This document shows, one piece after another, positions 1 to 40,811 of a DNA stretch of 40,811 bases. Source of the stretch: a virus. Positions within the stretch are counted from its first letter, which is position 1. Each line of letters begins with the position of its first letter. The notes below the pieces were generated by a model. It had not been told where the DNA came from, did no database searches, and worked only from the letters and a program-made list of their open reading frames with translations. The DNA lies in IMG/VR virus record IMGVR_UViG_3300002138_000067, positions 1 to 40,811 of that record, one strand, 5' to 3'. The translations under genes and the position numbers were made by a program.

Positions 1-929
1 AGATTGTTCAGGTTGTGTATGACGGAACAGATATGCAGATGCTTAGTTCAGGTCCTGACTCCTCGTTCGGAGATGGTTCTGATGGTGATGTAACGATTTC
101 AACACCAACAACCCTTACACGTGACATGTACTACAACAATCTTGTTGTAACTGATACTCTCACGACAAACGGCTTTGCTATTTACGTTAAGGGCACAATC
201 TCAGGCGTTGGCACAATTAAATATCCAACAGGCACCGCAGGAGGGAACGCAAGTGGGCAGACAGAAGGAACGGCTGGTACTGCAATCACAACAGGAAGAT
301 TTAGGAATATAGCAGGAGGTGTTGGCGCGCAAGGTAGAGCTGCTACTTCTGGCTCCACGGCTGGAGTAGATGGAACCATAGGTGGTGCAGCAACACCGTC
401 AGGTGGGGTTATTGGAGGCGCTGGTGGCAACTCTGCATCAGGCGGGGCAGGTATTGGAACAGGGGGCGCTGGTGGTGTGGTTACTGCACCGCTAGTAAAA
501 ATTGGGGCATTCCTAATGACTACGATTTTTGGCCTTGATATTGCCAATACTGGAGTACCACTAAGTTTGGTAGGCTCATCTGGGGGGGGTGGTGGTGCTG
601 GAGGCTCATCTGGAGGTGGTTCTGTGGGCGGCGGTGGCGGCGGCGGTGGTGCAAGTGGTGGCATCGTGTTTATCGTTGCCAACATTTGGGCTGGGACATT
701 TACCATACAAGCAATTGGTGGTGCAGGTGGTGCAGGGTCGACAGGAAATGGAAATGGTGGTGGTGGTGGTGGTGGTGGTGGTGGAGTGTCAATCGTCTTC
801 TATAGAACAAAAACATGGTCTGGTTCTTACGTCCTGACAGGAGGTGCTGCGGGCGCCACTGGTGGTTCAGGTGCATCAGCAGGAAACGCTGGCACAGTAG
901 GGGCATCTTATGAAATCTCTGCAAAATAA
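1..929 (+). CDS. Tail fibre protein, C-terminal Gly-rich part (5'-truncated duplicate of 37840..39426)
   Basis: The open frame runs in from the window edge. The translation is identical to the C-terminal ~300 aa of 37840..39426. Confidence 0.8.
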   Translation, partial: IVQVVYDGTDMQMLSSGPDSSFGDGSDGDVTISTPTTLTRDMYYNNLVVTDTLTTNGFAIYVKGTISGVGTIKYPTGTAGGNASGQTEGTAGTAITTGRFRNIAGGVGAQGRAATSGSTAGVDGTIGGAATPSGGVIGGAGGNSASGGAGIGTGGAGGVVTAPLVKIGAFLMTTIFGLDIANTGVPLSLVGSSGGGGGAGGSSGGGSVGGGGGGGGASGGIVFIVANIWAGTFTIQAIGGAGGAGSTGNGNGGGGGGGGGGVSIVFYRTKTWSGSYVLTGGAAGATGGSGASAGNAGTVGASYEISAK

Positions 930-2289
930 CATGCAACCACTCACCGACCAATCAACACAGCAGGAGGGACGGCTCGCGGTTAATGCTAACCAGGAGGCAG
1001 CAGCTAAACTAGGTGTCGTAATCCCTGGCTCTACCACTCCTGCACAGGCGTATAAGCAGGCTAACCTCGGAGAGGGCGACCCGTATGCTACTGCACTTGG
1101 CACACAAGCAGGTAAGGCACTCCAGGTGGCAAATGAGCCTATTGACGAGACTGCTATCTACCGCAATAAACTTGGACTCTTCCAGGGAGAGATTGACGCA
1201 GTAAACAAGATTTATCAGGAGAAACTTGCACAGCAGATTACACAAGGACAGGGAAACCTCGGCACAGGACGAGCCATACAGGCACGTTCAGGTACCCTAG
1301 GCTCTGACTTTGGCGTAGCACAGACCGCAGACATCACCCGCCAGAACACCAATCAGGAGGATTTGGTACGAGCAGAACTCGCTGCAAAGATTGGCGCAAT
1401 CATGGGAACGGTGCGTGGTGACGTTGCAACGGAACTAGCTGCAAAGCGAGAGGCACAGCGAGCAGGTTCACAGGACTACTTGACCTACCTTGGCTCACAA
1501 TCAGAACGCAAGACCTCTAATACACAGAAACTAGCATCCCTACTTCTTGACCAGGGACTCACACCAGACCAGATTGACCCTGCACAGCTCAAACAAGCAG
1601 CATCTTCATACGGTGTATCTGTTCAGGATATCCTAGGAGCATACGCTTCAGAGAAGAAGACACGTGATGCAGCTCTACAAGATAGTCAATTTAATCTTTC
1701 TGAAGGACAGGCTCGGTTTGATGCAGATGGAAACTTAATTGCAAGCAGGGCTAAGACCTATGCACCTAGTTCAGGGAATGGCGGTGGCTTGACTCGATAC
1801 CAGCAGTTTTCTGCTACTCAATCACTAGCAAAAGATACTCAGGCACGAACAGCCAATGCTAGGGAACTAAGTCGTCAAGCAACAATGATTGACAATGCGT
1901 ACAACAACATTGTAAGTGGTAAAAACAGGAGCCTTAATACACAGGTAATTGTTACATCATTTAACAAGATACTTGACCCAACGTCCGTTGTTCGTGAGAG
2001 TGAGTATGACCGAACAGCAGCTGGTCAGGCGCTCATCGCACAACTTGAAGGAAAGGTACAAAACATCGCTCAAGGTGGAGCTGGTGTAACGAATGTAACT
2101 CTCAAGGAGGCATCAGATATTGCAAAACAATACATACAGGGAGCCAATGCCTCTATACTCGCAGAGAACGCAAGGTCTCAGCAAATCGCAGATAGTTTTG
2201 GGCTTAACTCAGACTTTGTTGGAAGTGTCGGAGGGCAGAGTGGTGGAAGTAATCCTAACGACCCACTAGGACTATTTGGCGAACAGTAA
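910..2289 (+). CDS. Virion structural / putative ejection protein, function unknown (459 aa)
   Basis: Long ORF in the tail gene block, Q/A-rich, with no motif recognised. The ATG at 910 overlaps the fibre stop by 20 nt; an alternative ATG lies at 931. Confidence 0.55.
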   Translation: MKSLQNNMQPLTDQSTQQEGRLAVNANQEAAAKLGVVIPGSTTPAQAYKQANLGEGDPYATALGTQAGKALQVANEPIDETAIYRNKLGLFQGEIDAVNKIYQEKLAQQITQGQGNLGTGRAIQARSGTLGSDFGVAQTADITRQNTNQEDLVRAELAAKIGAIMGTVRGDVATELAAKREAQRAGSQDYLTYLGSQSERKTSNTQKLASLLLDQGLTPDQIDPAQLKQAASSYGVSVQDILGAYASEKKTRDAALQDSQFNLSEGQARFDADGNLIASRAKTYAPSSGNGGGLTRYQQFSATQSLAKDTQARTANARELSRQATMIDNAYNNIVSGKNRSLNTQVIVTSFNKILDPTSVVRESEYDRTAAGQALIAQLEGKVQNIAQGGAGVTNVTLKEASDIAKQYIQGANASILAENARSQQIADSFGLNSDFVGSVGGQSGGSNPNDPLGLFGEQ

Positions 2290-2291
2290 TT

Positions 2292-5200
2292 ATGGCAAAT
2301 CTAACTGTAGAACAGTTTGGAGCAACGATAAAACAGAAACACCCACAATATGCGAATGTTCCTGACTATGAGCTGGGCAGGGCCACACTACAAAAGTACC
2401 CACAGTATCAGAGCCAGGTTGAAGTTGCAAAAGATTACAACGTACCAGAAATCCCTGGTGCGAAGGCTAATCGTATTGCAGAGGAGAATGCAAAGCTCGC
2501 CACAGAGGCAAAGCAAGCCAACTCGCCACTAGGGTTCGCTGCAAACTTCGGTAAAGCACTTGTCTCTAATCTCGTACCAAGTGAGGTAGGTCTAGGGCAG
2601 AGTCTACAGAAGATATACGGTAATCAGGGCGCAACATACTCAAAACAAATTGAGCAACTTTCTGGCACTCAGCAGATGACCGCTAAGGCTATCCGTGAGA
2701 AGGAGGCTAAGGGTGGGGATGCAACGAAACTCAAGCAGATTTACAACGACAACGCGACTATGCTTCGTCAGCTTCAAGGCGACTTGAAAGACGAGACGAC
2801 ACTACCCACGACAGGACAGGTCGCTGGACAACTTGGAGGTACGGCTCTTGACCTACTCACGGCAGGTACATACGGAAAAGCAACACAGGGTATGCAGGCA
2901 GGGAAGCTAGCGGTGCAAGGCAAGGCAAGTCTTGGCCTCGCTAACAAAACTGGCATACCATCAAACCTTGTACCCAAGGCAACGAGCAACGTGCCAACTT
3001 TCGCAACCGCAGCAGGTATCCCTGAGCTGGCCCAGATTGCACGACAAAAGTCAGCAGGACTGTTCACAAAGCAGGGACTTGGTAACGTTGCCGTAGGTGG
3101 TGGTATCGGATACGGGTTTGACGTTACACAAGGTCTTCAGGGCAACCGTGGAGAGGAGAGGACAGGTGCTAGTGCATTTATCCCTGGCGTGGGAACTGCT
3201 ATTGGCGCTGGTATTCCAACAGTTGCTGGTGCTTACCAGAGCATTAAGAACGCACGTAACCCTGTGCTACACGCAGACAAGCTTGTACAACAGAGAGCAA
3301 AGGAGCTGGCCAAGCTTGATAGCTACCAACCACTCAAGAAAGCCACGGAAAAGGGACGAGCACGTGGTATAGATGTGCAAAAAGTGCTATCTGAGACAGA
3401 CGTCCTCCACGGCTCGGTGGATAAAACAGGCACCATAACTACTAAGGGTGACGGGGGTGCTGTTGAACAGTACACAAAACAGTTTATTGACGGTAACGAG
3501 AAGATTGTGAGCGAGGCACTCAAGAAGGAGGGAGCAACCTATCCACTCGCAGCGGTAAGGGAGCGTCTACTCGCTGCTGTTGATAAGGCAGGACTGGAAG
3601 GCGAAGCACTTATTAAGGCAAAGAACGCTGTTGAGCGTGAGGTGCGTGGCTATGCACTACGAGCTGACGCAGCAGGGAATGTGCCACTATCTGTCGTGCA
3701 TGATGCAAAGATAAACAAGTACAACAACATCAACTTCTTCGCCAGCGGTAACTCAAAGACCTACGACAAGACTGTTGCTCGTACCTTAAAGGATATTGTG
3801 GAGGAGACAAGCACCGCAATAGATGTGAAAGCCACTAACGCTGAACTGGCCAAGCACTTCGCTGTTATTGACTACCTCAACAAGCTAGACAACAAGAAGG
3901 TAGACGGGGGCAAGCTCGGTAAGTATTTCGCAAGCACTGTGGGGTCAATTGTTGGCTCTCACTTCGGGCCACTAGGTGCCATTGGTGGTGCTGAAGCAGG
4001 AGGACGTATCAAGGGCAATATAATGGCACGTTCATTCTCTGGTAAAACAGGGCGTGTATTTCCACAAGCAGATTCAATAACACAGGCAAAGGCTTTTATG
4101 GAAAAGCCACAACTTGCTCTACCACCAGCACCAGAGGGTGCTCCGAGGAGTTGGATAGGCTCTGGACCCACTATACCCATGGCACCTGCTGGGACTACAG
4201 AGTACGTTGGTACGGGTAAGGCTCTTGGTACTTATGTACCAACACAAAAACCAGGGACCCAATCAGTATTACCAGTAAAGACACAGTTAGCACTTCCTGC
4301 GGTTGGAGAGTCGCCTATACGGCTACCCGCAAAGAATCCAGCACCTGTATTAAACCAGGCGGAGATTGACGCAAAGTATGGTCAATCTAAATCAAATAGC
4401 TTAGGAAGTCGCCAAATAGCCCAGACAACAACCAGTGCTCCTACAACAAATGCCATACCTGAAAGCGTACCACCCAAAAGTGGTAATTCCAAGCCCCTCT
4501 ACGGACTAGCTGGGGGTATCGCACCTGAGACAGACGAGAACGGGAATGTTGTTGGTGTTACCTATAACCCTCTCGGAGCTGTTGTGGGTGTTGGCGCTAT
4601 AGCTGGAGCAGGCAAGTTGAAGGGTGTAGGGAAAGGAAAGACAGCCCCTAAAGTATTTGAAGGTTTCGCTGACCTCTCTACAAAGCTCCTAGAGAAGCTA
4701 AAGGGACGTTCTTCTGTGTCTAAGCAGTTTATTTCTGACCTCACTAACTCTCCCGACCTCAAGCAGACAGAGAAGGATTTGGTGCGCCGTATTTTGGATG
4801 AGGATAGTGGTACGAAGGCATATCACGGGACTAATGAGACATTCGACAACTTCGACACGTCAAAACTCGGCACAAACGAAAAGAACCACGCCGCAAAAAA
4901 TGCTTTCTTCTTCTCTGACAGCAAGCAAACTGCTGGGACATACGGAAAGACAGTCAAGGAGGCACAACTAAAGTTCGATAACCCTGTAACAATAGACGCT
5001 GAAGGGAAGATGTTTGGCGATGTACGAGACTTGATTGACGAAACTGTACTCACGGCAAAAAAGAACGGGAACGATGGCGTAATCATAAAGAACCTAAGCG
5101 ATGAGAAGGACTGGGGTGTCTACAATCCGACCACCCACTATGCAGTTCTCGATACAAAAGCAATTAAAGGAGACCAAATAGACGTACCTACTTTCGCAGA

Positions 5201-6455
5201 GAAAGTGAAGGCAGAGTTGCTGCCTCTTACCACAAAGAAGTCGAGTCTAAACTCAACGGCTTCGGGAGCTGGGAGGTATGAGGGTGTAAATCTACCAGAC
5301 GAACTACGTGGCCCCGTTGCAAACTATGAAGAACGGATTTACCAATCCCCCGTAAAAACAAGTGCGGGAGATGTACATTTCGGTGGCGAGAATGCAGACA
5401 ACTACTTCGGACACACCCGCGTAGAAGACCTACCAGACCTTTCACCAGAAGAAGCAAAACTTTTGAACGATGCTGGAATAGGCATGACCCCTGATATGAA
5501 AGGAACTACCCGCCGTGTCATAGAAGTACAGTCTGACCTGTTCCAGAAGGGACGGTTGGAGGGTGAAGGTTTCAGTAGAGCAGATGCGAGCTCTCCTGCG
5601 TTGAAAGCAGTCGCAACTCCTGAAGAACTGAAACAATGGGAGGCGTTCTCAAAAAAGAATATGGACAACGCCTTATCTCAAACTGAGAAAGAAAATTGGG
5701 ACAAGCTATCAAATACGTTGTTTGAAAAAGCTGGAAGTGACAGAGCAAAAGAAATTTCAAAACTCGAACCCTACAAGAACAACGCAGCACACTTCCGCAT
5801 GATACGTGAGGAGGTAAAACAAGCTGCAAAGGACGGCAAGACCAAACTCCAGTTCCCTACAGGAGAGACTGCTATGAAGATTGAGGGGTTGGGAGAGACA
5901 CCAAACTGGAGAAGAATCTACGACATAGACGGGCGCAGAATCAGCGATAAGCTGGAACTAAGCGACTTAAAGACTGGCGAAACAGTCAATCAAGCGGGAC
6001 AGGACTGGATAATCACAGACGTACTAGGAGACGGGAAGTTTAAGGCTGTGCCGAAGGATAATATGGATTTCCTTTCGGAAGAACTGGCTGAACTTGGTGT
6101 TATGGGGCCAGATGACTTGGGGCCAGCTATAGCTAGAGGAGACAGGCGCGTAGTAGACCTTCTAAATGACGGGCAGACAGCAGAACAGTTCGACATCTCA
6201 GGCAAAGTAGACACAGAGAACCCTATCTACAAGTTCTATGAGAAGGAGGTAGGGAAGTATCTGAAGAACAAGTACGGCGCAGAACTCATAACAGACCCCC
6301 AGGGAGTGAACTGGTGGCAGGTAGATGTGAAGAAGGATTACGCCAAACTACCCGTAGAGGCTTTTGTCGGTATTGGGGCTGTGGGGCTTGGTGGAGCTGC
6401 CGTGTCGTCTGACGAGAAGAAAAAGACCTCATTCCCCAAGAGCAAATCGCAGTAA
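2292..6455 (+). CDS. Giant (1,387 aa) virion-associated polyvalent / ejection-type protein with an ART-like central domain
   Basis: Largest ORF. N-terminal tandem K-x-PQY motifs. Gly/Ala-rich hydrophobic segments (GLGNVAVGGGIGYGF, GAVVGVGAIAGAG). Central block AYHGTNETFDNFD...NAFFFSDSKQTAGTYG. Downstream HTRVED...RRVIEVQSDLFQKG. It sits among tail genes, as podoviral internal proteins do. Confidence 0.55.
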   Translation: MANLTVEQFGATIKQKHPQYANVPDYELGRATLQKYPQYQSQVEVAKDYNVPEIPGAKANRIAEENAKLATEAKQANSPLGFAANFGKALVSNLVPSEVGLGQSLQKIYGNQGATYSKQIEQLSGTQQMTAKAIREKEAKGGDATKLKQIYNDNATMLRQLQGDLKDETTLPTTGQVAGQLGGTALDLLTAGTYGKATQGMQAGKLAVQGKASLGLANKTGIPSNLVPKATSNVPTFATAAGIPELAQIARQKSAGLFTKQGLGNVAVGGGIGYGFDVTQGLQGNRGEERTGASAFIPGVGTAIGAGIPTVAGAYQSIKNARNPVLHADKLVQQRAKELAKLDSYQPLKKATEKGRARGIDVQKVLSETDVLHGSVDKTGTITTKGDGGAVEQYTKQFIDGNEKIVSEALKKEGATYPLAAVRERLLAAVDKAGLEGEALIKAKNAVEREVRGYALRADAAGNVPLSVVHDAKINKYNNINFFASGNSKTYDKTVARTLKDIVEETSTAIDVKATNAELAKHFAVIDYLNKLDNKKVDGGKLGKYFASTVGSIVGSHFGPLGAIGGAEAGGRIKGNIMARSFSGKTGRVFPQADSITQAKAFMEKPQLALPPAPEGAPRSWIGSGPTIPMAPAGTTEYVGTGKALGTYVPTQKPGTQSVLPVKTQLALPAVGESPIRLPAKNPAPVLNQAEIDAKYGQSKSNSLGSRQIAQTTTSAPTTNAIPESVPPKSGNSKPLYGLAGGIAPETDENGNVVGVTYNPLGAVVGVGAIAGAGKLKGVGKGKTAPKVFEGFADLSTKLLEKLKGRSSVSKQFISDLTNSPDLKQTEKDLVRRILDEDSGTKAYHGTNETFDNFDTSKLGTNEKNHAAKNAFFFSDSKQTAGTYGKTVKEAQLKFDNPVTIDAEGKMFGDVRDLIDETVLTAKKNGNDGVIIKNLSDEKDWGVYNPTTHYAVLDTKAIKGDQIDVPTFAEKVKAELLPLTTKKSSLNSTASGAGRYEGVNLPDELRGPVANYEERIYQSPVKTSAGDVHFGGENADNYFGHTRVEDLPDLSPEEAKLLNDAGIGMTPDMKGTTRRVIEVQSDLFQKGRLEGEGFSRADASSPALKAVATPEELKQWEAFSKKNMDNALSQTEKENWDKLSNTLFEKAGSDRAKEISKLEPYKNNAAHFRMIREEVKQAAKDGKTKLQFPTGETAMKIEGLGETPNWRRIYDIDGRRISDKLELSDLKTGETVNQAGQDWIITDVLGDGKFKAVPKDNMDFLSEELAELGVMGPDDLGPAIARGDRRVVDLLNDGQTAEQFDISGKVDTENPIYKFYEKEVGKYLKNKYGAELITDPQGVNWWQVDVKKDYAKLPVEAFVGIGAVGLGGAAVSSDEKKKTSFPKSKSQ

Positions 6456-6479
6456 TCATTGTATAATAAAGACAACACA

Positions 6480-9400
6480 ATGCCTCCAGAACAACTACCA
6501 CCAGACGAAATAGAGCACCCAAACACTCCCATCCTAGAGACGATGGCTGTTTCTCTGGATAATATGCACAGGGACTCCGTAGCCAACGGAGAGACGCAAA
6601 TCATGCAGAACAAGCTCGCAAATGAGTCTCTTGATGCTATTGAGGTGGGTATTGACCGTGTGATTGAGAACACTATACCTAAGGAGGTGCAGAAGGTATC
6701 TTTTGAGTGGCCAGCAGACAGGGAGGACGAGGGAGAGTTTGTAACTGAAGCCTCCAAGAATCTCCTGAGGATGATTCGTGGCCCGAAAGGTCATACACCT
6801 ATTAAGGGTACCGAATACTTTACTCCCGAGGAAGTGGAGAGTATTACGGTAGACGCTACAGAACGAGCACGTCCTGTAAAAGGGAAAGATTACTATACTG
6901 AAGAGGAGAGGGTGGCACTTGTCGAGGAGATTCTACCGAAAGCAACACCCGTTAAAGGGGTGGACTATGTTGATGGTATTAACGGTGAAAAGGGAAAAGA
7001 CGGTGAAAAGGGAAAGGACGCAGACGAGGACGCTATCCTAGAGCGTCTCATTCCACTTATACCCGAGCCTAAGACAGGCAAGCAAGGCCCACGAGGTCTA
7101 GCGGGTAAAGACAAGCAACCACTTACCGCAAAGGAGATTGTGGACATGGTCTCAAGCGTAGAGGGTGATGACCGTATCCCTGCTGACGCTATTAAGGGAC
7201 TACCACTATTCGGGCGTGGCGGTGGCGGTGGGCCGTTGCTTACTATTAAGGATGCAGGAGTAACCAAGACAAGTGCAGCTACTGAACTTAACTTCGTTGG
7301 AGCTACCGTAACCTCTACTGGTGGCAATACAGCAACAATTACTGTTACAGGTGGCGGTGGCGGTGGTGGTACTTGGGGTTCAATCACGGGAACTCTTTCA
7401 GACCAGACTGACCTACAATCTGCCCTTGACGCTAAAGCTCCACTCATCTCTCCTACTTTTGCAACCTCAATCACAGGAAGCTACCTTACGGCTTCTGAGA
7501 TGCTGATTACTGATGGCTCAAAGAACATTGTCTCTGCCCCTGTAGCTACTTATCCTTCTCTCACTGAACTTACATACCTCAAGGGAGTAACAAGCGATAT
7601 TCAGACACAAATCAACGCAAAGGGTGTTGGTGATGTAACTGGTGCTGGCTCTTCAACAGACAACGCGATTGTTCGATTTGACGGCACAACAGGGAAAGTA
7701 ATACAGAACTACACTTCTGATGCTCCTACCATCTCTGATATAGGTGTAATAGCAGCCTATGGCAACATAGAAATAACATCTGCAGCACCTTCTTTCATTC
7801 TTAATGAGTCTGATGCTGGCAATCAACGCTGGGCATTTACTGCGGTTGGAGGAACAGTAACAATGCGAGACATCACAGGTGGCACGTACCCGCTTACTAT
7901 TGAGCAGACAGCACCAACTAATACATTGTATCTGAAATCTACTGGGAATGTTGGTGTTGGTACTGCTGCACCCGCTCAAAAGTTTTCAGTTGTGGGTTCA
8001 TCAGGAACCACAATGATACAGCTCCGAGCAAACAATACTTCTGGTACAGGTATTCTTGGTTTTAGAAACTCAAACTCAGAGGGCGCAGACACTACTCAAA
8101 TCAAATCCGAAAGGCTCAACACTCCAACAGCAGGAGACACCGCGATTGAGTTCTTCAACACAAAGTCAGGCTCTCTAAGTGAGTCTATGAGAATAGATAC
8201 TACAGGCAACGTGGGCATTGGTACCGCCTCACCAGGGGCAAAGCTTTCAGTAAAAGGGGCAGGAACGACAACAGGAATCAACTTTCAAACTGAAGATTCT
8301 GCTGGCACAAAAATCATTACTGCCCTTGATAGTGGTGCTACTGGGTTCAGGAACGAAACACCTACAGCTGCTATAGACTCCTACGCTGTGGGCACAGACC
8401 CAACAACAAGTGCACAAATACGCCTGTCGTCTTTGTATACAAGCATCGCAGTAGCATCACCTATGATTGGTGCTATTGACTTCTATTCTCGCGATACACA
8501 GTTTCCTACTACGGAAGGAATAAAGGCAGCGCAAATCTCTGTAGAGGCAAACCGTTCACATATCTCTACGGTAGCAGACTCAGACATTGTATTTCGTGCG
8601 GTTGGCGGTATCAGCACGACCCTCACAGAGCGTGGTCGCTTTGGGGCAAACGGTTTTGGTCTCGGGGCAAACGGCAATCCGTCAGTTTCTACTCTTGGCT
8701 TCTTCTTGGATACAGTAGGAACGAAGGGTGCGTCTATTGGAAACAATAGTAATGGGTTCAACACGACACCACCAGTAAACGGGCTTATGGTGGAGGGTCG
8801 TGTTGCTCTTGGTACTACCACAACAACCCTTTCAACTGCTGTAAATAGTCAGGTGTATGTGCTTAACGATGAGACGTCAGGTTCAAACTACACGAACAAT
8901 ACTCTTACTCTTTACCGTACTAACGTAAATCAGACAGGAACGCTTCTACACGGTGCAACAGAAAGAACAGCAAACAGTGCATTCAAATTGCTGGAGTTCT
9001 TCACAGGTGGAGACGCTGGCACTTCTCAGTTTTTGGTTAGAGGTGACGGTAATGTTGGTGTTGGTGTTGCTTCCCCTACCGCGAAACTTCACCTCAAGGC
9101 AGGTACAGCTACTGCCTCAACAGCACCCCTTAAACTAACTTCAGGAACCAGTCTCACCACACCTGAGTCTGGGGCTATTGAGTTTGATGGGACAGACCTG
9201 TTCTACACAAACAGCACCCCTACTCGTAGGACAATAGCTAACCTAGCTGGTACGCAGACGTTTACGAATAAGCGTAACCAGCCACGCATTGTGTCGGCAG
9301 CATCATATACAACTGACACAGGCACATCGCTAGACGTGTCTACTACAGACATCTTTGTGATTACCGCACAAGCTGGAGCACTCCTATTCAATGCCCCAAG

Positions 9401-9605
9401 CGGTACACCAGTCCAGGGCGAGAGACTTGTAATTCGTATCAAGGATAACGGTACAGCTCGTGCTCTAACGTGGAACGCTGTATTCAGGGCGATGGGAACA
9501 GCACTACCAAGTACAACAGTTCTAAGCAAGACTCTGTACCTCGGATTCTTCTACAACAGTACAGATACAAAATGGGACTTAGTAGCTAGCGCACAGGAGG
9601 CTTAG
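6480..9605 (+). CDS. Tail fibre / tail spike protein 2 (about 1,040 aa)
   Basis: Short collagen-like run GINGEKGKDGEKGKD. Three KG-x-(D/E)Y-x-T-x-EE repeats. Three fibre-type motifs: NVGVGTAAPAQKFSV, NVGIGTASPGAKLSV, NVGVGVASPTAKLHL. ATG at 6480 preferred over the in-frame TTG at 6459. Confidence 0.75.
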   Translation: MPPEQLPPDEIEHPNTPILETMAVSLDNMHRDSVANGETQIMQNKLANESLDAIEVGIDRVIENTIPKEVQKVSFEWPADREDEGEFVTEASKNLLRMIRGPKGHTPIKGTEYFTPEEVESITVDATERARPVKGKDYYTEEERVALVEEILPKATPVKGVDYVDGINGEKGKDGEKGKDADEDAILERLIPLIPEPKTGKQGPRGLAGKDKQPLTAKEIVDMVSSVEGDDRIPADAIKGLPLFGRGGGGGPLLTIKDAGVTKTSAATELNFVGATVTSTGGNTATITVTGGGGGGGTWGSITGTLSDQTDLQSALDAKAPLISPTFATSITGSYLTASEMLITDGSKNIVSAPVATYPSLTELTYLKGVTSDIQTQINAKGVGDVTGAGSSTDNAIVRFDGTTGKVIQNYTSDAPTISDIGVIAAYGNIEITSAAPSFILNESDAGNQRWAFTAVGGTVTMRDITGGTYPLTIEQTAPTNTLYLKSTGNVGVGTAAPAQKFSVVGSSGTTMIQLRANNTSGTGILGFRNSNSEGADTTQIKSERLNTPTAGDTAIEFFNTKSGSLSESMRIDTTGNVGIGTASPGAKLSVKGAGTTTGINFQTEDSAGTKIITALDSGATGFRNETPTAAIDSYAVGTDPTTSAQIRLSSLYTSIAVASPMIGAIDFYSRDTQFPTTEGIKAAQISVEANRSHISTVADSDIVFRAVGGISTTLTERGRFGANGFGLGANGNPSVSTLGFFLDTVGTKGASIGNNSNGFNTTPPVNGLMVEGRVALGTTTTTLSTAVNSQVYVLNDETSGSNYTNNTLTLYRTNVNQTGTLLHGATERTANSAFKLLEFFTGGDAGTSQFLVRGDGNVGVGVASPTAKLHLKAGTATASTAPLKLTSGTSLTTPESGAIEFDGTDLFYTNSTPTRRTIANLAGTQTFTNKRNQPRIVSAASYTTDTGTSLDVSTTDIFVITAQAGALLFNAPSGTPVQGERLVIRIKDNGTARALTWNAVFRAMGTALPSTTVLSKTLYLGFFYNSTDTKWDLVASAQEA

Positions 9606-9606
9606 T

Positions 9607-10263
9607 ATGGCTATTGCATTTGACGCGTTCACCGCAGGAGCACTGGTAAACCCAGGCTCGTCTGTAACAATCTCACATACCTGTACAGGCTCTAACAGAA
9701 TACTTTTCGTAGGGGCAATCGTGCGCACCAACTCAATTAGTGGTGTTACCTACAACAGTGTTGCTATGACGCAGATAGGTTCTCCTGTAACGAATGTAAA
9801 CGACAAAATATCACTATGGTATTTGATAGCACCTGCAACTGGTTCAAACAATGTGGTCATTACTCAAACAGGAAGTAGTGTAATAAACGGCTGTGCTATT
9901 TCCTATACGGGAGCAAAACAGTCTGGGCAGCCTGACGCATACACAGACACTGCACAAGCAAGTGCTGCAAACCAAGACGGCACAGTAACAACAGTTGCTG
10001 ACAACTCGTGGGCAGTAATGTATGCCTATGACGCAACTACAGGTAGTTCAAGTGCTGGGACTGGAACCACCTTGCGTGGCACCTCAACTGGCGGTGCGAA
10101 CACTCAGTTTTATGACGGCAACGGTCCAAAAACTCCTGCTGGAAGCTACACACTCAACTTTGTAGCGAGTGGTTCACCAACAGCAGAGGCACTTGCTAAC
10201 AAAATAGCTTCATTTGCACCAGTATCAACAGCAACCAACAGCAACTTCTTAGCATTCATGTAA
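9607..10263 (+). CDS. Tail-fibre-associated structural protein, function unknown
   Basis: 218 aa, S/T/G-rich and beta-like. Strong RBS aggagg upstream. Starts 1 nt after the fibre gene stop. Confidence 0.45.
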   Translation: MAIAFDAFTAGALVNPGSSVTISHTCTGSNRILFVGAIVRTNSISGVTYNSVAMTQIGSPVTNVNDKISLWYLIAPATGSNNVVITQTGSSVINGCAISYTGAKQSGQPDAYTDTAQASAANQDGTVTTVADNSWAVMYAYDATTGSSSAGTGTTLRGTSTGGANTQFYDGNGPKTPAGSYTLNFVASGSPTAEALANKIASFAPVSTATNSNFLAFM

Positions 10264-10275
10264 TAAAATATACTT

Positions 10276-10530
10276 ATGGAAACATACGAAAAACTAGACG
10301 ATAGCACTATCAAGGTCTCTAAGTCAGAGACCAAAGAGATTGAACACACCTACGACTACTCTTTTCTAAAGGAGCAGTTGGTGCGTATTCAGGAGCAGAA
10401 GGCACGTGAGATTGAGCAGCGTGATGCTGAGATTGCAGAGGTGGAGGCTCTTATTGCCGAGGCAGACAAGCTAGGTATCTCTGAGTCTGTGGACAACACA
10501 CCACAAGAAGAGACCAAGGACAAGGTATAA
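10276..10530 (+). CDS. Small acidic coiled-coil protein
   Basis: 84 aa, E/K-rich heptad-like sequence (QLVRIQEQKAREIEQRDAEIAEVEALIAEA). Confidence 0.5.
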   Translation: METYEKLDDSTIKVSKSETKEIEHTYDYSFLKEQLVRIQEQKAREIEQRDAEIAEVEALIAEADKLGISESVDNTPQEETKDKV

Positions 10531-10538
10531 TAAAACCT

Positions 10539-10685
10539 ATGACACAAGAACAAATAAGAAACGCAATAGCACTCCTACGCAGAGTACAGGTAACAGGAAA
10601 TGAAGCCTTTGTATTAGTGGATATTATCAGCACCCTTGAGAAGACTCTTACACCTGTAGCCCCCGAGGTTGAGGAAGAGGGATAG
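10539..10685 (+). CDS. Small hypothetical protein (48 aa)
   Basis: Not in the ORF track (<60 aa): MTQEQIRNAIALLRRVQVTGNEAFVLVDIISTLEKTLTPVAPEVEEEG. It fills the gap between neighbouring genes on the same strand. Confidence 0.4.
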   Translation: MTQEQIRNAIALLRRVQVTGNEAFVLVDIISTLEKTLTPVAPEVEEEG

Positions 10686-10692
10686 TTAGCCT

Positions 10693-10869
10693 ATGTCCAT
10701 TGACCCAAACCTAGAGCTTCATATTCACCGCACTATTGAGGAGCGAGAGAAAGGCTATAGTGATGTCTTTGCTAAGAAGTGGGTGGAGAAGACTCTTACT
10801 TGGGCACTCTATGGTGTTGGGGGAATAGCACTTGTTGCGTTGGTCAAGGCTGTAGCACCCTTCCTATGA
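10693..10869 (+). CDS. Small membrane protein with a C-terminal TM (holin/spanin-like candidate)
   Basis: 58 aa, not in the track: MSIDPNLELHIHRTIEEREKGYSDVFAKKWVEKTLTWALYGVGGIALVALVKAVAPFL. ATGA overlap with the next gene. Confidence 0.45.
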   Translation: MSIDPNLELHIHRTIEEREKGYSDVFAKKWVEKTLTWALYGVGGIALVALVKAVAPFL

Positions 10870-11336
10870 AAAGACTTGCCTTCACCCTTAACCTCATAAT
10901 CATTTTCACCGCCATTCCGTTTCTTGGCTGGTTCTATTACGTTGACGGTGTCTACTTCAACCAGCCTGTTGTGTATCGGAATGGCTACGTTAATGAGCCA
11001 CTTGAACTCACCAAGAAAGACTGGAAGCGTGGGGAGACAGTTACGTACTACTCTTCATTCTGTAAGAACAGGGACGCTAGGGCATCAATCATATGGGCAT
11101 TATCTAATGACACCATGACGCTGTTTCCTGAGCGTGCAGGACTTGCTCTAGGAAAGGGTTGCTACCCACAAGACCCGAATGGGCGCGTTATTCTAACCAT
11201 TGAGACAATCCCCCCAACGGCTGTTAATGGCTGTACTCACTACTTCACAGGGTATATAGAGCGAGATATTGGCGGAGGTCGCATATTAAAAGATAAGGTC
11301 AAGACTGAGAAGTTTTGCGTAATAGACAATGACTAA
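10866..11336 (+). CDS. N-terminally membrane-anchored protein in the lysis cassette, function unknown
   Basis: ATG at 10866 chosen over the track's GTG at 10779. N-terminal TM segment MKRLAFTLNLIIIFTAIPFLGWFYY, followed by a Cys-containing soluble domain. Confidence 0.5.
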   Translation: MKRLAFTLNLIIIFTAIPFLGWFYYVDGVYFNQPVVYRNGYVNEPLELTKKDWKRGETVTYYSSFCKNRDARASIIWALSNDTMTLFPERAGLALGKGCYPQDPNGRVILTIETIPPTAVNGCTHYFTGYIERDIGGGRILKDKVKTEKFCVIDND

Positions 11337-11357
11337 AGGCTCACGCTACACATAGCC

Positions 11358-12047
11358 ATGAACTCAAAACTAGAACTATTTAGACCGTTTAAGACAACTG
11401 CTATCACGCAGGGGTTTGCTAAGAAGGCAAACCTATCCTACGAGCGTGACGGACTCCTGGGCCACACCTCAGTAGATTACGGTGCACCCTACGGCACCCC
11501 TGTACCTTGCTGCGCTGACGAGTCCTACTGCTTCTCGACAATGAACAAGGACAACCCTGACCCTATGCGGTATCGGGGTGTGTATACCATTGTAGAGACT
11601 GAGACTGGTGTCTACGAGGTATCCTATGGCCATTTCTCAGACATAACAGCAGAGGTGGGTAAGACGTACAAAGCAGGAGATATAATCGGGAGAATAGGGA
11701 ACACAGGTACCGTGTTTGCTTGGAACCATGAGGTGACCAGAGCAGAGAAAGAGGCTGGCTCACAGGCAGGTGCCCACTTACACGGGCCACAGGTACGACC
11801 CGTTAAGAAAGTAAGGAGCAGGAACAGGAACCAGGTCTACCTCTATGACCAGAACGGATACCTCAAGATAGACGGCTATTACTTTGAGGTGCTGGACTAC
11901 AACAATGGACTGAACGGCTGTGTAGACCCTGAGCTATTCACTACGAATATACTTGCTATTAACGCACAGTCTGTCCTAAAAAACCTATCAACACAGGTTT
12001 CCCTGCTCTCTCGTGTGGTAGAATTGCTCATGAAGCTAAGGAAATAA
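11358..12047 (+). CDS. M23-family metallopeptidase (endolysin candidate)
   Basis: HxxxD motif (GHTSVDY), GRIGNTGT, and HxH motif (GAHLHGPQ). It sits between small membrane proteins. Confidence 0.85.
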   Translation: MNSKLELFRPFKTTAITQGFAKKANLSYERDGLLGHTSVDYGAPYGTPVPCCADESYCFSTMNKDNPDPMRYRGVYTIVETETGVYEVSYGHFSDITAEVGKTYKAGDIIGRIGNTGTVFAWNHEVTRAEKEAGSQAGAHLHGPQVRPVKKVRSRNRNQVYLYDQNGYLKIDGYYFEVLDYNNGLNGCVDPELFTTNILAINAQSVLKNLSTQVSLLSRVVELLMKLRK

Positions 12048-12049
12048 CT

Positions 12050-12247
12050 ATGAACCAAGTATCCCTCACAGGTATCGGTGTAGTAATAATGGTAGTACAA
12101 ACGGTACTCACTCTACTCAACGTGCAGTTTGCTCCAGGCTCTGTAGAGCTTGCTATCAACGGACTGTTCGCGTTCATCGGATTCCTCGCTATAGTCTTCG
12201 GACAGCTACGAAGAAAGGATTTGTCATTCGGACTCTTCCGCAAATAA
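12050..12247 (+). CDS. Holin-like protein with two TM segments
   Basis: 65 aa with two hydrophobic helices (GIGVVIMVVQTVLTLL, INGLFAFIGFLAIVFG) and a charged C-terminus (RRKD). Directly follows the peptidase gene. Confidence 0.5.
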   Translation: MNQVSLTGIGVVIMVVQTVLTLLNVQFAPGSVELAINGLFAFIGFLAIVFGQLRRKDLSFGLFRK

Positions 12248-12358
12248 AACCCTATTTTACGAACCCTTACCCTCGGCTTGTTGGCGGTAGTAACAGTACC
12301 CTTGCAACTCCAAGCCCCTATAACGCCCCCTGAGGCACAATTAACCTCAAAGGAGGAT

Positions 12359-12628
12359 ATGGTGGCATATGCCACTAAACAGGCTCAGGAGGCAAAAATA
12401 AGACCCACAGAGGTACTTGGGACTATTCAATGCGAATCTAACTGGAACCCACAGGCTCTTGGAGACGGAGGACACAGCCGAGGGCTTTCACAAATACACC
12501 AGCCCTCGCATCCTGATATTGCACCAGAACAGGCATACGACCCACGCTTTGCTATTGACTATATGGTATCTGAAATGAAAGACGGCAGAGCGCGACAATG
12601 GACTTGTTGGAGAAACCTGTATTCATAA
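12359..12628 (+). CDS. Lytic transglycosylase / lysozyme-like protein (SLT-like)
   Basis: Motif GTIQCESNWNPQALGDGGHSRGLSQI (catalytic Glu-Ser, GLxQI). ATG at 12359 is preceded by aaggagga; the track's TTG at 12278 was not used. Confidence 0.7.
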   Translation: MVAYATKQAQEAKIRPTEVLGTIQCESNWNPQALGDGGHSRGLSQIHQPSHPDIAPEQAYDPRFAIDYMVSEMKDGRARQWTCWRNLYS

Positions 12629-12635
12629 CGCACAA

Positions 12636-12651
12636 ATCCCCTGTAGGGGAT
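12636..12651 (+). terminator. Hairpin ATCCCCT-GT-AGGGGAT, 8 nt after the last lysis gene
   Basis: 6-7 bp GC-rich stem directly after the stop at 12626-12628. No clear T tract. The same arms recur at 27828-27856. Confidence 0.4.
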
Positions 12652-12724
12652 AAGTGTTGTACGAACAGCGACACATAAGTATCGTCTGAACTTCTTTAGA
12701 GTATCATGTGAAACACCAGTCAAG

Positions 12725-12776
12725 CCACACTATCCCCACACTACACCACACCTTGACTTTAGCCATATAGTATAAT
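12725..12776 (+). promoter_or_regulatory. Promoter-like region: three phased CCACAC repeats, TTGACT, TATAAT
   Basis: CCACAC at 12725, 12736 and 12746 (10-11 nt phasing). TTGACT at 12753-58 and perfect TATAAT at 12771-76, with only a 12-nt spacer. The GTG start at 12784 lies 7 nt past the -10. Confidence 0.4.
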
Positions 12777-12783
12777 ACGTAGA

Positions 12784-12984
12784 GTGTCAACCAAGAAGCC
12801 CAAGAAGGACGTAGTCCACGCCATTAGGCTTGCGTGGGATTCACTTGACTCTCACTTAGATAATACTATCGCCCCTCAATATAAAAGACCCTGCTGCAAT
12901 CGTGCTGTGGGGTCTCCATCGTTTCACGTGAAATGTGTTCAAGAATACGCTGAAATAATAACTACACTCTCTAAACTACTATGA
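12784..12984 (+). CDS. Hypothetical small protein (66 aa, GTG start)
   Basis: ORF with an ATGA stop/start overlap to the next gene. No RBS and no in-frame ATG, so possibly leaderless. Confidence 0.4.
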   Translation: MSTKKPKKDVVHAIRLAWDSLDSHLDNTIAPQYKRPCCNRAVGSPSFHVKCVQEYAEIITTLSKLL

Positions 12985-13709
12985 AAGGAGGTACACTTGA
13001 TATAGAAACATTCATGGGGCATTACCGCTCCTACGCCAATAACTTATACGAAGCCAAGATTACTGAGGTAGCACCCGTTACCCTCGCCTCATTCTCTTAC
13101 AAGGAGTACGGGAAGAAGAAATACATTACGAAAGGTGTGTGGGAGTACGATACCTACGAGGAGTTTGTGAAAGCTCTATGGCAAATCTTTGACGACAATG
13201 ACTTCCTTATAGGGCAGAACATTAAGAAGTTTGATAACCGCCAGACCCTAGCTTTCTTTGCACGAATGGGACTCCCCGCTCCCCGACCAATCAAGTTCTA
13301 CGACACCATGACTATTGCGCGAAAGAACTTCAACCTTTCTAGCTACTCATTGAAGTATATGGTGGTGTACTTCGGTATAGGCCACAAGATAGAGACAGGG
13401 GGAGATGGGCTGTGGCACAAGACAGAGGAGGGCGACCCAGTGGCAAGGCGTAAGTTCCTAGAATATAACAAGAACGATACGGTAGTTACTGAGAAGCTGT
13501 TTGATTACTTCCTACAGTATGGCTACACAGAACACCCAACAGCCAAGTTCTACGTACACGGTAATGGCTGTCTACGGTGTAAAGGAACCAGTATGCAATC
13601 TCGTGGGGAGCTTGCGAGGGCAGATGGATATGTAAACTCCTACAGTTGTAATACTTGTGGAAAGCGCAACTGTACAGAAGTGGTGAGGGGGTATACTGAA
13701 GAAGGTTAG
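12981..13709 (+). CDS. RNase H-fold 3'-5' exonuclease (PolB-exonuclease-like) with a C-terminal zinc ribbon
   Basis: Exo motifs LDIET, GQNIKKFD and YNKNDTVVT. C-terminal CLRCKG...CNTCGKRNC. Confidence 0.65.
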   Translation: MKGGTLDIETFMGHYRSYANNLYEAKITEVAPVTLASFSYKEYGKKKYITKGVWEYDTYEEFVKALWQIFDDNDFLIGQNIKKFDNRQTLAFFARMGLPAPRPIKFYDTMTIARKNFNLSSYSLKYMVVYFGIGHKIETGGDGLWHKTEEGDPVARRKFLEYNKNDTVVTEKLFDYFLQYGYTEHPTAKFYVHGNGCLRCKGTSMQSRGELARADGYVNSYSCNTCGKRNCTEVVRGYTEEG

Positions 13710-13730
13710 AACCTTTTTAGGAGAATAGAA

Positions 13731-13898
13731 GTGTGCAAATGTTCACAGTGCGAGAAACCTACCGATGGTGAACTGAACGTCTTCGGGCGTCCTGTTTGCT
13801 CAATGTCCTGCTACAGCGCGGAACTCCAAGAGGTTCGCGCAGAACAGTGGGAACTTCCACTCACGTTTGAGGAGCCTGACTATGTTATGCCCCCGTGA
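13731..13898 (+). CDS. Small zinc-finger protein (55 aa, GTG start)
   Basis: Not in the track: VCKCSQCEKPTDGELNVFGRPVCSMSCYSAELQEVRAEQWELPLTFEEPDYVMPP. CxxC...CSxxC pattern. RBS aggag lies upstream. Confidence 0.45.
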   Translation: MCKCSQCEKPTDGELNVFGRPVCSMSCYSAELQEVRAEQWELPLTFEEPDYVMPP

Positions 13899-14058
13899 TA
13901 AACAGCAAATGGTCTTCGGCAAGAACGTGGAAAGAGAAGTCATTGGAGAGTTTATCTCTACCTGTGTCGTCTCTATCCAGGAGTGTCCGAAGTGTGGGGT
14001 CATGGTGAAAACTATCGTCCCCGTCATCTATCGCATGAAAGGATTGCCATCACCATGA
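13882..14058 (+). CDS. Small zinc-ribbon protein (58 aa)
   Basis: ATG at 13882 within track ORF 13867..14058. CPRD...CPKCG pattern. ATGA overlap with the next gene. Confidence 0.45.
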   Translation: MLCPRDKQQMVFGKNVEREVIGEFISTCVVSIQECPKCGVMVKTIVPVIYRMKGLPSP

Positions 14059-14327
14059 TGCCCCGATACCAGAGACGTGCGATGGGTCTTCACAGACATC
14101 ATAGAAAATGCAGAAGCAACGGCGGAAGCAATAAAGAGACGAACATAAGTCTCGTGTGCAGAGATAAGCACGAAGCCTTCCACCGCCTTCACCGCAACAA
14201 CGAAGCCCCCGCCATCGCAGCCGAGCTGAACCGTGTCTGGTTAGACCCAGCACATAAACTCGTCTGCGTAGACACCGAAGACTACGAGCGCGTCCTACGC
14301 TTCATACAACAACTGAAAGCGAGGTGA
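14055..14327 (+). CDS. HNH endonuclease
   Basis: LHRHHRKCRSNGGSNKETNISLVCRDKHEAFHRLH, i.e. the H-N-H pattern. ATG at 14055 within track ORF 13983..14327. Confidence 0.75.
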   Translation: MMPRYQRRAMGLHRHHRKCRSNGGSNKETNISLVCRDKHEAFHRLHRNNEAPAIAAELNRVWLDPAHKLVCVDTEDYERVLRFIQQLKAR

Positions 14328-14371
14328 GTCCATCTAAAAAGGAGGCACCAAGACCCCGAATACCCAAACTA

Positions 14372-14395
14372 ACCCCGTCTTTTATAAGGCGGGGT
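14372..14395. terminator. Hairpin between convergent transcription units
   Basis: 8-bp stem ACCCCGTC / GGCGGGGT with an 8-nt loop, between the + HNH gene (ends 14327) and the - gene (ends 14402). Weak T tracts. Confidence 0.4.
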
Positions 14396-14401
14396 GATTG
14401 T

Positions 14402-14680
14402 CTAAAATTCCCCGTTATTAGTTCTACAGTCGCGTACTCTTTTATTATATTCTACGGCCTCTTGGTCAGTGGTGGTTCCAACAAGCACTTGACTGCCATC
14501 AAGTGTAGTTGTTGCAAAAAGTAAAATTGTGCTTCCGCTTTTCCATTCAATAGGTTTATTTTTGTGCTCGCGTACATACTGTTCTATTGGAATATACACA
14601 GATTCAGTTTCCTCTTGTAAGGGAGGGCATTTGGGGTGGTGTGTTCCGAAGAGTAAGAAAAGAAGTAATAGTGCAGCCAT
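14402..14680 (-). CDS. Small secreted or membrane protein (signal-peptide-like N-terminus)
   Basis: Internal ATG gives MAALLLLFLLFGTHHPKC... Last gene of the minus-strand block. Confidence 0.45.
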   Translation of the reverse strand: MAALLLLFLLFGTHHPKCPPLQEETESVYIPIEQYVREHKNKPIEWKSGSTILLFATTTLDGSQVLVGTTTDQEAVEYNKRVRDCRTNNGEF

Positions 14681-14688
14681 AAGAGTAG

Positions 14689-14817
14689 TTAAGGGGTTTC
14701 TATTAGGGGTTCGTATTCGGCAAAAATATCCCACAGGAAGTCTATCTGGTCGTCAGTGAATCCATTAGAGAGTCCCGCGCGAATAAAAGTGTCGTAGCTT
14801 ATTGGTATTCTTTCCAT
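14689..14817 (-). CDS. Small hypothetical protein (42 aa)
   Basis: Not in the track: MERIPISYDTFIRAGLSNGFTDDQIDFLWDIFAEYEPLIETP. Fills the gap in the operon. Confidence 0.35.
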   Translation of the reverse strand: MERIPISYDTFIRAGLSNGFTDDQIDFLWDIFAEYEPLIETP

Positions 14818-14825
14818 ACAATCAT

Positions 14826-15053
14826 TTATCCCTCTTGGGAGTGTTTAAGTTTATTCACCCAGTACTTTAGACTGCGTTTTGCGTCCCCGCGTTTGTACCA
14901 AGGGAGCGTACAGAACTTACGGGCAAAGTGTACAATCTCGGCTTCTATTTCTTTCCGCGTTTCTTTATAGCCTGTGGTGCTCGTAGATGTTGTCATAAAT
15001 ACTGGCGGGTGCTCTTTTGGAGGGTATGGTAGCCCGTTCTCTTGAAGTCTCAT
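14826..15053 (-). CDS. Hypothetical protein
   Basis: Start at MRLQENG (15053) avoids overlap with the upstream stop at 15055. No motif recognised. Confidence 0.45.
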   Translation of the reverse strand: MRLQENGLPYPPKEHPPVFMTTSTSTTGYKETRKEIEAEIVHFARKFCTLPWYKRGDAKRSLKYWVNKLKHSQEG

Positions 15054-15054
15054 A

Positions 15055-15435
15055 TCATTTAGACTCTTGTTCTGGTAGGAGGGTGAGGACTTCATTCAAT
15101 GCAGCATAGAAGCCATTTCGCTGTTCAAGAGTTCCTTTTGGGTCAGAATCAAGTAGTTTCTGAACATTTATCCGCAACTCAGAAGCAAACTCTTTCTTGG
15201 CGAGTGTGTGTTCTTTGGCGAGAAGTGTGCGAATGAAGTCTTTTACAGTTCGTTTAGCGAGTGAATGACCCCAAATGTCCAGACCTTTGAAATGGTCTTC
15301 AAACTCTTCCTCCCAATCAGAGGTAGTAGCTTCAGCATCAACAATTACCGCACGTTCTATCTCTCCAATCTTTCCTTGTTTTCGCAAACAGAAACGTGTA
15401 GTAGTTTCTTCTTCTTTCTCTTGAGAATGGGTCAT
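15055..15435 (-). CDS. Hypothetical protein, member of the EEEF...KDFIR paralogue set
   Basis: Contains WEEEFEDHF...VKDFIRTLL. Compare 17436..17786 and 16294..16590. Confidence 0.5.
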   Translation of the reverse strand: MTHSQEKEEETTTRFCLRKQGKIGEIERAVIVDAEATTSDWEEEFEDHFKGLDIWGHSLAKRTVKDFIRTLLAKEHTLAKKEFASELRINVQKLLDSDPKGTLEQRNGFYAALNEVLTLLPEQESK

Positions 15436-15437
15436 AG

Positions 15438-15725
15438 CTATAGTATTTTAAGGAACTCTTCAATCGTCTTGCCTTCTGCGAGTGCGTCTATCATGCGGTG
15501 CATTTTTTCGTGCCAACCAGGGAGGTTCCAATGATTGTGCATATCCATTCGCCCGCCCTCCACCCCTTCATTCCACCCCTCAACCTTCCCCACAGCTTGC
15601 CAAGCGAGTGGGTCAATTATCCAAAGACCTCCACAACAAGGACAGGTGGCCTCCGAGGAGTCAGAGTTTTCAATTCCTTCATACCCTCCCGCAATTGCCT
15701 TCTTAATAAAATCAGAAATGGTCAT
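15438..15725 (-). CDS. Hypothetical protein (95 aa)
   Basis: Tightly packed ORF with a CPCC motif and W-rich sequence. No function recognised. Confidence 0.5.
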   Translation of the reverse strand: MTISDFIKKAIAGGYEGIENSDSSEATCPCCGGLWIIDPLAWQAVGKVEGWNEGVEGGRMDMHNHWNLPGWHEKMHRMIDALAEGKTIEEFLKIL

Positions 15726-15727
15726 AG

Positions 15728-16297
15728 CTATAGTGTTTTGTTTATAGTCTCTTTTTCAATGACAGAATAGAGGTCTCTGCCTTTTTTAACTACATGCCAG
15801 TAAAGTGTGCCACACGGTATCTTAGTGCGCCGAGAAATCTCGTAGAGTGTCAGTTGTTCGCCACCATACTCAAAGAATACGTTTCGTCTTGTATTTGTTG
15901 CCTGCTCAGTGCGTGTGGCCCAACGACAATTTTCTTTACAGTAGTTTCCGCTACTGTCTATACGGTCTAGTGTGAGTCCAGCTTGGAAAGACGGGCCCAT
16001 ATCTTCCCAAAACGCATCAAAACTATTCCACCTTGGGTCATAGGTGATACCGCGACCACCATAGTAACTATAGTTTATAGCTTTTGGTTTGTTGCATCTC
16101 TGTCGTAGGCCGTACCAAACCGCGTATCCAGGCTTTGCGGGCTTGTAGGGCTTTGCGGGGTTTTGTTTCCGCCATGCACTAACGTAGTCCTGGTGACATT
16201 TTTTACACGAAGAATACAAACCATCCTTAGACCTCTTATCCTTAAAGAACTCGGAGTGGTTCCTTACCGAACCACATTTTCGACATTCCTTTTTCAT
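15728..16297 (-). CDS. Degenerate HNH-like / DNA-binding protein with an N-terminal zinc ribbon and C-terminal HTH
   Basis: CRKCG...CKKCH; YYGGRGITYDPRW; LDRIDSSGNYCKENCRWATRTEQATN (HNH-like, with His replaced by Arg); C-terminal TLYEISRRTKIPCGTLYWHV. Confidence 0.45.
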   Translation of the reverse strand: MKKECRKCGSVRNHSEFFKDKRSKDGLYSSCKKCHQDYVSAWRKQNPAKPYKPAKPGYAVWYGLRQRCNKPKAINYSYYGGRGITYDPRWNSFDAFWEDMGPSFQAGLTLDRIDSSGNYCKENCRWATRTEQATNTRRNVFFEYGGEQLTLYEISRRTKIPCGTLYWHVVKKGRDLYSVIEKETINKTL

Positions 16298-16590
16298 ACC
16301 TCTGCTTCACCAATAGCACTGTCTAGGGCTGTCTCTATGTGCTCAATTACGGTGTTTGCAATGTCTGTTGGCATATGACACTCGGGGCAAGCGATACCTT
16401 GTCGCATTGGCAATGTGCTCTTAGCCCTCTCAAGCCCCAAAAGATACGCCTTACGGATAAGGGAGTCTTGGAAAGCAAGCATAGTAGGGTAAGCTGTTTG
16501 CCCGATATTATCGTTCTTCACGATGAACCGCGAGAACTTAGTGGCAAACTCTTCCCTACTCTCTACCAGTAACTTTGTGAGGGGTGTCAT
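16294..16590 (-). CDS. Hypothetical protein (weak member of the paralogue set)
   Basis: REEFATKF...QDSLIRKAYLL. ATGA-type overlaps at both ends. Confidence 0.45.
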   Translation of the reverse strand: MTPLTKLLVESREEFATKFSRFIVKNDNIGQTAYPTMLAFQDSLIRKAYLLGLERAKSTLPMRQGIACPECHMPTDIANTVIEHIETALDSAIGEAEV

Positions 16591-16970
16591 ACGGTAAGTA
16601 GTTCAGGGTTCTCGTAGATGTTGCCGATGATTTCGAGCGTGGAGAATGTCTCTTCACTGGCATATCCTCGCGCGAAAAAGTCCTTTCGGTCTGTCTCGCT
16701 CGGATAGCGGTACTTCCAGTAGGCTGTGAATTTTCCGTCGAGGAACTCCACCTTGCCTATCATCGAGGGGTCTACTCCAATAACTACAATATCCCCCTCA
16801 TATATCTCCTTCCCGTTCTTATCCAAGAGTCCTGTATCTTGTTGCCAATCGTCTAAAGCACTGGGTTTCTCATCCTTTTCGGCATAGGTACACAAGTCAT
16901 TCATTGTCCAGTAGGTGAACGTTTTGTTGTGTATATCCCAAGCACGAAACTTCAATATCTTGTCTCTCAT
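16587..16970 (-). CDS. YopX-family protein
   Basis: KFRAWD...DKNGKEIYEGDIV...LEIIGNIYENPELL. Start taken at MRDKILKF (16970), overlapping the upstream stop. Confidence 0.8.
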   Translation of the reverse strand: MRDKILKFRAWDIHNKTFTYWTMNDLCTYAEKDEKPSALDDWQQDTGLLDKNGKEIYEGDIVVIGVDPSMIGKVEFLDGKFTAYWKYRYPSETDRKDFFARGYASEETFSTLEIIGNIYENPELLTV

Positions 16971-17308
16971 ACAACTCCAAGGACAGAACTGATAAAGGCG
17001 ATGCACTCGGGTGACTGGTCTTCAGCGGAATCTTTGCGGAGGTTCCAAGCGCCAACTTTTCCTTTTGCATATGCAGAACGTAGGTACATGAAGTTGGCAG
17101 TGATGTCTGTAGATAGACCGTACTTTGGTATCGCAAGCAGTACATCAACAAGTCGTATGGGGCGACAAGGGATATTACTCAGCGTGTTCTTACATACAGC
17201 TTCTGGATTTGACTCGGTTGCTTCACAGTCACATTCATATGCAAGTTCAGGCACAGCTTCTATAATTTTAGCCCGTATCTTCTCTAGTAGGTCTGGGGTA
17301 TTAGTCAT
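16967..17308 (-). CDS. Hypothetical protein (113 aa)
   Basis: Compact ORF within the operon. No motif recognised. Confidence 0.5.
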   Translation of the reverse strand: MTNTPDLLEKIRAKIIEAVPELAYECDCEATESNPEAVCKNTLSNIPCRPIRLVDVLLAIPKYGLSTDITANFMYLRSAYAKGKVGAWNLRKDSAEDQSPECIAFISSVLGVV

Positions 17309-17420
17309 TCTTTTTGAAGCTAAAGAATACTATCTTTCCCAATAATATAACCAGTAGCAATGCAGCTATCGAGAGGCAGGAGAACAAGAACCCTGCGAAC
17401 ACAATTAATATCGTTTCCAT
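17301..17420 (-). CDS. Small hydrophobic membrane peptide (39 aa)
   Basis: Not in the track: METILIVFAGFLFSCLSIAALLLVILLGKIVFFSFKKND. Overlaps the next gene's start by 8 nt. Confidence 0.35.
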   Translation of the reverse strand: METILIVFAGFLFSCLSIAALLLVILLGKIVFFSFKKND

Positions 17421-17435
17421 ATATCTTCAATGTGG

Positions 17436-17786
17436 TTAGATTCGGCTTACGATTGCATTTAGTAAAAGGTTTGGTGGTGTTGTGTCTGCAATTACTTGTA
17501 TCTCTTCCACTACCTTTTTTCTCTCATCCGCTACCGCGAGGGATATTTCTTGGCGGATGAAGTCTTTGTGAGTATCCGCGCCATACTGCTCACTGAACGG
17601 AATTGTGCTTTCGTTAATAACACCGAACCTTTCGTCAAATCTTTCTTCCATAGTGTCTGTAGAGGGGGTGTGGCATGGACATTCTTGTTTGAGGGTACAG
17701 CCGTAGTATTTTGCACCTGGCGGAAATACTGTTTCGGTTATTTCGCCGTAACACTTATCACAACACTTTTCATTACTCATACTCAA
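17436..17786 (-). CDS. Cys-rich hypothetical protein, member of the EEEF...KDFIR paralogue set
   Basis: N-terminal CCDKC...CPCH, then MEERFDERF...HKDFIRQEI. Confidence 0.5.
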   Translation of the reverse strand: MSMSNEKCCDKCYGEITETVFPPGAKYYGCTLKQECPCHTPSTDTMEERFDERFGVINESTIPFSEQYGADTHKDFIRQEISLAVADERKKVVEEIQVIADTTPPNLLLNAIVSRI

Positions 17787-17922
17787 TGTGGTTATGTTTT
17801 TACTCTTTAATAGTAGCTTGTTTTTCGCGGAAGTTTCTCTTGAGAATATATTTCTGTGGATAACGCGCTCCTTCTGCCCCGCCCAATGGAGTCCATTACC
17901 ACATGAGATTTATAGGCGGGAC

Positions 17923-17943
17923 GGGAGAGGAACGTACTCTCCC
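17923..17943 (-). terminator. Hairpin 7 nt downstream of the SPFH gene stop
   Basis: 7-bp stem GGGAGAG / CTCTCCC with a 7-nt loop, inside a 163-nt non-coding gap. No U tract. Confidence 0.35.
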
Positions 17944-17949
17944 TTGTGG

Positions 17950-18777
17950 TTACTTTATGTTGATAAACGGTACGTTTCCTCCTGTCACTTGTGGTAGTAC
18001 GCCATTCCACTTTTCAATAGCACGAAGTTCAAGCACTTTTGGGTTAGAACTAATCGCTACTGATTCAACACGTAGAGCCTCTGCGCGTCCCTTAGCGGAT
18101 TCAATAGCCTGCTTTGCCTCGTACTCTACCTGCGCGAGTTTGTTCTTAGCTGCAAGAGCGTTCTGCTCAGCTGTCACCTTCGCTTCAATTGCTTCGTTGA
18201 AACTCTTAGAGAAGTCGAAGTTAATGATTGAGAAGTTCTCTACTACGATTCCACTAGGGGCTAAACGAGTAGCCAGAGCGAGTCGTATGTCTTCCTTTAC
18301 CTCCTCACGCTTCGTAATAAGCTCTTCAGCTGTAAACTTTGCAGTTGATGCTTTAACCGATTCCTGAATTGCTGGGTCTATAAGGCGTGTCTTATACTCA
18401 ATACCAACATTCTGGTACAGGTTTGCAACGCTTTCGTGCTTGATAGAGTAGTTTAGAGCAACCTGACTATTTACGGTCTGTAGGTCTTTTGATGCTGCGC
18501 TCGCTGCTGTCTCGTCTTTTTGGGTCTTAACATCAAGGATAAATACCTTTTCAATGAATGGCATTTTTACATACAACCCCTCGCCAATAACTCCCTCTGT
18601 CACCGCTCCAAATCGTGTCTTTACACCTCGCTCACCAGCACCAACAGTGCCAAATGAATTGAACAATAGAACTAGAACAACGATTAGCGATACTGCGTGT
18701 GCTGCGATTTTTACGAAGTTGGGAATCAAAACTTCCTGCCCATAAGAGTTAGTACCTTTCTTTGTGTAGTTGAACAT
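17950..18777 (-). CDS. SPFH / Band-7 / prohibitin-family membrane protein
   Basis: N-terminal TM (IAAHAVSLIVVLVLLF). SPFH core (GERGVKTRFGAV...YVKMPFIEKVFILDVKTQ...TVNSQVALNY). C-terminal Ala/Glu coiled coil. Confidence 0.85.
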   Translation of the reverse strand: MFNYTKKGTNSYGQEVLIPNFVKIAAHAVSLIVVLVLLFNSFGTVGAGERGVKTRFGAVTEGVIGEGLYVKMPFIEKVFILDVKTQKDETAASAASKDLQTVNSQVALNYSIKHESVANLYQNVGIEYKTRLIDPAIQESVKASTAKFTAEELITKREEVKEDIRLALATRLAPSGIVVENFSIINFDFSKSFNEAIEAKVTAEQNALAAKNKLAQVEYEAKQAIESAKGRAEALRVESVAISSNPKVLELRAIEKWNGVLPQVTGGNVPFINIK

Positions 18778-18780
18778 ACG

Positions 18781-19002
18781 TTAATCTAGTTCACCAATAA
18801 TCTCCTGAATCAAGAGGCGCATTGAACCACCCTGTCGCTTCTTCTGAAGTGGGTAGCCTTCTTTTCTGAAGTTGTTTGCGATTACAGCGATTGTTGCTTT
18901 ACTCACTCCGAACTTTGTTGCAAGGTCTTCGGAACTGCTGGTGTCCCATAGTGATAAAAACTCGCGCAACTCTGATTTTGTCCATGACTTGTATGTTCTC
19001 AT
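18781..19002 (-). CDS. Small HTH-type DNA-binding protein
   Basis: WTKSELREFLSLW...DLATKFGVSKATIAVIANNFRK, a Myb/HTH-like pattern. Confidence 0.45.
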   Translation of the reverse strand: MRTYKSWTKSELREFLSLWDTSSSEDLATKFGVSKATIAVIANNFRKEGYPLQKKRQGGSMRLLIQEIIGELD

Positions 19003-19008
19003 ATTTGT

Positions 19009-19332
19009 TTATTTAGTTCTGCTTTCAATATACTTCTCGCACATTTCTAATGTCTCACCTTCGTAGTCCTCAACAATGTTTGTTGCCGAGATACCCTGTG
19101 CATGTGCTACGTCCGTAAGGTGCAGTACGTGGTCAAGTACAAAGGCAAGCAGGAACAACATGCCAAGTACCAGGATGATAGGTACCCAGTCAAACTGCTT
19201 TTGTCTGTGGCGTGGGCGAATGTCGCGGTCAAATGAGAAGTCAGAGAGTTCCATACTAGAGTGTACAAGGGCAAGGCTCATCATGGGTACCGTCTGTACC
19301 GTCATCACGGTGAACGATTTGGTCTCCGTCAC
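19009..19332 (-). CDS. Membrane protein (one central TM)
   Basis: The segment WVPIILVLGMLFLLAFVL is hydrophobic. Confidence 0.45.
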   Translation of the reverse strand: MTETKSFTVMTVQTVPMMSLALVHSSMELSDFSFDRDIRPRHRQKQFDWVPIILVLGMLFLLAFVLDHVLHLTDVAHAQGISATNIVEDYEGETLEMCEKYIESRTK

Positions 19333-19355
19333 AGATGTTTAGTGTGCAATCCATA

Positions 19356-19652
19356 CTAGTCCTTGTTAGCTGTAAAGAGCACGTACTCCGTTGGAGTGCT
19401 GATAGCGATACCCTTCTGCTCCTCCTTGACCTTTGCAACCTTCACCTTGTCGATGAGTGCAGCAACCTTGTCGCTGTAGGTGTAGACAGGTCGTGAGGCA
19501 ATCGTAAACTTGCCGAACTTACTTTCAACCTTTGCAAGTTTCTCGGACTTCATCTCCTCCATTATCTGAGACTTCAGCTCGTTGCGCTCTGCTTCGAGTG
19601 CTTTGTACTTTATCTCTGTCGCTGCGTATTGTTTGAGTAGTGTGCTGTTCAT
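19356..19652 (-). CDS. Hypothetical coiled-coil protein
   Basis: 98 aa with an N-terminal heptad region. Lies two genes downstream of the PD-(D/E)XK nuclease gene in the same minus-strand operon. Confidence 0.45.
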   Translation of the reverse strand: MNSTLLKQYAATEIKYKALEAERNELKSQIMEEMKSEKLAKVESKFGKFTIASRPVYTYSDKVAALIDKVKVAKVKEEQKGIAISTPTEYVLFTANKD

Positions 19653-19707
19653 GGTGTGTTGTATGTTATGGCTACTCCTTCAGTATACAGCAAGCACCGC
19701 TCGCTGT

Positions 19708-19881
19708 CTACTCAGGTGGGGACAACCTTCGCTTCTCCCAGGACTTGAGCGCTAGGGCACGATAGTGCTCGGCACCCTTCTTGCTGGTAGCTTGACCGCC
19801 CTTTTTACCGATACTAGCCATACGTTCCTTGAGTAGTGCACGTTGCTCCTCTTTATACTTTTCTAAAGGCGTCATAGTCAT
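19708..19881 (-). CDS. Small basic protein with a KGG-type motif
   Basis: IGKKGGQATSKKGAEHYRAL resembles the KGG stress-protein repeat. The start is uncertain (19905, 19881 or 19821). Confidence 0.35.
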   Translation of the reverse strand: MTMTPLEKYKEEQRALLKERMASIGKKGGQATSKKGAEHYRALALKSWEKRRLSPPE

Positions 19882-20476
19882 CACTGATTTCGTTAGCAGT
19901 TTCAATAATAAGTTTCTTCATACGGTCACGTTCCCACTTCGCAATTCTGCGAGGGAACGATTCCACACGCCCCGTGAGCTTAAGCTCTCGGCTTACACCC
20001 TCAAGCGTGTGCCCATCGAACTCAGTGCTCTTTTTCACGAACTCTGTCTCCAGCCAGATGAGGTGGCACAGAGGATTGACTTTGCCGTACTTCGCTTCAA
20101 CCATTACCGCATAGAACGGAAGCTGGTCGAGCTTCATCACCTTAGAGGGTGACCACGGTGAATCGCCCTTCTTGTTTGCGTGTCCTGATTTGTAATCGGC
20201 AAACGAGAACGTCTCCTCATCGAACGTGTCAATCTGACCAAGTAGTTTGATACCCGCAACCTCCACCTCAATCTTATGCTCAGGGAGAGGGAAGCGTTGT
20301 ACGTGGGGAAGCTCACCGTCTTCAATTTGCTTGTGCACCTGCTTGCCGAAGATGGTCTCTACGCTCTCAAAGTCTGGTGGTCGTATGTCAGGGTAATACT
20401 TATCACGGAACGCTTGCTTGTTGGTGCGCCACAGGTGCCACGCACTATAGGATAGGTAGCCTTTGGGTAGGGTCAT
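19853..20476 (-). CDS. PD-(D/E)XK nuclease (RecB/Cas4-like exonuclease)
   Basis: GQIDTFDEETFSFADYKSG (D...E-x-K) and QLPFYAVM. ATG at 20476 preferred over the GTG at 20482 because a -10 element abuts it. Confidence 0.7.
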   Translation of the reverse strand: MTLPKGYLSYSAWHLWRTNKQAFRDKYYPDIRPPDFESVETIFGKQVHKQIEDGELPHVQRFPLPEHKIEVEVAGIKLLGQIDTFDEETFSFADYKSGHANKKGDSPWSPSKVMKLDQLPFYAVMVEAKYGKVNPLCHLIWLETEFVKKSTEFDGHTLEGVSRELKLTGRVESFPRRIAKWERDRMKKLIIETANEISDDYDAFRKV

Positions 20477-20482
20477 GTCCAC

Positions 20483-20521
20483 AGTGTACCTATTGCAAGC
20501 GTTGCTTGCAATGTGTATACT
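20483..20521. promoter_or_regulatory. Divergent promoter pair built on the palindrome TTGCAAGC-GTT-GCTTGCAA
   Basis: + strand: TTGCAA (20493-98), 17 nt, TATACT (20516-21). - strand: TTGCAA (20511-06), 17 nt, TACACT (20488-83). Each arm of the 8-bp inverted repeat serves as one -35. Confidence 0.55.
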
Positions 20522-20558
20522 AACCTAGTGCTCATTAAAACATAACGCACCATATACT

Positions 20559-21038
20559 ATGGCAACAAACGATTTCGCAGATTACAAGAAGGACTCACTC
20601 GTACGACCTTACGAGGTAGCGTGGGAAAACTGGGCTAAGTTTGAGAACGTAGGAGACAAGGTGGCAGGATACATTCGCGATGTGTTCTACCGCAAGGCTG
20701 AGGGAGAGTTCAAGGAGCAGCGCGGTATCACTCTTGAGCAAGCTGATGGGGTACTCATCAACGTGGCTATCAAGCGTCTACCGTTCATTCTTGAAAAGAC
20801 AGACGGCCTGCGTCTCGGCGACCCGCTTACCGTTGAGCTTGAGAAGATTAACGAGCCACGTACTAAGGGGTACAAGGGTACTAAGGTATTCGGCTTCTAC
20901 GGAAAGAACCTTGAAGCTAACCTAGCTAACAAGACAGTTGCTGACCTCGATAATGAGGACATGGTACGCCAGCTCGTTGTATCAAATAACGAGAGCGATG
21001 ATTTTGAGGAGGACGAGATTCCTACTATTCAGGCGTAG
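20559..21038 (+). CDS. Hypothetical protein with an SSB-like acidic C-terminal tail (possible ssDNA-binding protein)
   Basis: 159 aa. The C-terminus SDDFEEDEIPTIQA resembles SSB acidic tips. It is the only + gene inside the minus-strand block and has its own promoter and terminator. Confidence 0.3.
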   Translation: MATNDFADYKKDSLVRPYEVAWENWAKFENVGDKVAGYIRDVFYRKAEGEFKEQRGITLEQADGVLINVAIKRLPFILEKTDGLRLGDPLTVELEKINEPRTKGYKGTKVFGFYGKNLEANLANKTVADLDNEDMVRQLVVSNNESDDFEEDEIPTIQA

Positions 21039-21062
21039 CCCTACGAAGAACGAAGTTCTGAC

Positions 21063-21092
21063 GCAAAGGCCCACTTACAAGTGGGCCTTTGC
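21063..21092. terminator. Bidirectional terminator hairpin (12-bp perfect stem)
   Basis: GCAAAGGCCCAC-TTACAA-GTGGGCCTTTGC between convergent genes. The stop of 21075..21443 lies in the loop. Confidence 0.7.
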
Positions 21093-21443
21093 TATTTCCT
21101 TTGCCCTGCTACTCGTCAGGCTCTTGCGGGGGCTACTGTTCTTCTCAGCAATCCACGCATCTATCGGTATCACGTGAAACGCACCAGGGTACTTCACCAC
21201 CACGTAGGCTGGAGTGTTGCGTAGGTACACGTAGTCAGGCTCACCCACGGTGCCTTGTACCCGTATCAGGGCACCTGTGTTGCTTTGCACCGCGCACAGG
21301 TAATTCTCCTGGTGGTCTTTGAGAGCGCTGAACGGTAAGGAGTCCGTGGTAGTTTGTTTCATCTCAAAGGCACACGTGTCCTGTGGGTTGGCACGGAGCC
21401 AGTGACGGAAGGCGATTGAGAACGATGCTTCCCTGCGCCTCAT
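21075..21443 (-). CDS. Putative nuclease (VRR-NUC / PD-(D/E)XK-like)
   Basis: FEMKQTTTDSLPFSALKDHQENYL (E-x-K...Q) and GEPDYVYL. Sits immediately downstream of the SNF2-like helicase gene (4-nt stop/start overlap), a commonly seen pairing. Confidence 0.4.
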   Translation of the reverse strand: MRRREASFSIAFRHWLRANPQDTCAFEMKQTTTDSLPFSALKDHQENYLCAVQSNTGALIRVQGTVGEPDYVYLRNTPAYVVVKYPGAFHVIPIDAWIAEKNSSPRKSLTSSRAKEIAKAHL

Positions 21444-22696
21444 GTTGAGGCGTAGATAGCTTCACTAAAATCCTGCTTGTCCAGGAGTGCTTTGTCCACG
21501 GCTTCGTCCACTCCACCCTTCACCACGAGGTGTATGTAGATATTCTTCTTGATGTTGTTGGCACGCTGGATGCGTCCGAGGGACTGCTCGTAGTCCACGT
21601 ATGAGTACGTGCGCGATGCGAATATCATGCACGGAAACTGGGGCACCTCCCACCCTGAGCTTATCTGTGCCTGAGCTACAAGGATGCACCGCTCACTCTC
21701 ATTCGCCTCTTTGATAACGGCACCACGGTCTTTGGTTGCTCCCGTGAGTGTGAGTACCTTGTACCCCTCCTTAGTGAGTGCGTCACGGATAGATTGAATC
21801 TGTGCCGTGTACTTTGCGAACACCACCATGCGAGGAAACTCGAGTGCGTAGTCGAGAATCCTATCGGTTTTTTTGTTGTTGAATAATACAGCGTTGCTGT
21901 ATTCATCACCAGCAAGGCACCCATTCTCAATCTGGTGCTTCTTGCCTACAAGGACAAGGGCATCAGGGTACTCCAGCGGAATGTCCTTGAGACGTTGTTT
22001 CTGTTCAGGTGTCAGCTCAATGTAGTCTGTCTTATAGTTTTGCTCTGGGACATCGAAGAAGTCCTCAAGCCGTCCTATGTACCCTAGCTTACGGACAACG
22101 TTCGCCAGACTGTCCTTGAGTTCCTGTGTGCTCTTAGCTTTCCAGATGTCACGCCCTGGAATCGGGAGTCGCTGGTAGTATTTGTCTCTGAAGAACAGGA
22201 ACCCTTCCATTGTAGCCCCGTCACTCAGGGGGTGTAGGAGTCGGTACGCACCCCACACAGTCATCGGGGAGCGGATGATGGTAGCGGTGCACAGGTACAA
22301 ACGCCTCGGTTCTGTTTTGTAGAGGTATGCGTCAATCGCATCAAAGAGCTGTGATGCCTTGGGTCGCTGTTTACGGTTGCGGTAGCACACGTTCGGTGTG
22401 ACCCCGAGCACGGTATGGCATTCGTCAATGATGACCGTTTCGTATGCTCGCATCTCCTCGTGGTCACGGCGGAAGTCCTCTTTTGAGATGACGGTGAGCG
22501 ATAGCTCCTTGCCCATCTTCTGCAGCTCACGTTCCCAGTTGCCATCATCACGCTGTGTCTTCGGACAGATTACGAGCGTATCCCCTGTAGCGAGCGAGAG
22601 TGCTGTGCGGGTTTTGCCTGAGCCTGTCCCAAGAAATAACCCACAGGTCTTCGGGTCTTCGGCGATTATTTTCTTCTGGTGGTCGTAGAGTTTCAT
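21440..22696 (-). CDS. SF2 (SNF2/DEAD-like) helicase
   Basis: Walker A GTGSGKT, DEAH-type box VIIDECH, C-terminal helicase motifs (ISSGWEV, QSLGRIQR). Start at MKLYDHQKK (22696), overlapping the upstream stop. Confidence 0.85.
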   Translation of the reverse strand: MKLYDHQKKIIAEDPKTCGLFLGTGSGKTRTALSLATGDTLVICPKTQRDDGNWERELQKMGKELSLTVISKEDFRRDHEEMRAYETVIIDECHTVLGVTPNVCYRNRKQRPKASQLFDAIDAYLYKTEPRRLYLCTATIIRSPMTVWGAYRLLHPLSDGATMEGFLFFRDKYYQRLPIPGRDIWKAKSTQELKDSLANVVRKLGYIGRLEDFFDVPEQNYKTDYIELTPEQKQRLKDIPLEYPDALVLVGKKHQIENGCLAGDEYSNAVLFNNKKTDRILDYALEFPRMVVFAKYTAQIQSIRDALTKEGYKVLTLTGATKDRGAVIKEANESERCILVAQAQISSGWEVPQFPCMIFASRTYSYVDYEQSLGRIQRANNIKKNIYIHLVVKGGVDEAVDKALLDKQDFSEAIYAST

Positions 22697-23208
22697 TTCA
22701 TCAGTGTTGCGAATACCTTGTACCCTGCCAAGGCACCTGCCAGTGCACGGTGTACATCGTCCTCTGGTGGGATGCCCAGGTGGGTACAAATGTTCTTCAA
22801 TGAGTATGAGCGGAGCGTGTAGCGGGGCAGGAGGGCCCAGGCGATGGAGAGCAGGTCGTAGCGATTGCGGTGGCCGAAGGTGAGCTCTAGGCTAGTCAGC
22901 CTAGAGGCCGCCTCCAGGAAACCTAAATCAAAGTGCAGGTTATGCGCCATGAGCGTACAGTCCTTGGTCTTCTCGGTGAAGGTGAGGAGTGCTGTCTCAA
23001 GCGGAATGGCTTCTTGCCATTCCGCTTCTGAATAGCCATTCACCGCTACCGCTTCAGGGTCAAGGGGCCTTGTGGGGATAACCTTCTGCTCCCAGGTCTC
23101 TACGACAGAGAAGTCGTGCAGGTTGAATATCACCACGCCGAACTCAATGATGTCGTGCGTGAGAGGGTCAAGTCCGCCTGTTTCTAGGTCAACGAAGGCT
23201 ATGTTCAT
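22693..23208 (-). CDS. DnaQ-like DEDDh 3'-5' exonuclease
   Basis: FVDLETGGL, MAHNLHFDLGFL, DDVHRALAGALA. Confidence 0.8.
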   Translation of the reverse strand: MNIAFVDLETGGLDPLTHDIIEFGVVIFNLHDFSVVETWEQKVIPTRPLDPEAVAVNGYSEAEWQEAIPLETALLTFTEKTKDCTLMAHNLHFDLGFLEAASRLTSLELTFGHRNRYDLLSIAWALLPRYTLRSYSLKNICTHLGIPPEDDVHRALAGALAGYKVFATLMK

Positions 23209-23330
23209 AGGACTTTGAATTCTCTTGGCATTGAGCTGGGTGTATCTTGCGATGCAATCTCTCGTAACCAGCTAACCAATAACATTTTGGCGGAATGATG
23301 CATGAAGCTTTCGTTTTTATCTTTACTCAT
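23205..23330 (-). CDS. Small hypothetical protein (41 aa)
   Basis: Internal ATG of track ORF 23205..23555 gives MSKDKNESFMHHSAKMLLVSWLREIASQDTPSSMPREFKVL. ATGA overlap downstream. Confidence 0.35.
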   Translation of the reverse strand: MSKDKNESFMHHSAKMLLVSWLREIASQDTPSSMPREFKVL

Positions 23331-23679
23331 ATACTCGTGGTTCTGGCTGTGGTACTTCGTACGGAATAATCTTACGGATGGCGGTAACTGCGTAGTCATC
23401 CTCCTCTGGTGTACACATTTGACTAAGCCACTCGATGTATTCTGCGTCCCACTCAAGCATTTCACGTAGTGATAGCCCCATGCGTGGAGCAAGGTAAGGA
23501 ATCTTCTTCGTCTCGAATTGCCCCACACTGTCATAGAACGGGGAGGTGGTATCAAGGATACTGTCTATGTCTGCGGGAACGATTTGTGTCAGCTTGCCTA
23601 TAACGAGACCCTCATGGTTGCGGGTTTCTCTGGTATAAGTGCTGTCTTCCTGTGGTATGTAGTGAATGGTATATTTCAT
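23323..23679 (-). CDS. Hypothetical protein (118 aa)
   Basis: Operon-packed ORF. No motif recognised. Confidence 0.5.
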   Translation of the reverse strand: MKYTIHYIPQEDSTYTRETRNHEGLVIGKLTQIVPADIDSILDTTSPFYDSVGQFETKKIPYLAPRMGLSLREMLEWDAEYIEWLSQMCTPEEDDYAVTAIRKIIPYEVPQPEPRVYE

Positions 23680-23828
23680 TTTTTTGTTACAGTGTATGCC
23701 GTGTTACGAGGGATACGAAAAACATACGCCAAATCAGCCAGGGATAACCCGTGTTCTTTTTGAGCACGGATAATAAACTGGTTGCGTATTGCTATAAGTC
23801 CTGCCTCTTTCTTTGTTGGTCGTGCCAT
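23676..23828 (-). CDS. Small HTH DNA-binding protein, first gene of the minus-strand early operon
   Basis: 50 aa, not in the track: MARPTKKEAGLIAIRNQFIIRAQKEHGLSLADLAYVFRIPRNTAYTVTKK. ATGA overlap with the next gene. Confidence 0.5.
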   Translation of the reverse strand: MARPTKKEAGLIAIRNQFIIRAQKEHGLSLADLAYVFRIPRNTAYTVTKK

Positions 23829-23912
23829 AGGAACAGTATACCACAGGAGGTGTAATAGTTATCCACACATTAGGCAGGGGGTTGTAATAGAAGCGTGGTG
23901 TATAGTGTACCC

Positions 23913-24845
23913 ATGAAAGAACATATTTGGATTGACTGGCTTAATCGGCGTGGAATTACTAACTCAGTGATTGAAGACTTCGGTCTTTCGTTCGGTTCTC
24001 ACTACTTAATGGGCGATGCAATAACCATACCTGTGTGCAATCAGGATGGTTCTTTTTCTTTTAATAAATACCGCCGTGACCCCCAGCAAGGGGACGTTAC
24101 TCCCAAGTACCTGTATGACAAAGGCTCACGGTCAACGGTCTTCGGTCTAGATAAGATTAAGGACAGCACATCAGTCCTCATAACTGAAGGGGAGCTAGAT
24201 ACTCTGGTGTCATGGTCAAAGAATATCCCTGCCGTTAGCTCTACGGGTGGAGCTGGGACGTTTCCTCCTGACTGGGTTGAGTATTTCACCAATAAGGAGG
24301 TTACGGTGTGCTATGACAATGACAGTGCTGGTGGCGCTGGCATGGTACGGGTGCTTGATATTATCCCCAATGCTTACGTTTTATTCCTCCCTGACCGTCC
24401 TGGTGTAAAGGATATGTCTGACTATGTTGCGGGTGGAGGAGACCTTGCGGAGCTACTTCGTGGGCGGGTTCACTTTAGTAGTTTGCAAGAGGTGATAGAT
24501 GACAGGGCGCTCCGCCTTTCATTATGGCAATCTACTTTCTTTCACGATGCATACATTGAAGCGAATAGTGTGCCCGCATACGTTAGAACAGAGCGCAGGG
24601 AAAGTAAGGATGATTCAGAGATAGAGGCAGCCAAGACATACCCTATAAGCGACCTGTTAAAGTTCGACAAGAATCATAAGGCGCTTTGTATCTGGCACAA
24701 CGAGAAAACACCGTCACTGCATTACTTCAAGAACACCAACACAGTTTACTGCTTCGGTGGGTGTGGTAAACGCGCTGATGCAATAGATGTCTATAGGCAG
24801 ATTAACGGGGCTTCGTTCACAGAAGCTATCAAGGCCCTTGTATGA
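23913..24845 (+). CDS. DnaG-type primase (Toprim) with a C-terminal CHC2 zinc finger
   Basis: Toprim motifs VLITEGELDTLV and VCYDNDSAGG. C-terminal CIWHNEKTPSLHYF...VYCFGGCGKRADAIDVY matches the DnaG CHC2 finger. ATG at 23913 preferred over the track's GTG at 23895. Confidence 0.8.
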   Translation: MKEHIWIDWLNRRGITNSVIEDFGLSFGSHYLMGDAITIPVCNQDGSFSFNKYRRDPQQGDVTPKYLYDKGSRSTVFGLDKIKDSTSVLITEGELDTLVSWSKNIPAVSSTGGAGTFPPDWVEYFTNKEVTVCYDNDSAGGAGMVRVLDIIPNAYVLFLPDRPGVKDMSDYVAGGGDLAELLRGRVHFSSLQEVIDDRALRLSLWQSTFFHDAYIEANSVPAYVRTERRESKDDSEIEAAKTYPISDLLKFDKNHKALCIWHNEKTPSLHYFKNTNTVYCFGGCGKRADAIDVYRQINGASFTEAIKALV

Positions 24846-26008
24846 CATTCAATGAACTCCAGGAATGTGTTGGGGAGTATGTCTACACCGAGGACAATGG
24901 CATGTCCCGTATCGCTATGGCCTCTATTATTGCAACGCGAATGAAACTTGGAGACCCTGTATGGATGCTTCTTATTGGGCCATCATCAGGGGGTAAGTCT
25001 CAAATCCTCCGTCCAATTGCTCTAACTGATGAGAAGTTTATCCACCGTATTGACGATGTTACCGAGAACACGTTTCTTTCTGGTGCGAAAGCCGCTAAGG
25101 GGCAGAAGGACATTTCGCTCCTGAAGCGAATCGGTAGTAACGGCATAATCGTCATTTCTGACTTTACTGTAATCTTCTCCAAGAGTAGCGAGACGAAGAC
25201 CGCGGTGCTCAGTCAGATGCGCATGATTTATGACGGCGAGATGGTTAAGTACAGTGGCTCTTCTAGTGAGCCGATTAGTTGGAAGGGGTATATGGGTGTT
25301 CTTGCGGGGAGCACACCATCTATATATAGCCACTTCGAGGAGGTGGCTGATATGGGTGAGCGATTTATTTACTACCGCATGAAGCCCTATGATGTTGAGA
25401 AGGCAACGCGTATCTCCTTACACCGTACCGTGTTCGGTAAGGAGCTGGATGGGATACTCTCTGACATGTACGGAGAGTACATTAAGGAATCTGTTATGTC
25501 CGCAAATGGTGAAGTGCCACCGTTATCAGAGGAGGTTGATGAGCGTATTCTTACGATTGCGATGTTCGCTGCTCTCTTGCGCACCCCCACACACTATGAC
25601 CGTTTCAGTAAGTCTGTGGACAGGGTACCTGTGTCAGAAGCACCGATGCGTGTTGCGTTGCAATTACGAGCAATAGCACGGGCGCTCTCAGTCATGGCTC
25701 ACCACGATACAGGCTCCTGGGAGCTTGAGGAGGCTGATATACGGTATTTGGAATGGTGTGCCTATTCACTGGCTAACGAGGAGCGTAGGGCTTGTTTGAG
25801 GGTTCTAGGGGCACTTGGGTACAGGGAGACACTTAGCACTCAGATGATTGCTGATGCAATCGGACTCTCTACTCCGATAACGGGGATAAGTCTACAGAGC
25901 TTGGCTGCTGTAGGAATCCTTGAGCGCTCTGGTAGTGGTAACAGTGGACATGTGTGGATGATTAAAGATAGTGCTACTTGGGGTATTGTACAGAGGCTTG
26001 AATCGTAA
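24842..26008 (+). CDS. P-loop NTPase, putative primase-associated replicative helicase with a C-terminal wHTH
   Basis: Walker A GPSSGGKS, Walker-B-like IIVISDF, C-terminal LSTQMIADAIGLSTPITGISLQSLAAVGILER. ATGA overlap with the primase gene. Confidence 0.5.
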   Translation: MTFNELQECVGEYVYTEDNGMSRIAMASIIATRMKLGDPVWMLLIGPSSGGKSQILRPIALTDEKFIHRIDDVTENTFLSGAKAAKGQKDISLLKRIGSNGIIVISDFTVIFSKSSETKTAVLSQMRMIYDGEMVKYSGSSSEPISWKGYMGVLAGSTPSIYSHFEEVADMGERFIYYRMKPYDVEKATRISLHRTVFGKELDGILSDMYGEYIKESVMSANGEVPPLSEEVDERILTIAMFAALLRTPTHYDRFSKSVDRVPVSEAPMRVALQLRAIARALSVMAHHDTGSWELEEADIRYLEWCAYSLANEERRACLRVLGALGYRETLSTQMIADAIGLSTPITGISLQSLAAVGILERSGSGNSGHVWMIKDSATWGIVQRLES

Positions 26009-26039
26009 TAGTTATTTTGTTTTTCAAAAGTGGTCGACA

Positions 26040-26076
26040 CACGGTGGCTTAGGTAAGCCACCGTGTTTTTTATTTT
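26040..26076 (+). terminator. Rho-independent terminator after the replication operon
   Basis: 11-bp stem CACGGTGGCTT / AAGCCACCGTG, loop AGGT, then TTTTTTATTTT. Confidence 0.85.
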
Positions 26077-26130
26077 GCTTTTTTTAATGTCAACAAATAA
26101 GCCATTTTTTGTAAGTCGGTTGCCTTTTGA

Positions 26131-26166
26131 GAAAAAGCCAAAAACAAAAAAAGGCTCAACTGAGCC
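26131..26166 (-). terminator. Terminator-like hairpin oriented for the minus strand
   Basis: GGCTC-AACT-GAGCC preceded on the + strand by AAAAAGCCAAAAACAAAAAAA, which is a U tract on the minus strand. The stem is short. Confidence 0.35.
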
Positions 26167-26264
26167 GTGCTGTGATGGGGTTTGTGATTATAACACTTCT
26201 AGCGCCTGTAGGCAGGTCTTGTAGACCAAGCCTACAGGTAAGCTGTCAATAAGTCAAGTCATAG

Positions 26265-26293
26265 TTAACTTCTTTTGGATGGATGTATATACT
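26265..26293 (+). promoter_or_regulatory. Sigma70-like promoter candidate upstream of the structured RNA locus
   Basis: TTAACT (26265-70), 17 nt, TATACT (26288-93). The same -10 hexamer occurs at 20516. Confidence 0.4.
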
Positions 26294-26400
26294 GGTGATG
26301 CGTGGGCAAGGCTCTCTTAGAGGAGTAGGAGTTATCAACAGGTAGGCATTGAACAAAAACAAAAGGGTGCAAGAATAGTAAGAGAGCTCATTGACAATAC

Positions 26401-26504
26401 GTTCTGTGTTTTTGGGGGGACGCGGGTAATAATTGACTGAGCTGAAATGCGAAGCAGAATAACCGACTAGAGGATTAAGTTCCTTCTCCCCACAAGCACA
26501 GAAC
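26401..26504 (+). ncRNA. Structured RNA domain 1 (104 nt), closed by a 20-position helix
   Basis: 26401-20 pairs with 26485-504: 17 Watson-Crick pairs, 2 G.U, 1 T.C mismatch. No ORF. Confidence 0.45.
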
Positions 26505-26599
26505 ACTAGGTACTTCCACTCCGCGAGCCTACGGGTTCGTGGGTAAGTATTCATTCTCTACGACTTCTCACGAGGAGTCGCGGGGTGGGAGTATCTGGT
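26505..26599 (+). ncRNA. Structured RNA domain 2 (95 nt), closed by an uninterrupted 22-bp helix
   Basis: 26505-26 pairs with 26578-99: 18 Watson-Crick pairs and 4 G.U, no mismatch. Inner hairpin CCTACG-GGTT-CGTGGG at 26528-43. Confidence 0.5.
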
Positions 26600-26606
26600 A
26601 CATAAA

Positions 26607-26861
26607 GTTATTGGGTGTTTTTGGGAACAATTCTTTTGAAGGCTCCAACCAAAGTCACGGCACGCAGAAGCTTGCAAGCGTAGTGAAGGCATTTACTACA
26701 AATCATTTAGGGGTAAGGCGCGGTAGTCAATCCGAGGGGGCCTCTTTATGAAAGAAAGCGTGTGTAGACCATATTTGCGACCTAAACCTGTTGCTGTTGG
26801 AGGAACCGCCGAGGAAGTTGAAAGCACGAAAGGAAGAATTGTCCCACAAGCACCTAATAAT
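26607..26861 (+). ncRNA. Structured RNA domain 3 (255 nt), closed by an approximately 28-bp helix
   Basis: 26607-26/26842-61 gives 19 of 20 paired, including 3 G.U. It continues as 26629-37/26832-40 (9 bp, 2 G.U). The domain contains the palindrome GCTTGCAAGC at 26670-79. Confidence 0.45.
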
Positions 26862-26871
26862 CTAGTACATA

Positions 26872-27051
26872 GTTTCTAGGGTTCTGTTCTGGTGTGGCGG
26901 AATAGGTAGACGCACATACGAGGTCGGCCAGCTTACAGACTACCGATATGCGAGGTGACTATACGAGAATAGGTATCCAGTCCTAGTAGCGGAGATATTC
27001 ACTACGAAATGTCTCGTCAAATCCTCGCCACCAGAACAAAACCCTAGAGAC
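26872..27051 (+). ncRNA. tRNA-Leu-like mimic on a 23-position stem (not a canonical tRNA)
   Basis: 26872-94 pairs with 27029-51 (21 Watson-Crick pairs, 1 G.U, 1 C.A). It is followed by a class-II Leu-type U8-G9 and D arm, TGGCGGAATAGGTAGACGC (26895-913). T-stem GCGAG/CTCGC (26950-54/27024-28) carries TCAAATC loop remnants split by an approximately 60-nt insert. No anticodon arm could be built. Confidence 0.5.
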
Positions 27052-27067
27052 AGAATATAGAAACTAT

Positions 27068-27139
27068 TGGGACGTAGCTCAGCGGTAGAGCGGTTCACTG
27101 TTAATGAATTGGTCGCAGGTTCGAATCCTGCCGTCCCAG
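27068..27139 (+). tRNA. tRNA-Asn: tRNA-Asn (anticodon GUU)
   Basis: Cloverleaf built by hand: acceptor TGGGACG/CGTCCCA; D arm GCTC-AGCGGTA-GAGC; anticodon arm GTTCA-CTGTTAA-TGAAT; T arm GCAGG-TTCGAAT-CCTGC; discriminator G. CCA is not encoded. Confidence 0.9.
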
Positions 27140-27172
27140 CCGTGAACTTATTAAATTATTACCGAGAGAAAT

Positions 27173-27412
27173 ATGGAAAAGACTACACTCGTCACGCACT
27201 TGAAGTACGGGAAAGAGGACGAACCCTGGAAGCCAAACCTGCTTACAGCTGTTTTACAGCTTGTACTGGCACCAGTTGCGTTCCTGTTAGGTATTCTTAT
27301 CGCAATACTTATTGTCGTCTATGATTTTCTAGGAATGGGAAGCCAGCATATTGTCTTCCGCGCGACACCAAAGAAAATAGAGATGCCTGACGGCACAATA
27401 CTTAGTAAATAG
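27173..27412 (+). CDS. Small membrane protein
   Basis: 79 aa with a long hydrophobic stretch LLTAVLQLVLAPVAFLLGILIAILIVVY. Confidence 0.5.
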   Translation: MEKTTLVTHLKYGKEDEPWKPNLLTAVLQLVLAPVAFLLGILIAILIVVYDFLGMGSQHIVFRATPKKIEMPDGTILSK

Positions 27413-27445
27413 ACCCACAAAGAAATTATAATAAGATTAGAATAA

Positions 27446-27568
27446 ATGCCTAAACCAACAGTGTTCCAAACAGGAGTAGCAAAACCCTGCGACCTGTGCA
27501 AAAAAGAAGAGAAAGGCCCACGCTACGGCACTAAAGATGGGTGGGTGTGTGAGAGATGCTATGCGTAA
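27446..27568 (+). CDS. Small zinc-ribbon protein (40 aa)
   Basis: Not in the track: MPKPTVFQTGVAKPCDLCKKEEKGPRYGTKDGWVCERCYA (CxxC...CxxC). Confidence 0.4.
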   Translation: MPKPTVFQTGVAKPCDLCKKEEKGPRYGTKDGWVCERCYA

Positions 27569-27821
27569 AGTAAAGATAGGCCCTAAGCTAGACGCTATCA
27601 TCGCAATACACGAAACACGCTCACGAATACACTCCTGCGCTCTCCCACTGTTTGACTACTACCTTGGAGAGAGATGGGGTTTACACTTGCACAAAACCTA
27701 TTCTGGTGCGGTATACTATTCAGATACTAGTCGTGCCCTAATTCCAAAACATATGGATGAGGAAGTAATCGTTGAGGCTCCTGTTGAGGAGGTCGCAGCC
27801 GAGGAGGAAGCAGCAGCATAA
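27561..27821 (+). CDS. Hypothetical protein with an acidic C-terminal tail
   Basis: Start at MRKVKIG (27561), 8-nt overlap with the previous ORF. C-terminus EEVIVEAPVEEVAAEEEAAA. Confidence 0.45.
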   Translation: MRKVKIGPKLDAIIAIHETRSRIHSCALPLFDYYLGERWGLHLHKTYSGAVYYSDTSRALIPKHMDEEVIVEAPVEEVAAEEEAAA

Positions 27822-27827
27822 CCAAAC

Positions 27828-27866
27828 AATCCCCTTGACTATACATCGAGGGGATTATGGTATAAT
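27828..27866 (+). promoter_or_regulatory. Hairpin plus extended -10 promoter in front of the packaging/late genes
   Basis: 8-bp stem AATCCCCT/AGGGGATT (27828-35/27849-56) with TTGACT (27835-40) at the 5' stem-loop junction. TGgTATAAT at 27858-66. The ATG at 27875 lies 8 nt past the -10. Confidence 0.5.
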
Positions 27867-27874
27867 CAACACAT

Positions 27875-28072
27875 ATGGCACTAGACCTACGCACCAAACT
27901 TCAGAAGAAAGCCGAAGCCAAGCTACAAAAGCTCGGCAATAAACTTGGTACCAAAGTACGCAAGATAGCAAAGAGCTACAGCCCAGCGATGGACAAGGCA
28001 GACGAGGAGTACGCTAAATCACCTAAAGGCAAAAGAGCAAAGAAGCTCTATGACGCTGGAGGTAGTTACTAA
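27875..28072 (+). CDS. Small basic (Lys-rich) protein
   Basis: 65 aa, K/A-rich. Immediately upstream of terS. Confidence 0.5.
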   Translation: MALDLRTKLQKKAEAKLQKLGNKLGTKVRKIAKSYSPAMDKADEEYAKSPKGKRAKKLYDAGGSY

Positions 28073-28074
28073 CA

Positions 28075-28539
28075 ATGGCAACTACAGGACGACCATCGGA
28101 ATACACAGACGCACTTGCTAAGAAGGCACAGAAGTACCTTGACGGATGCGTAGACTCTATTGAGGAATACCACAAGACACGTGGTGAGAAGTCAGACAGT
28201 TACGAACGTATAGTGCGCGTCAAGCTCCCCACAATTGAAGGGCTAGCTATTGCAATCGGCATAAACAAGACAACGGTTTACGAATGGGAGAAGAAATACC
28301 CTGCGTTTTCCAACGTTATTGAGGATTTGAGAAACGTTCAGGCAGATAGACTCCTAAACAACGGCATGTCTGGTGATTACAATCCAACAATTGCAAAGGT
28401 ACTCCTTACCAAGCACGGGTACCGTGAGGGAACTGACGTAACGAGTGCAGGGAAACAGCTACCAACTCCAATTCTAGGAACAGAACCACTTAATGTACAA
28501 AGTAACGACAGCAACAAGAAAGATAGCGAAGCTGAATAG
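28075..28539 (+). CDS. terS: Terminase small subunit
   Basis: N-terminal GRPSEYT and HTH LPTIEGLAIAIGINKTTVYEWEKKYPAF, typical of TerS. Directly upstream of TerL. Confidence 0.75.
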   Translation: MATTGRPSEYTDALAKKAQKYLDGCVDSIEEYHKTRGEKSDSYERIVRVKLPTIEGLAIAIGINKTTVYEWEKKYPAFSNVIEDLRNVQADRLLNNGMSGDYNPTIAKVLLTKHGYREGTDVTSAGKQLPTPILGTEPLNVQSNDSNKKDSEAE

Positions 28540-29680
28540 TCGCATACGCGCTGTTCAGGGTGGTACATCAGCCTCTAAGTCAATCAGCATACTCTTGTAC
28601 CTGATAGACAAGGCACAGCGTGATGAGAAACCTACGCTCACTTCAATAGTTTCAGAGAGCCTACCGCACTTGAAGCGCGGTGTTATTCGTGACTTCTTGA
28701 ACATAACGCAGGAGCACGGATACTTCAAAGATGACCAATGGAACAAGTCAGACTTCACGTACACGTTTGAGACAGGCTCACGTATCGAGTTCTTCAGTGC
28801 AGACCAACCATCAAAAGTCCGTGGGCCACGCCGTGACCGCCTATTCATTAACGAAGCTAACAACATACCGTATGAAACCTTTGACCAACTGGAAGTTCGT
28901 ACCAAAGAGTTCGTCTTCATGGACTGGAACCCTACTAATGAGTTCTGGTACTACACCGAAGTGGAAGGAAAGCGTGATGACGTTGAGCACATCGTCCTCA
29001 CCTATCTTGATAACGAAGGTCTTGACCCAGCCATCGTTGAGTCAATAGAGCAGCGTAAGAACCGTAAGGGTTGGTGGAGGGTGTACGGTGAAGGATTGCT
29101 CGGTGAGGTGGAGGGCAAGATATACAAAGACTGGCAAATCATTGACGAGGTACCACATGAAGCCCGTCTCGTTCGCCGTGGGCTTGATTACGGGTACACC
29201 AACGACCCATCGGCATGTGTTGATATATACCAGTACAACGGTGGCTACGTCCTTGATGAGCTGTTCTATAAGAAGGGTATGAGTAACCGTGTCATCGCCG
29301 ACCACCTGAAGTCAAGCGAGAAGGACATCATGGTATGCGCTGATAGTGCAGAGCCAAAGTCCAATGACGAGATAGCAGAGTACGGTATATCTATCATCGG
29401 TGCTACTAAAGGCCTAGGCTCAGTGAGTCAAGGTATACAGTTCGTACAAGACCAGCGAATCTCAGTCACCAGACGCTCGTCTAACGTGATTCGTGAGTAC
29501 AGAAACTACTTGTGGAAGTCAGACCGAGACGGAAAGATACTCAATGAGCCAGAGCACGAGTTCTCACACAGCATGGACGCTATCCGCTACGGCCTAGCGT
29601 CACTTGGTATAGACTCTTTCAGTACAAAAGAACATAAATACGTGCCTGAGCAACCAATGTTCTCTCAAATAGGACTATAA
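28493..29680 (+). CDS. terL: Terminase large subunit (PBSX/Terminase_3-like)
   Basis: Walker A-like QGGTSASKS, Walker B RLFINEA, MDWNP, nuclease motifs CADSAEPKS and HSMDAIRYG. 47-nt overlap with terS. Confidence 0.85.
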   Translation: MYKVTTATRKIAKLNSRIRAVQGGTSASKSISILLYLIDKAQRDEKPTLTSIVSESLPHLKRGVIRDFLNITQEHGYFKDDQWNKSDFTYTFETGSRIEFFSADQPSKVRGPRRDRLFINEANNIPYETFDQLEVRTKEFVFMDWNPTNEFWYYTEVEGKRDDVEHIVLTYLDNEGLDPAIVESIEQRKNRKGWWRVYGEGLLGEVEGKIYKDWQIIDEVPHEARLVRRGLDYGYTNDPSACVDIYQYNGGYVLDELFYKKGMSNRVIADHLKSSEKDIMVCADSAEPKSNDEIAEYGISIIGATKGLGSVSQGIQFVQDQRISVTRRSSNVIREYRNYLWKSDRDGKILNEPEHEFSHSMDAIRYGLASLGIDSFSTKEHKYVPEQPMFSQIGL

Positions 29681-29752
29681 GTTGTACACAAGTACACATC
29701 TTGACACCAGTGTTGTATACTATACGCATACAAAGTTGAACGGGAATCCAAC

Positions 29753-31738
29753 TTGCCATCCATTAAATACACAACACGACAGGAAATAATCCAGCAGGCC
29801 ATTCAAGAGATTCAGTTTGACCGAAACTACAAGCAGGGTAAGGTTCAGAACTGGAAAATCAACGAAGACCTCTACTACGGACGTAAACTGTCTAGTGAAA
29901 CCTCACGCGCTAACGTTGACCTCGGCCAGATGTCAGCATTTATTCATACTCTTCTATCTAAGATAGATAACCCTCTCACGTTTAAGTTCACCAAGCGTAA
30001 GAACAGCCAGCTCAAGCGTGTACAGCGTCTCAATGCGCTCCGTATGGCAGACCAGCAGGAGGATGACTGGGATATTAAGGATATTGTAGGTAAGAAGCAG
30101 GCAGCTATTTATGGTCGTGCTATCTATGGCTACCACGCAGAGTCACAGGACGGATACAAGGCTAACCTTGAGAACGTAGACGTATACGACTTCCTCATTG
30201 ACCCGTCAGCAGGCGGTATAGACATTGAGCGTGCCATGAACATGGGCCGTTACGGTGTTATCAAGATGCGCAAAGACATTGAACAGGGTGTTAAGGACGG
30301 TATGTACCTACGCACCGAGGCAGCAGAGCTACTTGCAGGCAGCGGTAACAGCACCCAGCAGAACCAGGAGACTACTAACCAGAACAACCGCACAAGAGAC
30401 CAGAACGTATGGGTGGTGCAGAAGAACATCGGCAACCCAGACAAGTATCTATTCTGGGAGTGGTACACCACGTACAACGGTGACCGTTACTACCTACTAC
30501 TCTCCGAAGAGCGTGGTACTGCTATCCGTGTAGAGAAGCTCACAGACATCTTTGAGAGCAACCTGTGGCCATTCTGGACATGGGCAGCGTTCCCAGACCT
30601 CACAGAGTTCTGGACACCGTCATTCGCTGACTACGTTCGTGAGGTATTCCTCGCACAGACAGCCAGCATTAACCAGATGCTAGACAACGCTGAACAAATC
30701 AACAAGCCACAGAAGCTCGTCAACGCCTCTAAGATTGAGGACTTGGCTAGCCTAAAGTATCAGCGTGGTGGTAACTACATCGTTACTAAGCAGACTGATG
30801 ACGTTCGTAACGTACTACAGGTACTAGAGACACCAAGCATTGACACACCACTCAAGGTGTATGACCGCCTAGAGAGCATTCAGGAGAAGGCATCGGGTGT
30901 GAACTCAACGGCTAAGGGCGTATCAGACGAGGATAAGGTAGGTATCTACGAGGGTAACGCAGCTAACACTGCTGACCGCTTCGGACTCCTTAACAAGTCC
31001 TACTCATTCGGATACAAGCGATTCGCAAAGCTCTACGAGTGGGGAGTACGTGAACACCTAGCCCGCAAGAAGGCTGTAGACATGATTGGCCCTGAAGGTG
31101 TGGAGATTGAGGAGGTTTCTCGAAGAAACATCTTCTACAAGAACGACACATTCGGTGTAGTCGTTGAGTCATCTAACGCAGAGCTAGCCCTATCAGAAGT
31201 GGACAAGAGAACTAAGATTGCATTCCTAAACTCTATGGTAAACAACCAGAACATTAACTGGAAGAAAGCCTTTGAGATACAGGCATCTATCGCAGGATTC
31301 ACTGAGGACGAGATACGCCAGCTCCTAGACAACTCAGACTTCGGAGACGCAGAGCTTATGAGTGAGGCTGACCGTGACCTTGAGGCACTCCTAGACGGCA
31401 AGCGTATCCAGCCTAACCTAAACGCCACCACAGCCTACAAACAGCGCTTCGTAGACTACATGAAAGACCACGAGGAGGACATTGACGCTGAACAAGCAGC
31501 AATCATCTTCAACTACATGGATAAGCTAGAGCCAATCATCATACAGAACATGGTCTCTATGGCTAGCCAACAGGCACTACGGGCACAACTAGACGCTATT
31601 AAAGCAGGTGCACTTGCTCCTCCAACGGGGGGTGGGGCACCGCAGGGTGGAGCACCGTTACCACCACCACCGCAGGAAGGTCTACCGACCAATGCGGACA
31701 CGATTATCGGGGATAGTAATCAAATTGCACAGCTATGA
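29753..31738 (+). CDS. Portal protein (putative)
   Basis: 661 aa ORF immediately after terL. Pro/Gly-rich C-terminal tail. TTG start, since the first ATG is 58 codons in. No motif-level confirmation. Confidence 0.6.
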   Translation: MPSIKYTTRQEIIQQAIQEIQFDRNYKQGKVQNWKINEDLYYGRKLSSETSRANVDLGQMSAFIHTLLSKIDNPLTFKFTKRKNSQLKRVQRLNALRMADQQEDDWDIKDIVGKKQAAIYGRAIYGYHAESQDGYKANLENVDVYDFLIDPSAGGIDIERAMNMGRYGVIKMRKDIEQGVKDGMYLRTEAAELLAGSGNSTQQNQETTNQNNRTRDQNVWVVQKNIGNPDKYLFWEWYTTYNGDRYYLLLSEERGTAIRVEKLTDIFESNLWPFWTWAAFPDLTEFWTPSFADYVREVFLAQTASINQMLDNAEQINKPQKLVNASKIEDLASLKYQRGGNYIVTKQTDDVRNVLQVLETPSIDTPLKVYDRLESIQEKASGVNSTAKGVSDEDKVGIYEGNAANTADRFGLLNKSYSFGYKRFAKLYEWGVREHLARKKAVDMIGPEGVEIEEVSRRNIFYKNDTFGVVVESSNAELALSEVDKRTKIAFLNSMVNNQNINWKKAFEIQASIAGFTEDEIRQLLDNSDFGDAELMSEADRDLEALLDGKRIQPNLNATTAYKQRFVDYMKDHEEDIDAEQAAIIFNYMDKLEPIIIQNMVSMASQQALRAQLDAIKAGALAPPTGGGAPQGGAPLPPPPQEGLPTNADTIIGDSNQIAQL

Positions 31739-32145
31739 TTGATTTTAAGAAACACAAGTACGAGGTAGTAGAAGCCAGTGCAGAGGATATTGGCGCTACT
31801 AAGATTAAGAAGTCAGGTATTGAGGTAGAGTTCACCCTCGCTCAAGTAGAGGCTGAGTGGGCACCTATCGAAAAGCGGGTAAAGGAGATGGACGCACAGT
31901 TGAAGCTCGCAGAGCAGACACGTGACAACCTCCTAGAGCACCACCCATTCCTAAAGGACTTGACCGAGGAACAGCTATTCACCACTCACATGTACCAGGA
32001 GGCCATGAGCTTCGTTAAGGTACTACCTGAGAAGATTGGCGAGTATGAGGACGCTCTCAAGGAGAGTAAGGAGGAGTACGCCTATATGGTGGACAAGCTC
32101 GGACTCAAGAGCAAAGAGGAAGCAGTAGCAAAGATTGTTGAATAA
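31735..32145 (+). CDS. Head-morphogenesis-region protein, function unknown (136 aa, acidic, helical)
   Basis: ATGA overlap with the portal gene. E/K-rich. Confidence 0.45.
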   Translation: MIDFKKHKYEVVEASAEDIGATKIKKSGIEVEFTLAQVEAEWAPIEKRVKEMDAQLKLAEQTRDNLLEHHPFLKDLTEEQLFTTHMYQEAMSFVKVLPEKIGEYEDALKESKEEYAYMVDKLGLKSKEEAVAKIVE

Positions 32146-32471
32146 TGAGTAACCTATCTAAAGCATTAGAAGAGTTCCCAGAGAACCAGCGGTTGCAGGA
32201 GATTGCAACTGATGCTGATAGTTACGCCTCACTAAGCGCAATAGCCAACCAGGAGGGAGGCAAGCTACTCGTCAAGCTCCTTATGGCAGACATGATGAGC
32301 GCTATCTACGACCTAGAGAGCGGGTATTCAAAGATGCCTGAGATGCAGATGAGAGCAACATTAGCAACGTTCAAGGCTAACCACGACATTGTTCGTGCGT
32401 TACTTCGTGCAGATGGTCAGAAAGACCTAGCACGAGAGGCACTTGAACAAGAGTTAAAGGGACTAAACTAG
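32145..32471 (+). CDS. Head-morphogenesis-region protein, function unknown (108 aa)
   Basis: 1-nt overlap with the previous gene. Helical and acidic. Confidence 0.45.
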   Translation: MSNLSKALEEFPENQRLQEIATDADSYASLSAIANQEGGKLLVKLLMADMMSAIYDLESGYSKMPEMQMRATLATFKANHDIVRALLRADGQKDLAREALEQELKGLN

Positions 32472-32479
32472 TATGTAAC

Positions 32480-32558
32480 GTCCTGGGGTGAACAACCTCT
32501 CTTATGCCCCGTATCCCCGTTCACGGGTAAACATGGGGGAGGTTATCCACCTCGGGAC
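32480..32558 (+). other. Extended 79-nt RNA hairpin in the 219-nt gap before the scaffold/capsid genes
   Basis: 32480-99 pairs with 32539-58 (16 Watson-Crick pairs, 2 G.U, 2 A/C mismatches). Inner pairs CCCC/GGGG (32507-10/32535-38) and CCCG-TTCA-CGGG (32516-27). Confidence 0.5.
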
Positions 32559-32690
32559 ACACTATACAGTTGTCAAGAGTGTGTGTTATTATTGAGGTAG
32601 AAACGGGGGCGTGGAAGCGCCACTTCTATCACGTCTGAGAAACGGTAAAAAACTCCGAAGGGCCACTTCGCAAAAAGGTGAAAGCTACAT

Positions 32691-33428
32691 ATGTCAAAAG
32701 ACACAGAAGCCGTAGTTGAGACCCCTACTGTTCCAGAGTCTCAGGAAGAGGTAGTAGTTGAAGAAACTCCTACTGAGGAAGCTAAGGCACCGACAGCAGC
32801 AGAGGTAATGGCAGAGGCATCTCCACTACCAAAAGCAGAAGCGGTACCACTCGCAACGTTCCTAGATGTCAAGAAAGACAACAAAGAACTACGCGAAGCA
32901 ATAGCGTCCCTCGAAAAGAAGATTGACGCTAACCGAGCAACACCTGTTCAGGTTGGTGACGACCTTCAAGCATTGGCTAGCGAATACGAACTAGACCCAG
33001 CATTCCTATCGAAGCTCACAAACGTCCTCTCGACACGAGCAGAGCAAGCAGCAGAAGCAAAGGTTGCCCCACTTAAGGAAAAAGAGCGACAAGAGAAGAT
33101 TGAAGTAGCTTTCAAAAAAGCCTTCGACCATGCTCTTGAGCTAGCACCAGAATATAGGGACATCGCCAACGCAGACGCTATCAAGGCTCTATCACTTGAC
33201 CCGAGAAACGCAGACAAGACCTTCATAGAAATTATTGAGTCAGTTTACGGAAACGCTATATCTGGCAAGCGTTCTATTGAAACCACAACGCCAGGGGGAG
33301 GAAAGGCTCCAGAATCCCTTGACTTTGCACGAGCAGCGAAAGACCCAGCGTACTTCTCACAGATTATGGCTGACCCTAAGCTGAAGTCTGAGTACAACTC
33401 ATCAATCGTACAACGCAATCGGTTCTAA
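32691..33428 (+). CDS. Scaffolding protein (putative)
   Basis: 245 aa, acidic, Ala/Glu/Lys-rich and helical. Directly upstream of the capsid gene. Confidence 0.55.
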   Translation: MSKDTEAVVETPTVPESQEEVVVEETPTEEAKAPTAAEVMAEASPLPKAEAVPLATFLDVKKDNKELREAIASLEKKIDANRATPVQVGDDLQALASEYELDPAFLSKLTNVLSTRAEQAAEAKVAPLKEKERQEKIEVAFKKAFDHALELAPEYRDIANADAIKALSLDPRNADKTFIEIIESVYGNAISGKRSIETTTPGGGKAPESLDFARAAKDPAYFSQIMADPKLKSEYNSSIVQRNRF

Positions 33429-33472
33429 CCTAAGTAATGGGGATTACTTAACAAGAAAATTATCCCCTAAAT

Positions 33473-34681
33473 ATGAGTCTAGTAACATTTAAGGAGCAGT
33501 TCGACAACGCGTACCAAGAAATCTTCCAGAAAGTCCTCGTGGCTAAGGAGGTTATGAACACACGTTTCGAGCCTGTTCTAAAGTACGGAGAGTCTGTTGA
33601 GCGCGTAGCGGTTGACATCTCTGGCGTACGTGTGCGCACAGTATCTCGCGGTTCTGCATCTACAATCGACACTATCTCTGACACTTCAGAGCTAATTACT
33701 ATCAACCTTGAAAAGGAGGCTGCGTTCTTCGTTTCTGATGGTGAAGTAACTCAGGCTGGGCCAATGAACCCAGGAGAGTGGATTGGTGGAGAAATCGCAA
33801 AGAAGGTAGCTATCGACCTTGACGCTCGTTGTTTCGCAGAAGTGCTTAACGCAGCGTTCGACTTCGACAACGGAGACCTTGCAACTCTAGCTTCAGACGG
33901 CGCAGGTATCACTCTCTCAAGCACAACCGTGCCTCAGATGGTATCTCGTATGCCAGCTAAGCTTCGTTACAAGAACAACCAGATGGTTAACTCCAACATG
34001 GTGTTCGTTGTAGACAGCTACGCAGCAGCAGACATCGCTCAGTACCTACTCGGAAAGAACATTGACCTTGCAGGTTACGTGTTCAAGAACGGATACACTG
34101 GAGATGTTTCTACAGCTTCTATGTACGTATCTGAGAACCTTACAGGAGAGGCAGTACTTTCAATCGCAACAACTCCTACTGATGGAGACACTGTAACGAT
34201 TGCAGGTGTTGTATTCACCTTCAAGACCACTCTCGGTACTACAGCAGGAAACGTAGCAATCGGTGGTTCAGCAGACGCAGCTCGTCTTAACCTATCAGAG
34301 CTTATCAACGCCCCTAGCACAACTGATGCAGGACAGGTGGCTCTTTCAGCAGCAAACCAGCTTGTCATCACTGACACCCTTAAGCTCGTTGCTACTGATG
34401 ACGCAGCAGCTAACACCATGACTATCGTAGGTACTGGTTCAGGTCGCCTTATCGTCTCTGAGACCCTCACAGACGGTACTGACGCTTGGACTAAGAACTT
34501 CATCCACGCTTACTTCGGAAAGCGCGGAGCTATTGACCTCGTTGTTCAGGACATGAAGCCAGTTGACATGCGTGTCACATCTGACCGCCGTGGAACAAAC
34601 GTATTCTCAAGCTACCTTGCAGGTCTCAAGACCTTCACTGATGGCAGCAAGAAGTTCCTAGACGTTCTCATCAACGCCTAA
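33473..34681 (+). CDS. Major capsid protein (putative)
   Basis: 402 aa. Position after the scaffold gene, followed by a hairpin. No alternative capsid candidate exists in the genome. Confidence 0.65.
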   Translation: MSLVTFKEQFDNAYQEIFQKVLVAKEVMNTRFEPVLKYGESVERVAVDISGVRVRTVSRGSASTIDTISDTSELITINLEKEAAFFVSDGEVTQAGPMNPGEWIGGEIAKKVAIDLDARCFAEVLNAAFDFDNGDLATLASDGAGITLSSTTVPQMVSRMPAKLRYKNNQMVNSNMVFVVDSYAAADIAQYLLGKNIDLAGYVFKNGYTGDVSTASMYVSENLTGEAVLSIATTPTDGDTVTIAGVVFTFKTTLGTTAGNVAIGGSADAARLNLSELINAPSTTDAGQVALSAANQLVITDTLKLVATDDAAANTMTIVGTGSGRLIVSETLTDGTDAWTKNFIHAYFGKRGAIDLVVQDMKPVDMRVTSDRRGTNVFSSYLAGLKTFTDGSKKFLDVLINA

Positions 34682-34698
34682 CCAATCGGTTTTCGCTT

Positions 34699-34718
34699 CT
34701 GGCCCTTTACGGGGCCAG
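34699..34718 (+). terminator. Hairpin after the capsid gene
   Basis: CTGGCCC-TTTACG-GGGCCAG, 7-bp GC stem, no T tract. Could be an attenuator or a stabiliser. Confidence 0.4.
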
Positions 34719-34752
34719 GGTGGGGAAACTGAACAACTAACCAACTAACATT

Positions 34753-35256
34753 ATGGCAACCAGAGACGCGCTAGGAATTCTAATCTACGATGTAGACGAG
34801 GCTGGCAAGATTACTTTCGGTACATTCCCAGGAGGAGCAGTACCAACAACCGCAGACAAGTACGCAGCAGGTTGTATTCTTATGGCAAACGGAAAGGTGT
34901 ACTCAAACGCAGGTACAAGTGCATCACCTTCATTCCAGGACATTAACGATGTGTCAACAGGAGAGATTGCAGACGGTGCGGTAACACTCGCAAAGCTAGC
35001 GACAGGGGTAACACCTTCACACGTTGTTAAGTACGGAGGACAGGCTACAACTGCAGGAGGAGCAGCAGCAGAAGCTATCACCGTAACAGGCGCAGCAGCT
35101 ACTGACCTCGCTTTCGTGCAAATGGTAGATGACGGAACAAGCAACGTGACAATAATAAACGCAGTAGTAACAACCAACACGCTCACTGTTACCTTCTCAG
35201 CAGACCCAGGTAGCGATACCATCGTCAACTACCAGCTTCTACGCGCAGCAGCTTAA
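34753..35256 (+). CDS. Head decoration / head fibre-like structural protein (putative)
   Basis: 167 aa, Ala/Thr/Gly-rich and beta-like. Lies between the capsid and adaptor genes. Confidence 0.35.
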   Translation: MATRDALGILIYDVDEAGKITFGTFPGGAVPTTADKYAAGCILMANGKVYSNAGTSASPSFQDINDVSTGEIADGAVTLAKLATGVTPSHVVKYGGQATTAGGAAAEAITVTGAAATDLAFVQMVDDGTSNVTIINAVVTTNTLTVTFSADPGSDTIVNYQLLRAAA

Positions 35257-35259
35257 CCT

Positions 35260-35886
35260 ATGACAGGAGCCGAAATCATCACCGCATTTGAACAGCAAGT
35301 CGATGACTTGACCGAACTCTCTAGCACAGAGGAGTTGGCTCTATTGAACAAGGTATACAAGAAGGTCATGCGTGACCGTCCGTGGGAGATTACAAAGAAA
35401 GCAGGCACAGGTACACAGTCAAGTTCAGTGGCATATGTATCCCTTCCCGCAGACTTCGCTTTCATCACCCAGAACCACGGGTACACACAGACGACCATGT
35501 ACACGGATTCTCCGTGTGTGTTCGTGGGAACTAATTATCAACCGTATAAAATAGTGAGCTGGTCTGACCGCAGACAGTATCGCGACCAAGATGGCTATGC
35601 GTATGTTGATATTGCAAACTCACGCCTGTACTTCACGAAGCAGCCAGCGACAGCGCAGTCGTACGAGTTCGATTACCATTCAGTGCCCGATGACCTTACA
35701 ACGGCTACATCACCCGTGTTCCCAGCAGACTTCCACCACATGCTGGCACACCTAATGGCAACCGAGGACTTCATTATGCAGCTCTCTGACAAGGCCAAGA
35801 GCTATGCTCCAGAGAACAAAGCTATGGCTAAGTCATACATGGACGATATGACTTATTGGAACGCTAGACTTGTACAACTCTCATGA
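35260..35886 (+). CDS. Head-tail adaptor (putative)
   Basis: 208 aa. The N-terminus ITAFEQQVDDLTELSSTEELALLNKVYKKV resembles connector/adaptor N-termini. Gene order supports the call. Confidence 0.4.
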   Translation: MTGAEIITAFEQQVDDLTELSSTEELALLNKVYKKVMRDRPWEITKKAGTGTQSSSVAYVSLPADFAFITQNHGYTQTTMYTDSPCVFVGTNYQPYKIVSWSDRRQYRDQDGYAYVDIANSRLYFTKQPATAQSYEFDYHSVPDDLTTATSPVFPADFHHMLAHLMATEDFIMQLSDKAKSYAPENKAMAKSYMDDMTYWNARLVQLS

Positions 35887-37769
35887 GTGTAGTTGAACAA
35901 ACAACACAACCATTCGTATCAGGTACTCATAACCTGCTCTCACCAGAGGTAATCCCACAGGATGCCGCCTCAGACTCACTCAACTGGCTTACCAGGGACG
36001 GTAGCGTGGAGCTAGCATACGGGCGACAGCTTGAAGGAAATGTTGGTGTCGCAGGTAAAATATACGGGGAACACTTCGGTTATCGTGCAGACGGGACGGC
36101 AGTACACTTTCGCAAAGCAGACAGCGCCATTCAGGTGCTTGTTAGTGGTACGTGGACTGACGTAATTACTGGTCTTACAACTACAGCTGATTATGTCTTT
36201 AGTAATTATCAAAGTCTTGCTGGCGCTTTCACTTATTGTTTTGGTGTCGATGGTATCTATAAAATCGCAACCGCAAACCCGACCAGCTACACCTCGCTCT
36301 ACGACTCAACGAAAAACTTTAAGGGGTACGCGTTCATAGACAGAGCGAGAACAATCATGTGGGGACTAGAGAAAGACCCTACAGGACTCTATGGCAGCTG
36401 GATAGACGGGCAAACAGCTGTATCAGGCTCTACAGGTGTATATACAACCGTATCAGGCGAGGCTACAGCCTCACTCTCAGGAACCCTAGCATTCAAGGCC
36501 AGTGGCTCAACACGCACCTGTTTCGCGGTAGTAATCACGCTCACAGGAAGCGGTGAAGTGTACACAGACAACTACAACGGGGTACTCGTAGGCTCACTTG
36601 GAGGTACTGGAACTATCAACTACACGTCAGGAGCCTACACACTCAGTGCATCTGGCACAGGAACCGCAGCATACCAGTGGGAGAACTCTAACCTCCGTGG
36701 TGTCACCGACTTCTCTAAATCAGCAACTCGCCTAGCTGGTGAGGGCTTTGTAATACGACAGGACGCAGGAGGTGATGCGATTGTAACGGTGATTCCCCTA
36801 GCTGGCTCGTACTTCTCTCTAAAGAAGAATTCAAGCTATAAGTTCACACTTGATACCACAGACACCGCACCAGTGAACGAGATATATCGTACTGACATTG
36901 GTGTACCGTTTCTACGCGCTGCAACGGGTACAGGCTCTGGTATCGTGTTCATGAACACCGCTAACCCCTCACACCCGCAGCTCTGGACGCTTAAAGAGAA
37001 CCCGCTAGGGGACACTTTTGATGCAATACCACTATTCTCACAGTACGACTTCACCGCATACACCTATGACACCTGTATTGTGGACTTCTGGGACAGGTAT
37101 GTTCTAATCGCCTGTAAACTCAACAGTGACGACAACAATCGTCTACTTCTAGGTGACGTACAGAACAACTCGGTAGACGCAACGTACTACGGAGCACGTT
37201 CACTCGCCAAGAACGCAGGACTACTCTATGCAGGTGACAGTGTTTCAGCTACTACCTACAACCTATTCAGTGGCTTTGATGACTTGGGCGTTTCTCTGGA
37301 GAATAACTGGGACTCAAAAGCAGAACTATTCGGCTCTAACGTGCTCAAAAAGGAACGCCGCATCAGGTTCCGTGGAAAGATTGCACCTAACCAAAGCATT
37401 GGTGTCTACATGCAGTTTGACGGGCAGGGATACACCCTCGTTGGTACCATTCTAGGCTCTGGGGACTACGTAGACTACGCAACCTCCTACGCCATTGGTA
37501 CTACATTCGTAGGACAGGACACACTTGGAGGTGGTGGAGGTGGTGTGGCTAGTGTATACCGCTTCTTCCTAGAGCTTCACCTAAAGAACCCTAAGTTCAG
37601 GAAGCGTAATGTACGTTTCAAGGCACTAGGTATTGGGTACGCTTCTATCGAAATGATTACAGATTTTGACCTCCTCACGTATGAAGACCGCATGCCCAAG
37701 GCGAATAGGCTCAAACAAAACGTAGCTCTCGCGGGAACACCAACTGACCAAGCCAACCCTGAGTATTAA
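35883..37769 (+). CDS. Tail nozzle / tail tubular B-like protein (putative)
   Basis: 628 aa, beta-rich. ATGA overlap with the adaptor gene. It precedes the fibre gene. Confidence 0.4.
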   Translation: MSVVEQTTQPFVSGTHNLLSPEVIPQDAASDSLNWLTRDGSVELAYGRQLEGNVGVAGKIYGEHFGYRADGTAVHFRKADSAIQVLVSGTWTDVITGLTTTADYVFSNYQSLAGAFTYCFGVDGIYKIATANPTSYTSLYDSTKNFKGYAFIDRARTIMWGLEKDPTGLYGSWIDGQTAVSGSTGVYTTVSGEATASLSGTLAFKASGSTRTCFAVVITLTGSGEVYTDNYNGVLVGSLGGTGTINYTSGAYTLSASGTGTAAYQWENSNLRGVTDFSKSATRLAGEGFVIRQDAGGDAIVTVIPLAGSYFSLKKNSSYKFTLDTTDTAPVNEIYRTDIGVPFLRAATGTGSGIVFMNTANPSHPQLWTLKENPLGDTFDAIPLFSQYDFTAYTYDTCIVDFWDRYVLIACKLNSDDNNRLLLGDVQNNSVDATYYGARSLAKNAGLLYAGDSVSATTYNLFSGFDDLGVSLENNWDSKAELFGSNVLKKERRIRFRGKIAPNQSIGVYMQFDGQGYTLVGTILGSGDYVDYATSYAIGTTFVGQDTLGGGGGGVASVYRFFLELHLKNPKFRKRNVRFKALGIGYASIEMITDFDLLTYEDRMPKANRLKQNVALAGTPTDQANPEY

Positions 37770-37839
37770 CATATACACATATGACAAAAGTATTGTATTA
37801 TAAGAATAAGTTAGACGGGGAAACTAACCAAACATAACC

Positions 37840-39426
37840 GTGGCAACCCCAAAGATAATTGCAGATTTTGAAAGCTCGCTAAGCACAGCTGTTGCTATAG
37901 GTGGTACTTCGTTTACCCTGGCCTCAGCAACAGATGACGATGGTGTAGCACTACCCTCTGGACTGTACTACTTTACCGTTGACAATGGCTCCTCTAACAA
38001 GGAGTACCTCTCAGGTACCCTCTCAGGTACCTCAGTCACTTCCGTAGTATCCGTATCCCGTCAAGGCACAGAGACTTCAGGAGCAGCACGTGCACACCGT
38101 GTGGGAGCCTCGGTAATCATTACCGACTTCGCTACCTACAAGAAGTACATGGACGGTATCGCTCTGGTATCAGCACCAGACGCAGACACCAACACTAAGG
38201 GTGTATCAGAGCAAGCTACACAGGCAGAAGTGGACGCTGGTACTACTACAGGCGGTACTTCAGCAAACCTTTTCGTAAACCCGTCAACAGTACGTGCTAA
38301 GAACTACAACGACTACGTTGCAGACACAGGCTCAGCAGACGCTTACGCAATCGCCCCGTCTCCTGCAATCACAGCATACGCAGCAGGACAGGTATTCACG
38401 TTCAAGGCAGTAAACGCAAACACTGGAGCTTCAACGCTTGCGGTGAATGGTCTTGCGGCGAAGTCCATAGTTTTGACAGGCGCAATTACAGCAGGACAGA
38501 TTGTTCAGGTTGTGTATGACGGAACAGATATGCAGATGCTTAGTTCAGGTCCTGACTCCTCGTTCGGAGATGGTTCTGATGGTGATGTAACGATTTCAAC
38601 ACCAACAACCCTTACACGTGACATGTACTACAACAATCTTGTTGTAACTGATACTCTCACGACAAACGGCTTTGCTATTTACGTTAAGGGCACAATCTCA
38701 GGCGTTGGCACAATTAAATATCCAACAGGCACCGCAGGAGGGAACGCAAGTGGGCAGACAGAAGGAACGGCTGGTACTGCAATCACAACAGGAAGATTTA
38801 GGAATATAGCAGGAGGTGTTGGCGCGCAAGGTAGAGCTGCTACTTCTGGCTCCACGGCTGGAGTAGATGGAACCATAGGTGGTGCAGCAACACCGTCAGG
38901 TGGGGTTATTGGAGGCGCTGGTGGCAACTCTGCATCAGGCGGGGCAGGTATTGGAACAGGGGGCGCTGGTGGTGTGGTTACTGCACCGCTAGTAAAAATT
39001 GGGGCATTCCTAATGACTACGATTTTTGGCCTTGATATTGCCAATACTGGAGTACCACTAAGTTTGGTAGGCTCATCTGGGGGGGGTGGTGGTGCTGGAG
39101 GCTCATCTGGAGGTGGTTCTGTGGGCGGCGGTGGCGGCGGCGGTGGTGCAAGTGGTGGCATCGTGTTTATCGTTGCCAACATTTGGGCTGGGACATTTAC
39201 CATACAAGCAATTGGTGGTGCAGGTGGTGCAGGGTCGACAGGAAATGGAAATGGTGGTGGTGGTGGTGGTGGTGGTGGTGGAGTGTCAATCGTCTTCTAT
39301 AGAACAAAAACATGGTCTGGTTCTTACGTCCTGACAGGAGGTGCTGCGGGCGCCACTGGTGGTTCAGGTGCATCAGCAGGAAACGCTGGCACAGTAGGGG
39401 CATCTTATGAAATCTCTGCAAAATAA
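37840..39426 (+). CDS. Tail fibre protein 1 with a Gly-rich C-terminal domain
   Basis: Fibre motifs TNTKGVSEQATQAEVDAGTTTGGTSANLFVNPSTV and NANTGASTLAVNGLAAKSIV. The C-terminal 250 aa are rich in GGxGG, with G8-G10 runs. Confidence 0.8.
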   Translation: MATPKIIADFESSLSTAVAIGGTSFTLASATDDDGVALPSGLYYFTVDNGSSNKEYLSGTLSGTSVTSVVSVSRQGTETSGAARAHRVGASVIITDFATYKKYMDGIALVSAPDADTNTKGVSEQATQAEVDAGTTTGGTSANLFVNPSTVRAKNYNDYVADTGSADAYAIAPSPAITAYAAGQVFTFKAVNANTGASTLAVNGLAAKSIVLTGAITAGQIVQVVYDGTDMQMLSSGPDSSFGDGSDGDVTISTPTTLTRDMYYNNLVVTDTLTTNGFAIYVKGTISGVGTIKYPTGTAGGNASGQTEGTAGTAITTGRFRNIAGGVGAQGRAATSGSTAGVDGTIGGAATPSGGVIGGAGGNSASGGAGIGTGGAGGVVTAPLVKIGAFLMTTIFGLDIANTGVPLSLVGSSGGGGGAGGSSGGGSVGGGGGGGGASGGIVFIVANIWAGTFTIQAIGGAGGAGSTGNGNGGGGGGGGGGVSIVFYRTKTWSGSYVLTGGAAGATGGSGASAGNAGTVGASYEISAK

Positions 39427-40786
39427 CATGCAACCACTCACCGACCAATCAACACAGCAGGAGGGACGGCTCGCGGTTAATGCTAACCAGGAGGCAGCAG
39501 CTAAACTAGGTGTCGTAATCCCTGGCTCTACCACTCCTGCACAGGCGTATAAGCAGGCTAACCTCGGAGAGGGCGACCCGTATGCTACTGCACTTGGCAC
39601 ACAAGCAGGTAAGGCACTCCAGGTGGCAAATGAGCCTATTGACGAGACTGCTATCTACCGCAATAAACTTGGACTCTTCCAGGGAGAGATTGACGCAGTA
39701 AACAAGATTTATCAGGAGAAACTTGCACAGCAGATTACACAAGGACAGGGAAACCTCGGCACAGGACGAGCCATACAGGCACGTTCAGGTACCCTAGGCT
39801 CTGACTTTGGCGTAGCACAGACCGCAGACATCACCCGCCAGAACACCAATCAGGAGGATTTGGTACGAGCAGAACTCGCTGCAAAGATTGGCGCAATCAT
39901 GGGAACGGTGCGTGGTGACGTTGCAACGGAACTAGCTGCAAAGCGAGAGGCACAGCGAGCAGGTTCACAGGACTACTTGACCTACCTTGGCTCACAATCA
40001 GAACGCAAGACCTCTAATACACAGAAACTAGCATCCCTACTTCTTGACCAGGGACTCACACCAGACCAGATTGACCCTGCACAGCTCAAACAAGCAGCAT
40101 CTTCATACGGTGTATCTGTTCAGGATATCCTAGGAGCATACGCTTCAGAGAAGAAGACACGTGATGCAGCTCTACAAGATAGTCAATTTAATCTTTCTGA
40201 AGGACAGGCTCGGTTTGATGCAGATGGAAACTTAATTGCAAGCAGGGCTAAGACCTATGCACCTAGTTCAGGGAATGGCGGTGGCTTGACTCGATACCAG
40301 CAGTTTTCTGCTACTCAATCACTAGCAAAAGATACTCAGGCACGAACAGCCAATGCTAGGGAACTAAGTCGTCAAGCAACAATGATTGACAATGCGTACA
40401 ACAACATTGTAAGTGGTAAAAACAGGAGCCTTAATACACAGGTAATTGTTACATCATTTAACAAGATACTTGACCCAACGTCCGTTGTTCGTGAGAGTGA
40501 GTATGACCGAACAGCAGCTGGTCAGGCGCTCATCGCACAACTTGAAGGAAAGGTACAAAACATCGCTCAAGGTGGAGCTGGTGTAACGAATGTAACTCTC
40601 AAGGAGGCATCAGATATTGCAAAACAATACATACAGGGAGCCAATGCCTCTATACTCGCAGAGAACGCAAGGTCTCAGCAAATCGCAGATAGTTTTGGGC
40701 TTAACTCAGACTTTGTTGGAAGTGTCGGAGGGCAGAGTGGTGGAAGTAATCCTAACGACCCACTAGGACTATTTGGCGAACAGTAA
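39407..40786 (+). CDS. Duplicate of 910..2289 (virion structural / putative ejection protein)
   Basis: Translation identical to 910..2289. Confidence 0.55.
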   Translation: MKSLQNNMQPLTDQSTQQEGRLAVNANQEAAAKLGVVIPGSTTPAQAYKQANLGEGDPYATALGTQAGKALQVANEPIDETAIYRNKLGLFQGEIDAVNKIYQEKLAQQITQGQGNLGTGRAIQARSGTLGSDFGVAQTADITRQNTNQEDLVRAELAAKIGAIMGTVRGDVATELAAKREAQRAGSQDYLTYLGSQSERKTSNTQKLASLLLDQGLTPDQIDPAQLKQAASSYGVSVQDILGAYASEKKTRDAALQDSQFNLSEGQARFDADGNLIASRAKTYAPSSGNGGGLTRYQQFSATQSLAKDTQARTANARELSRQATMIDNAYNNIVSGKNRSLNTQVIVTSFNKILDPTSVVRESEYDRTAAGQALIAQLEGKVQNIAQGGAGVTNVTLKEASDIAKQYIQGANASILAENARSQQIADSFGLNSDFVGSVGGQSGGSNPNDPLGLFGEQ

Positions 40787-40788
40787 TT

Positions 40789-40811
40789 ATGGCAAATCTA
40801 ACTGTAGAACA
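40789..40811 (+). CDS. First 23 nt of the giant-protein gene (duplicate of 2292..2314, 3'-truncated by the window end)
   Basis: ATGGCAAATCTAACTGTAGAACA is identical to 2292-2314. Confidence 0.6.

What the first reader, a model, noticed from the sequence alone, without database searches (positions are those of the whole stretch)
26009..27067. 1.06-kb ORF-free, densely structured locus next to tRNA-Asn: candidate large ornate ncRNA or multi-domain RNA precursor
Seen: this is the only long non-coding stretch in a tightly packed genome; other gaps are 220 nt or less. The two track ORFs here overlap each other's 5' ends (26539-26554), lack an RBS and look non-proteinaceous. From 26401 to 27051 the + strand partitions into four consecutive domains with only 0-10 nt between them. 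Each is closed by a 20-30-position helix: 26401-20/26485-504, 26505-26/26578-99, 26607-37/26832-61 and 26872-94/27029-51. tRNA-Asn follows 16 nt later. Across these helices I count 12 G.U wobbles against one C.A. Pairing is therefore preserved for + strand RNA and would be disrupted on the minus strand. A TTAACT-17-TATACT promoter lies at 26265-93. Established: the large ornate RNAs GOLLD and ROOL are typically phage- or prophage-borne and often lie beside tRNA genes. The T4 tRNA cluster also encodes stable RNAs of unknown function. Inference: a member of such a class or a new one. Alternatives are RNase III processing modules, or an ori/pac element in the AT-rich left part (26066-26160).
Basis: partly seen in the sequence, partly recalled or inferred. 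Interest (0 to 1): 0.85.

Follow-up and report, generated by a model that had tools for sequence, protein, structure and literature searches.

The report
Phage array of stem-closed RNAs with tRNA mimic
A phage carries, just before its DNA-packaging genes, a string of four tightly folded non-coding RNA domains plus a tRNA; the last domain belongs to a large phage RNA family that copies the core of leucine tRNA, matches no family in Rfam 15 and turned up in none of my literature searches.

Summary
Window 26401-27051 (+ strand) folds into four consecutive domains, each closed by a helix of 18-29 pairs. These are D1 26401-26504, D2 26505-26599, D3 26607-26861 and D4 26872-27051. The region folds far better than shuffles (z -8.4, against -3.5 for the minus strand). 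The closing helices hold 12 G.U pairs, and tRNA-Asn follows 16 nt later.

The GOLLD/ROOL interpretation is not supported. No Rfam family matches, even at E<=10.

D4 is a full-length member (99 bits, E 3e-26) of a large phage RNA family. The family keeps the tRNA-Leu acceptor stem, D-arm and T-arm. It replaces the anticodon arm with a hypervariable arm and carries an invariant ACUAUACGAG hairpin insertion in the T-loop. I recovered 121 non-redundant members from two truncated IMG/VR scans. They often lie upstream of terminase genes or inside tRNA clusters.

D3 has one homologue, again next to a D4-type element, with compensatory changes. D1 and D2 are orphans.

About a third of the insertion-type elements (27 of 76) have further stem-closed domains beside them.

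The phage's relatives lack the whole module.

Most likely this is an accessory, co-transcribed precursor that is cut into stable RNAs. The function is inferred, not shown.

The parts
26039..26066 (+). Intrinsic terminator of the upstream 388-aa gene (12-bp stem followed by a T run). It marks the left boundary of the non-coding region.
   Evidence: perfect 13-nt inverted repeat I7
26184..26267 (+). Intergenic boxes shared with relatives that lack the RNAs: GTGATTATAACAC (26184-26196) and CTGTCAATAAGTCAAGTCATAGTTA (26243-26267), with a hairpin at 26205-26238 between them. Probably the regulatory or promoter region of the late (packaging) operon.
   Evidence: Alignment with L001 and L243; nhmmer hits of this segment only
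26265..26293 (+). Sigma-70-like promoter match TTAACT-17-TATACT. It is a candidate start of the RNA array transcript and overlaps the conserved box.
   Evidence: 9 of 12; consensus match only
26401..26504 (+). Domain D1: 104 nt, closing helix of 18 pairs (2 G.U). Its closing-helix strands share identical 11-mers with D3 (GTGTTTTTGGG and CCCACAAGCAC). No homologue found.
   Evidence: searches
26505..26599 (+). Domain D2: 95 nt three-way junction, closing helix of 20 pairs (4 G.U), z -6.7. No homologue found. It overlaps the linker motif ATCTGGTACATA (26593-26604), which recurs as ATCTAGTACATA at 26860-26871, where D3 ends.
26607..26861 (+). Domain D3: 255 nt multi-branch RNA, closing helix of 29 pairs (5 G.U), conserved core 26643-26802. 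It has one homologue, in L191 (3549-3781, minus strand), which lies about 85 nt upstream of a D4-type element.
   Evidence: nhmmer E 5.5e-7; 13 of 40 predicted pairs changed on both sides; model R2 finds only these two
26872..27051 (+). Domain D4: a tRNA-Leu-like RNA. The core 26888-27035 holds a 7-bp acceptor stem TCTGGTG/CACCAGA, U8 G9, the class II D-arm GCGGAAUAGGUAGACGC, a variable arm, and a T-stem GCGAGG/CCUCGC. The T-loop reads UG[ACUAUACGAG...CUCGU]CAAAU. The acceptor stem is extended into a long closing helix (22 pairs in the MFE fold).
   Evidence: Model R1: 99.1 bits, E 3.1e-26, full length, the only hit in the window. The family fold costs only 2.5 kcal/mol over the MFE.
27068..27141 (+). 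tRNA-Asn(GUU), 16 nt after D4, same strand, with no terminator-like site between it and the first downstream ORF (27173). It belongs to the accessory module, because relatives lack it.

Best explanation
**What it is (shown).** The locus is an accessory non-coding RNA module of a roughly 38.5-kb phage. The module runs D1-D2-D3-D4-tRNA-Asn. It lies between a conserved regulatory box at the start of the late/packaging region and the first late ORF. All parts read on the + strand, the same strand as the flanking genes. D4 is a member of a large phage RNA family that keeps the tRNA-Leu acceptor stem, D-arm and T-arm, including the nucleotides that build the tRNA elbow. The family replaces the anticodon arm with a hypervariable arm and usually carries an extra hairpin inside the T-loop. 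D3 belongs to a second, rare family that travels with D4.

**How it probably works (inferred).**
1. The array and the tRNA are transcribed as one precursor, as the 5' part of the late transcript.
2. The 18-29-pair closing duplexes act as double-strand-specific (RNase III-type) processing and protection stems. They release each domain as a separate stable RNA.
3. RNase P and RNase Z free the tRNA.
4. The D4-type RNA then acts in trans through its tRNA-elbow mimicry. It binds or titrates a host or defence factor that normally recognises tRNA(Leu) by shape rather than by anticodon.
5. The two variable arms carry lineage-specific features.
For: **Structure and strand**
- z -8.4 for the + strand against -3.5 for the minus strand; 12 G.U pairs in the closing helices.

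**D4 belongs to the family**
- 99.1 bits, E 3e-26, against a model built without the window.
- On 48 members, 99.2% of pair cells are paired, against 40-48% when the partners are slid. 195 cells changed on both sides, against 48 in shuffles.
- Invariant U8, A14, A15, A21 and the T-loop CAAAU are present; G18 and G19 are nearly invariant. An invariant U just before the T-stem could serve as the Levitt-pair partner of A15.
- In extended closing helices across the family there are 61 G.U against 18 A.C positions.

**Long closing helices are a family trait**
- Lengths are bimodal among 77 insertion-type sequences (76 IMG/VR members plus the window's D4): 7-15 bp in 43 and 20-29 bp in 34. D4 scores 23 by the same count.

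**Arrays recur**
- 27 of 76 elements have further stem-closed domains (stems of at least 17 bp) in their flanks. The density is 0.74 per kb, against 0.13 per kb in control segments and 0.28 per kb on the opposite strand.
- L226 has five stem-closed domains followed by two tRNAs.

**D3**
- L191 holds a D3 homologue with compensatory changes, in the same order with a D4-type element. The two phages share almost nothing else.

**Accessory nature**
- The six distinct relatives examined (51-72% identity in the adjacent 388-aa protein) lack D1-D4 and the tRNA, and at least two of them (L001, L243) keep the upstream box.

**Context**
- All 22 family members that lie within 500 nt of a tRNA are on the tRNA's strand.
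- TerS, TerL and HNH are the commonest recognisable downstream genes.
- No terminator-like site between tRNA-Asn and the first ORF.
Against: - No expression or processing data exist. Transcription, RNase III cleavage and stability are all inferred.
- The promoter match is weak, and such matches are not rare in this region.
- D1 and D2 have no homologues, so their structures rest on thermodynamics alone.
- D3 rests on two sequences.
- Family members were collected by scans for invariant motifs, then filtered for acceptor and T-stem pairing. That filter inflates the pair statistics for those two helices.
- The discriminator base is not conserved in the insertion subfamily (A in 30 of 77), and the 3' end is often buried in a long helix. 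Aminoacylation is therefore unlikely, and the binding partner is unknown.
- The window's phage encodes no recognisable RNA-processing or RNA-binding protein among the ORFs scanned.
Confidence: 0.55

Rival explanations
1. The array is a cis-acting leader of the late operon. It works as a structured 5' UTR that controls, antiterminates or stabilises the downstream packaging and structural mRNA. It does not produce trans-acting RNAs.
For: - It lies directly between a conserved late-region box and the first late ORF, with no terminator-like site before the ORFs.
- Family members commonly precede TerS, TerL or HNH genes.
Against: - Close relatives have the same operon and the same upstream box without any of these RNAs.
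- Family members also sit inside tRNA clusters, sometimes in tandem and far from terminase genes (L023, L063, L123, L291).
- The tRNA-like core and the stem-closed, self-contained domains point to excised stable RNAs.
Confidence: 0.15
2. D1-D3, or the whole locus, is a highly diverged relative of the ornate RNAs ROOL or GOLLD. It would assemble into a multimeric RNA cage.
For: - The genomic niche is the same: phage-borne, beside tRNAs, upstream of terminase genes.
- ROOL and a D4-type element co-occur in one tRNA cluster of Lactobacillus phage ATCC 8014-B2.
- ROOL and GOLLD are described as lying near tRNAs and in prophages (PMC5737381).
Against: - No ROOL or GOLLD match, even at E<=10 with permissive filters on sub-regions. 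The same tool detects ROOL at 139 bits in the positive control.
- The fold is a chain of independent stem-closed modules, not one long-range architecture.
- D3 and D4 recur elsewhere without D1 and D2.
Confidence: 0.07
3. The locus consists of decaying tRNA genes and neutral hairpins. D4 would be a tRNA-Leu pseudogene, and the rest would be selfish or junk palindromic sequence with no function.
For: - D4's 5' part is identical to the D-arm of real phage tRNA-Leu(UAA) genes.
- D1 and D2 have no homologues.
- The module is dispensable in relatives.
Against: - The family has invariant non-tRNA motifs (ACUAUACGAG, UGCAAAU), compensatory stems and at least 121 non-redundant members in diverse contigs.
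- Strand-specific G.U bias.
- The D3 structure is kept through changes on both sides of pairs.
Confidence: 0.06
4. The feature works at the DNA level. It would be a replication origin, a pac/cos site or single-strand DNA hairpins lying between the replication and packaging modules.
For: - Its position between the primase/388-aa gene and terS.
- An AT-rich stretch with inverted repeats at 26061-26156.
- Conserved boxes at 26184-26267.
Against: - In the window the helices depend on G.U pairs (12 G.U). The minus strand folds 55 kcal/mol worse. Across the family, extended closing helices hold 61 G.U against 18 A.C.
- D4 is a tRNA-shaped RNA family member.
- Relatives lack 26300-27141 but keep the boxes, so any ori or pac function would lie in the left part, not in the four domains.
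Confidence: 0.04

Closest known systems
Class II tRNA, specifically phage and bacterial tRNA-Leu(UAA/CAA)
   Same: - D4 and its family have a 7-bp acceptor stem and U8 G9.
- The D-arm GCGGAAUAGGUAGACGC is identical to that of real tRNA-Leu genes in phage contigs.
- A14, A15, G18, G19, A21, a T-stem and a T-loop with U54, C56 and A58 equivalents are all present.
- The parts follow the canonical order.
   Different: - There is no anticodon stem-loop. A hypervariable arm of 40-130 nt takes its place.
- The T-stem has 6 bp, and the T-loop reads UGCAAAU, with G at the position of pseudouridine 55.
- There is usually a 30-100 nt hairpin inserted in the T-loop.
- The acceptor stem is often extended to 20-29 bp, and no CCA is encoded.
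- The discriminator base is not conserved.
- ARAGORN and the Rfam tRNA model do not detect it.
YrlA-type bacterial and phage Y RNAs (tRNA-mimicking ncRNAs bound by Ro60/Rsr; PMC4201824)
   Same: - Both are non-coding RNAs that copy the tRNA D-arm, T-arm and acceptor stem and keep the tertiary-interaction nucleotides.
- Both also have a long terminal helix.
- Both occur in phages.
- Function through tRNA-recognising factors has been proposed for YrlA as well.
   Different: - YrlA is permuted (T-arm, acceptor stem-loop, D-arm), and its ends form the Ro60-binding stem at the anticodon position. The family here has the normal tRNA order, and its ends leave through the acceptor stem.
- No Rfam Y RNA match.
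- No Ro60/TROVE gene was found among the window ORFs scanned. This was only partly tested.
Phage T4 stable RNAs of the tRNA cluster (rnaC, species 1; rnaD, species 2)
   Same: - They are small stable RNAs of unknown function.
- They are encoded next to phage tRNA genes on the same strand.
- rnaC ends in a tRNA-like T-arm and acceptor segment.
   Different: - There is no sequence or profile relationship. Model R1 finds nothing in the T4 tRNA region.
- The T4 RNAs have no tRNA-Leu D-arm, no T-loop insertion and no long closing helices.
ROOL and GOLLD ornate RNAs
   Same: - They are phage- or prophage-borne, lie beside tRNA genes, are ORF-free and have unknown function (PMC5737381).
- ROOL shares a tRNA cluster with a D4-type element in Lactobacillus phage ATCC 8014-B2.
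   Different: - There is no covariance-model match at any threshold tried.
- The locus here is a chain of independent modules of 95-255 nt, not one 570-800 nt fold.
RNase III processing stems of rRNA operons and phage T7 early transcripts (established knowledge, not tested here)
   Same: - Functional RNAs sit on long duplexes formed by flanking complementary sequences inside a polycistronic precursor that also carries tRNAs.
- A duplex of about 20 bp or more fits the known minimum for an RNase III substrate.
   Different: - No cleavage has been shown here.
- The released products would be small ncRNAs rather than rRNAs or mRNAs.

Membership tests
ROOL (RF03087) | Match to the Rfam covariance model at or above the gathering score | tested here: not met
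   No hit at the gathering score or at E<=10 on 25900-27200, 26395-26870 or 26865-27058. Positive control: ROOL found at 139 bits in L290.
ROOL (RF03087) | Phage or prophage context next to tRNA genes | tested here: met
   Phage genome; tRNA-Asn lies 16 nt downstream.
GOLLD (RF01998) | Match to the Rfam covariance model | tested here: not met
   No hit at any threshold.
tRNA | Complete cloverleaf with an anticodon stem-loop, detectable by ARAGORN or Rfam RF00005 | tested here: not met
   Only tRNA-Asn is detected. D4 is not called on the + strand, even with intron and low-score options.
tRNA | Acceptor stem, D-arm and T-arm with the elbow-forming nucleotides (U8, A14, G18, G19, U54, C56, A58) | tested here: met
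   Read directly from D4 (26888-27035). [quoted passage not shown]
tRNA-Leu-like phage RNA family with T-loop insertion (model R1, defined here) | Full-length match to the covariance model built from 48 members from other contigs | tested here: met
   99.1 bits, E 3.1e-26, model positions 1-164 of 164; the only hit in the window.
tRNA-Leu-like phage RNA family with T-loop insertion (model R1, defined here) | Invariant motifs UG-GCGGAAUAGGUAGACGC, GG-UG-ACUAUACGAG ... CUCG(G/U)-CAAAUCC, flanked by complementary 7-nt strands | tested here: met
   All are present in D4.
tRNA-Leu-like phage RNA family with T-loop insertion (model R1, defined here) | Expression as a stable RNA | not testable with these tools
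   No transcriptome data are available.
YrlA / Y RNA | Permuted tRNA-like domain with a Ro60-binding terminal stem, encoded near rsr (Ro60) | tested here: not met
   The order in D4 is canonical (against the description read). No Rfam Y RNA hit. No TROVE hit among the scanned ORFs; not all ORFs were scanned.
tmRNA | tRNA-like domain plus a tag-peptide reading frame | tested here: not met
   ARAGORN tmRNA search is negative. No Rfam tmRNA hit.
T4 rnaC/rnaD stable RNAs | Sequence or structure homology to the T4 species 1 and 2 RNAs | tested here: not met
   Model R1 finds nothing in the T4 region 68000-75000. The sequences were read.
RNase III-processed precursor | Duplexes of about 20 bp or more flanking each product | tested here: met
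   18, 20, 29 and 22 pairs. The family shows a mode at 20-29 bp.
RNase III-processed precursor | Cleavage by RNase III in vivo or in vitro | not testable with these tools
   This needs an experiment.

The most novel reading that the evidence does not exclude
The locus would be one example of a widespread class of phage non-coding RNA arrays that I could not find described. In this reading, chains of unrelated structured RNAs, each caged by a duplex of about 20-30 bp, are built around a tRNA-Leu elbow mimic with a conserved T-loop insertion. The modules move between unrelated phages. They would act as decoys or hijackers of host factors that read tRNA shape, such as tRNA-targeting defence nucleases or tRNA-processing and tRNA-modifying enzymes.
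Probability: 0.3. Interest if true: 0.85.

Novelty: new variant of a known kind. Interest (0 to 1): 0.68.

Why it matters
tRNA mimics such as tmRNA, Y RNAs and mascRNA have each revealed a distinct piece of biology. Phage tRNA islands are now linked to escape from tRNA-cleaving defence systems.

- **Scale.** This is a large phage family: at least 121 non-redundant members came from two truncated scans. It preserves the tRNA-Leu elbow and acceptor stem exactly while discarding the anticodon. It is absent from Rfam 15 and is unannotated in the cultured Lactobacillus phage records inspected (ATCC 8014-B2 and Lpa804).
- **A testable question.** Which cellular or defence factor reads tRNA(Leu) by shape alone?
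- **A general processing pattern.** The companion domains and the recurrent 20-30 bp closing stems suggest a general way in which phages package and process sets of small RNAs.
- **Annotation.** The family model and the stem-closed-array signature could be used to annotate many 'empty' intergenic regions upstream of terminase genes.

Tried and rejected
**Known RNA families**
- Rfam at the gathering score on the whole window, and at E<=10 on three sub-regions, gave only tRNA-Asn.
- ARAGORN with intron, low-score, tmRNA and mitochondrial options gave nothing credible in D1-D4.

**DNA similarity**
- blastn of the locus against 50,697 phage records gave no match.
- A 32-nt query across the family's T-loop motif also gave no match there.

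**Relatives of the phage**
- I found them through the adjacent 388-aa protein: 3 IMG/VR loci and 7 loci from three protein look-ups. All lack the RNAs and the tRNA.

**Searches for D1, D2 and D3 homologues**
- The D1/D3 closing-stem pattern scan found nothing.
- D3 motif scans of viral contigs found only L191 plus chance hits.
- The single metagenome scan gave 26 chance hits.
- The single genome scan gave one chance hit.
- D1 and D2 exact-motif scans gave nothing real.
- Model R2 for D3, run over 289 loci, found no further member.

**Other tests**
- T4 rnaC/rnaD as possible family members: rejected.
- A first, MFE-based attempt to detect neighbouring domains failed for technical reasons. I replaced it with a direct stem search.
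- Neighbouring stem-closed domains from different loci are not related in sequence.

**Literature**
- Five searches, including one for the literal motif strings, found no description of the family.
- The supplements of the IMG/VR structured-RNA catalogue (PMC10690425) are not held. The family may therefore be listed there unnamed.
Full report
**Setting**

The window is a phage genome of 38,497 bp, assembled with an exact 2,314-bp terminal duplication. The locus lies between two gene modules.
- Upstream is a replication module: a primase at 23895-24845 and a 388-aa protein at 24842-26008.
- Downstream is the packaging module: TerS at 28075, TerL at 28493 and an SU10-type portal at 29753.
- All of these genes and the locus read on the + strand.

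**Check of the observation**

- Folding 26390-27067 as + strand RNA gives -253.5 kcal/mol, with z -8.4 against dinucleotide-preserving shuffles.
- The minus strand folds 55 kcal/mol worse, with z -3.5.
- The closing helices contain 18, 20, 29 and 22 pairs. That is 77 Watson-Crick and 12 G.U pairs in total. Each domain alone has z between -4.2 and -6.7.
- The 5' strands of the helices are G/U-rich and the 3' strands are C/A-rich. This is why pairing is specific to the + strand.
- tRNA-Asn(GUU) follows at 27068-27141.
- The ORFs inside the locus match no Pfam or PHROG family.
- A terminator of the upstream gene lies at 26039-26066. The promoter-like site at 26265-26293 is a 9/12 consensus match, and such matches are not rare in this region.

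**Known RNA families**

- Rfam 15 finds only the tRNA. This holds at the gathering score for the whole window and at E<=10 with permissive filters on 25900-27200, 26395-26870 and 26865-27058.
- The same tool finds ROOL at 139 bits in a Lactobacillus phage. The negative result is therefore meaningful.
- The locus is not a detectable member of GOLLD, ROOL, or any other Rfam family, including tmRNA, RNase P RNA, Y RNA and intron families.

**D4 is a tRNA-Leu mimic of a large family**

Reading D4 showed these features:
- a 7-bp acceptor stem (TCTGGTG/CACCAGA);
- U8 G9;
- a D-arm GCGGAAUAGGUAGACGC, typical of class II tRNAs;
- a 3' segment GCGAGG-UG...CAAAU-CCUCGC that resembles a T-arm.

I scanned IMG/VR for the 20-mer GGCGGAATAGGTAGACGCAC.
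- It returned real tRNA-Leu(UAA/CAA) genes and also many elements that ARAGORN does not call.
- These elements share the acceptor stem, the D-arm and a T-arm with the loop UGCAAAU.
- In place of the anticodon arm they have a hypervariable arm of 40-130 nt.

A second scan used GGTGACTATACGAG.
- Most of its 120 listed hits belong to a subfamily in which the T-loop is interrupted after UG.
- The interruption is an invariant ACUAUACGAG, a variable hairpin, then CUCG(G/U). D4 has exactly this arrangement.

After removing true tRNAs I had 121 non-redundant members, 76 of them of the insertion type.

I built covariance model R1 from 48 insertion-type members, none from the window.
- It matches D4 over its full length at 99.1 bits, E 3e-26. 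This is the only hit in the window.
- It also recovers the simple variants, tandem copies inside tRNA clusters, and a minimal form that lacks the variable arm.
- On the 48-member alignment, 99.2% of cells in the four helices are paired, against 40-48% when the partners are slid. There are 195 cells changed on both sides, against 48 in shuffles.
- A caveat applies: I had selected members for acceptor and T-stem pairing, which inflates those two helices.
- The D-stem shows 7 C-G to U-A exchanges.
- U8, A14, A15, A21, the T-loop CAAAU and a U just before the T-stem are invariant; G18 and G19 are nearly invariant. That U could serve as the partner of A15 in a Levitt-type pair.
- Forcing D4 into the family fold costs only 2.5 kcal/mol relative to its MFE.

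**Long closing helices and arrays are family traits**

- Closing-helix length is bimodal among the 77 insertion-type sequences, which are the 76 members plus D4. It is 7-15 bp in 43 and 20-29 bp in 34. D4 scores 23 by the same count.
- In the extensions beyond the 7 bp used for selection, G.U and A.C were treated alike. There are 61 G.U against 18 A.C positions. This supports pairing in RNA of the annotated strand.
- 27 of 76 elements have at least one further domain closed by a stem of 17 bp or more in their flanks. The density is 0.74 per kb. It is 0.13 per kb in control segments of the same contigs and 0.28 per kb on the opposite strand of the same flanks.
- L226 is nearly a replica of the window. 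It has an ORF-free stretch of about 950 nt with five stem-closed domains. The last is the family element, followed within 15 nt by two tRNAs (z -5.9).
- The neighbouring domains match no Rfam family. They are not related to each other in sequence.

**D3, D1 and D2**

- nhmmer found one D3 homologue, in L191 (E 5.5e-7). It lies about 85 nt upstream of the D4-type element that is most similar to the window's own (E 1.7e-10).
- The two D3 sequences have the same architecture. 13 of 40 predicted pairs changed on both sides while staying paired. An example is the hairpin GUAGUGAAGGCAUUUACUAC against GAGACGGAGGCAUUCGUCUC.
- The two contigs otherwise share only one weak protein match. D3-D4 therefore behaves as a transferable unit.
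- No further D3 member was found in viral, metagenome or genome scans, or with model R2.
- D1 and D2 have no homologue. They rest on thermodynamics alone.
- D1 and D3 share identical 11-mers on both strands of their closing helices. The linker ATCT(G/A)GTACATA occurs twice.

**The module is accessory and sits at the head of the late operon**

- Homologues of the adjacent 388-aa protein are common. The closest share 65-72% identity.
- The six distinct relatives examined lack D1-D4 and any tRNA.
- At least two of them (L001, L243) keep two boxes, GTGATTATAACAC and TTGTCAA(T/G)A(A/T)GTCAAGTCATA. In the window these lie at 26184-26267, just upstream of the array.
- The array plus tRNA-Asn therefore looks like an insertion between a conserved control region and the first late ORF.
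- There is no terminator-like site before that ORF.
- Across the family, the commonest recognisable downstream genes are TerS, TerL and HNH.
- 22 of 121 members lie within 500 nt of a tRNA, and all 22 are on the tRNA's strand.
- In Lactobacillus phage ATCC 8014-B2 the order is tRNA-Asn, ROOL, tRNA-Leu, tRNA-Met, a CDS, the family element, tRNA-Gly, TerL. Neither ROOL nor the element is annotated in the record.

**Mechanism**

Shown:
- This is a strand-specific, modular, structured RNA locus.
- D4 is a conserved tRNA-Leu mimic.
- D3 is conserved in structure.
- The module is accessory and co-oriented with a tRNA and the late genes.

Inferred:
- The array and the tRNA are co-transcribed.
- The roughly 20-30 bp duplexes serve as RNase III-type processing and protection stems. 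This rests on the established minimum substrate length of about two helical turns.
- RNase P and RNase Z release the tRNA.
- D4-type RNAs act through the tRNA elbow on a factor that recognises tRNA(Leu) independently of the anticodon.

Aminoacylation is unlikely for the insertion subfamily. The discriminator base varies and the 3' end is often buried.

**Comparison with known systems**

- The closest analogues are the YrlA Y RNAs. Their tRNA-like domain is permuted and they are tied to Ro60 (PMC4201824).
- The T4 stable RNAs rnaC and rnaD are a second analogue. Model R1 finds no relationship to them.
- ROOL and GOLLD share the genomic niche only (PMC5737381).

**Novelty and limits**

- I found no name for the family in Rfam 15 or in five literature searches, one of them for the literal motif strings.
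- It may be present, unnamed, in the IMG/VR catalogue of 10,006 candidate RNAs. That paper's supplements are not held.
- There are no expression data, and the function remains open.

Noticed in passing
window 1-2314 and 38498-40811: An exact 2,314-bp duplication at the two ends of the window. The genome unit is 38,497 bp, which fits a circularly assembled or terminally redundant phage genome.
   Followed up: yes
window 26184-26196 and 26243-26267; L001 about 4517-4603; L243 about 5483-5556: Two intergenic boxes, GTGATTATAACAC and TTGTCAA(T/G)A(A/T)GTCAAGTCATA(GTTA), are conserved between the window and diverged relatives that lack the RNA array. They may be a late promoter, an activator site or a pac-related site.
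   Followed up: partly
window 26407-26417 / 26613-26623, 26489-26499 / 26843-26853, 26593-26604 / 26860-26871: D1 and D3 share identical 11-mers on both strands of their closing helices (GTGTTTTTGGG and CCCACAAGCAC). The motif ATCT(G/A)GTACATA occurs twice, at the 3' ends of D2 and D3 running into the linkers that follow. This suggests duplication or recombination at the stems, or a shared processing signal.
   Followed up: partly
L290 (Lactobacillus phage ATCC 8014-B2, JX486088) 263-835 and 1318-1530; L291 (phage Lpa804) 2319-2530: Cultured Lactobacillus phages carry an unannotated ROOL RNA (139 bits) and unannotated tRNA-Leu-like elements inside their tRNA clusters upstream of TerL. In the Lpa804 stretch Rfam finds nine tRNAs, but the record lists none.
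   Followed up: partly
L226 2734-3684: An ORF-free region of about 950 nt with five consecutive stem-closed domains. The last is a tRNA-Leu-like element, followed by two tRNAs. The layout is the same as in the window, but the sequence is unrelated.
   Followed up: partly
L023 11363-11854; L063 and L123: Tandem copies (two or three) of the simple variant of the tRNA-Leu-like element lie inside large phage tRNA clusters. L011 5678-5737 is a minimal 60-nt form without any variable arm.
   Followed up: partly
L182 about 8933-9245 (reverse-complement coordinates): A run of mutually complementary segments of about 20 nt, spaced about 60-90 nt apart, lies upstream of a family element. It looks like a repeat array of hairpins.
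   Followed up: no
L177 about 3204-3369 (reverse-complement coordinates): The variable arm of this family member contains GGCGGGTTCGATTCCCGC, a canonical-looking tRNA T-arm nested inside the tRNA-like RNA.
   Followed up: no
window 24842-26008: The 388-aa protein next to the locus has over 550 homologues in metagenomes but no solid family assignment. There is only a weak MarR-type winged-helix signal at its C-terminus and a faint DUF7123 hit in a homologue. It always follows the primase gene.
   Followed up: partly
window 17950-18777 (minus strand) and 16587-17006 (minus strand): The phage encodes an SPFH/Band 7 protein (E 1e-34) and a YopX protein in its leftward early block.
   Followed up: no
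family neighbourhoods (alignment A4): Genes within 2.5 kb downstream of family members include single cases of RtcB RNA ligase, an Acb2/Tad1-type anti-CBASS/anti-Thoeris protein, a ThsA-Macro domain and a Cas12f/TnpB-like protein.
   Followed up: no

Follow-up and report, generated by a model that had tools for sequence, protein, structure and literature searches.

A closing helix used twice in the gene-free leader of a phage packaging operon suggests a family of small-RNA cassettes with exchangeable inserts

Background

Phage T5 produces stable RNAs of unknown function (RNAIII, RNAIV and RNA2H) that measure 100-170 nt and are encoded among tRNA and HNH endonuclease genes. The attC sites of integrons are imperfect palindromes with a variable centre; their core sites, R'' and R', follow the consensus RYYYAAC and GTTRRRY, and a tyrosine integrase is encoded nearby. 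RNase III processing stems, known from the early RNA of phage T7 and from the flanks of the 16S and 23S rRNA (PMC6582327), are imperfect stems of about 18-30 bp with single mismatches that border RNAs within a polycistronic precursor. The ideal substrate of the E. coli enzyme has a length of 22 bp, and mismatches at the target site give rise to cuts in a single strand (PMC3867540). Small RNAs are also encoded in the leaders of late operons, between the late promoter and the first late genes, as is the case for LPR2 and 6S RNA of phage lambda and for StxS (bioRxiv 10.1101/2024.10.31.621285). GOLLD and ROOL are large and highly folded RNAs from gene-free phage loci beside tRNA genes, and their variable regions may hold tRNAs (bioRxiv 10.1101/2024.12.08.627333). 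Finally, the PeSL cassettes of T4-type phages consist of promoter-plus-terminator stem-loops around protein genes; the short conserved repeats on either side of the variable DNA are proposed to allow the shuffling of modules by recombination (PMC2839356).

Gene-free stretches beside phage tRNA genes have mostly been ignored, and annotation usually proceeds protein by protein. Here we describe such a stretch in an uncultured phage. The window, i.e. the whole stretch of DNA that was analysed (IMGVR_UViG_3300002138_000067:1-40811, 40,811 nt), is a complete phage genome from IMG/VR that consists of a 38,497-bp unit plus a 2.3-kb assembly overlap. An earlier note had pointed out that one closing helix is used twice within it, and had offered as readings a duplicated RNA module, a recognition helix for RNase III or a common protein, a conformational switch, or inverted repeats left by a small mobile element. 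The reading that we favour, at a probability of roughly 60%, is that the two helices are paralogous clamp stems of a family of phage small-RNA cassettes, that they adopt a local, tandem fold, and that the stem serves as a handle of double-stranded RNA.

Results

Genomic setting of the array

The repeated helix is part of an RNA array within a gene-free gap of the window (26009-27067; the features are listed in Table 1). The gap is bordered on its 5' side by the genes of a Toprim/zinc-finger primase and a 388-aa protein, and on its 3' side by a tRNA-Asn, three small ORFs, a gp3-type small terminase, the large terminase and an SU10-type portal. The array lies in the 0.9-kb gene-free leader of the packaging operon and comprises domains 1 and 3, which carry the repeated helix, two other long-stem domains and the tRNA-Asn. 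No RNA-processing enzyme was recognised among the some 30 other ORFs of the phage, and a 94-aa ORF downstream of the array is without relatives in the viral contigs or the protein collection. In the primase (23895-24845) the Toprim domain (residues 96-177) precedes the CHC2 zinc finger (residues 254-315), which is the opposite of the usual order in DnaG.

Table 1. Features of the gene-free leader and the RNA array, in coordinates of the window
Feature	Coordinates	Strand	Remarks
Motif TGTCAATAAGTCAAGTCATAGTTA, 3' of a hairpin	26244..26267	+	common to the syntenic relatives L002, L085 and L089, all without the RNA array
29-nt block, gene relic in the window	26307..26335	+	100% identity with the final codons of a 164-aa ORF in L094/L095
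Conserved leader just 5' of domain 1	26376..26400	+	43-nt block 26376-26418, into the domain 1 stem, 93% identical to L094
Domain 1 clamp stem, 5' arm	26401..26420	+	repeated core 26406-26416
Domain 1 insert (cargo)	26421..26484	+	unrelated to the L094/L095 insert at the equivalent site; folding z-score -0.9
Domain 1 clamp stem, 3' arm	26485..26504	+	repeated core 26489-26499
Domain 2, 20-bp stem with four G.U closing a three-way junction	26505..26599	+	from the fold and the comparison with L094/L095
Linker motif TCTGGTACATAAA	26594..26606	+	paralogue TCTAGTACATA at 26861-26871; doubled around the inserted tmRNA in L094/L095
Domain 3 clamp stem, 5' arm	26607..26637	+	repeated core 26615-26625, A26626 bulged
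Domain 3 insert (cargo)	26638..26831	+	about 195-213 nt, depending on where the stem ends
Domain 3 clamp stem, 3' arm	26832..26861	+	repeated core 26843-26853
Domain 4	26869..27067	+	conserved outer stem 26869-26886 with 27037-27064 around a tRNA-Leu-like insert
tRNA-Asn (GTT), last RNA of the array	27068..27141	+	unrelated 317-nt stretch instead in L094/L095

Ahead of the array a motif, TGTCAAnAnGTCAAGTCATAGTTA, with two GTCAA repeats and a hairpin before it, is shared with L002 (4560-4582), L085 (5506-5529) and L089 (5496-5509). In the window a sigma-70-like hexamer pair is found at 26265-26293, and the motif itself is probably a promoter or operator of the downstream late and packaging operon. 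Its occurrences ahead of the late or packaging genes look like a promoter or operator that is specific for this phage lineage. Since the 24-nt motif precedes the late genes in the relatives too, a probable late promoter or operator would be located 5' of the array.

Similarity to the RNA locus was absent from the syntenic relatives, i.e. from three loci retrieved via the 388-aa protein (whose closest homologue among 5.8 billion proteins is 72% identical), from 80 loci retrieved via the large terminase and from five fetched contigs. In some syntenic relatives tRNA arrays occupy the same slot, which lies 5' of the packaging genes and represents a hot spot of this lineage for RNA genes. The terminase-related phages L045 and L046 (4039-5185) have eight tRNA genes at this place, and L026 and L033 a tRNA-Met.

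The helix and its local fold

The earlier note placed GTGTTTTTGGG at 26406-16 and again at 26615-25, and its partner CCCACAAGCAC at 26489-99 and 26843-53. We found both arms at these positions and exact copies of neither anywhere else in the 38.5-kb genome. The mismatch and the wobble are indeed the same in the two helices, which both read G-C, U-A, G-C, U.G, U-A, U-A, U.C, U-A, G-C, G-C, G-C, and the sizes that had been given for the domains are correct as well (104 nt for domain 1, 26401-26504, and 255 nt for domain 3, 26607-26861). When the 898-nt gap was shuffled with its dinucleotides preserved, 7 of 3000 shuffles contained two separate exact 11-mer repeats, a count that was taken before demanding that the repeats be complementary and interleaved. 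Each 11-bp core is lengthened by pairs that are unique to its own partner, to a stem of 20 positions in domain 1 and of about 30 positions with one bulge in domain 3. Expressed as near-continuous double-stranded positions, the stems amount to 19-20 in domain 1, 20 in domain 2, about 30 in domain 3 and at least 23 in domain 4.

For the plus strand of the region 26390-27067 the fold has four domains with long stems and an energy of -253.5 kcal/mol (z -8.4), as compared to -198.7 kcal/mol (z -3.5) for the minus strand. The inserts fold scarcely better than shuffled sequence (z 0.02 to -2.2), so that the stems are the source of the structure signal.

The four arms can pair in either combination, and the earlier note had considered a switch that would use them for a tandem fold at one time and, at another, for a nested one with domain 2 inside it. 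We hold such a switch to be extremely improbable. Forcing the 5' arm of domain 1 on the 3' arm of domain 3 unites the remaining two arms as well, and the resulting four-arm exchange reaches -151.9 kcal/mol, versus -181.8 kcal/mol for the tandem fold. The latter is about 30 kcal/mol better because each arm pairs further with its own partner, through at least 9 extra pairs that are exclusive to it; given the cost of 29.9 kcal/mol and a nested pair probability of about 1e-20, a thermodynamic switch is not credible. Moreover, by the time the 3' arm of domain 3 is transcribed, domain 1 can already have folded, and most members of the wider family described below are solitary hairpins, single in their genome, which implies that the helix works without a second copy. 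According to the folding model, then, each helix forms locally, in the tandem fold.

A second phage with the same scaffold and other inserts

The comparison of homologous loci, which the earlier note had proposed, proved to be the decisive check. By scanning metagenome contigs for both arms we obtained locus L094, which lies on the same 37.3 kb contig as locus L095; this second phage keeps both copies of both arms. The leader, the stems and the linkers are common to the two phages as blocks of 28-49 nt with 93-100% identity, and every stretch that is enclosed by this scaffold is unrelated to its counterpart in the window. Over 12.4 kb the similarity at the protein level is limited to 42% across 52 residues in one small ORF, and the scaffold thus represents an island of near-identity in otherwise unrelated genomes. 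There are three substitutions in or beside the stems (A-U to G.U, U-A to U.G and A.C to G-C), all of which keep or improve the pairing of the plus strand. As judged from the aligned loci, the comparison shows that inserts were exchanged between phages and that the stems and linkers stayed near-identical meanwhile. An identical-protein look-up with the small terminase of L094 returned only identical copies of the same locus.

The 29-nt block that is a gene relic in the window equals positions 1776-1804 of L095, where it encodes the C-terminus of the 164-aa ORF. From this block to the array L095 has about 2 kb, which contain six small ORFs as well as the gene of an HNH endonuclease, as compared to 40 nt in the window; the HNH endonuclease gene is located immediately 5' of the array. 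Since the relic is also 100% identical, the near-identity of the scaffold may reflect recent transfer and not purifying selection, and in that case the turnover of the inserts would be much faster than the rate of point substitutions.

Between domains 2 and 3 the second phage has a full-length tmRNA (predicted by ARAGORN), with the linker TCTGGTACATAA on either side of the insertion as a direct repeat of 12 nt. In Rfam the tmRNA scores 45.8 bits (E 1.5e-16), just below the gathering score of 47, and nothing besides it was found in the L094 locus. It occupies 3337-3692 on the minus strand of L094 (about 4138-4493 of L095) and its predicted tag is AKAIPSPYLAELNLSRGLVLA. In the 317-nt stretch that stands in the place of the tRNA-Asn, the first 120 nt or so constitute a third copy of the clamp (L095 4787-4909), with the helix at 4795-4805 and 4891-4901. 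In this copy positions 5 and 6 have changed on both sides, with the U.G wobble and the mismatch opposite C kept. The earlier idea of a duplicated RNA module therefore stands in so far as the stem is paralogous and belongs to a wider family; it does not extend to the interiors of domains 1 and 3, which are unrelated.

The other parts of the array differ in how much has been kept. In domain 2 the stem and two hairpins are the same in the second phage and only the middle arm differs, with a single substitution in the stem that turns A-U into G.U; this domain may be an RNA in its own right. It holds a hairpin with a UACG loop and has no Rfam match. A linker of the form TCTRGTACATA is found 3' of domain 2 and of domain 3 (26594-26604 and 26861-26871), and it could be a processing or recognition site between the units. 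The sequence TCTGGTAC is also present 25 nt 5' of the stem in the unrelated loci L165 (about 2113) and L173 (about 135).

The insert of domain 3 is unrelated to its 78-nt counterpart in the second phage and without a DNA match in the phage collection; its folding (26636-26833, z-score 0.02) is not better than that of shuffled sequence. A 43-aa ORF (26748-26879) lies inside this insert and continues through the 3' arm, with the Shine-Dalgarno-like sequence GAGGGGG 7 nt 5' of it. The ORF has no tblastn match in the phage collection, and the insert was rejected as a gene fragment. The stem of domain 4 encloses an unrelated 103-nt insert in the second phage. In the window the D-arm of the domain 4 insert matches tRNA-Leu genes as well as unannotated sites in phi3T and other phages, and Bacteroides phage BS-TP2 has the same kind of tRNA-Leu-like RNA with an ordinary 8-bp acceptor stem. 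As the acceptor stem is ordinary elsewhere, the long stems belong to the scaffold and not to the inserts.

The conservation of the linkers besides the stems, and of a three-way junction in domain 2, would also suit a single large RNA of many helices, comparable to GOLLD or ROOL, with the stems and linkers as its core and the interiors as tolerated peripheral expansions instead of cargo. Most inserts are not unusually structured, and both GOLLD and ROOL occur near phage tRNA islands, the variable linker of GOLLD sometimes with tRNAs (bioRxiv 10.1101/2024.12.08.627333). However, a search of the region 26170-27067 against Rfam 15 gave no match to GOLLD, ROOL or any other family at E up to 10, except for one chance-level match to a snoRNA. 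In the window as a whole the tRNA was the sole Rfam hit of note, both with the gathering threshold and with the limit of E 10. Furthermore, the stem occurs alone in other phages, without the remaining scaffold, and one of the inserts belongs to an independent family, the tRNA-Leu-like RNAs, that is found alone elsewhere. We consider one large RNA quite improbable.

A wider family of hairpins

Neither domains 1-3 nor the L095 locus had a blastn match in 50,697 phage records, and scans for exact blocks of the scaffold gave zero matches in the viral contigs and one chance match, in an archaeal MAG, in the genome contigs. A relaxed pattern (GTGTTTTTG...CACAAGCAC) was discarded, as all of its 57 loci were chance matches. 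A generalised pattern (GTGTNNNTGGGG-N55-85-CCCCACNNGCAC) yielded 19 viral contigs, 14 of which contain further members on the basis of covarying positions 5-6 and paired outer extensions.

The family stem is nearly constant and 18-19 bp long. Its outer part is composed of 5-6 freely covarying pairs, a G.U at -2, GUG/CAC and a U.G at 4; its inner part of two covarying pairs, a 1x1 mismatch opposite C at 7, a U-A pair, GGGG/CCCC and a closing G.U. In alignment A3 (17 sequences, 18-pair stem) 94.4% is paired versus 74.6% after shuffling, there are 56 double-sided changes versus 19, and the covariation score is 0.474 versus 0.119, a value that was reached in none of the 500 shuffles; when the partner was slid, pairing dropped to about 50%. 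Because positions 1-4 and 8-12 were fixed by the search pattern in most members, their apparent invariance is partly circular. The positions that the pattern left free pair in 139 of 153 cells, as compared to 78 +/- 7 with permuted arms. The G.U at -2 (11-12 members) and the G.U at 13 (13-14 members) were not imposed by the pattern either, and position 7, also free, is A.C or U.C in 14 of 18. At the level of the aligned sequences, the stem is shown to be selected for pairing on the plus strand, with its non-Watson-Crick features conserved.

Model R1 recovered two members on which it had not been trained: L002 (40.5 bits), a syntenic relative of the window phage that has the element elsewhere in its genome, and L171 (28.1 bits), where it is in tandem with another copy. 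A weaker candidate is L089 (14.5 bits). The GUGU/GCAC core varies in these three; what they retain is the inner UGGGGGAA...UUCCCCA, together with the overall length and the single mismatch. Domain 1 (26398-26507), which was a training sequence, scores 64.2 bits. It has U.G at 4, U.C at 7 and G.U at 13, with C-G at -2, whereas domain 3 has G.U at -2, U.G at 4 and U.C at 7 and is without the G.U at 13. The core of 11 bp is identical in the two, but domain 3 departs from the family at its inner end and in the unusual length of its insert, and R1 did not report it. There was no copy in T5, phi3T, phiSHEF16, BS-TP2 or H1-Guo.

There are one or two copies per genome, and 18 of the 19 inserts differ. 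The insert length is 53-213 nt over all copies; the family range is 53-81 nt, with domain 1 (68 nt) within it and domain 3 (213 nt) well outside. The loci L165 and L173, from related phages that are 89% identical downstream, have the same stem and flanks around unrelated inserts. Rfam gave no match in eight member loci at E up to 0.05, and the inserts had no meaningful matches to either phage genome. A small ORF that would start at an AUG in the conserved stem was discarded, as the frames stop after about 8-17 codons and, judged by eye, have no common product. CRISPR repeats, retron RNA, the pRNA of phi29 and Y RNA were dismissed on account of a misfit in motif or gene context and the lack of an Rfam match.

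The determinants of bacterial RNase P are U-1, G+1:C72, A73 and C74. The conserved U-GGGGG...CCCC-A-C of the stem fits these determinants, and the inner stem might thus imitate the top of a tRNA acceptor stem, with maturation by RNase P and RNase Z and not by RNase III. In such a layout the 5' leader pairs with the 3' ACCA and trailer, U is at -1, G+1 to G5 pair with CCCC(U), A is the discriminator, and the unpaired C is C74. Domains 1 and 3, like the family, contain a sequence of the form U-GGGG...CCCC-A-C, the conserved mismatch keeps the C unpaired, and ACCA is exact in L160, L176, L177 and L002, with ACC in many members; moreover, the neighbours in the arrays are a real tRNA, a tRNA-Leu-like RNA and, in the second phage, a tmRNA. 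Yet the window's own copies have ACAA, and the two bases 3' of the C covary with the leader (CA, CU, AG, CC, AA) and are not kept as CCA. No tRNA was predicted by ARAGORN, be it in domain 1, in domain 3 or at any of the member loci; a common T-arm is lacking among the inserts, which are unrelated, and the acceptor-like helix is just 5 bp long. The conserved outer GUG/CAC and the G.U at -2 would, in addition, be left without a role. We regard mimicry of an acceptor stem, the main rival of the favoured reading, as unlikely.

The arms may also act at the level of DNA, as inverted repeats that form single-stranded hairpins or protein sites, with a recombinase or nuclease that exchanges the enclosed DNA and the RNA structure as a by-product; integron attC sites or the regulatory cassettes of T4-type phages would be the models. 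The earlier proposal of repeats left by a mobile element is borne out in one respect, which is that inserts have been exchanged between phages, with a precise replacement between conserved arms in two independent phage pairs. In the second phage the HNH endonuclease gene adjoins the array and the tmRNA insertion has its direct repeat, the member size of 80-125 nt, the imperfect palindrome and the variable centre recall attC sites, and DNA hairpins tolerate G.T pairs too. The PeSL cassettes illustrate that repeats of conserved motifs can cause modules to be shuffled in phages (PMC2839356). The mobile element itself finds no counterpart in the data, however: the stems are without target-site duplications, no recombinase is conserved beside them, and no neighbouring gene, integrase or transposase is shared across the member loci. 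The three conserved G.U positions weaken the opposite strand (R1 scores of 18-39 bits in reverse versus 55-73 bits forward), the downstream ORFs are on the same strand as the element in nearly all oriented member loci, often at the start of an operon, and the stems of domains 2 and 4 have the same design with a different sequence. We therefore consider a purely DNA-level element unlikely, but cassette exchange at the DNA level could coexist with an RNA role. A pac, cos or origin site was rejected, given the different terminases of the two phages and the G.U asymmetry, which favours RNA.

Discussion

We return to the favoured reading of clamp stems around small RNAs, the family of which is apparently undescribed so far (no match in Rfam 15). 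The array would be transcribed as one precursor together with the tRNA. In this precursor each stem would be a double-stranded handle that insulates the insert during folding and marks it for excision or stabilisation, most likely by the RNase III of the host, and the inserts would be variable effector small RNAs. The near-identical stems and linkers may, moreover, serve as homology arms by which co-infecting phages swap inserts. The stem is probably a processing or stability handle.

The recognition helix for RNase III or for a common protein that the earlier note had suggested is compatible with the conserved wobbles, the mismatch and the length of 18-19 bp. As RNase III has no strict sequence requirement, this enzyme alone does not explain the conserved core, wobbles and mismatch, and a sequence-specific partner of the stem may exist. 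Tentatively, one may think of a sequence-specific handle of which the wobbles and the mismatch are read by a host or phage factor that cuts or loads the hairpin, giving a stable effector RNA (a decoy, sponge or antisense RNA), with phages that trade inserts by way of the constant stems and linkers in an arms race with their hosts or with rival phages.

The locus shows the organisation of a cassette rack, in which a constant, covarying RNA stem holds an insert whose replacement between phages is far faster than change in the stem. Should the stems indeed be processing handles, they would give access to a large and unexplored pool of phage small RNAs, the targets of which could be host defences, host translation or competing phages, and they would offer a natural scaffold for the expression of arbitrary small RNAs in bacteria. 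As the family signature is compact and searchable, its distribution and the RNA ends in infected cells are directly testable.

Comparison with known systems

Like the PeSL cassettes, the clamp brackets variable sequence between short conserved repeats. The difference lies in the nature of these repeats, which in the clamp are the two arms of a long RNA helix around a non-coding insert. The R''/R' consensus of integron attC sites is absent from the arms, and neither the window nor the surroundings of the member loci yielded an integrase. The array shares with GOLLD and ROOL its position in a gene-free phage locus beside tRNA genes and its extensive folding, but it lacks a covariance-model match to them, and its clamp unit is a single hairpin that is also found alone.

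The window array has the same position as the late-operon leader RNAs of lambda and StxS. No copy of the motif was present in the lambda region 44000-46000. The leader RNAs of lambda are bound by Hfq and were defined by experiment, whereas the small RNAs of the array are predicted from the sequence.

The RNase III processing stems come close to the clamp in being imperfect, RNA-flanking helices with single mismatches, and the clamp stem, at 18-19 bp, approaches the 22-bp ideal of the enzyme. RNase III substrates have about two turns of double-stranded RNA that is nearly continuous, which also holds for the stems of the four domains, and their cleavage leaves 3' overhangs of 2 nt. The array is likened to their polycistronic precursors, with its cleavage as a prediction. 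The clamp differs in that unrelated phages share its defined core, its three fixed wobbles and its one fixed mismatch, features that RNase III, which needs no particular sequence, does not demand, and in that the enclosed RNA is another one in almost every copy.

The stable RNAs of phage T5 share both the setting, among tRNA and HNH endonuclease genes, and the architecture. RNAIII, RNAIV and RNA2H (L179, T5 record 30284-33083) each fold with a closing stem of about 18 bp and a branched interior. Their stems have other sequences; the core motif does not occur, and a search of the complete T5 genome with R1 gave zero matches. The stable RNAs of T5 are not a member of the family but its analogue in design and setting.

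Follow-up and report, generated by a model that had tools for sequence, protein, structure and literature searches.

The segment at positions 26872–27051 (+ strand) of the window, by which we mean the whole analysed stretch of 40,811 nucleotides (IMG/VR virus record IMGVR_UViG_3300002138_000067), is almost certainly a member of a large, conserved family of non-decoding, structured phage RNAs derived from tRNA-Leu. This family has an architecture of its own: it is not in Rfam 15, is missed by tRNA finders and is unannotated in the GenBank records examined, and no description of it was found in the literature searched. Sequence inspection located every part that the initial annotation of this DNA had recognized, each in its place, and the element (with the gene that follows it) is composed as follows.

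26872–26894 / 27029–27051, + strand: long stem of 23 positions, with one C·A mismatch (26884/27039) and one G·U
26872–26887, + strand: 5' strand of the extended helix, 16 nt, partner 27036–27051 with one C·A mismatch
26888–26894, + strand: 5' strand of the acceptor stem, TCTGGTG, 7/7 paired with 27029–27035
26895–26896, + strand: U8-G9 connector, invariant in the 45-sequence and 27-sequence alignments
26897–26913, + strand: D arm of the tRNA-Leu type, GCGGAATAGGTAGACGC, with a 3-bp stem GCG/CGC and an 11-nt loop GAAUAGGUAGA
26914–26949, + strand: central region in place of the anticodon arm, 36 nt, irregular
26950–26955, + strand: 5' strand of the T stem, GCGAGG, 6/6 paired with 27023–27028
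26956–26962, + strand: U54 and the conserved junction strand GACUAU that opens the T-loop insert (in the long-insert class this strand was set by the search patterns, so that its invariance there is not independent evidence)
26963–26967 / 27013–27017, + strand: T-loop insert helix ACGAG/CUCGU, with compensatory changes in relatives
26968–27012, + strand: variable interior of the T-loop insert, 45 nt, enclosed by the ACGAG/CUCGU helix (insert block 26963–27017)
27018–27022, + strand: 3' part of the T loop, CAAAU (C56 A57 A58 A59 U60), common in sequence to all recovered T-loop variants, a sharing on which the inclusion of TCAAATCC in the search patterns bears
27023–27028, + strand: 3' strand of the T stem, CCTCGC, partner 26950–26955, directly abutting the acceptor 3' strand
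27029–27035, + strand: 3' strand of the acceptor stem, CACCAGA, partner 26888–26894
27036–27051, + strand: 3' strand of the extended helix, with a base-paired A at position 73 and no encoded CCA
27068–27141, + strand: canonical tRNA-Asn(GTT), called by ARAGORN and scored at 74.6 bits by the Rfam tRNA model

Most of the architecture read initially from the letters was borne out, including the 23-position stem with TCTGGTG/CACCAGA in the acceptor position and the U8-G9 connector preceding a tRNA-Leu D arm. Taken together with the preceding TG, this arm differs by a single base from that of E. coli tRNA-Leu(CAG), TGGCGGAATTGGTAGACGC, a sequence confirmed in the annotated tRNA-Leu genes of 5426 out of 5426 genomes. 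Two readings had to be refined. The T stem, described as GCGAG(G)/(C)CTCGC abutting the acceptor strand, does so as a stem of 6 bp, and the T-loop insert of about 60 nt proved to be exactly 60 nt long (26957–27016, separating T at 26956 from TCAAAT at 27017–27022) and to be far from featureless, consisting of the GACUAU junction followed by a helix. Folding of the window RNA yielded a minimum free energy of −71.4 kcal/mol (z = −5.4), with equally good folds in 0/200 shuffles, and a fold consistent with the family lies within 3 kcal/mol of this minimum. As initially described, folding gave only an irregular hairpin for 26914–26949; this region consists of a single-stranded linker ACAUACGAG, a hairpin GUCGG/CCGAU (26923–26927 / 26943–26947) and A-U48.

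The failure to build an anticodon arm (5-bp stem, 7-nt loop) in any register was likewise upheld by the silence of ARAGORN and by the lack of a conserved sequence at that place. ARAGORN and Rfam runs, suggested initially as a check, revealed no normal tRNA on the element, only its neighbour: ARAGORN on the window called the tRNA-Asn at 27068–27141 and nothing on 26872–27051; Rfam 15 gave no match on the element at gathering thresholds nor at E≤10; and RF00005 failed to match it even at E≤10, the adjacent tRNA-Asn scoring 74.6 bits. No tmRNA was called on the element by ARAGORN or the Rfam tmRNA models, and no Rfam ribozyme or intron family matched it; an insert of 60 nt is too short for a group I intron. 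The tRNA-Asn(GTT), which begins 17 nt downstream on the same strand, is probably a co-transcript of the mimic and not a part of it.

With exact-motif scans, 130 distinct copies having this architecture were collected from viral contigs, MAGs and metagenomes (the scans yielding 40, 61 and 14 loci from IMG/VR, 12 MAG contigs and at least 120 metagenome stretches); the motifs themselves prescribe portions of the T loop and D arm, whose apparent invariance is inflated accordingly. A lack of conservation in relatives had been named at the outset among the refuting conditions; the 130 homologues keep the helices by means of compensatory changes. The acceptor stem is 7/7 paired in 106/130 copies, with 118 different 5' strands among the 130, and G7-C66 is kept in 42 of the 45 aligned sequences. 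Across this 45-sequence alignment 84.6% of the cells are paired compared to ∼38% in slid controls (the observed values were reached in 0/500 shuffles), and double changes occur in 28/37 tested pairs, including all 23 pairs of the combined helix (acceptor plus extension). G·U pairs are also present in the stems. Beyond the acceptor stem, the ungapped pairing among the 130 members is 0.65–0.83 over ∼14 positions, 0.58 and 0.52 at positions 15–16, and ∼0.35 from position 18; the length of the long helix is constrained to ∼22–23 bp, and its sequence is not conserved. The T stem is 6/6 paired in 120/130 copies, with covarying versions such as GCAAGG/CCTTGC, GCAGGG/CCCTGC and GTAGGG/CCCTAC. Pairs of the D stem covary as well (GUG/CAC, U..A); an exact 19-mer from the D-arm region, TGGCGGAATAGGTAGACGC, is shared by 67/130 copies, and G19 is absent from some variants of the D loop. 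At position 73, which is usually base-paired, 61 of the 130 copies have A, 27 T, 26 C and 16 G, and in none of them was a CCA found to follow.

The family was defined by a covariance model (R1) comprising the acceptor stem, U8-G9, a D arm of the Leu type, a variable centre ending in U48, a 5–6-bp T stem and a T loop of the form U(G/U)[insert]CAAAU. This model scored the window at 126.3 bits over 26872–27051 (the window being part of the training set) and independent members at 102–120 bits; with scores of 30–81 bits it also covers every T-loop variant and the copies from isolated phages, with no match to three true tRNA-Leu genes in one of the carrier contigs (L129) or to the T4 tRNAs. The variants thereby linked have a normal T loop, a 4-nt or 9-nt addition, or a long insert. 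The same UGAC opens both the +4-nt (UGACUUCAAAU) and the +9-nt (UGACAGAAAUUCAAAU) versions, and versions from Firmicutes phages have the T loop UGCAAAU. Compensatory versions of the insert helix were observed as ACTCT/AGAGT (L200), ACAAG/CTTGT (L201) and ACAGG/CCTTGT (L202), enclosing an interior that ranges over 21–53 nt across the family and in which no conserved motif was found. A pairing of D-loop AUAG with junction CUAU was considered and found to be unsupported, as GACUAU stays unchanged in copies whose D loop has A16, and insert-free versions show these D-loop variants too.

The central region that takes the place of the anticodon arm is hypervariable and 26–204 nt long, and k-mer enrichment in central and insert regions gave nothing above shuffles. 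Its last base is U in 124/130 copies, which fits the Levitt partner (U48) of A15, both being conserved in the family. In 22/63 copies the T stem is preceded, at a distance of exactly 2 nt, by a hairpin that resembles a class II variable arm, and in the Bacillus-phage subgroup this hairpin is backed by compensatory changes. Extra T-arm-like hairpins appear in the centre of some members (e.g. L081, L083, L138 and L182). Near-identical phages, with flanks of 93–97% identity, carry unrelated central cassettes, as do the loci L120 and L173. Complementarity was no higher between the centre and insert of one molecule than for non-cognate pairs, and the best matches of the variable parts to their own genome, determined in the window, were 9 nt and 13 nt long, lengths that lie in the range of shuffles. 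These hypervariable regions could also be mere unconstrained spacers. Overall, judging by its sequence, this RNA cannot decode.

The family is common in environmental phages, and the hosts of its carriers include Saccharibacteria, Proteobacteria, Planctomycetes, Bacteroidota and Firmicutes. The covariance model linked to it unannotated copies in Bacillus phages phi3T, Goe3 and SBSphiJ1 as well as in Enterococcus, Lactiplantibacillus and Bacteroides phages; the element was also found in Herelleviridae phages. BLAST of the window against isolated phages returned the tRNA-Asn only and no close genome relative. The element is accessory. It was absent from 80 loci around related TerL genes (by blastn, a fuzzy D-arm search and a covariance-model search), which makes synteny uninformative; its genome position is not conserved in two relatives that carry it; and one phage contig has two copies (L091 and L156). 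In the window the element follows a strong terminator (26039–26066) and precedes the genes of the small and large terminase subunits, and in phage H1-Guo it is likewise upstream of the small terminase subunit gene. Neighbouring long ORFs are mostly on the strand of the element in 50/64 loci; like the G·U pairs in the stems, this speaks for a strand-specific element that works as RNA. Clustering of neighbour proteins from 68 loci revealed no conserved partner, the commonest family being present at 7/68, and no TROVE protein was found among the scanned window ORFs. The neighbour families include YopX, ERF, integrase and a family annotated as NinG/Rap in the BS-TP2 GenBank record, as is typical of accessory and recombination regions in phages. 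In Enterococcus phage phiSHEF16 a phage tmRNA gene is immediately followed, on its 3' side, by the RNA, and where the RNA sits among tRNA genes (L129, L130, Herelleviridae) the long stem is missing. Many carriers of roughly 40 kb have no tRNA gene within 5 kb of the element, which implies a role other than supplementing codon usage.

Non-coding RNAs that mimic tRNA are no novelty, Y RNAs, tmRNA and viral tRNA-like structures being known examples. The present element is close in design to a class II tRNA-Leu of bacteria and phages, sharing with it the 7-bp acceptor stem with G7-C66, U8-G9, the normal order of arms, a 3-bp D stem with the 11-nt loop GAAU(A/U)GGUAGA, U48, a variable-arm-like hairpin beside the T stem and a T loop ending in CAAAU. 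It differs in having neither an anticodon arm nor an encoded CCA, in the usual pairing of position 73 within a 22–23-bp helix, in its 6-bp T stem, in a T loop that is interrupted or carries G55, and in being invisible to tRNA finders. The tRNA-like domain of tmRNA is likewise a mimic without an anticodon, whereas the present RNA has a full D stem of the Leu type and G3·U70 in only 2/130 copies. The small stable RNAs species 1 and 2 (rnaC, rnaD) of phage T4, annotated in its tRNA cluster, were considered as relatives, rnaC having a T-arm-like hairpin, and were rejected as unrelated in sequence: no sequence or model similarity was found, the two RNAs having no Leu D arm and the T4 locus no R1 match. 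To our knowledge, the function of these two T4 RNAs is still unknown.

The initial annotation had listed a decoy, a processing handle and a ligand of a tRNA-binding enzyme among the options for a tRNA-derived RNA; its view of the nature of the molecule is upheld (a conserved, covarying, non-decoding RNA), and its function is something that we infer. The best overall explanation, offered tentatively, is that this class II tRNA-Leu mimic, which does not decode, is processed and then engages some tRNA-binding factor of the host. The mimic keeps what builds the core and elbow of a tRNA (the acceptor stem, U8-G9, the Leu D arm, U48 and the T arm), the anticodon arm being replaced by a hypervariable linker and a variable-arm-like hairpin, with an extra conserved junction and helix at the tip of the T loop in the window subtype. 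The RNA would be co-transcribed with its neighbours, and the 22–23-bp flank helix would serve for processing and stability: an enzyme of the RNase III type would cut it and tRNA end-processing enzymes would then trim the ends, in a manner comparable to rRNA excision. The freed L-shaped mimic may then bind a host factor that recognises tRNA-Leu, or class II tRNAs, by the body of the molecule and not by its anticodon. Action through host machinery is suggested by the lack of a common neighbour protein (7/68 loci at most) together with hosts from many phyla. The preferred partner would be a nuclease or toxin that is triggered by infection and directed at tRNA, and on which the RNA could act as a decoy or competitive inhibitor, leucyl-tRNA synthetase (LeuRS) being the alternative partner; the decoy mechanism itself is possible rather than probable.

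A precedent is provided by the defence systems retron-Eco7 and Septu, which cut the variable loop of class II tRNA-Tyr, and against which the tRNA-Tyr of phages T5 and T6 was proposed to be a "decoy or supplement" (PMC13096335). These are also phage-encoded RNAs of the class II type, and it is their variable arm that decides the outcome (PMC13096335); unlike them, complete and decoding as they are, the mimic is non-decoding, which would leave it only the role of a decoy or inhibitor. The swapping of cassettes between near-identical phages is the pattern expected in an arms race. A broader form of the same idea, in which the family would be a widespread class of anti-defence RNAs, decoys or inhibitors of nucleases and toxins that attack tRNA bodies or variable arms, with variable-arm and elbow cassettes possibly exchanged by recombination in an arms race, appears rather doubtful to us; if true, it would amount to a widespread RNA-based counter-defence missed by current annotation. 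A decoy would need to compete with abundant host tRNA. The T-loop insert, placed at the elbow where LeuRS, RNase P and others dock, might block rather than favour such contacts.

Several alternatives have to be weighed. Occurrence within co-oriented gene blocks, the position of the window copy between the terminator at 26039–26066 and the terminase genes and of the H1-Guo copy ahead of the small terminase subunit gene, as well as a helix length held at ∼22–23 bp regardless of sequence, would also be expected of a cis-acting punctuation element that separates and stabilises phage mRNAs at an early/late gene boundary, its helix and tRNA-like head being only a site for RNase III, RNase P or RNase Z and the excised RNA being functionless. 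This reading is unlikely, as a processing signal has no need of the near-invariant Leu D loop, U48, T-loop junction and extra helix; copies inside tRNA clusters lack the long stem, the position is not conserved among relatives, and most close relatives are devoid of the element. Still less probable is an RNA that, after end processing and CCA addition, is bound and partly leucylated by host LeuRS, either titrating this enzyme or serving as a source of Leu for some reaction off the ribosome. Recognition by bacterial LeuRS is independent of the anticodon, and in vitro even tRNA-Leu derivatives devoid of the anticodon arm can be charged; the D arm is that of a bacterial tRNA-Leu, A15 and U48 are conserved, and A is the commonest base at position 73 (47%). 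In the remaining 53% this base is not A, and the isolated-phage copies have C, T, A and T there; the position is usually paired and CCA is not encoded, so that leucylation is not a general property of the family; G19 is moreover missing from some D loops and the T stem has 6 bp instead of 5. We see only a small chance that the tRNA fold is a scaffold for variable modules (antisense seeds or aptamers in the centre and insert), with the core providing just stability and processing. Two hypervariable modules within an invariant core, cassettes swapped between near-identical phages, and the additional T-arm-like hairpins of L081, L083, L138 and L182 speak for it; on the other hand, matches of the window's variable parts to its own genome are at chance level (9 nt and 13 nt), cognate complementarity between centre and insert does not exceed non-cognate, and no motif is shared.

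The comparison with YrlA made in the initial annotation holds as an analogy only. YrlA/Yrn1 and the present family alike mimic tRNA without decoding, have arms of the D and T kind and the potential for tertiary pairs, occur in phages, and possess a long terminal stem and no free CCA end (PMC4201824). A Y-RNA-like scaffold, whose long stem (formed by the flanks next to a tRNA-like module, as in Y RNAs generally; PMC4201824) would tether Ro60/Rsr or some other protein to an effector, is nevertheless very improbable. In YrlA the arms are permuted (T arm, closed acceptor stem-loop, D arm), the ends of the RNA lie at the position of the anticodon stem and the gene adjoins that of Ro60 (PMC4201824), whereas the mimic has the normal order of acceptor, D arm, central region, T arm and acceptor, and neither a TROVE protein among the scanned window ORFs nor a conserved neighbour protein was found. 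The motif GNCGAAN0-1G, marked as conserved in YrlA/Yrn1-type Y RNAs (PMC4201824), is absent from the long stems of 130/130 copies (including the window), which have no common sequence, and Rfam gave no match. The lowest probability goes to a tRNA-Leu that is functional and has an intron in its T loop, to a tRNA pseudogene in decay and to an attP remnant, despite the tRNA-like acceptor, D and T arms and a tyrosine integrase gene near 4/68 loci. When the insert was removed in silico, ARAGORN in intron mode called 11/68 members with inconsistent anticodons and left the window copy uncalled, so that the T-loop-intron tRNA proposed initially is not supported; no anticodon arm exists in any register and none is conserved. 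The pseudogene option of the initial annotation is excluded by conservation and by the compensatory changes across helices (28/37 tested pairs). For an attP site the 3' part of a host tRNA would suffice, with no need of a full-length fold that covaries, and the element is found also in Herelleviridae phages. Overall, the lack of a conserved anticodon arm, CCA, Ro60 gene or neighbouring protein argues against a decoding or T-loop-intron tRNA, a pseudogene and YrlA alike.

Knowledge of the mimic's role would help to understand why tRNA-like genes are carried by phages at all, and it would matter for the ever more numerous defences by which hosts target tRNA. Since copies occur in phages of tractable B. 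subtilis (phi3T, Goe3, SBSphiJ) and in Enterococcus, Lactiplantibacillus and Bacteroides phages, this function is directly testable.

The element at 26872-27051 (+) carries every feature ascribed to it in the initial annotation, as laid out below.

26872-26894 / 27029-27051 (+): long stem of 23 positions with one C·A mismatch and one G·U pair; its inner 7 bp (TCTGGTG/CACCAGA) are in the acceptor position
26895-26896 (+): U8-G9, after the 5' strand of the long stem
26897-26913 (+): D arm, GCGGAATAGGTAGACGC
26914-26949 (+): region between the D and T arms, 36 nt
26950-26955 / 27023-27028 (+): T stem, GCGAGG/CCTCGC, abutting the acceptor 3' strand
26956 and 27017-27022 (+): T loop, split into T and TCAAAT by 60 nt

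The tRNA-Leu(CAG) sequence of E. coli used for the comparison proved correct (a 100% match to annotated tRNA-Leu genes in 5426/5426 E. coli genomes), and the D arm of the window copy differs from its D arm by a single base. The fold of the segment has an energy of -71.4 kcal/mol (z = -5.4), and a fold forced into the family structure lies only 2.8 kcal/mol above the minimum free energy. The insert in the T loop (26957-27016) opens with the junction GACUAU followed by a helix, ACGAG/CUCGU. In relatives this helix reads ACTCT/AGAGT, ACAAG/CTTGT or ACAGG/CCTTGT, variant pairs which show that it is real.

ARAGORN and Rfam, two of the standard tools that had been proposed as checks, were run. The sole ARAGORN call in the window is a tRNA-Asn(GTT) at 27068-27141, with no normal tRNA at the mimic, and the only Rfam 15 match was this same tRNA-Asn, whether gathering thresholds were applied or 26700-27200 was searched at E<=10. 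A canonical tRNA is ruled out by the missing anticodon arm and the failure of tRNA models. The YrlA RNAs, which adjoin Ro60 and are marked by a conserved GNCGAAN0-1G motif, are permuted (PMC4201824), whereas the mimic retains the order and topology of a tRNA; with no Ro60 among the window ORFs scanned, and with the motif absent from 130/130 stems, YrlA is likewise ruled out. An identity as tmRNA was rejected, neither ARAGORN nor Rfam 15 making such a call on the mimic. Stable RNAs of unknown function have a precedent in phage tRNA clusters, namely rnaC and rnaD of T4, to which the mimic is unrelated in sequence. Full-text literature searches turned up no account of the family. Overall, the element belongs to a genuine and widespread family of phage tRNA-Leu mimics, one that we did not find catalogued.

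Its extent emerged from motif scans. A search for the D arm followed after a long gap by TCAAATCC found 40 viral loci (ARAGORN tRNA calls in 0/40), many of them sharing the exact T-loop layout of the window copy, GG-TGACTATACGAG-[variable]-CTCG-TCAAATCC. A scan with this layout returned 61 viral loci, at least 120 metagenome stretches, and 12 contigs in GTDB species genomes, all from MAGs and most of ~30-56 kb (including Saccharibacteria, Pseudolabrys, Stellaceae, Pirellulales, Brocadia and Cytophagales). Parsing of the viral, MAG and metagenome matches yielded 130 distinct elements among the matches listed.

Acceptor 5' strands come in 118 different versions among these 130 elements, with 7/7 pairs formed in 106/130, and the 6-bp T stem is fully paired in 120/130, its sequences covarying. 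The D arm is almost invariant across the family, and D-stem changes, where present, are compensatory. A U just before the T stem (U48; 124/130 elements) is the base that a partner of A15 should be. Over the conserved segments of a 45-sequence alignment 84.6% of cells pair, as against ~38% with slid partners; double changes occur at 28/37 pairs of this alignment, and none of 500 shuffles reached the observed values. Beyond the acceptor stem, pairing across the 130 elements stays at 0.65-0.83 over ~14 further positions, with 0.58 and 0.52 at positions 15-16 and ~0.35 from position 18, a profile showing that the helix is conserved in length (~22-23 bp) and not in sequence.

The T loop is found in a normal version (UUCAAAU or UUCGAAU), in versions longer by 4 nt (UGACUUCAAAU) or 9 nt (UGACAGAAAUUCAAAU) and, in phages of Firmicutes and Tenericutes, as UGCAAAU with G at position 55. 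Among isolated phages, unannotated copies are present in Bacillus phage phi3T and in 24 further Bacillus phage records that fall outside the phi3T group and are mostly Herelleviridae (32 Bacillus phage records altogether, carriers including Goe3, Goe7, Goe27, SBSphiJ and 010DV004), as well as in Lactiplantibacillus phage H1-Guo, Hujiaoplasma phage zrk29-2, Bacteroides phage BS-TP2 and Enterococcus phage phiSHEF16, which has a tmRNA immediately 5' of its copy. This tmRNA is itself unannotated (positions 1146-1496 of our phiSHEF16 sequence L187 = OL799260 42399-42749; Rfam RF00023, 130 bits). In phi3T (L186) an Rfam match to DUF3800-VIII RNA (2858-2923; 44.7 bits, gathering score 40.2) is located ~1.2 kb downstream of the mimic copy. 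A covariance model of the family (R1), trained on 27 long-insert members, gave the scores below, where L-numbers denote individual collected loci or sequences.

R1 scores of sequences outside the training set
L200-L204: 102-120 bits
L129: 81 bits
L088: 68 bits
L087: 60 bits
L198: 56 bits
L110 and L188: 51 bits
L187: 43 bits
phi3T: 37 bits
L190, L197 and L189: 30-32 bits

At E<=1, R1 matched neither the window tRNA-Asn, nor the three genuine tRNA-Leu genes in L129, nor the T4 tRNA cluster. A match of 31.8 bits was obtained in locus L130, about where ARAGORN puts a class II tRNA-Ser, so that the weakest members rest on architecture as well as on the R1 score. In four other loci (L133, L137, L157 and L177) the T-arm/insert module matches R1 partially (~positions 92-161) and an upstream Leu D arm is not recognisable; these could be copies that have been truncated or have diverged strongly.

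The stretch separating the D and T arms varies from 26 to 204 nt across the family (median 59), and a search for enriched k-mers in it found none. When the insert was removed in silico, ARAGORN in intron mode called a tRNA in 11/68 copies, the window copy not among them and the anticodons scattered over Met, Leu, Ser, Cys, Pro and Arg, which speaks against the proposal of a tRNA with an intron in its T loop. The central region in many members is a single-stranded linker followed by a hairpin. In 22/63 copies exactly 2 nt separate this hairpin from the T stem, which places it where a class II tRNA has its variable arm; compensatory changes back this arm in the Bacillus-phage subgroup. Taken together, the decoding tests and the make-up of the central region describe a tRNA-Leu body without an anticodon arm. 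An extra T-arm-like hairpin (e.g. GGGGTTCGACTCCCC or GGCGGGTTCGATTCCCGC) lies within the central region of L081, L083, L122, L138 and L182, and in L086/L094 and Burkholderia phage FLC9 (L199) a tRNA-like unit appears to be nested in the Leu-like one.

The mimic is co-oriented with its neighbours in 50/64 loci. No neighbour protein family is common to more than 7/68 neighbourhoods, and those encountered, including YopX, ERF and integrase, are of kinds usual in the accessory and recombination regions of phages. A tRNA gene within 5 kb is absent in 59/68 loci; in tRNA-rich phages the mimic is found within the tRNA cluster and has no long stem. Two different copies, L091 and L156, lie on a single contig. 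The phage flanks of L104 and L198 are 93-97% identical and the acceptor, D and T stems are shared, with unrelated central regions; L120 and L173 share the stem and flanks (closely matching, as judged by eye) and differ in the whole interior. Both pairs indicate cassette exchange within the element. The mimic is a conserved structured RNA of tRNA-Leu origin, strand-specific and non-decoding, and it behaves as an accessory gene in phages of many phyla with no dedicated protein encoded alongside.

The flanking ~22-23-bp helix would serve as a processing and stability stem, a reading based on the conservation of its length but not its sequence and on its dispensability where neighbouring tRNAs give processing sites. 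The released RNA would take up a tRNA-like core: the 45-sequence alignment has no exception to U8, A14, A15 and G18 and keeps G19 in at least 90% of its sequences, U48 stands in 124/130 elements, and C56 and A58 are found in the family, though fixed by the search patterns. Such a core may bind a host factor whose recognition depends on the body of the tRNA and not on the anticodon. We favor a decoy or competitor against tRNA-directed defence effectors, given that the mimic is an accessory, mosaic element, duplicated in some cases, whose class II-type variable arm is hypervariable. Retron-Eco7 and Septu have been reported to cut the variable loop of the class II tRNA-Tyr, an attack counteracted by phage tRNAs (PMC13096335).

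Leucyl-tRNA synthetase is the other obvious partner; general leucylation, however, is unlikely, as the base at position 73 (after the acceptor 3' strand) varies between copies and is as a rule paired, and a CCA is not encoded. A purely cis-acting processing element would leave the invariant D loop and T-loop junction unexplained. Ideas of antisense and intramolecular pairing found no support. Of the original interpretation, the real tRNA-Leu-derived structured RNA has stood, the T-loop-intron tRNA has not, and the decoy is a favored role only. The family is of high interest, being directly testable in model phages.

The window itself is a phage-like genome, circular or terminally redundant, whose unit measures 38,497 bp: its ends repeat at 100% identity (1-300 = 38498-38797), and the ORF pattern recurs at an offset of 38497 to the window end. 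Gene content includes a primase, a DEAD-like helicase, a DNA polymerase exonuclease subunit, small and large terminase subunits, and SU10-type portal and adaptor, along with the following features.

2292-6455 (+): 1387-aa protein with an ADP-ribosyltransferase 'polyvalent protein' domain (ART-PolyVal; PF18760, E = 1.3e-08)
17950-18777 (-): SPFH/Band 7 family protein (E = 1e-34), within the minus-strand replication block
26039-26066: strong intrinsic-terminator candidate, a perfect 12-13-bp GC-rich hairpin with a T run, after a 388-aa gene

The ART-PolyVal gene is followed by a 1048-aa ORF with no Pfam hits. The mimic lies in a ~1.1-kb stretch between the strong terminator and the packaging genes, with only short ORFs, none matching a known phage protein family (PHROG). 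The window ORFs scanned included no TROVE/Ro60, RNA ligase, CCA-adding enzyme or aminoacyl-tRNA synthetase. The 50,697 isolated phage records hold no close relative of this phage. The mimic was not found near the terminase large subunit (TerL) in 80 IMG/VR loci with TerL 64-76% identical to that of the window, some of which have ordinary tRNA genes at the corresponding place; two relatives of the window phage carry it 12-13 kb from TerL.

A second long-stemmed structure (26401-26504, +) lies ~370 nt upstream of the mimic. Its 18-bp stem, GUUCUGUGUUU.UGGGGGG / UCUCCCC.ACAAGCACAGAAC, closes ~64 nt (MFE -41.1 kcal/mol, z = -4.0); it matches neither R1 nor, at gathering thresholds, Rfam, and its arms are similar to those of the mimic long stem. 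The 27 nt at 26488-26514 are 78% complementary to the long-stem 5' strand (26871-26897), i.e. 3'-strand-like, and direct repeats of 11-12 nt occur at 26489/26843 and 26593/26860; this likeness and the repeats could reflect a duplication remnant or an alternative pairing.
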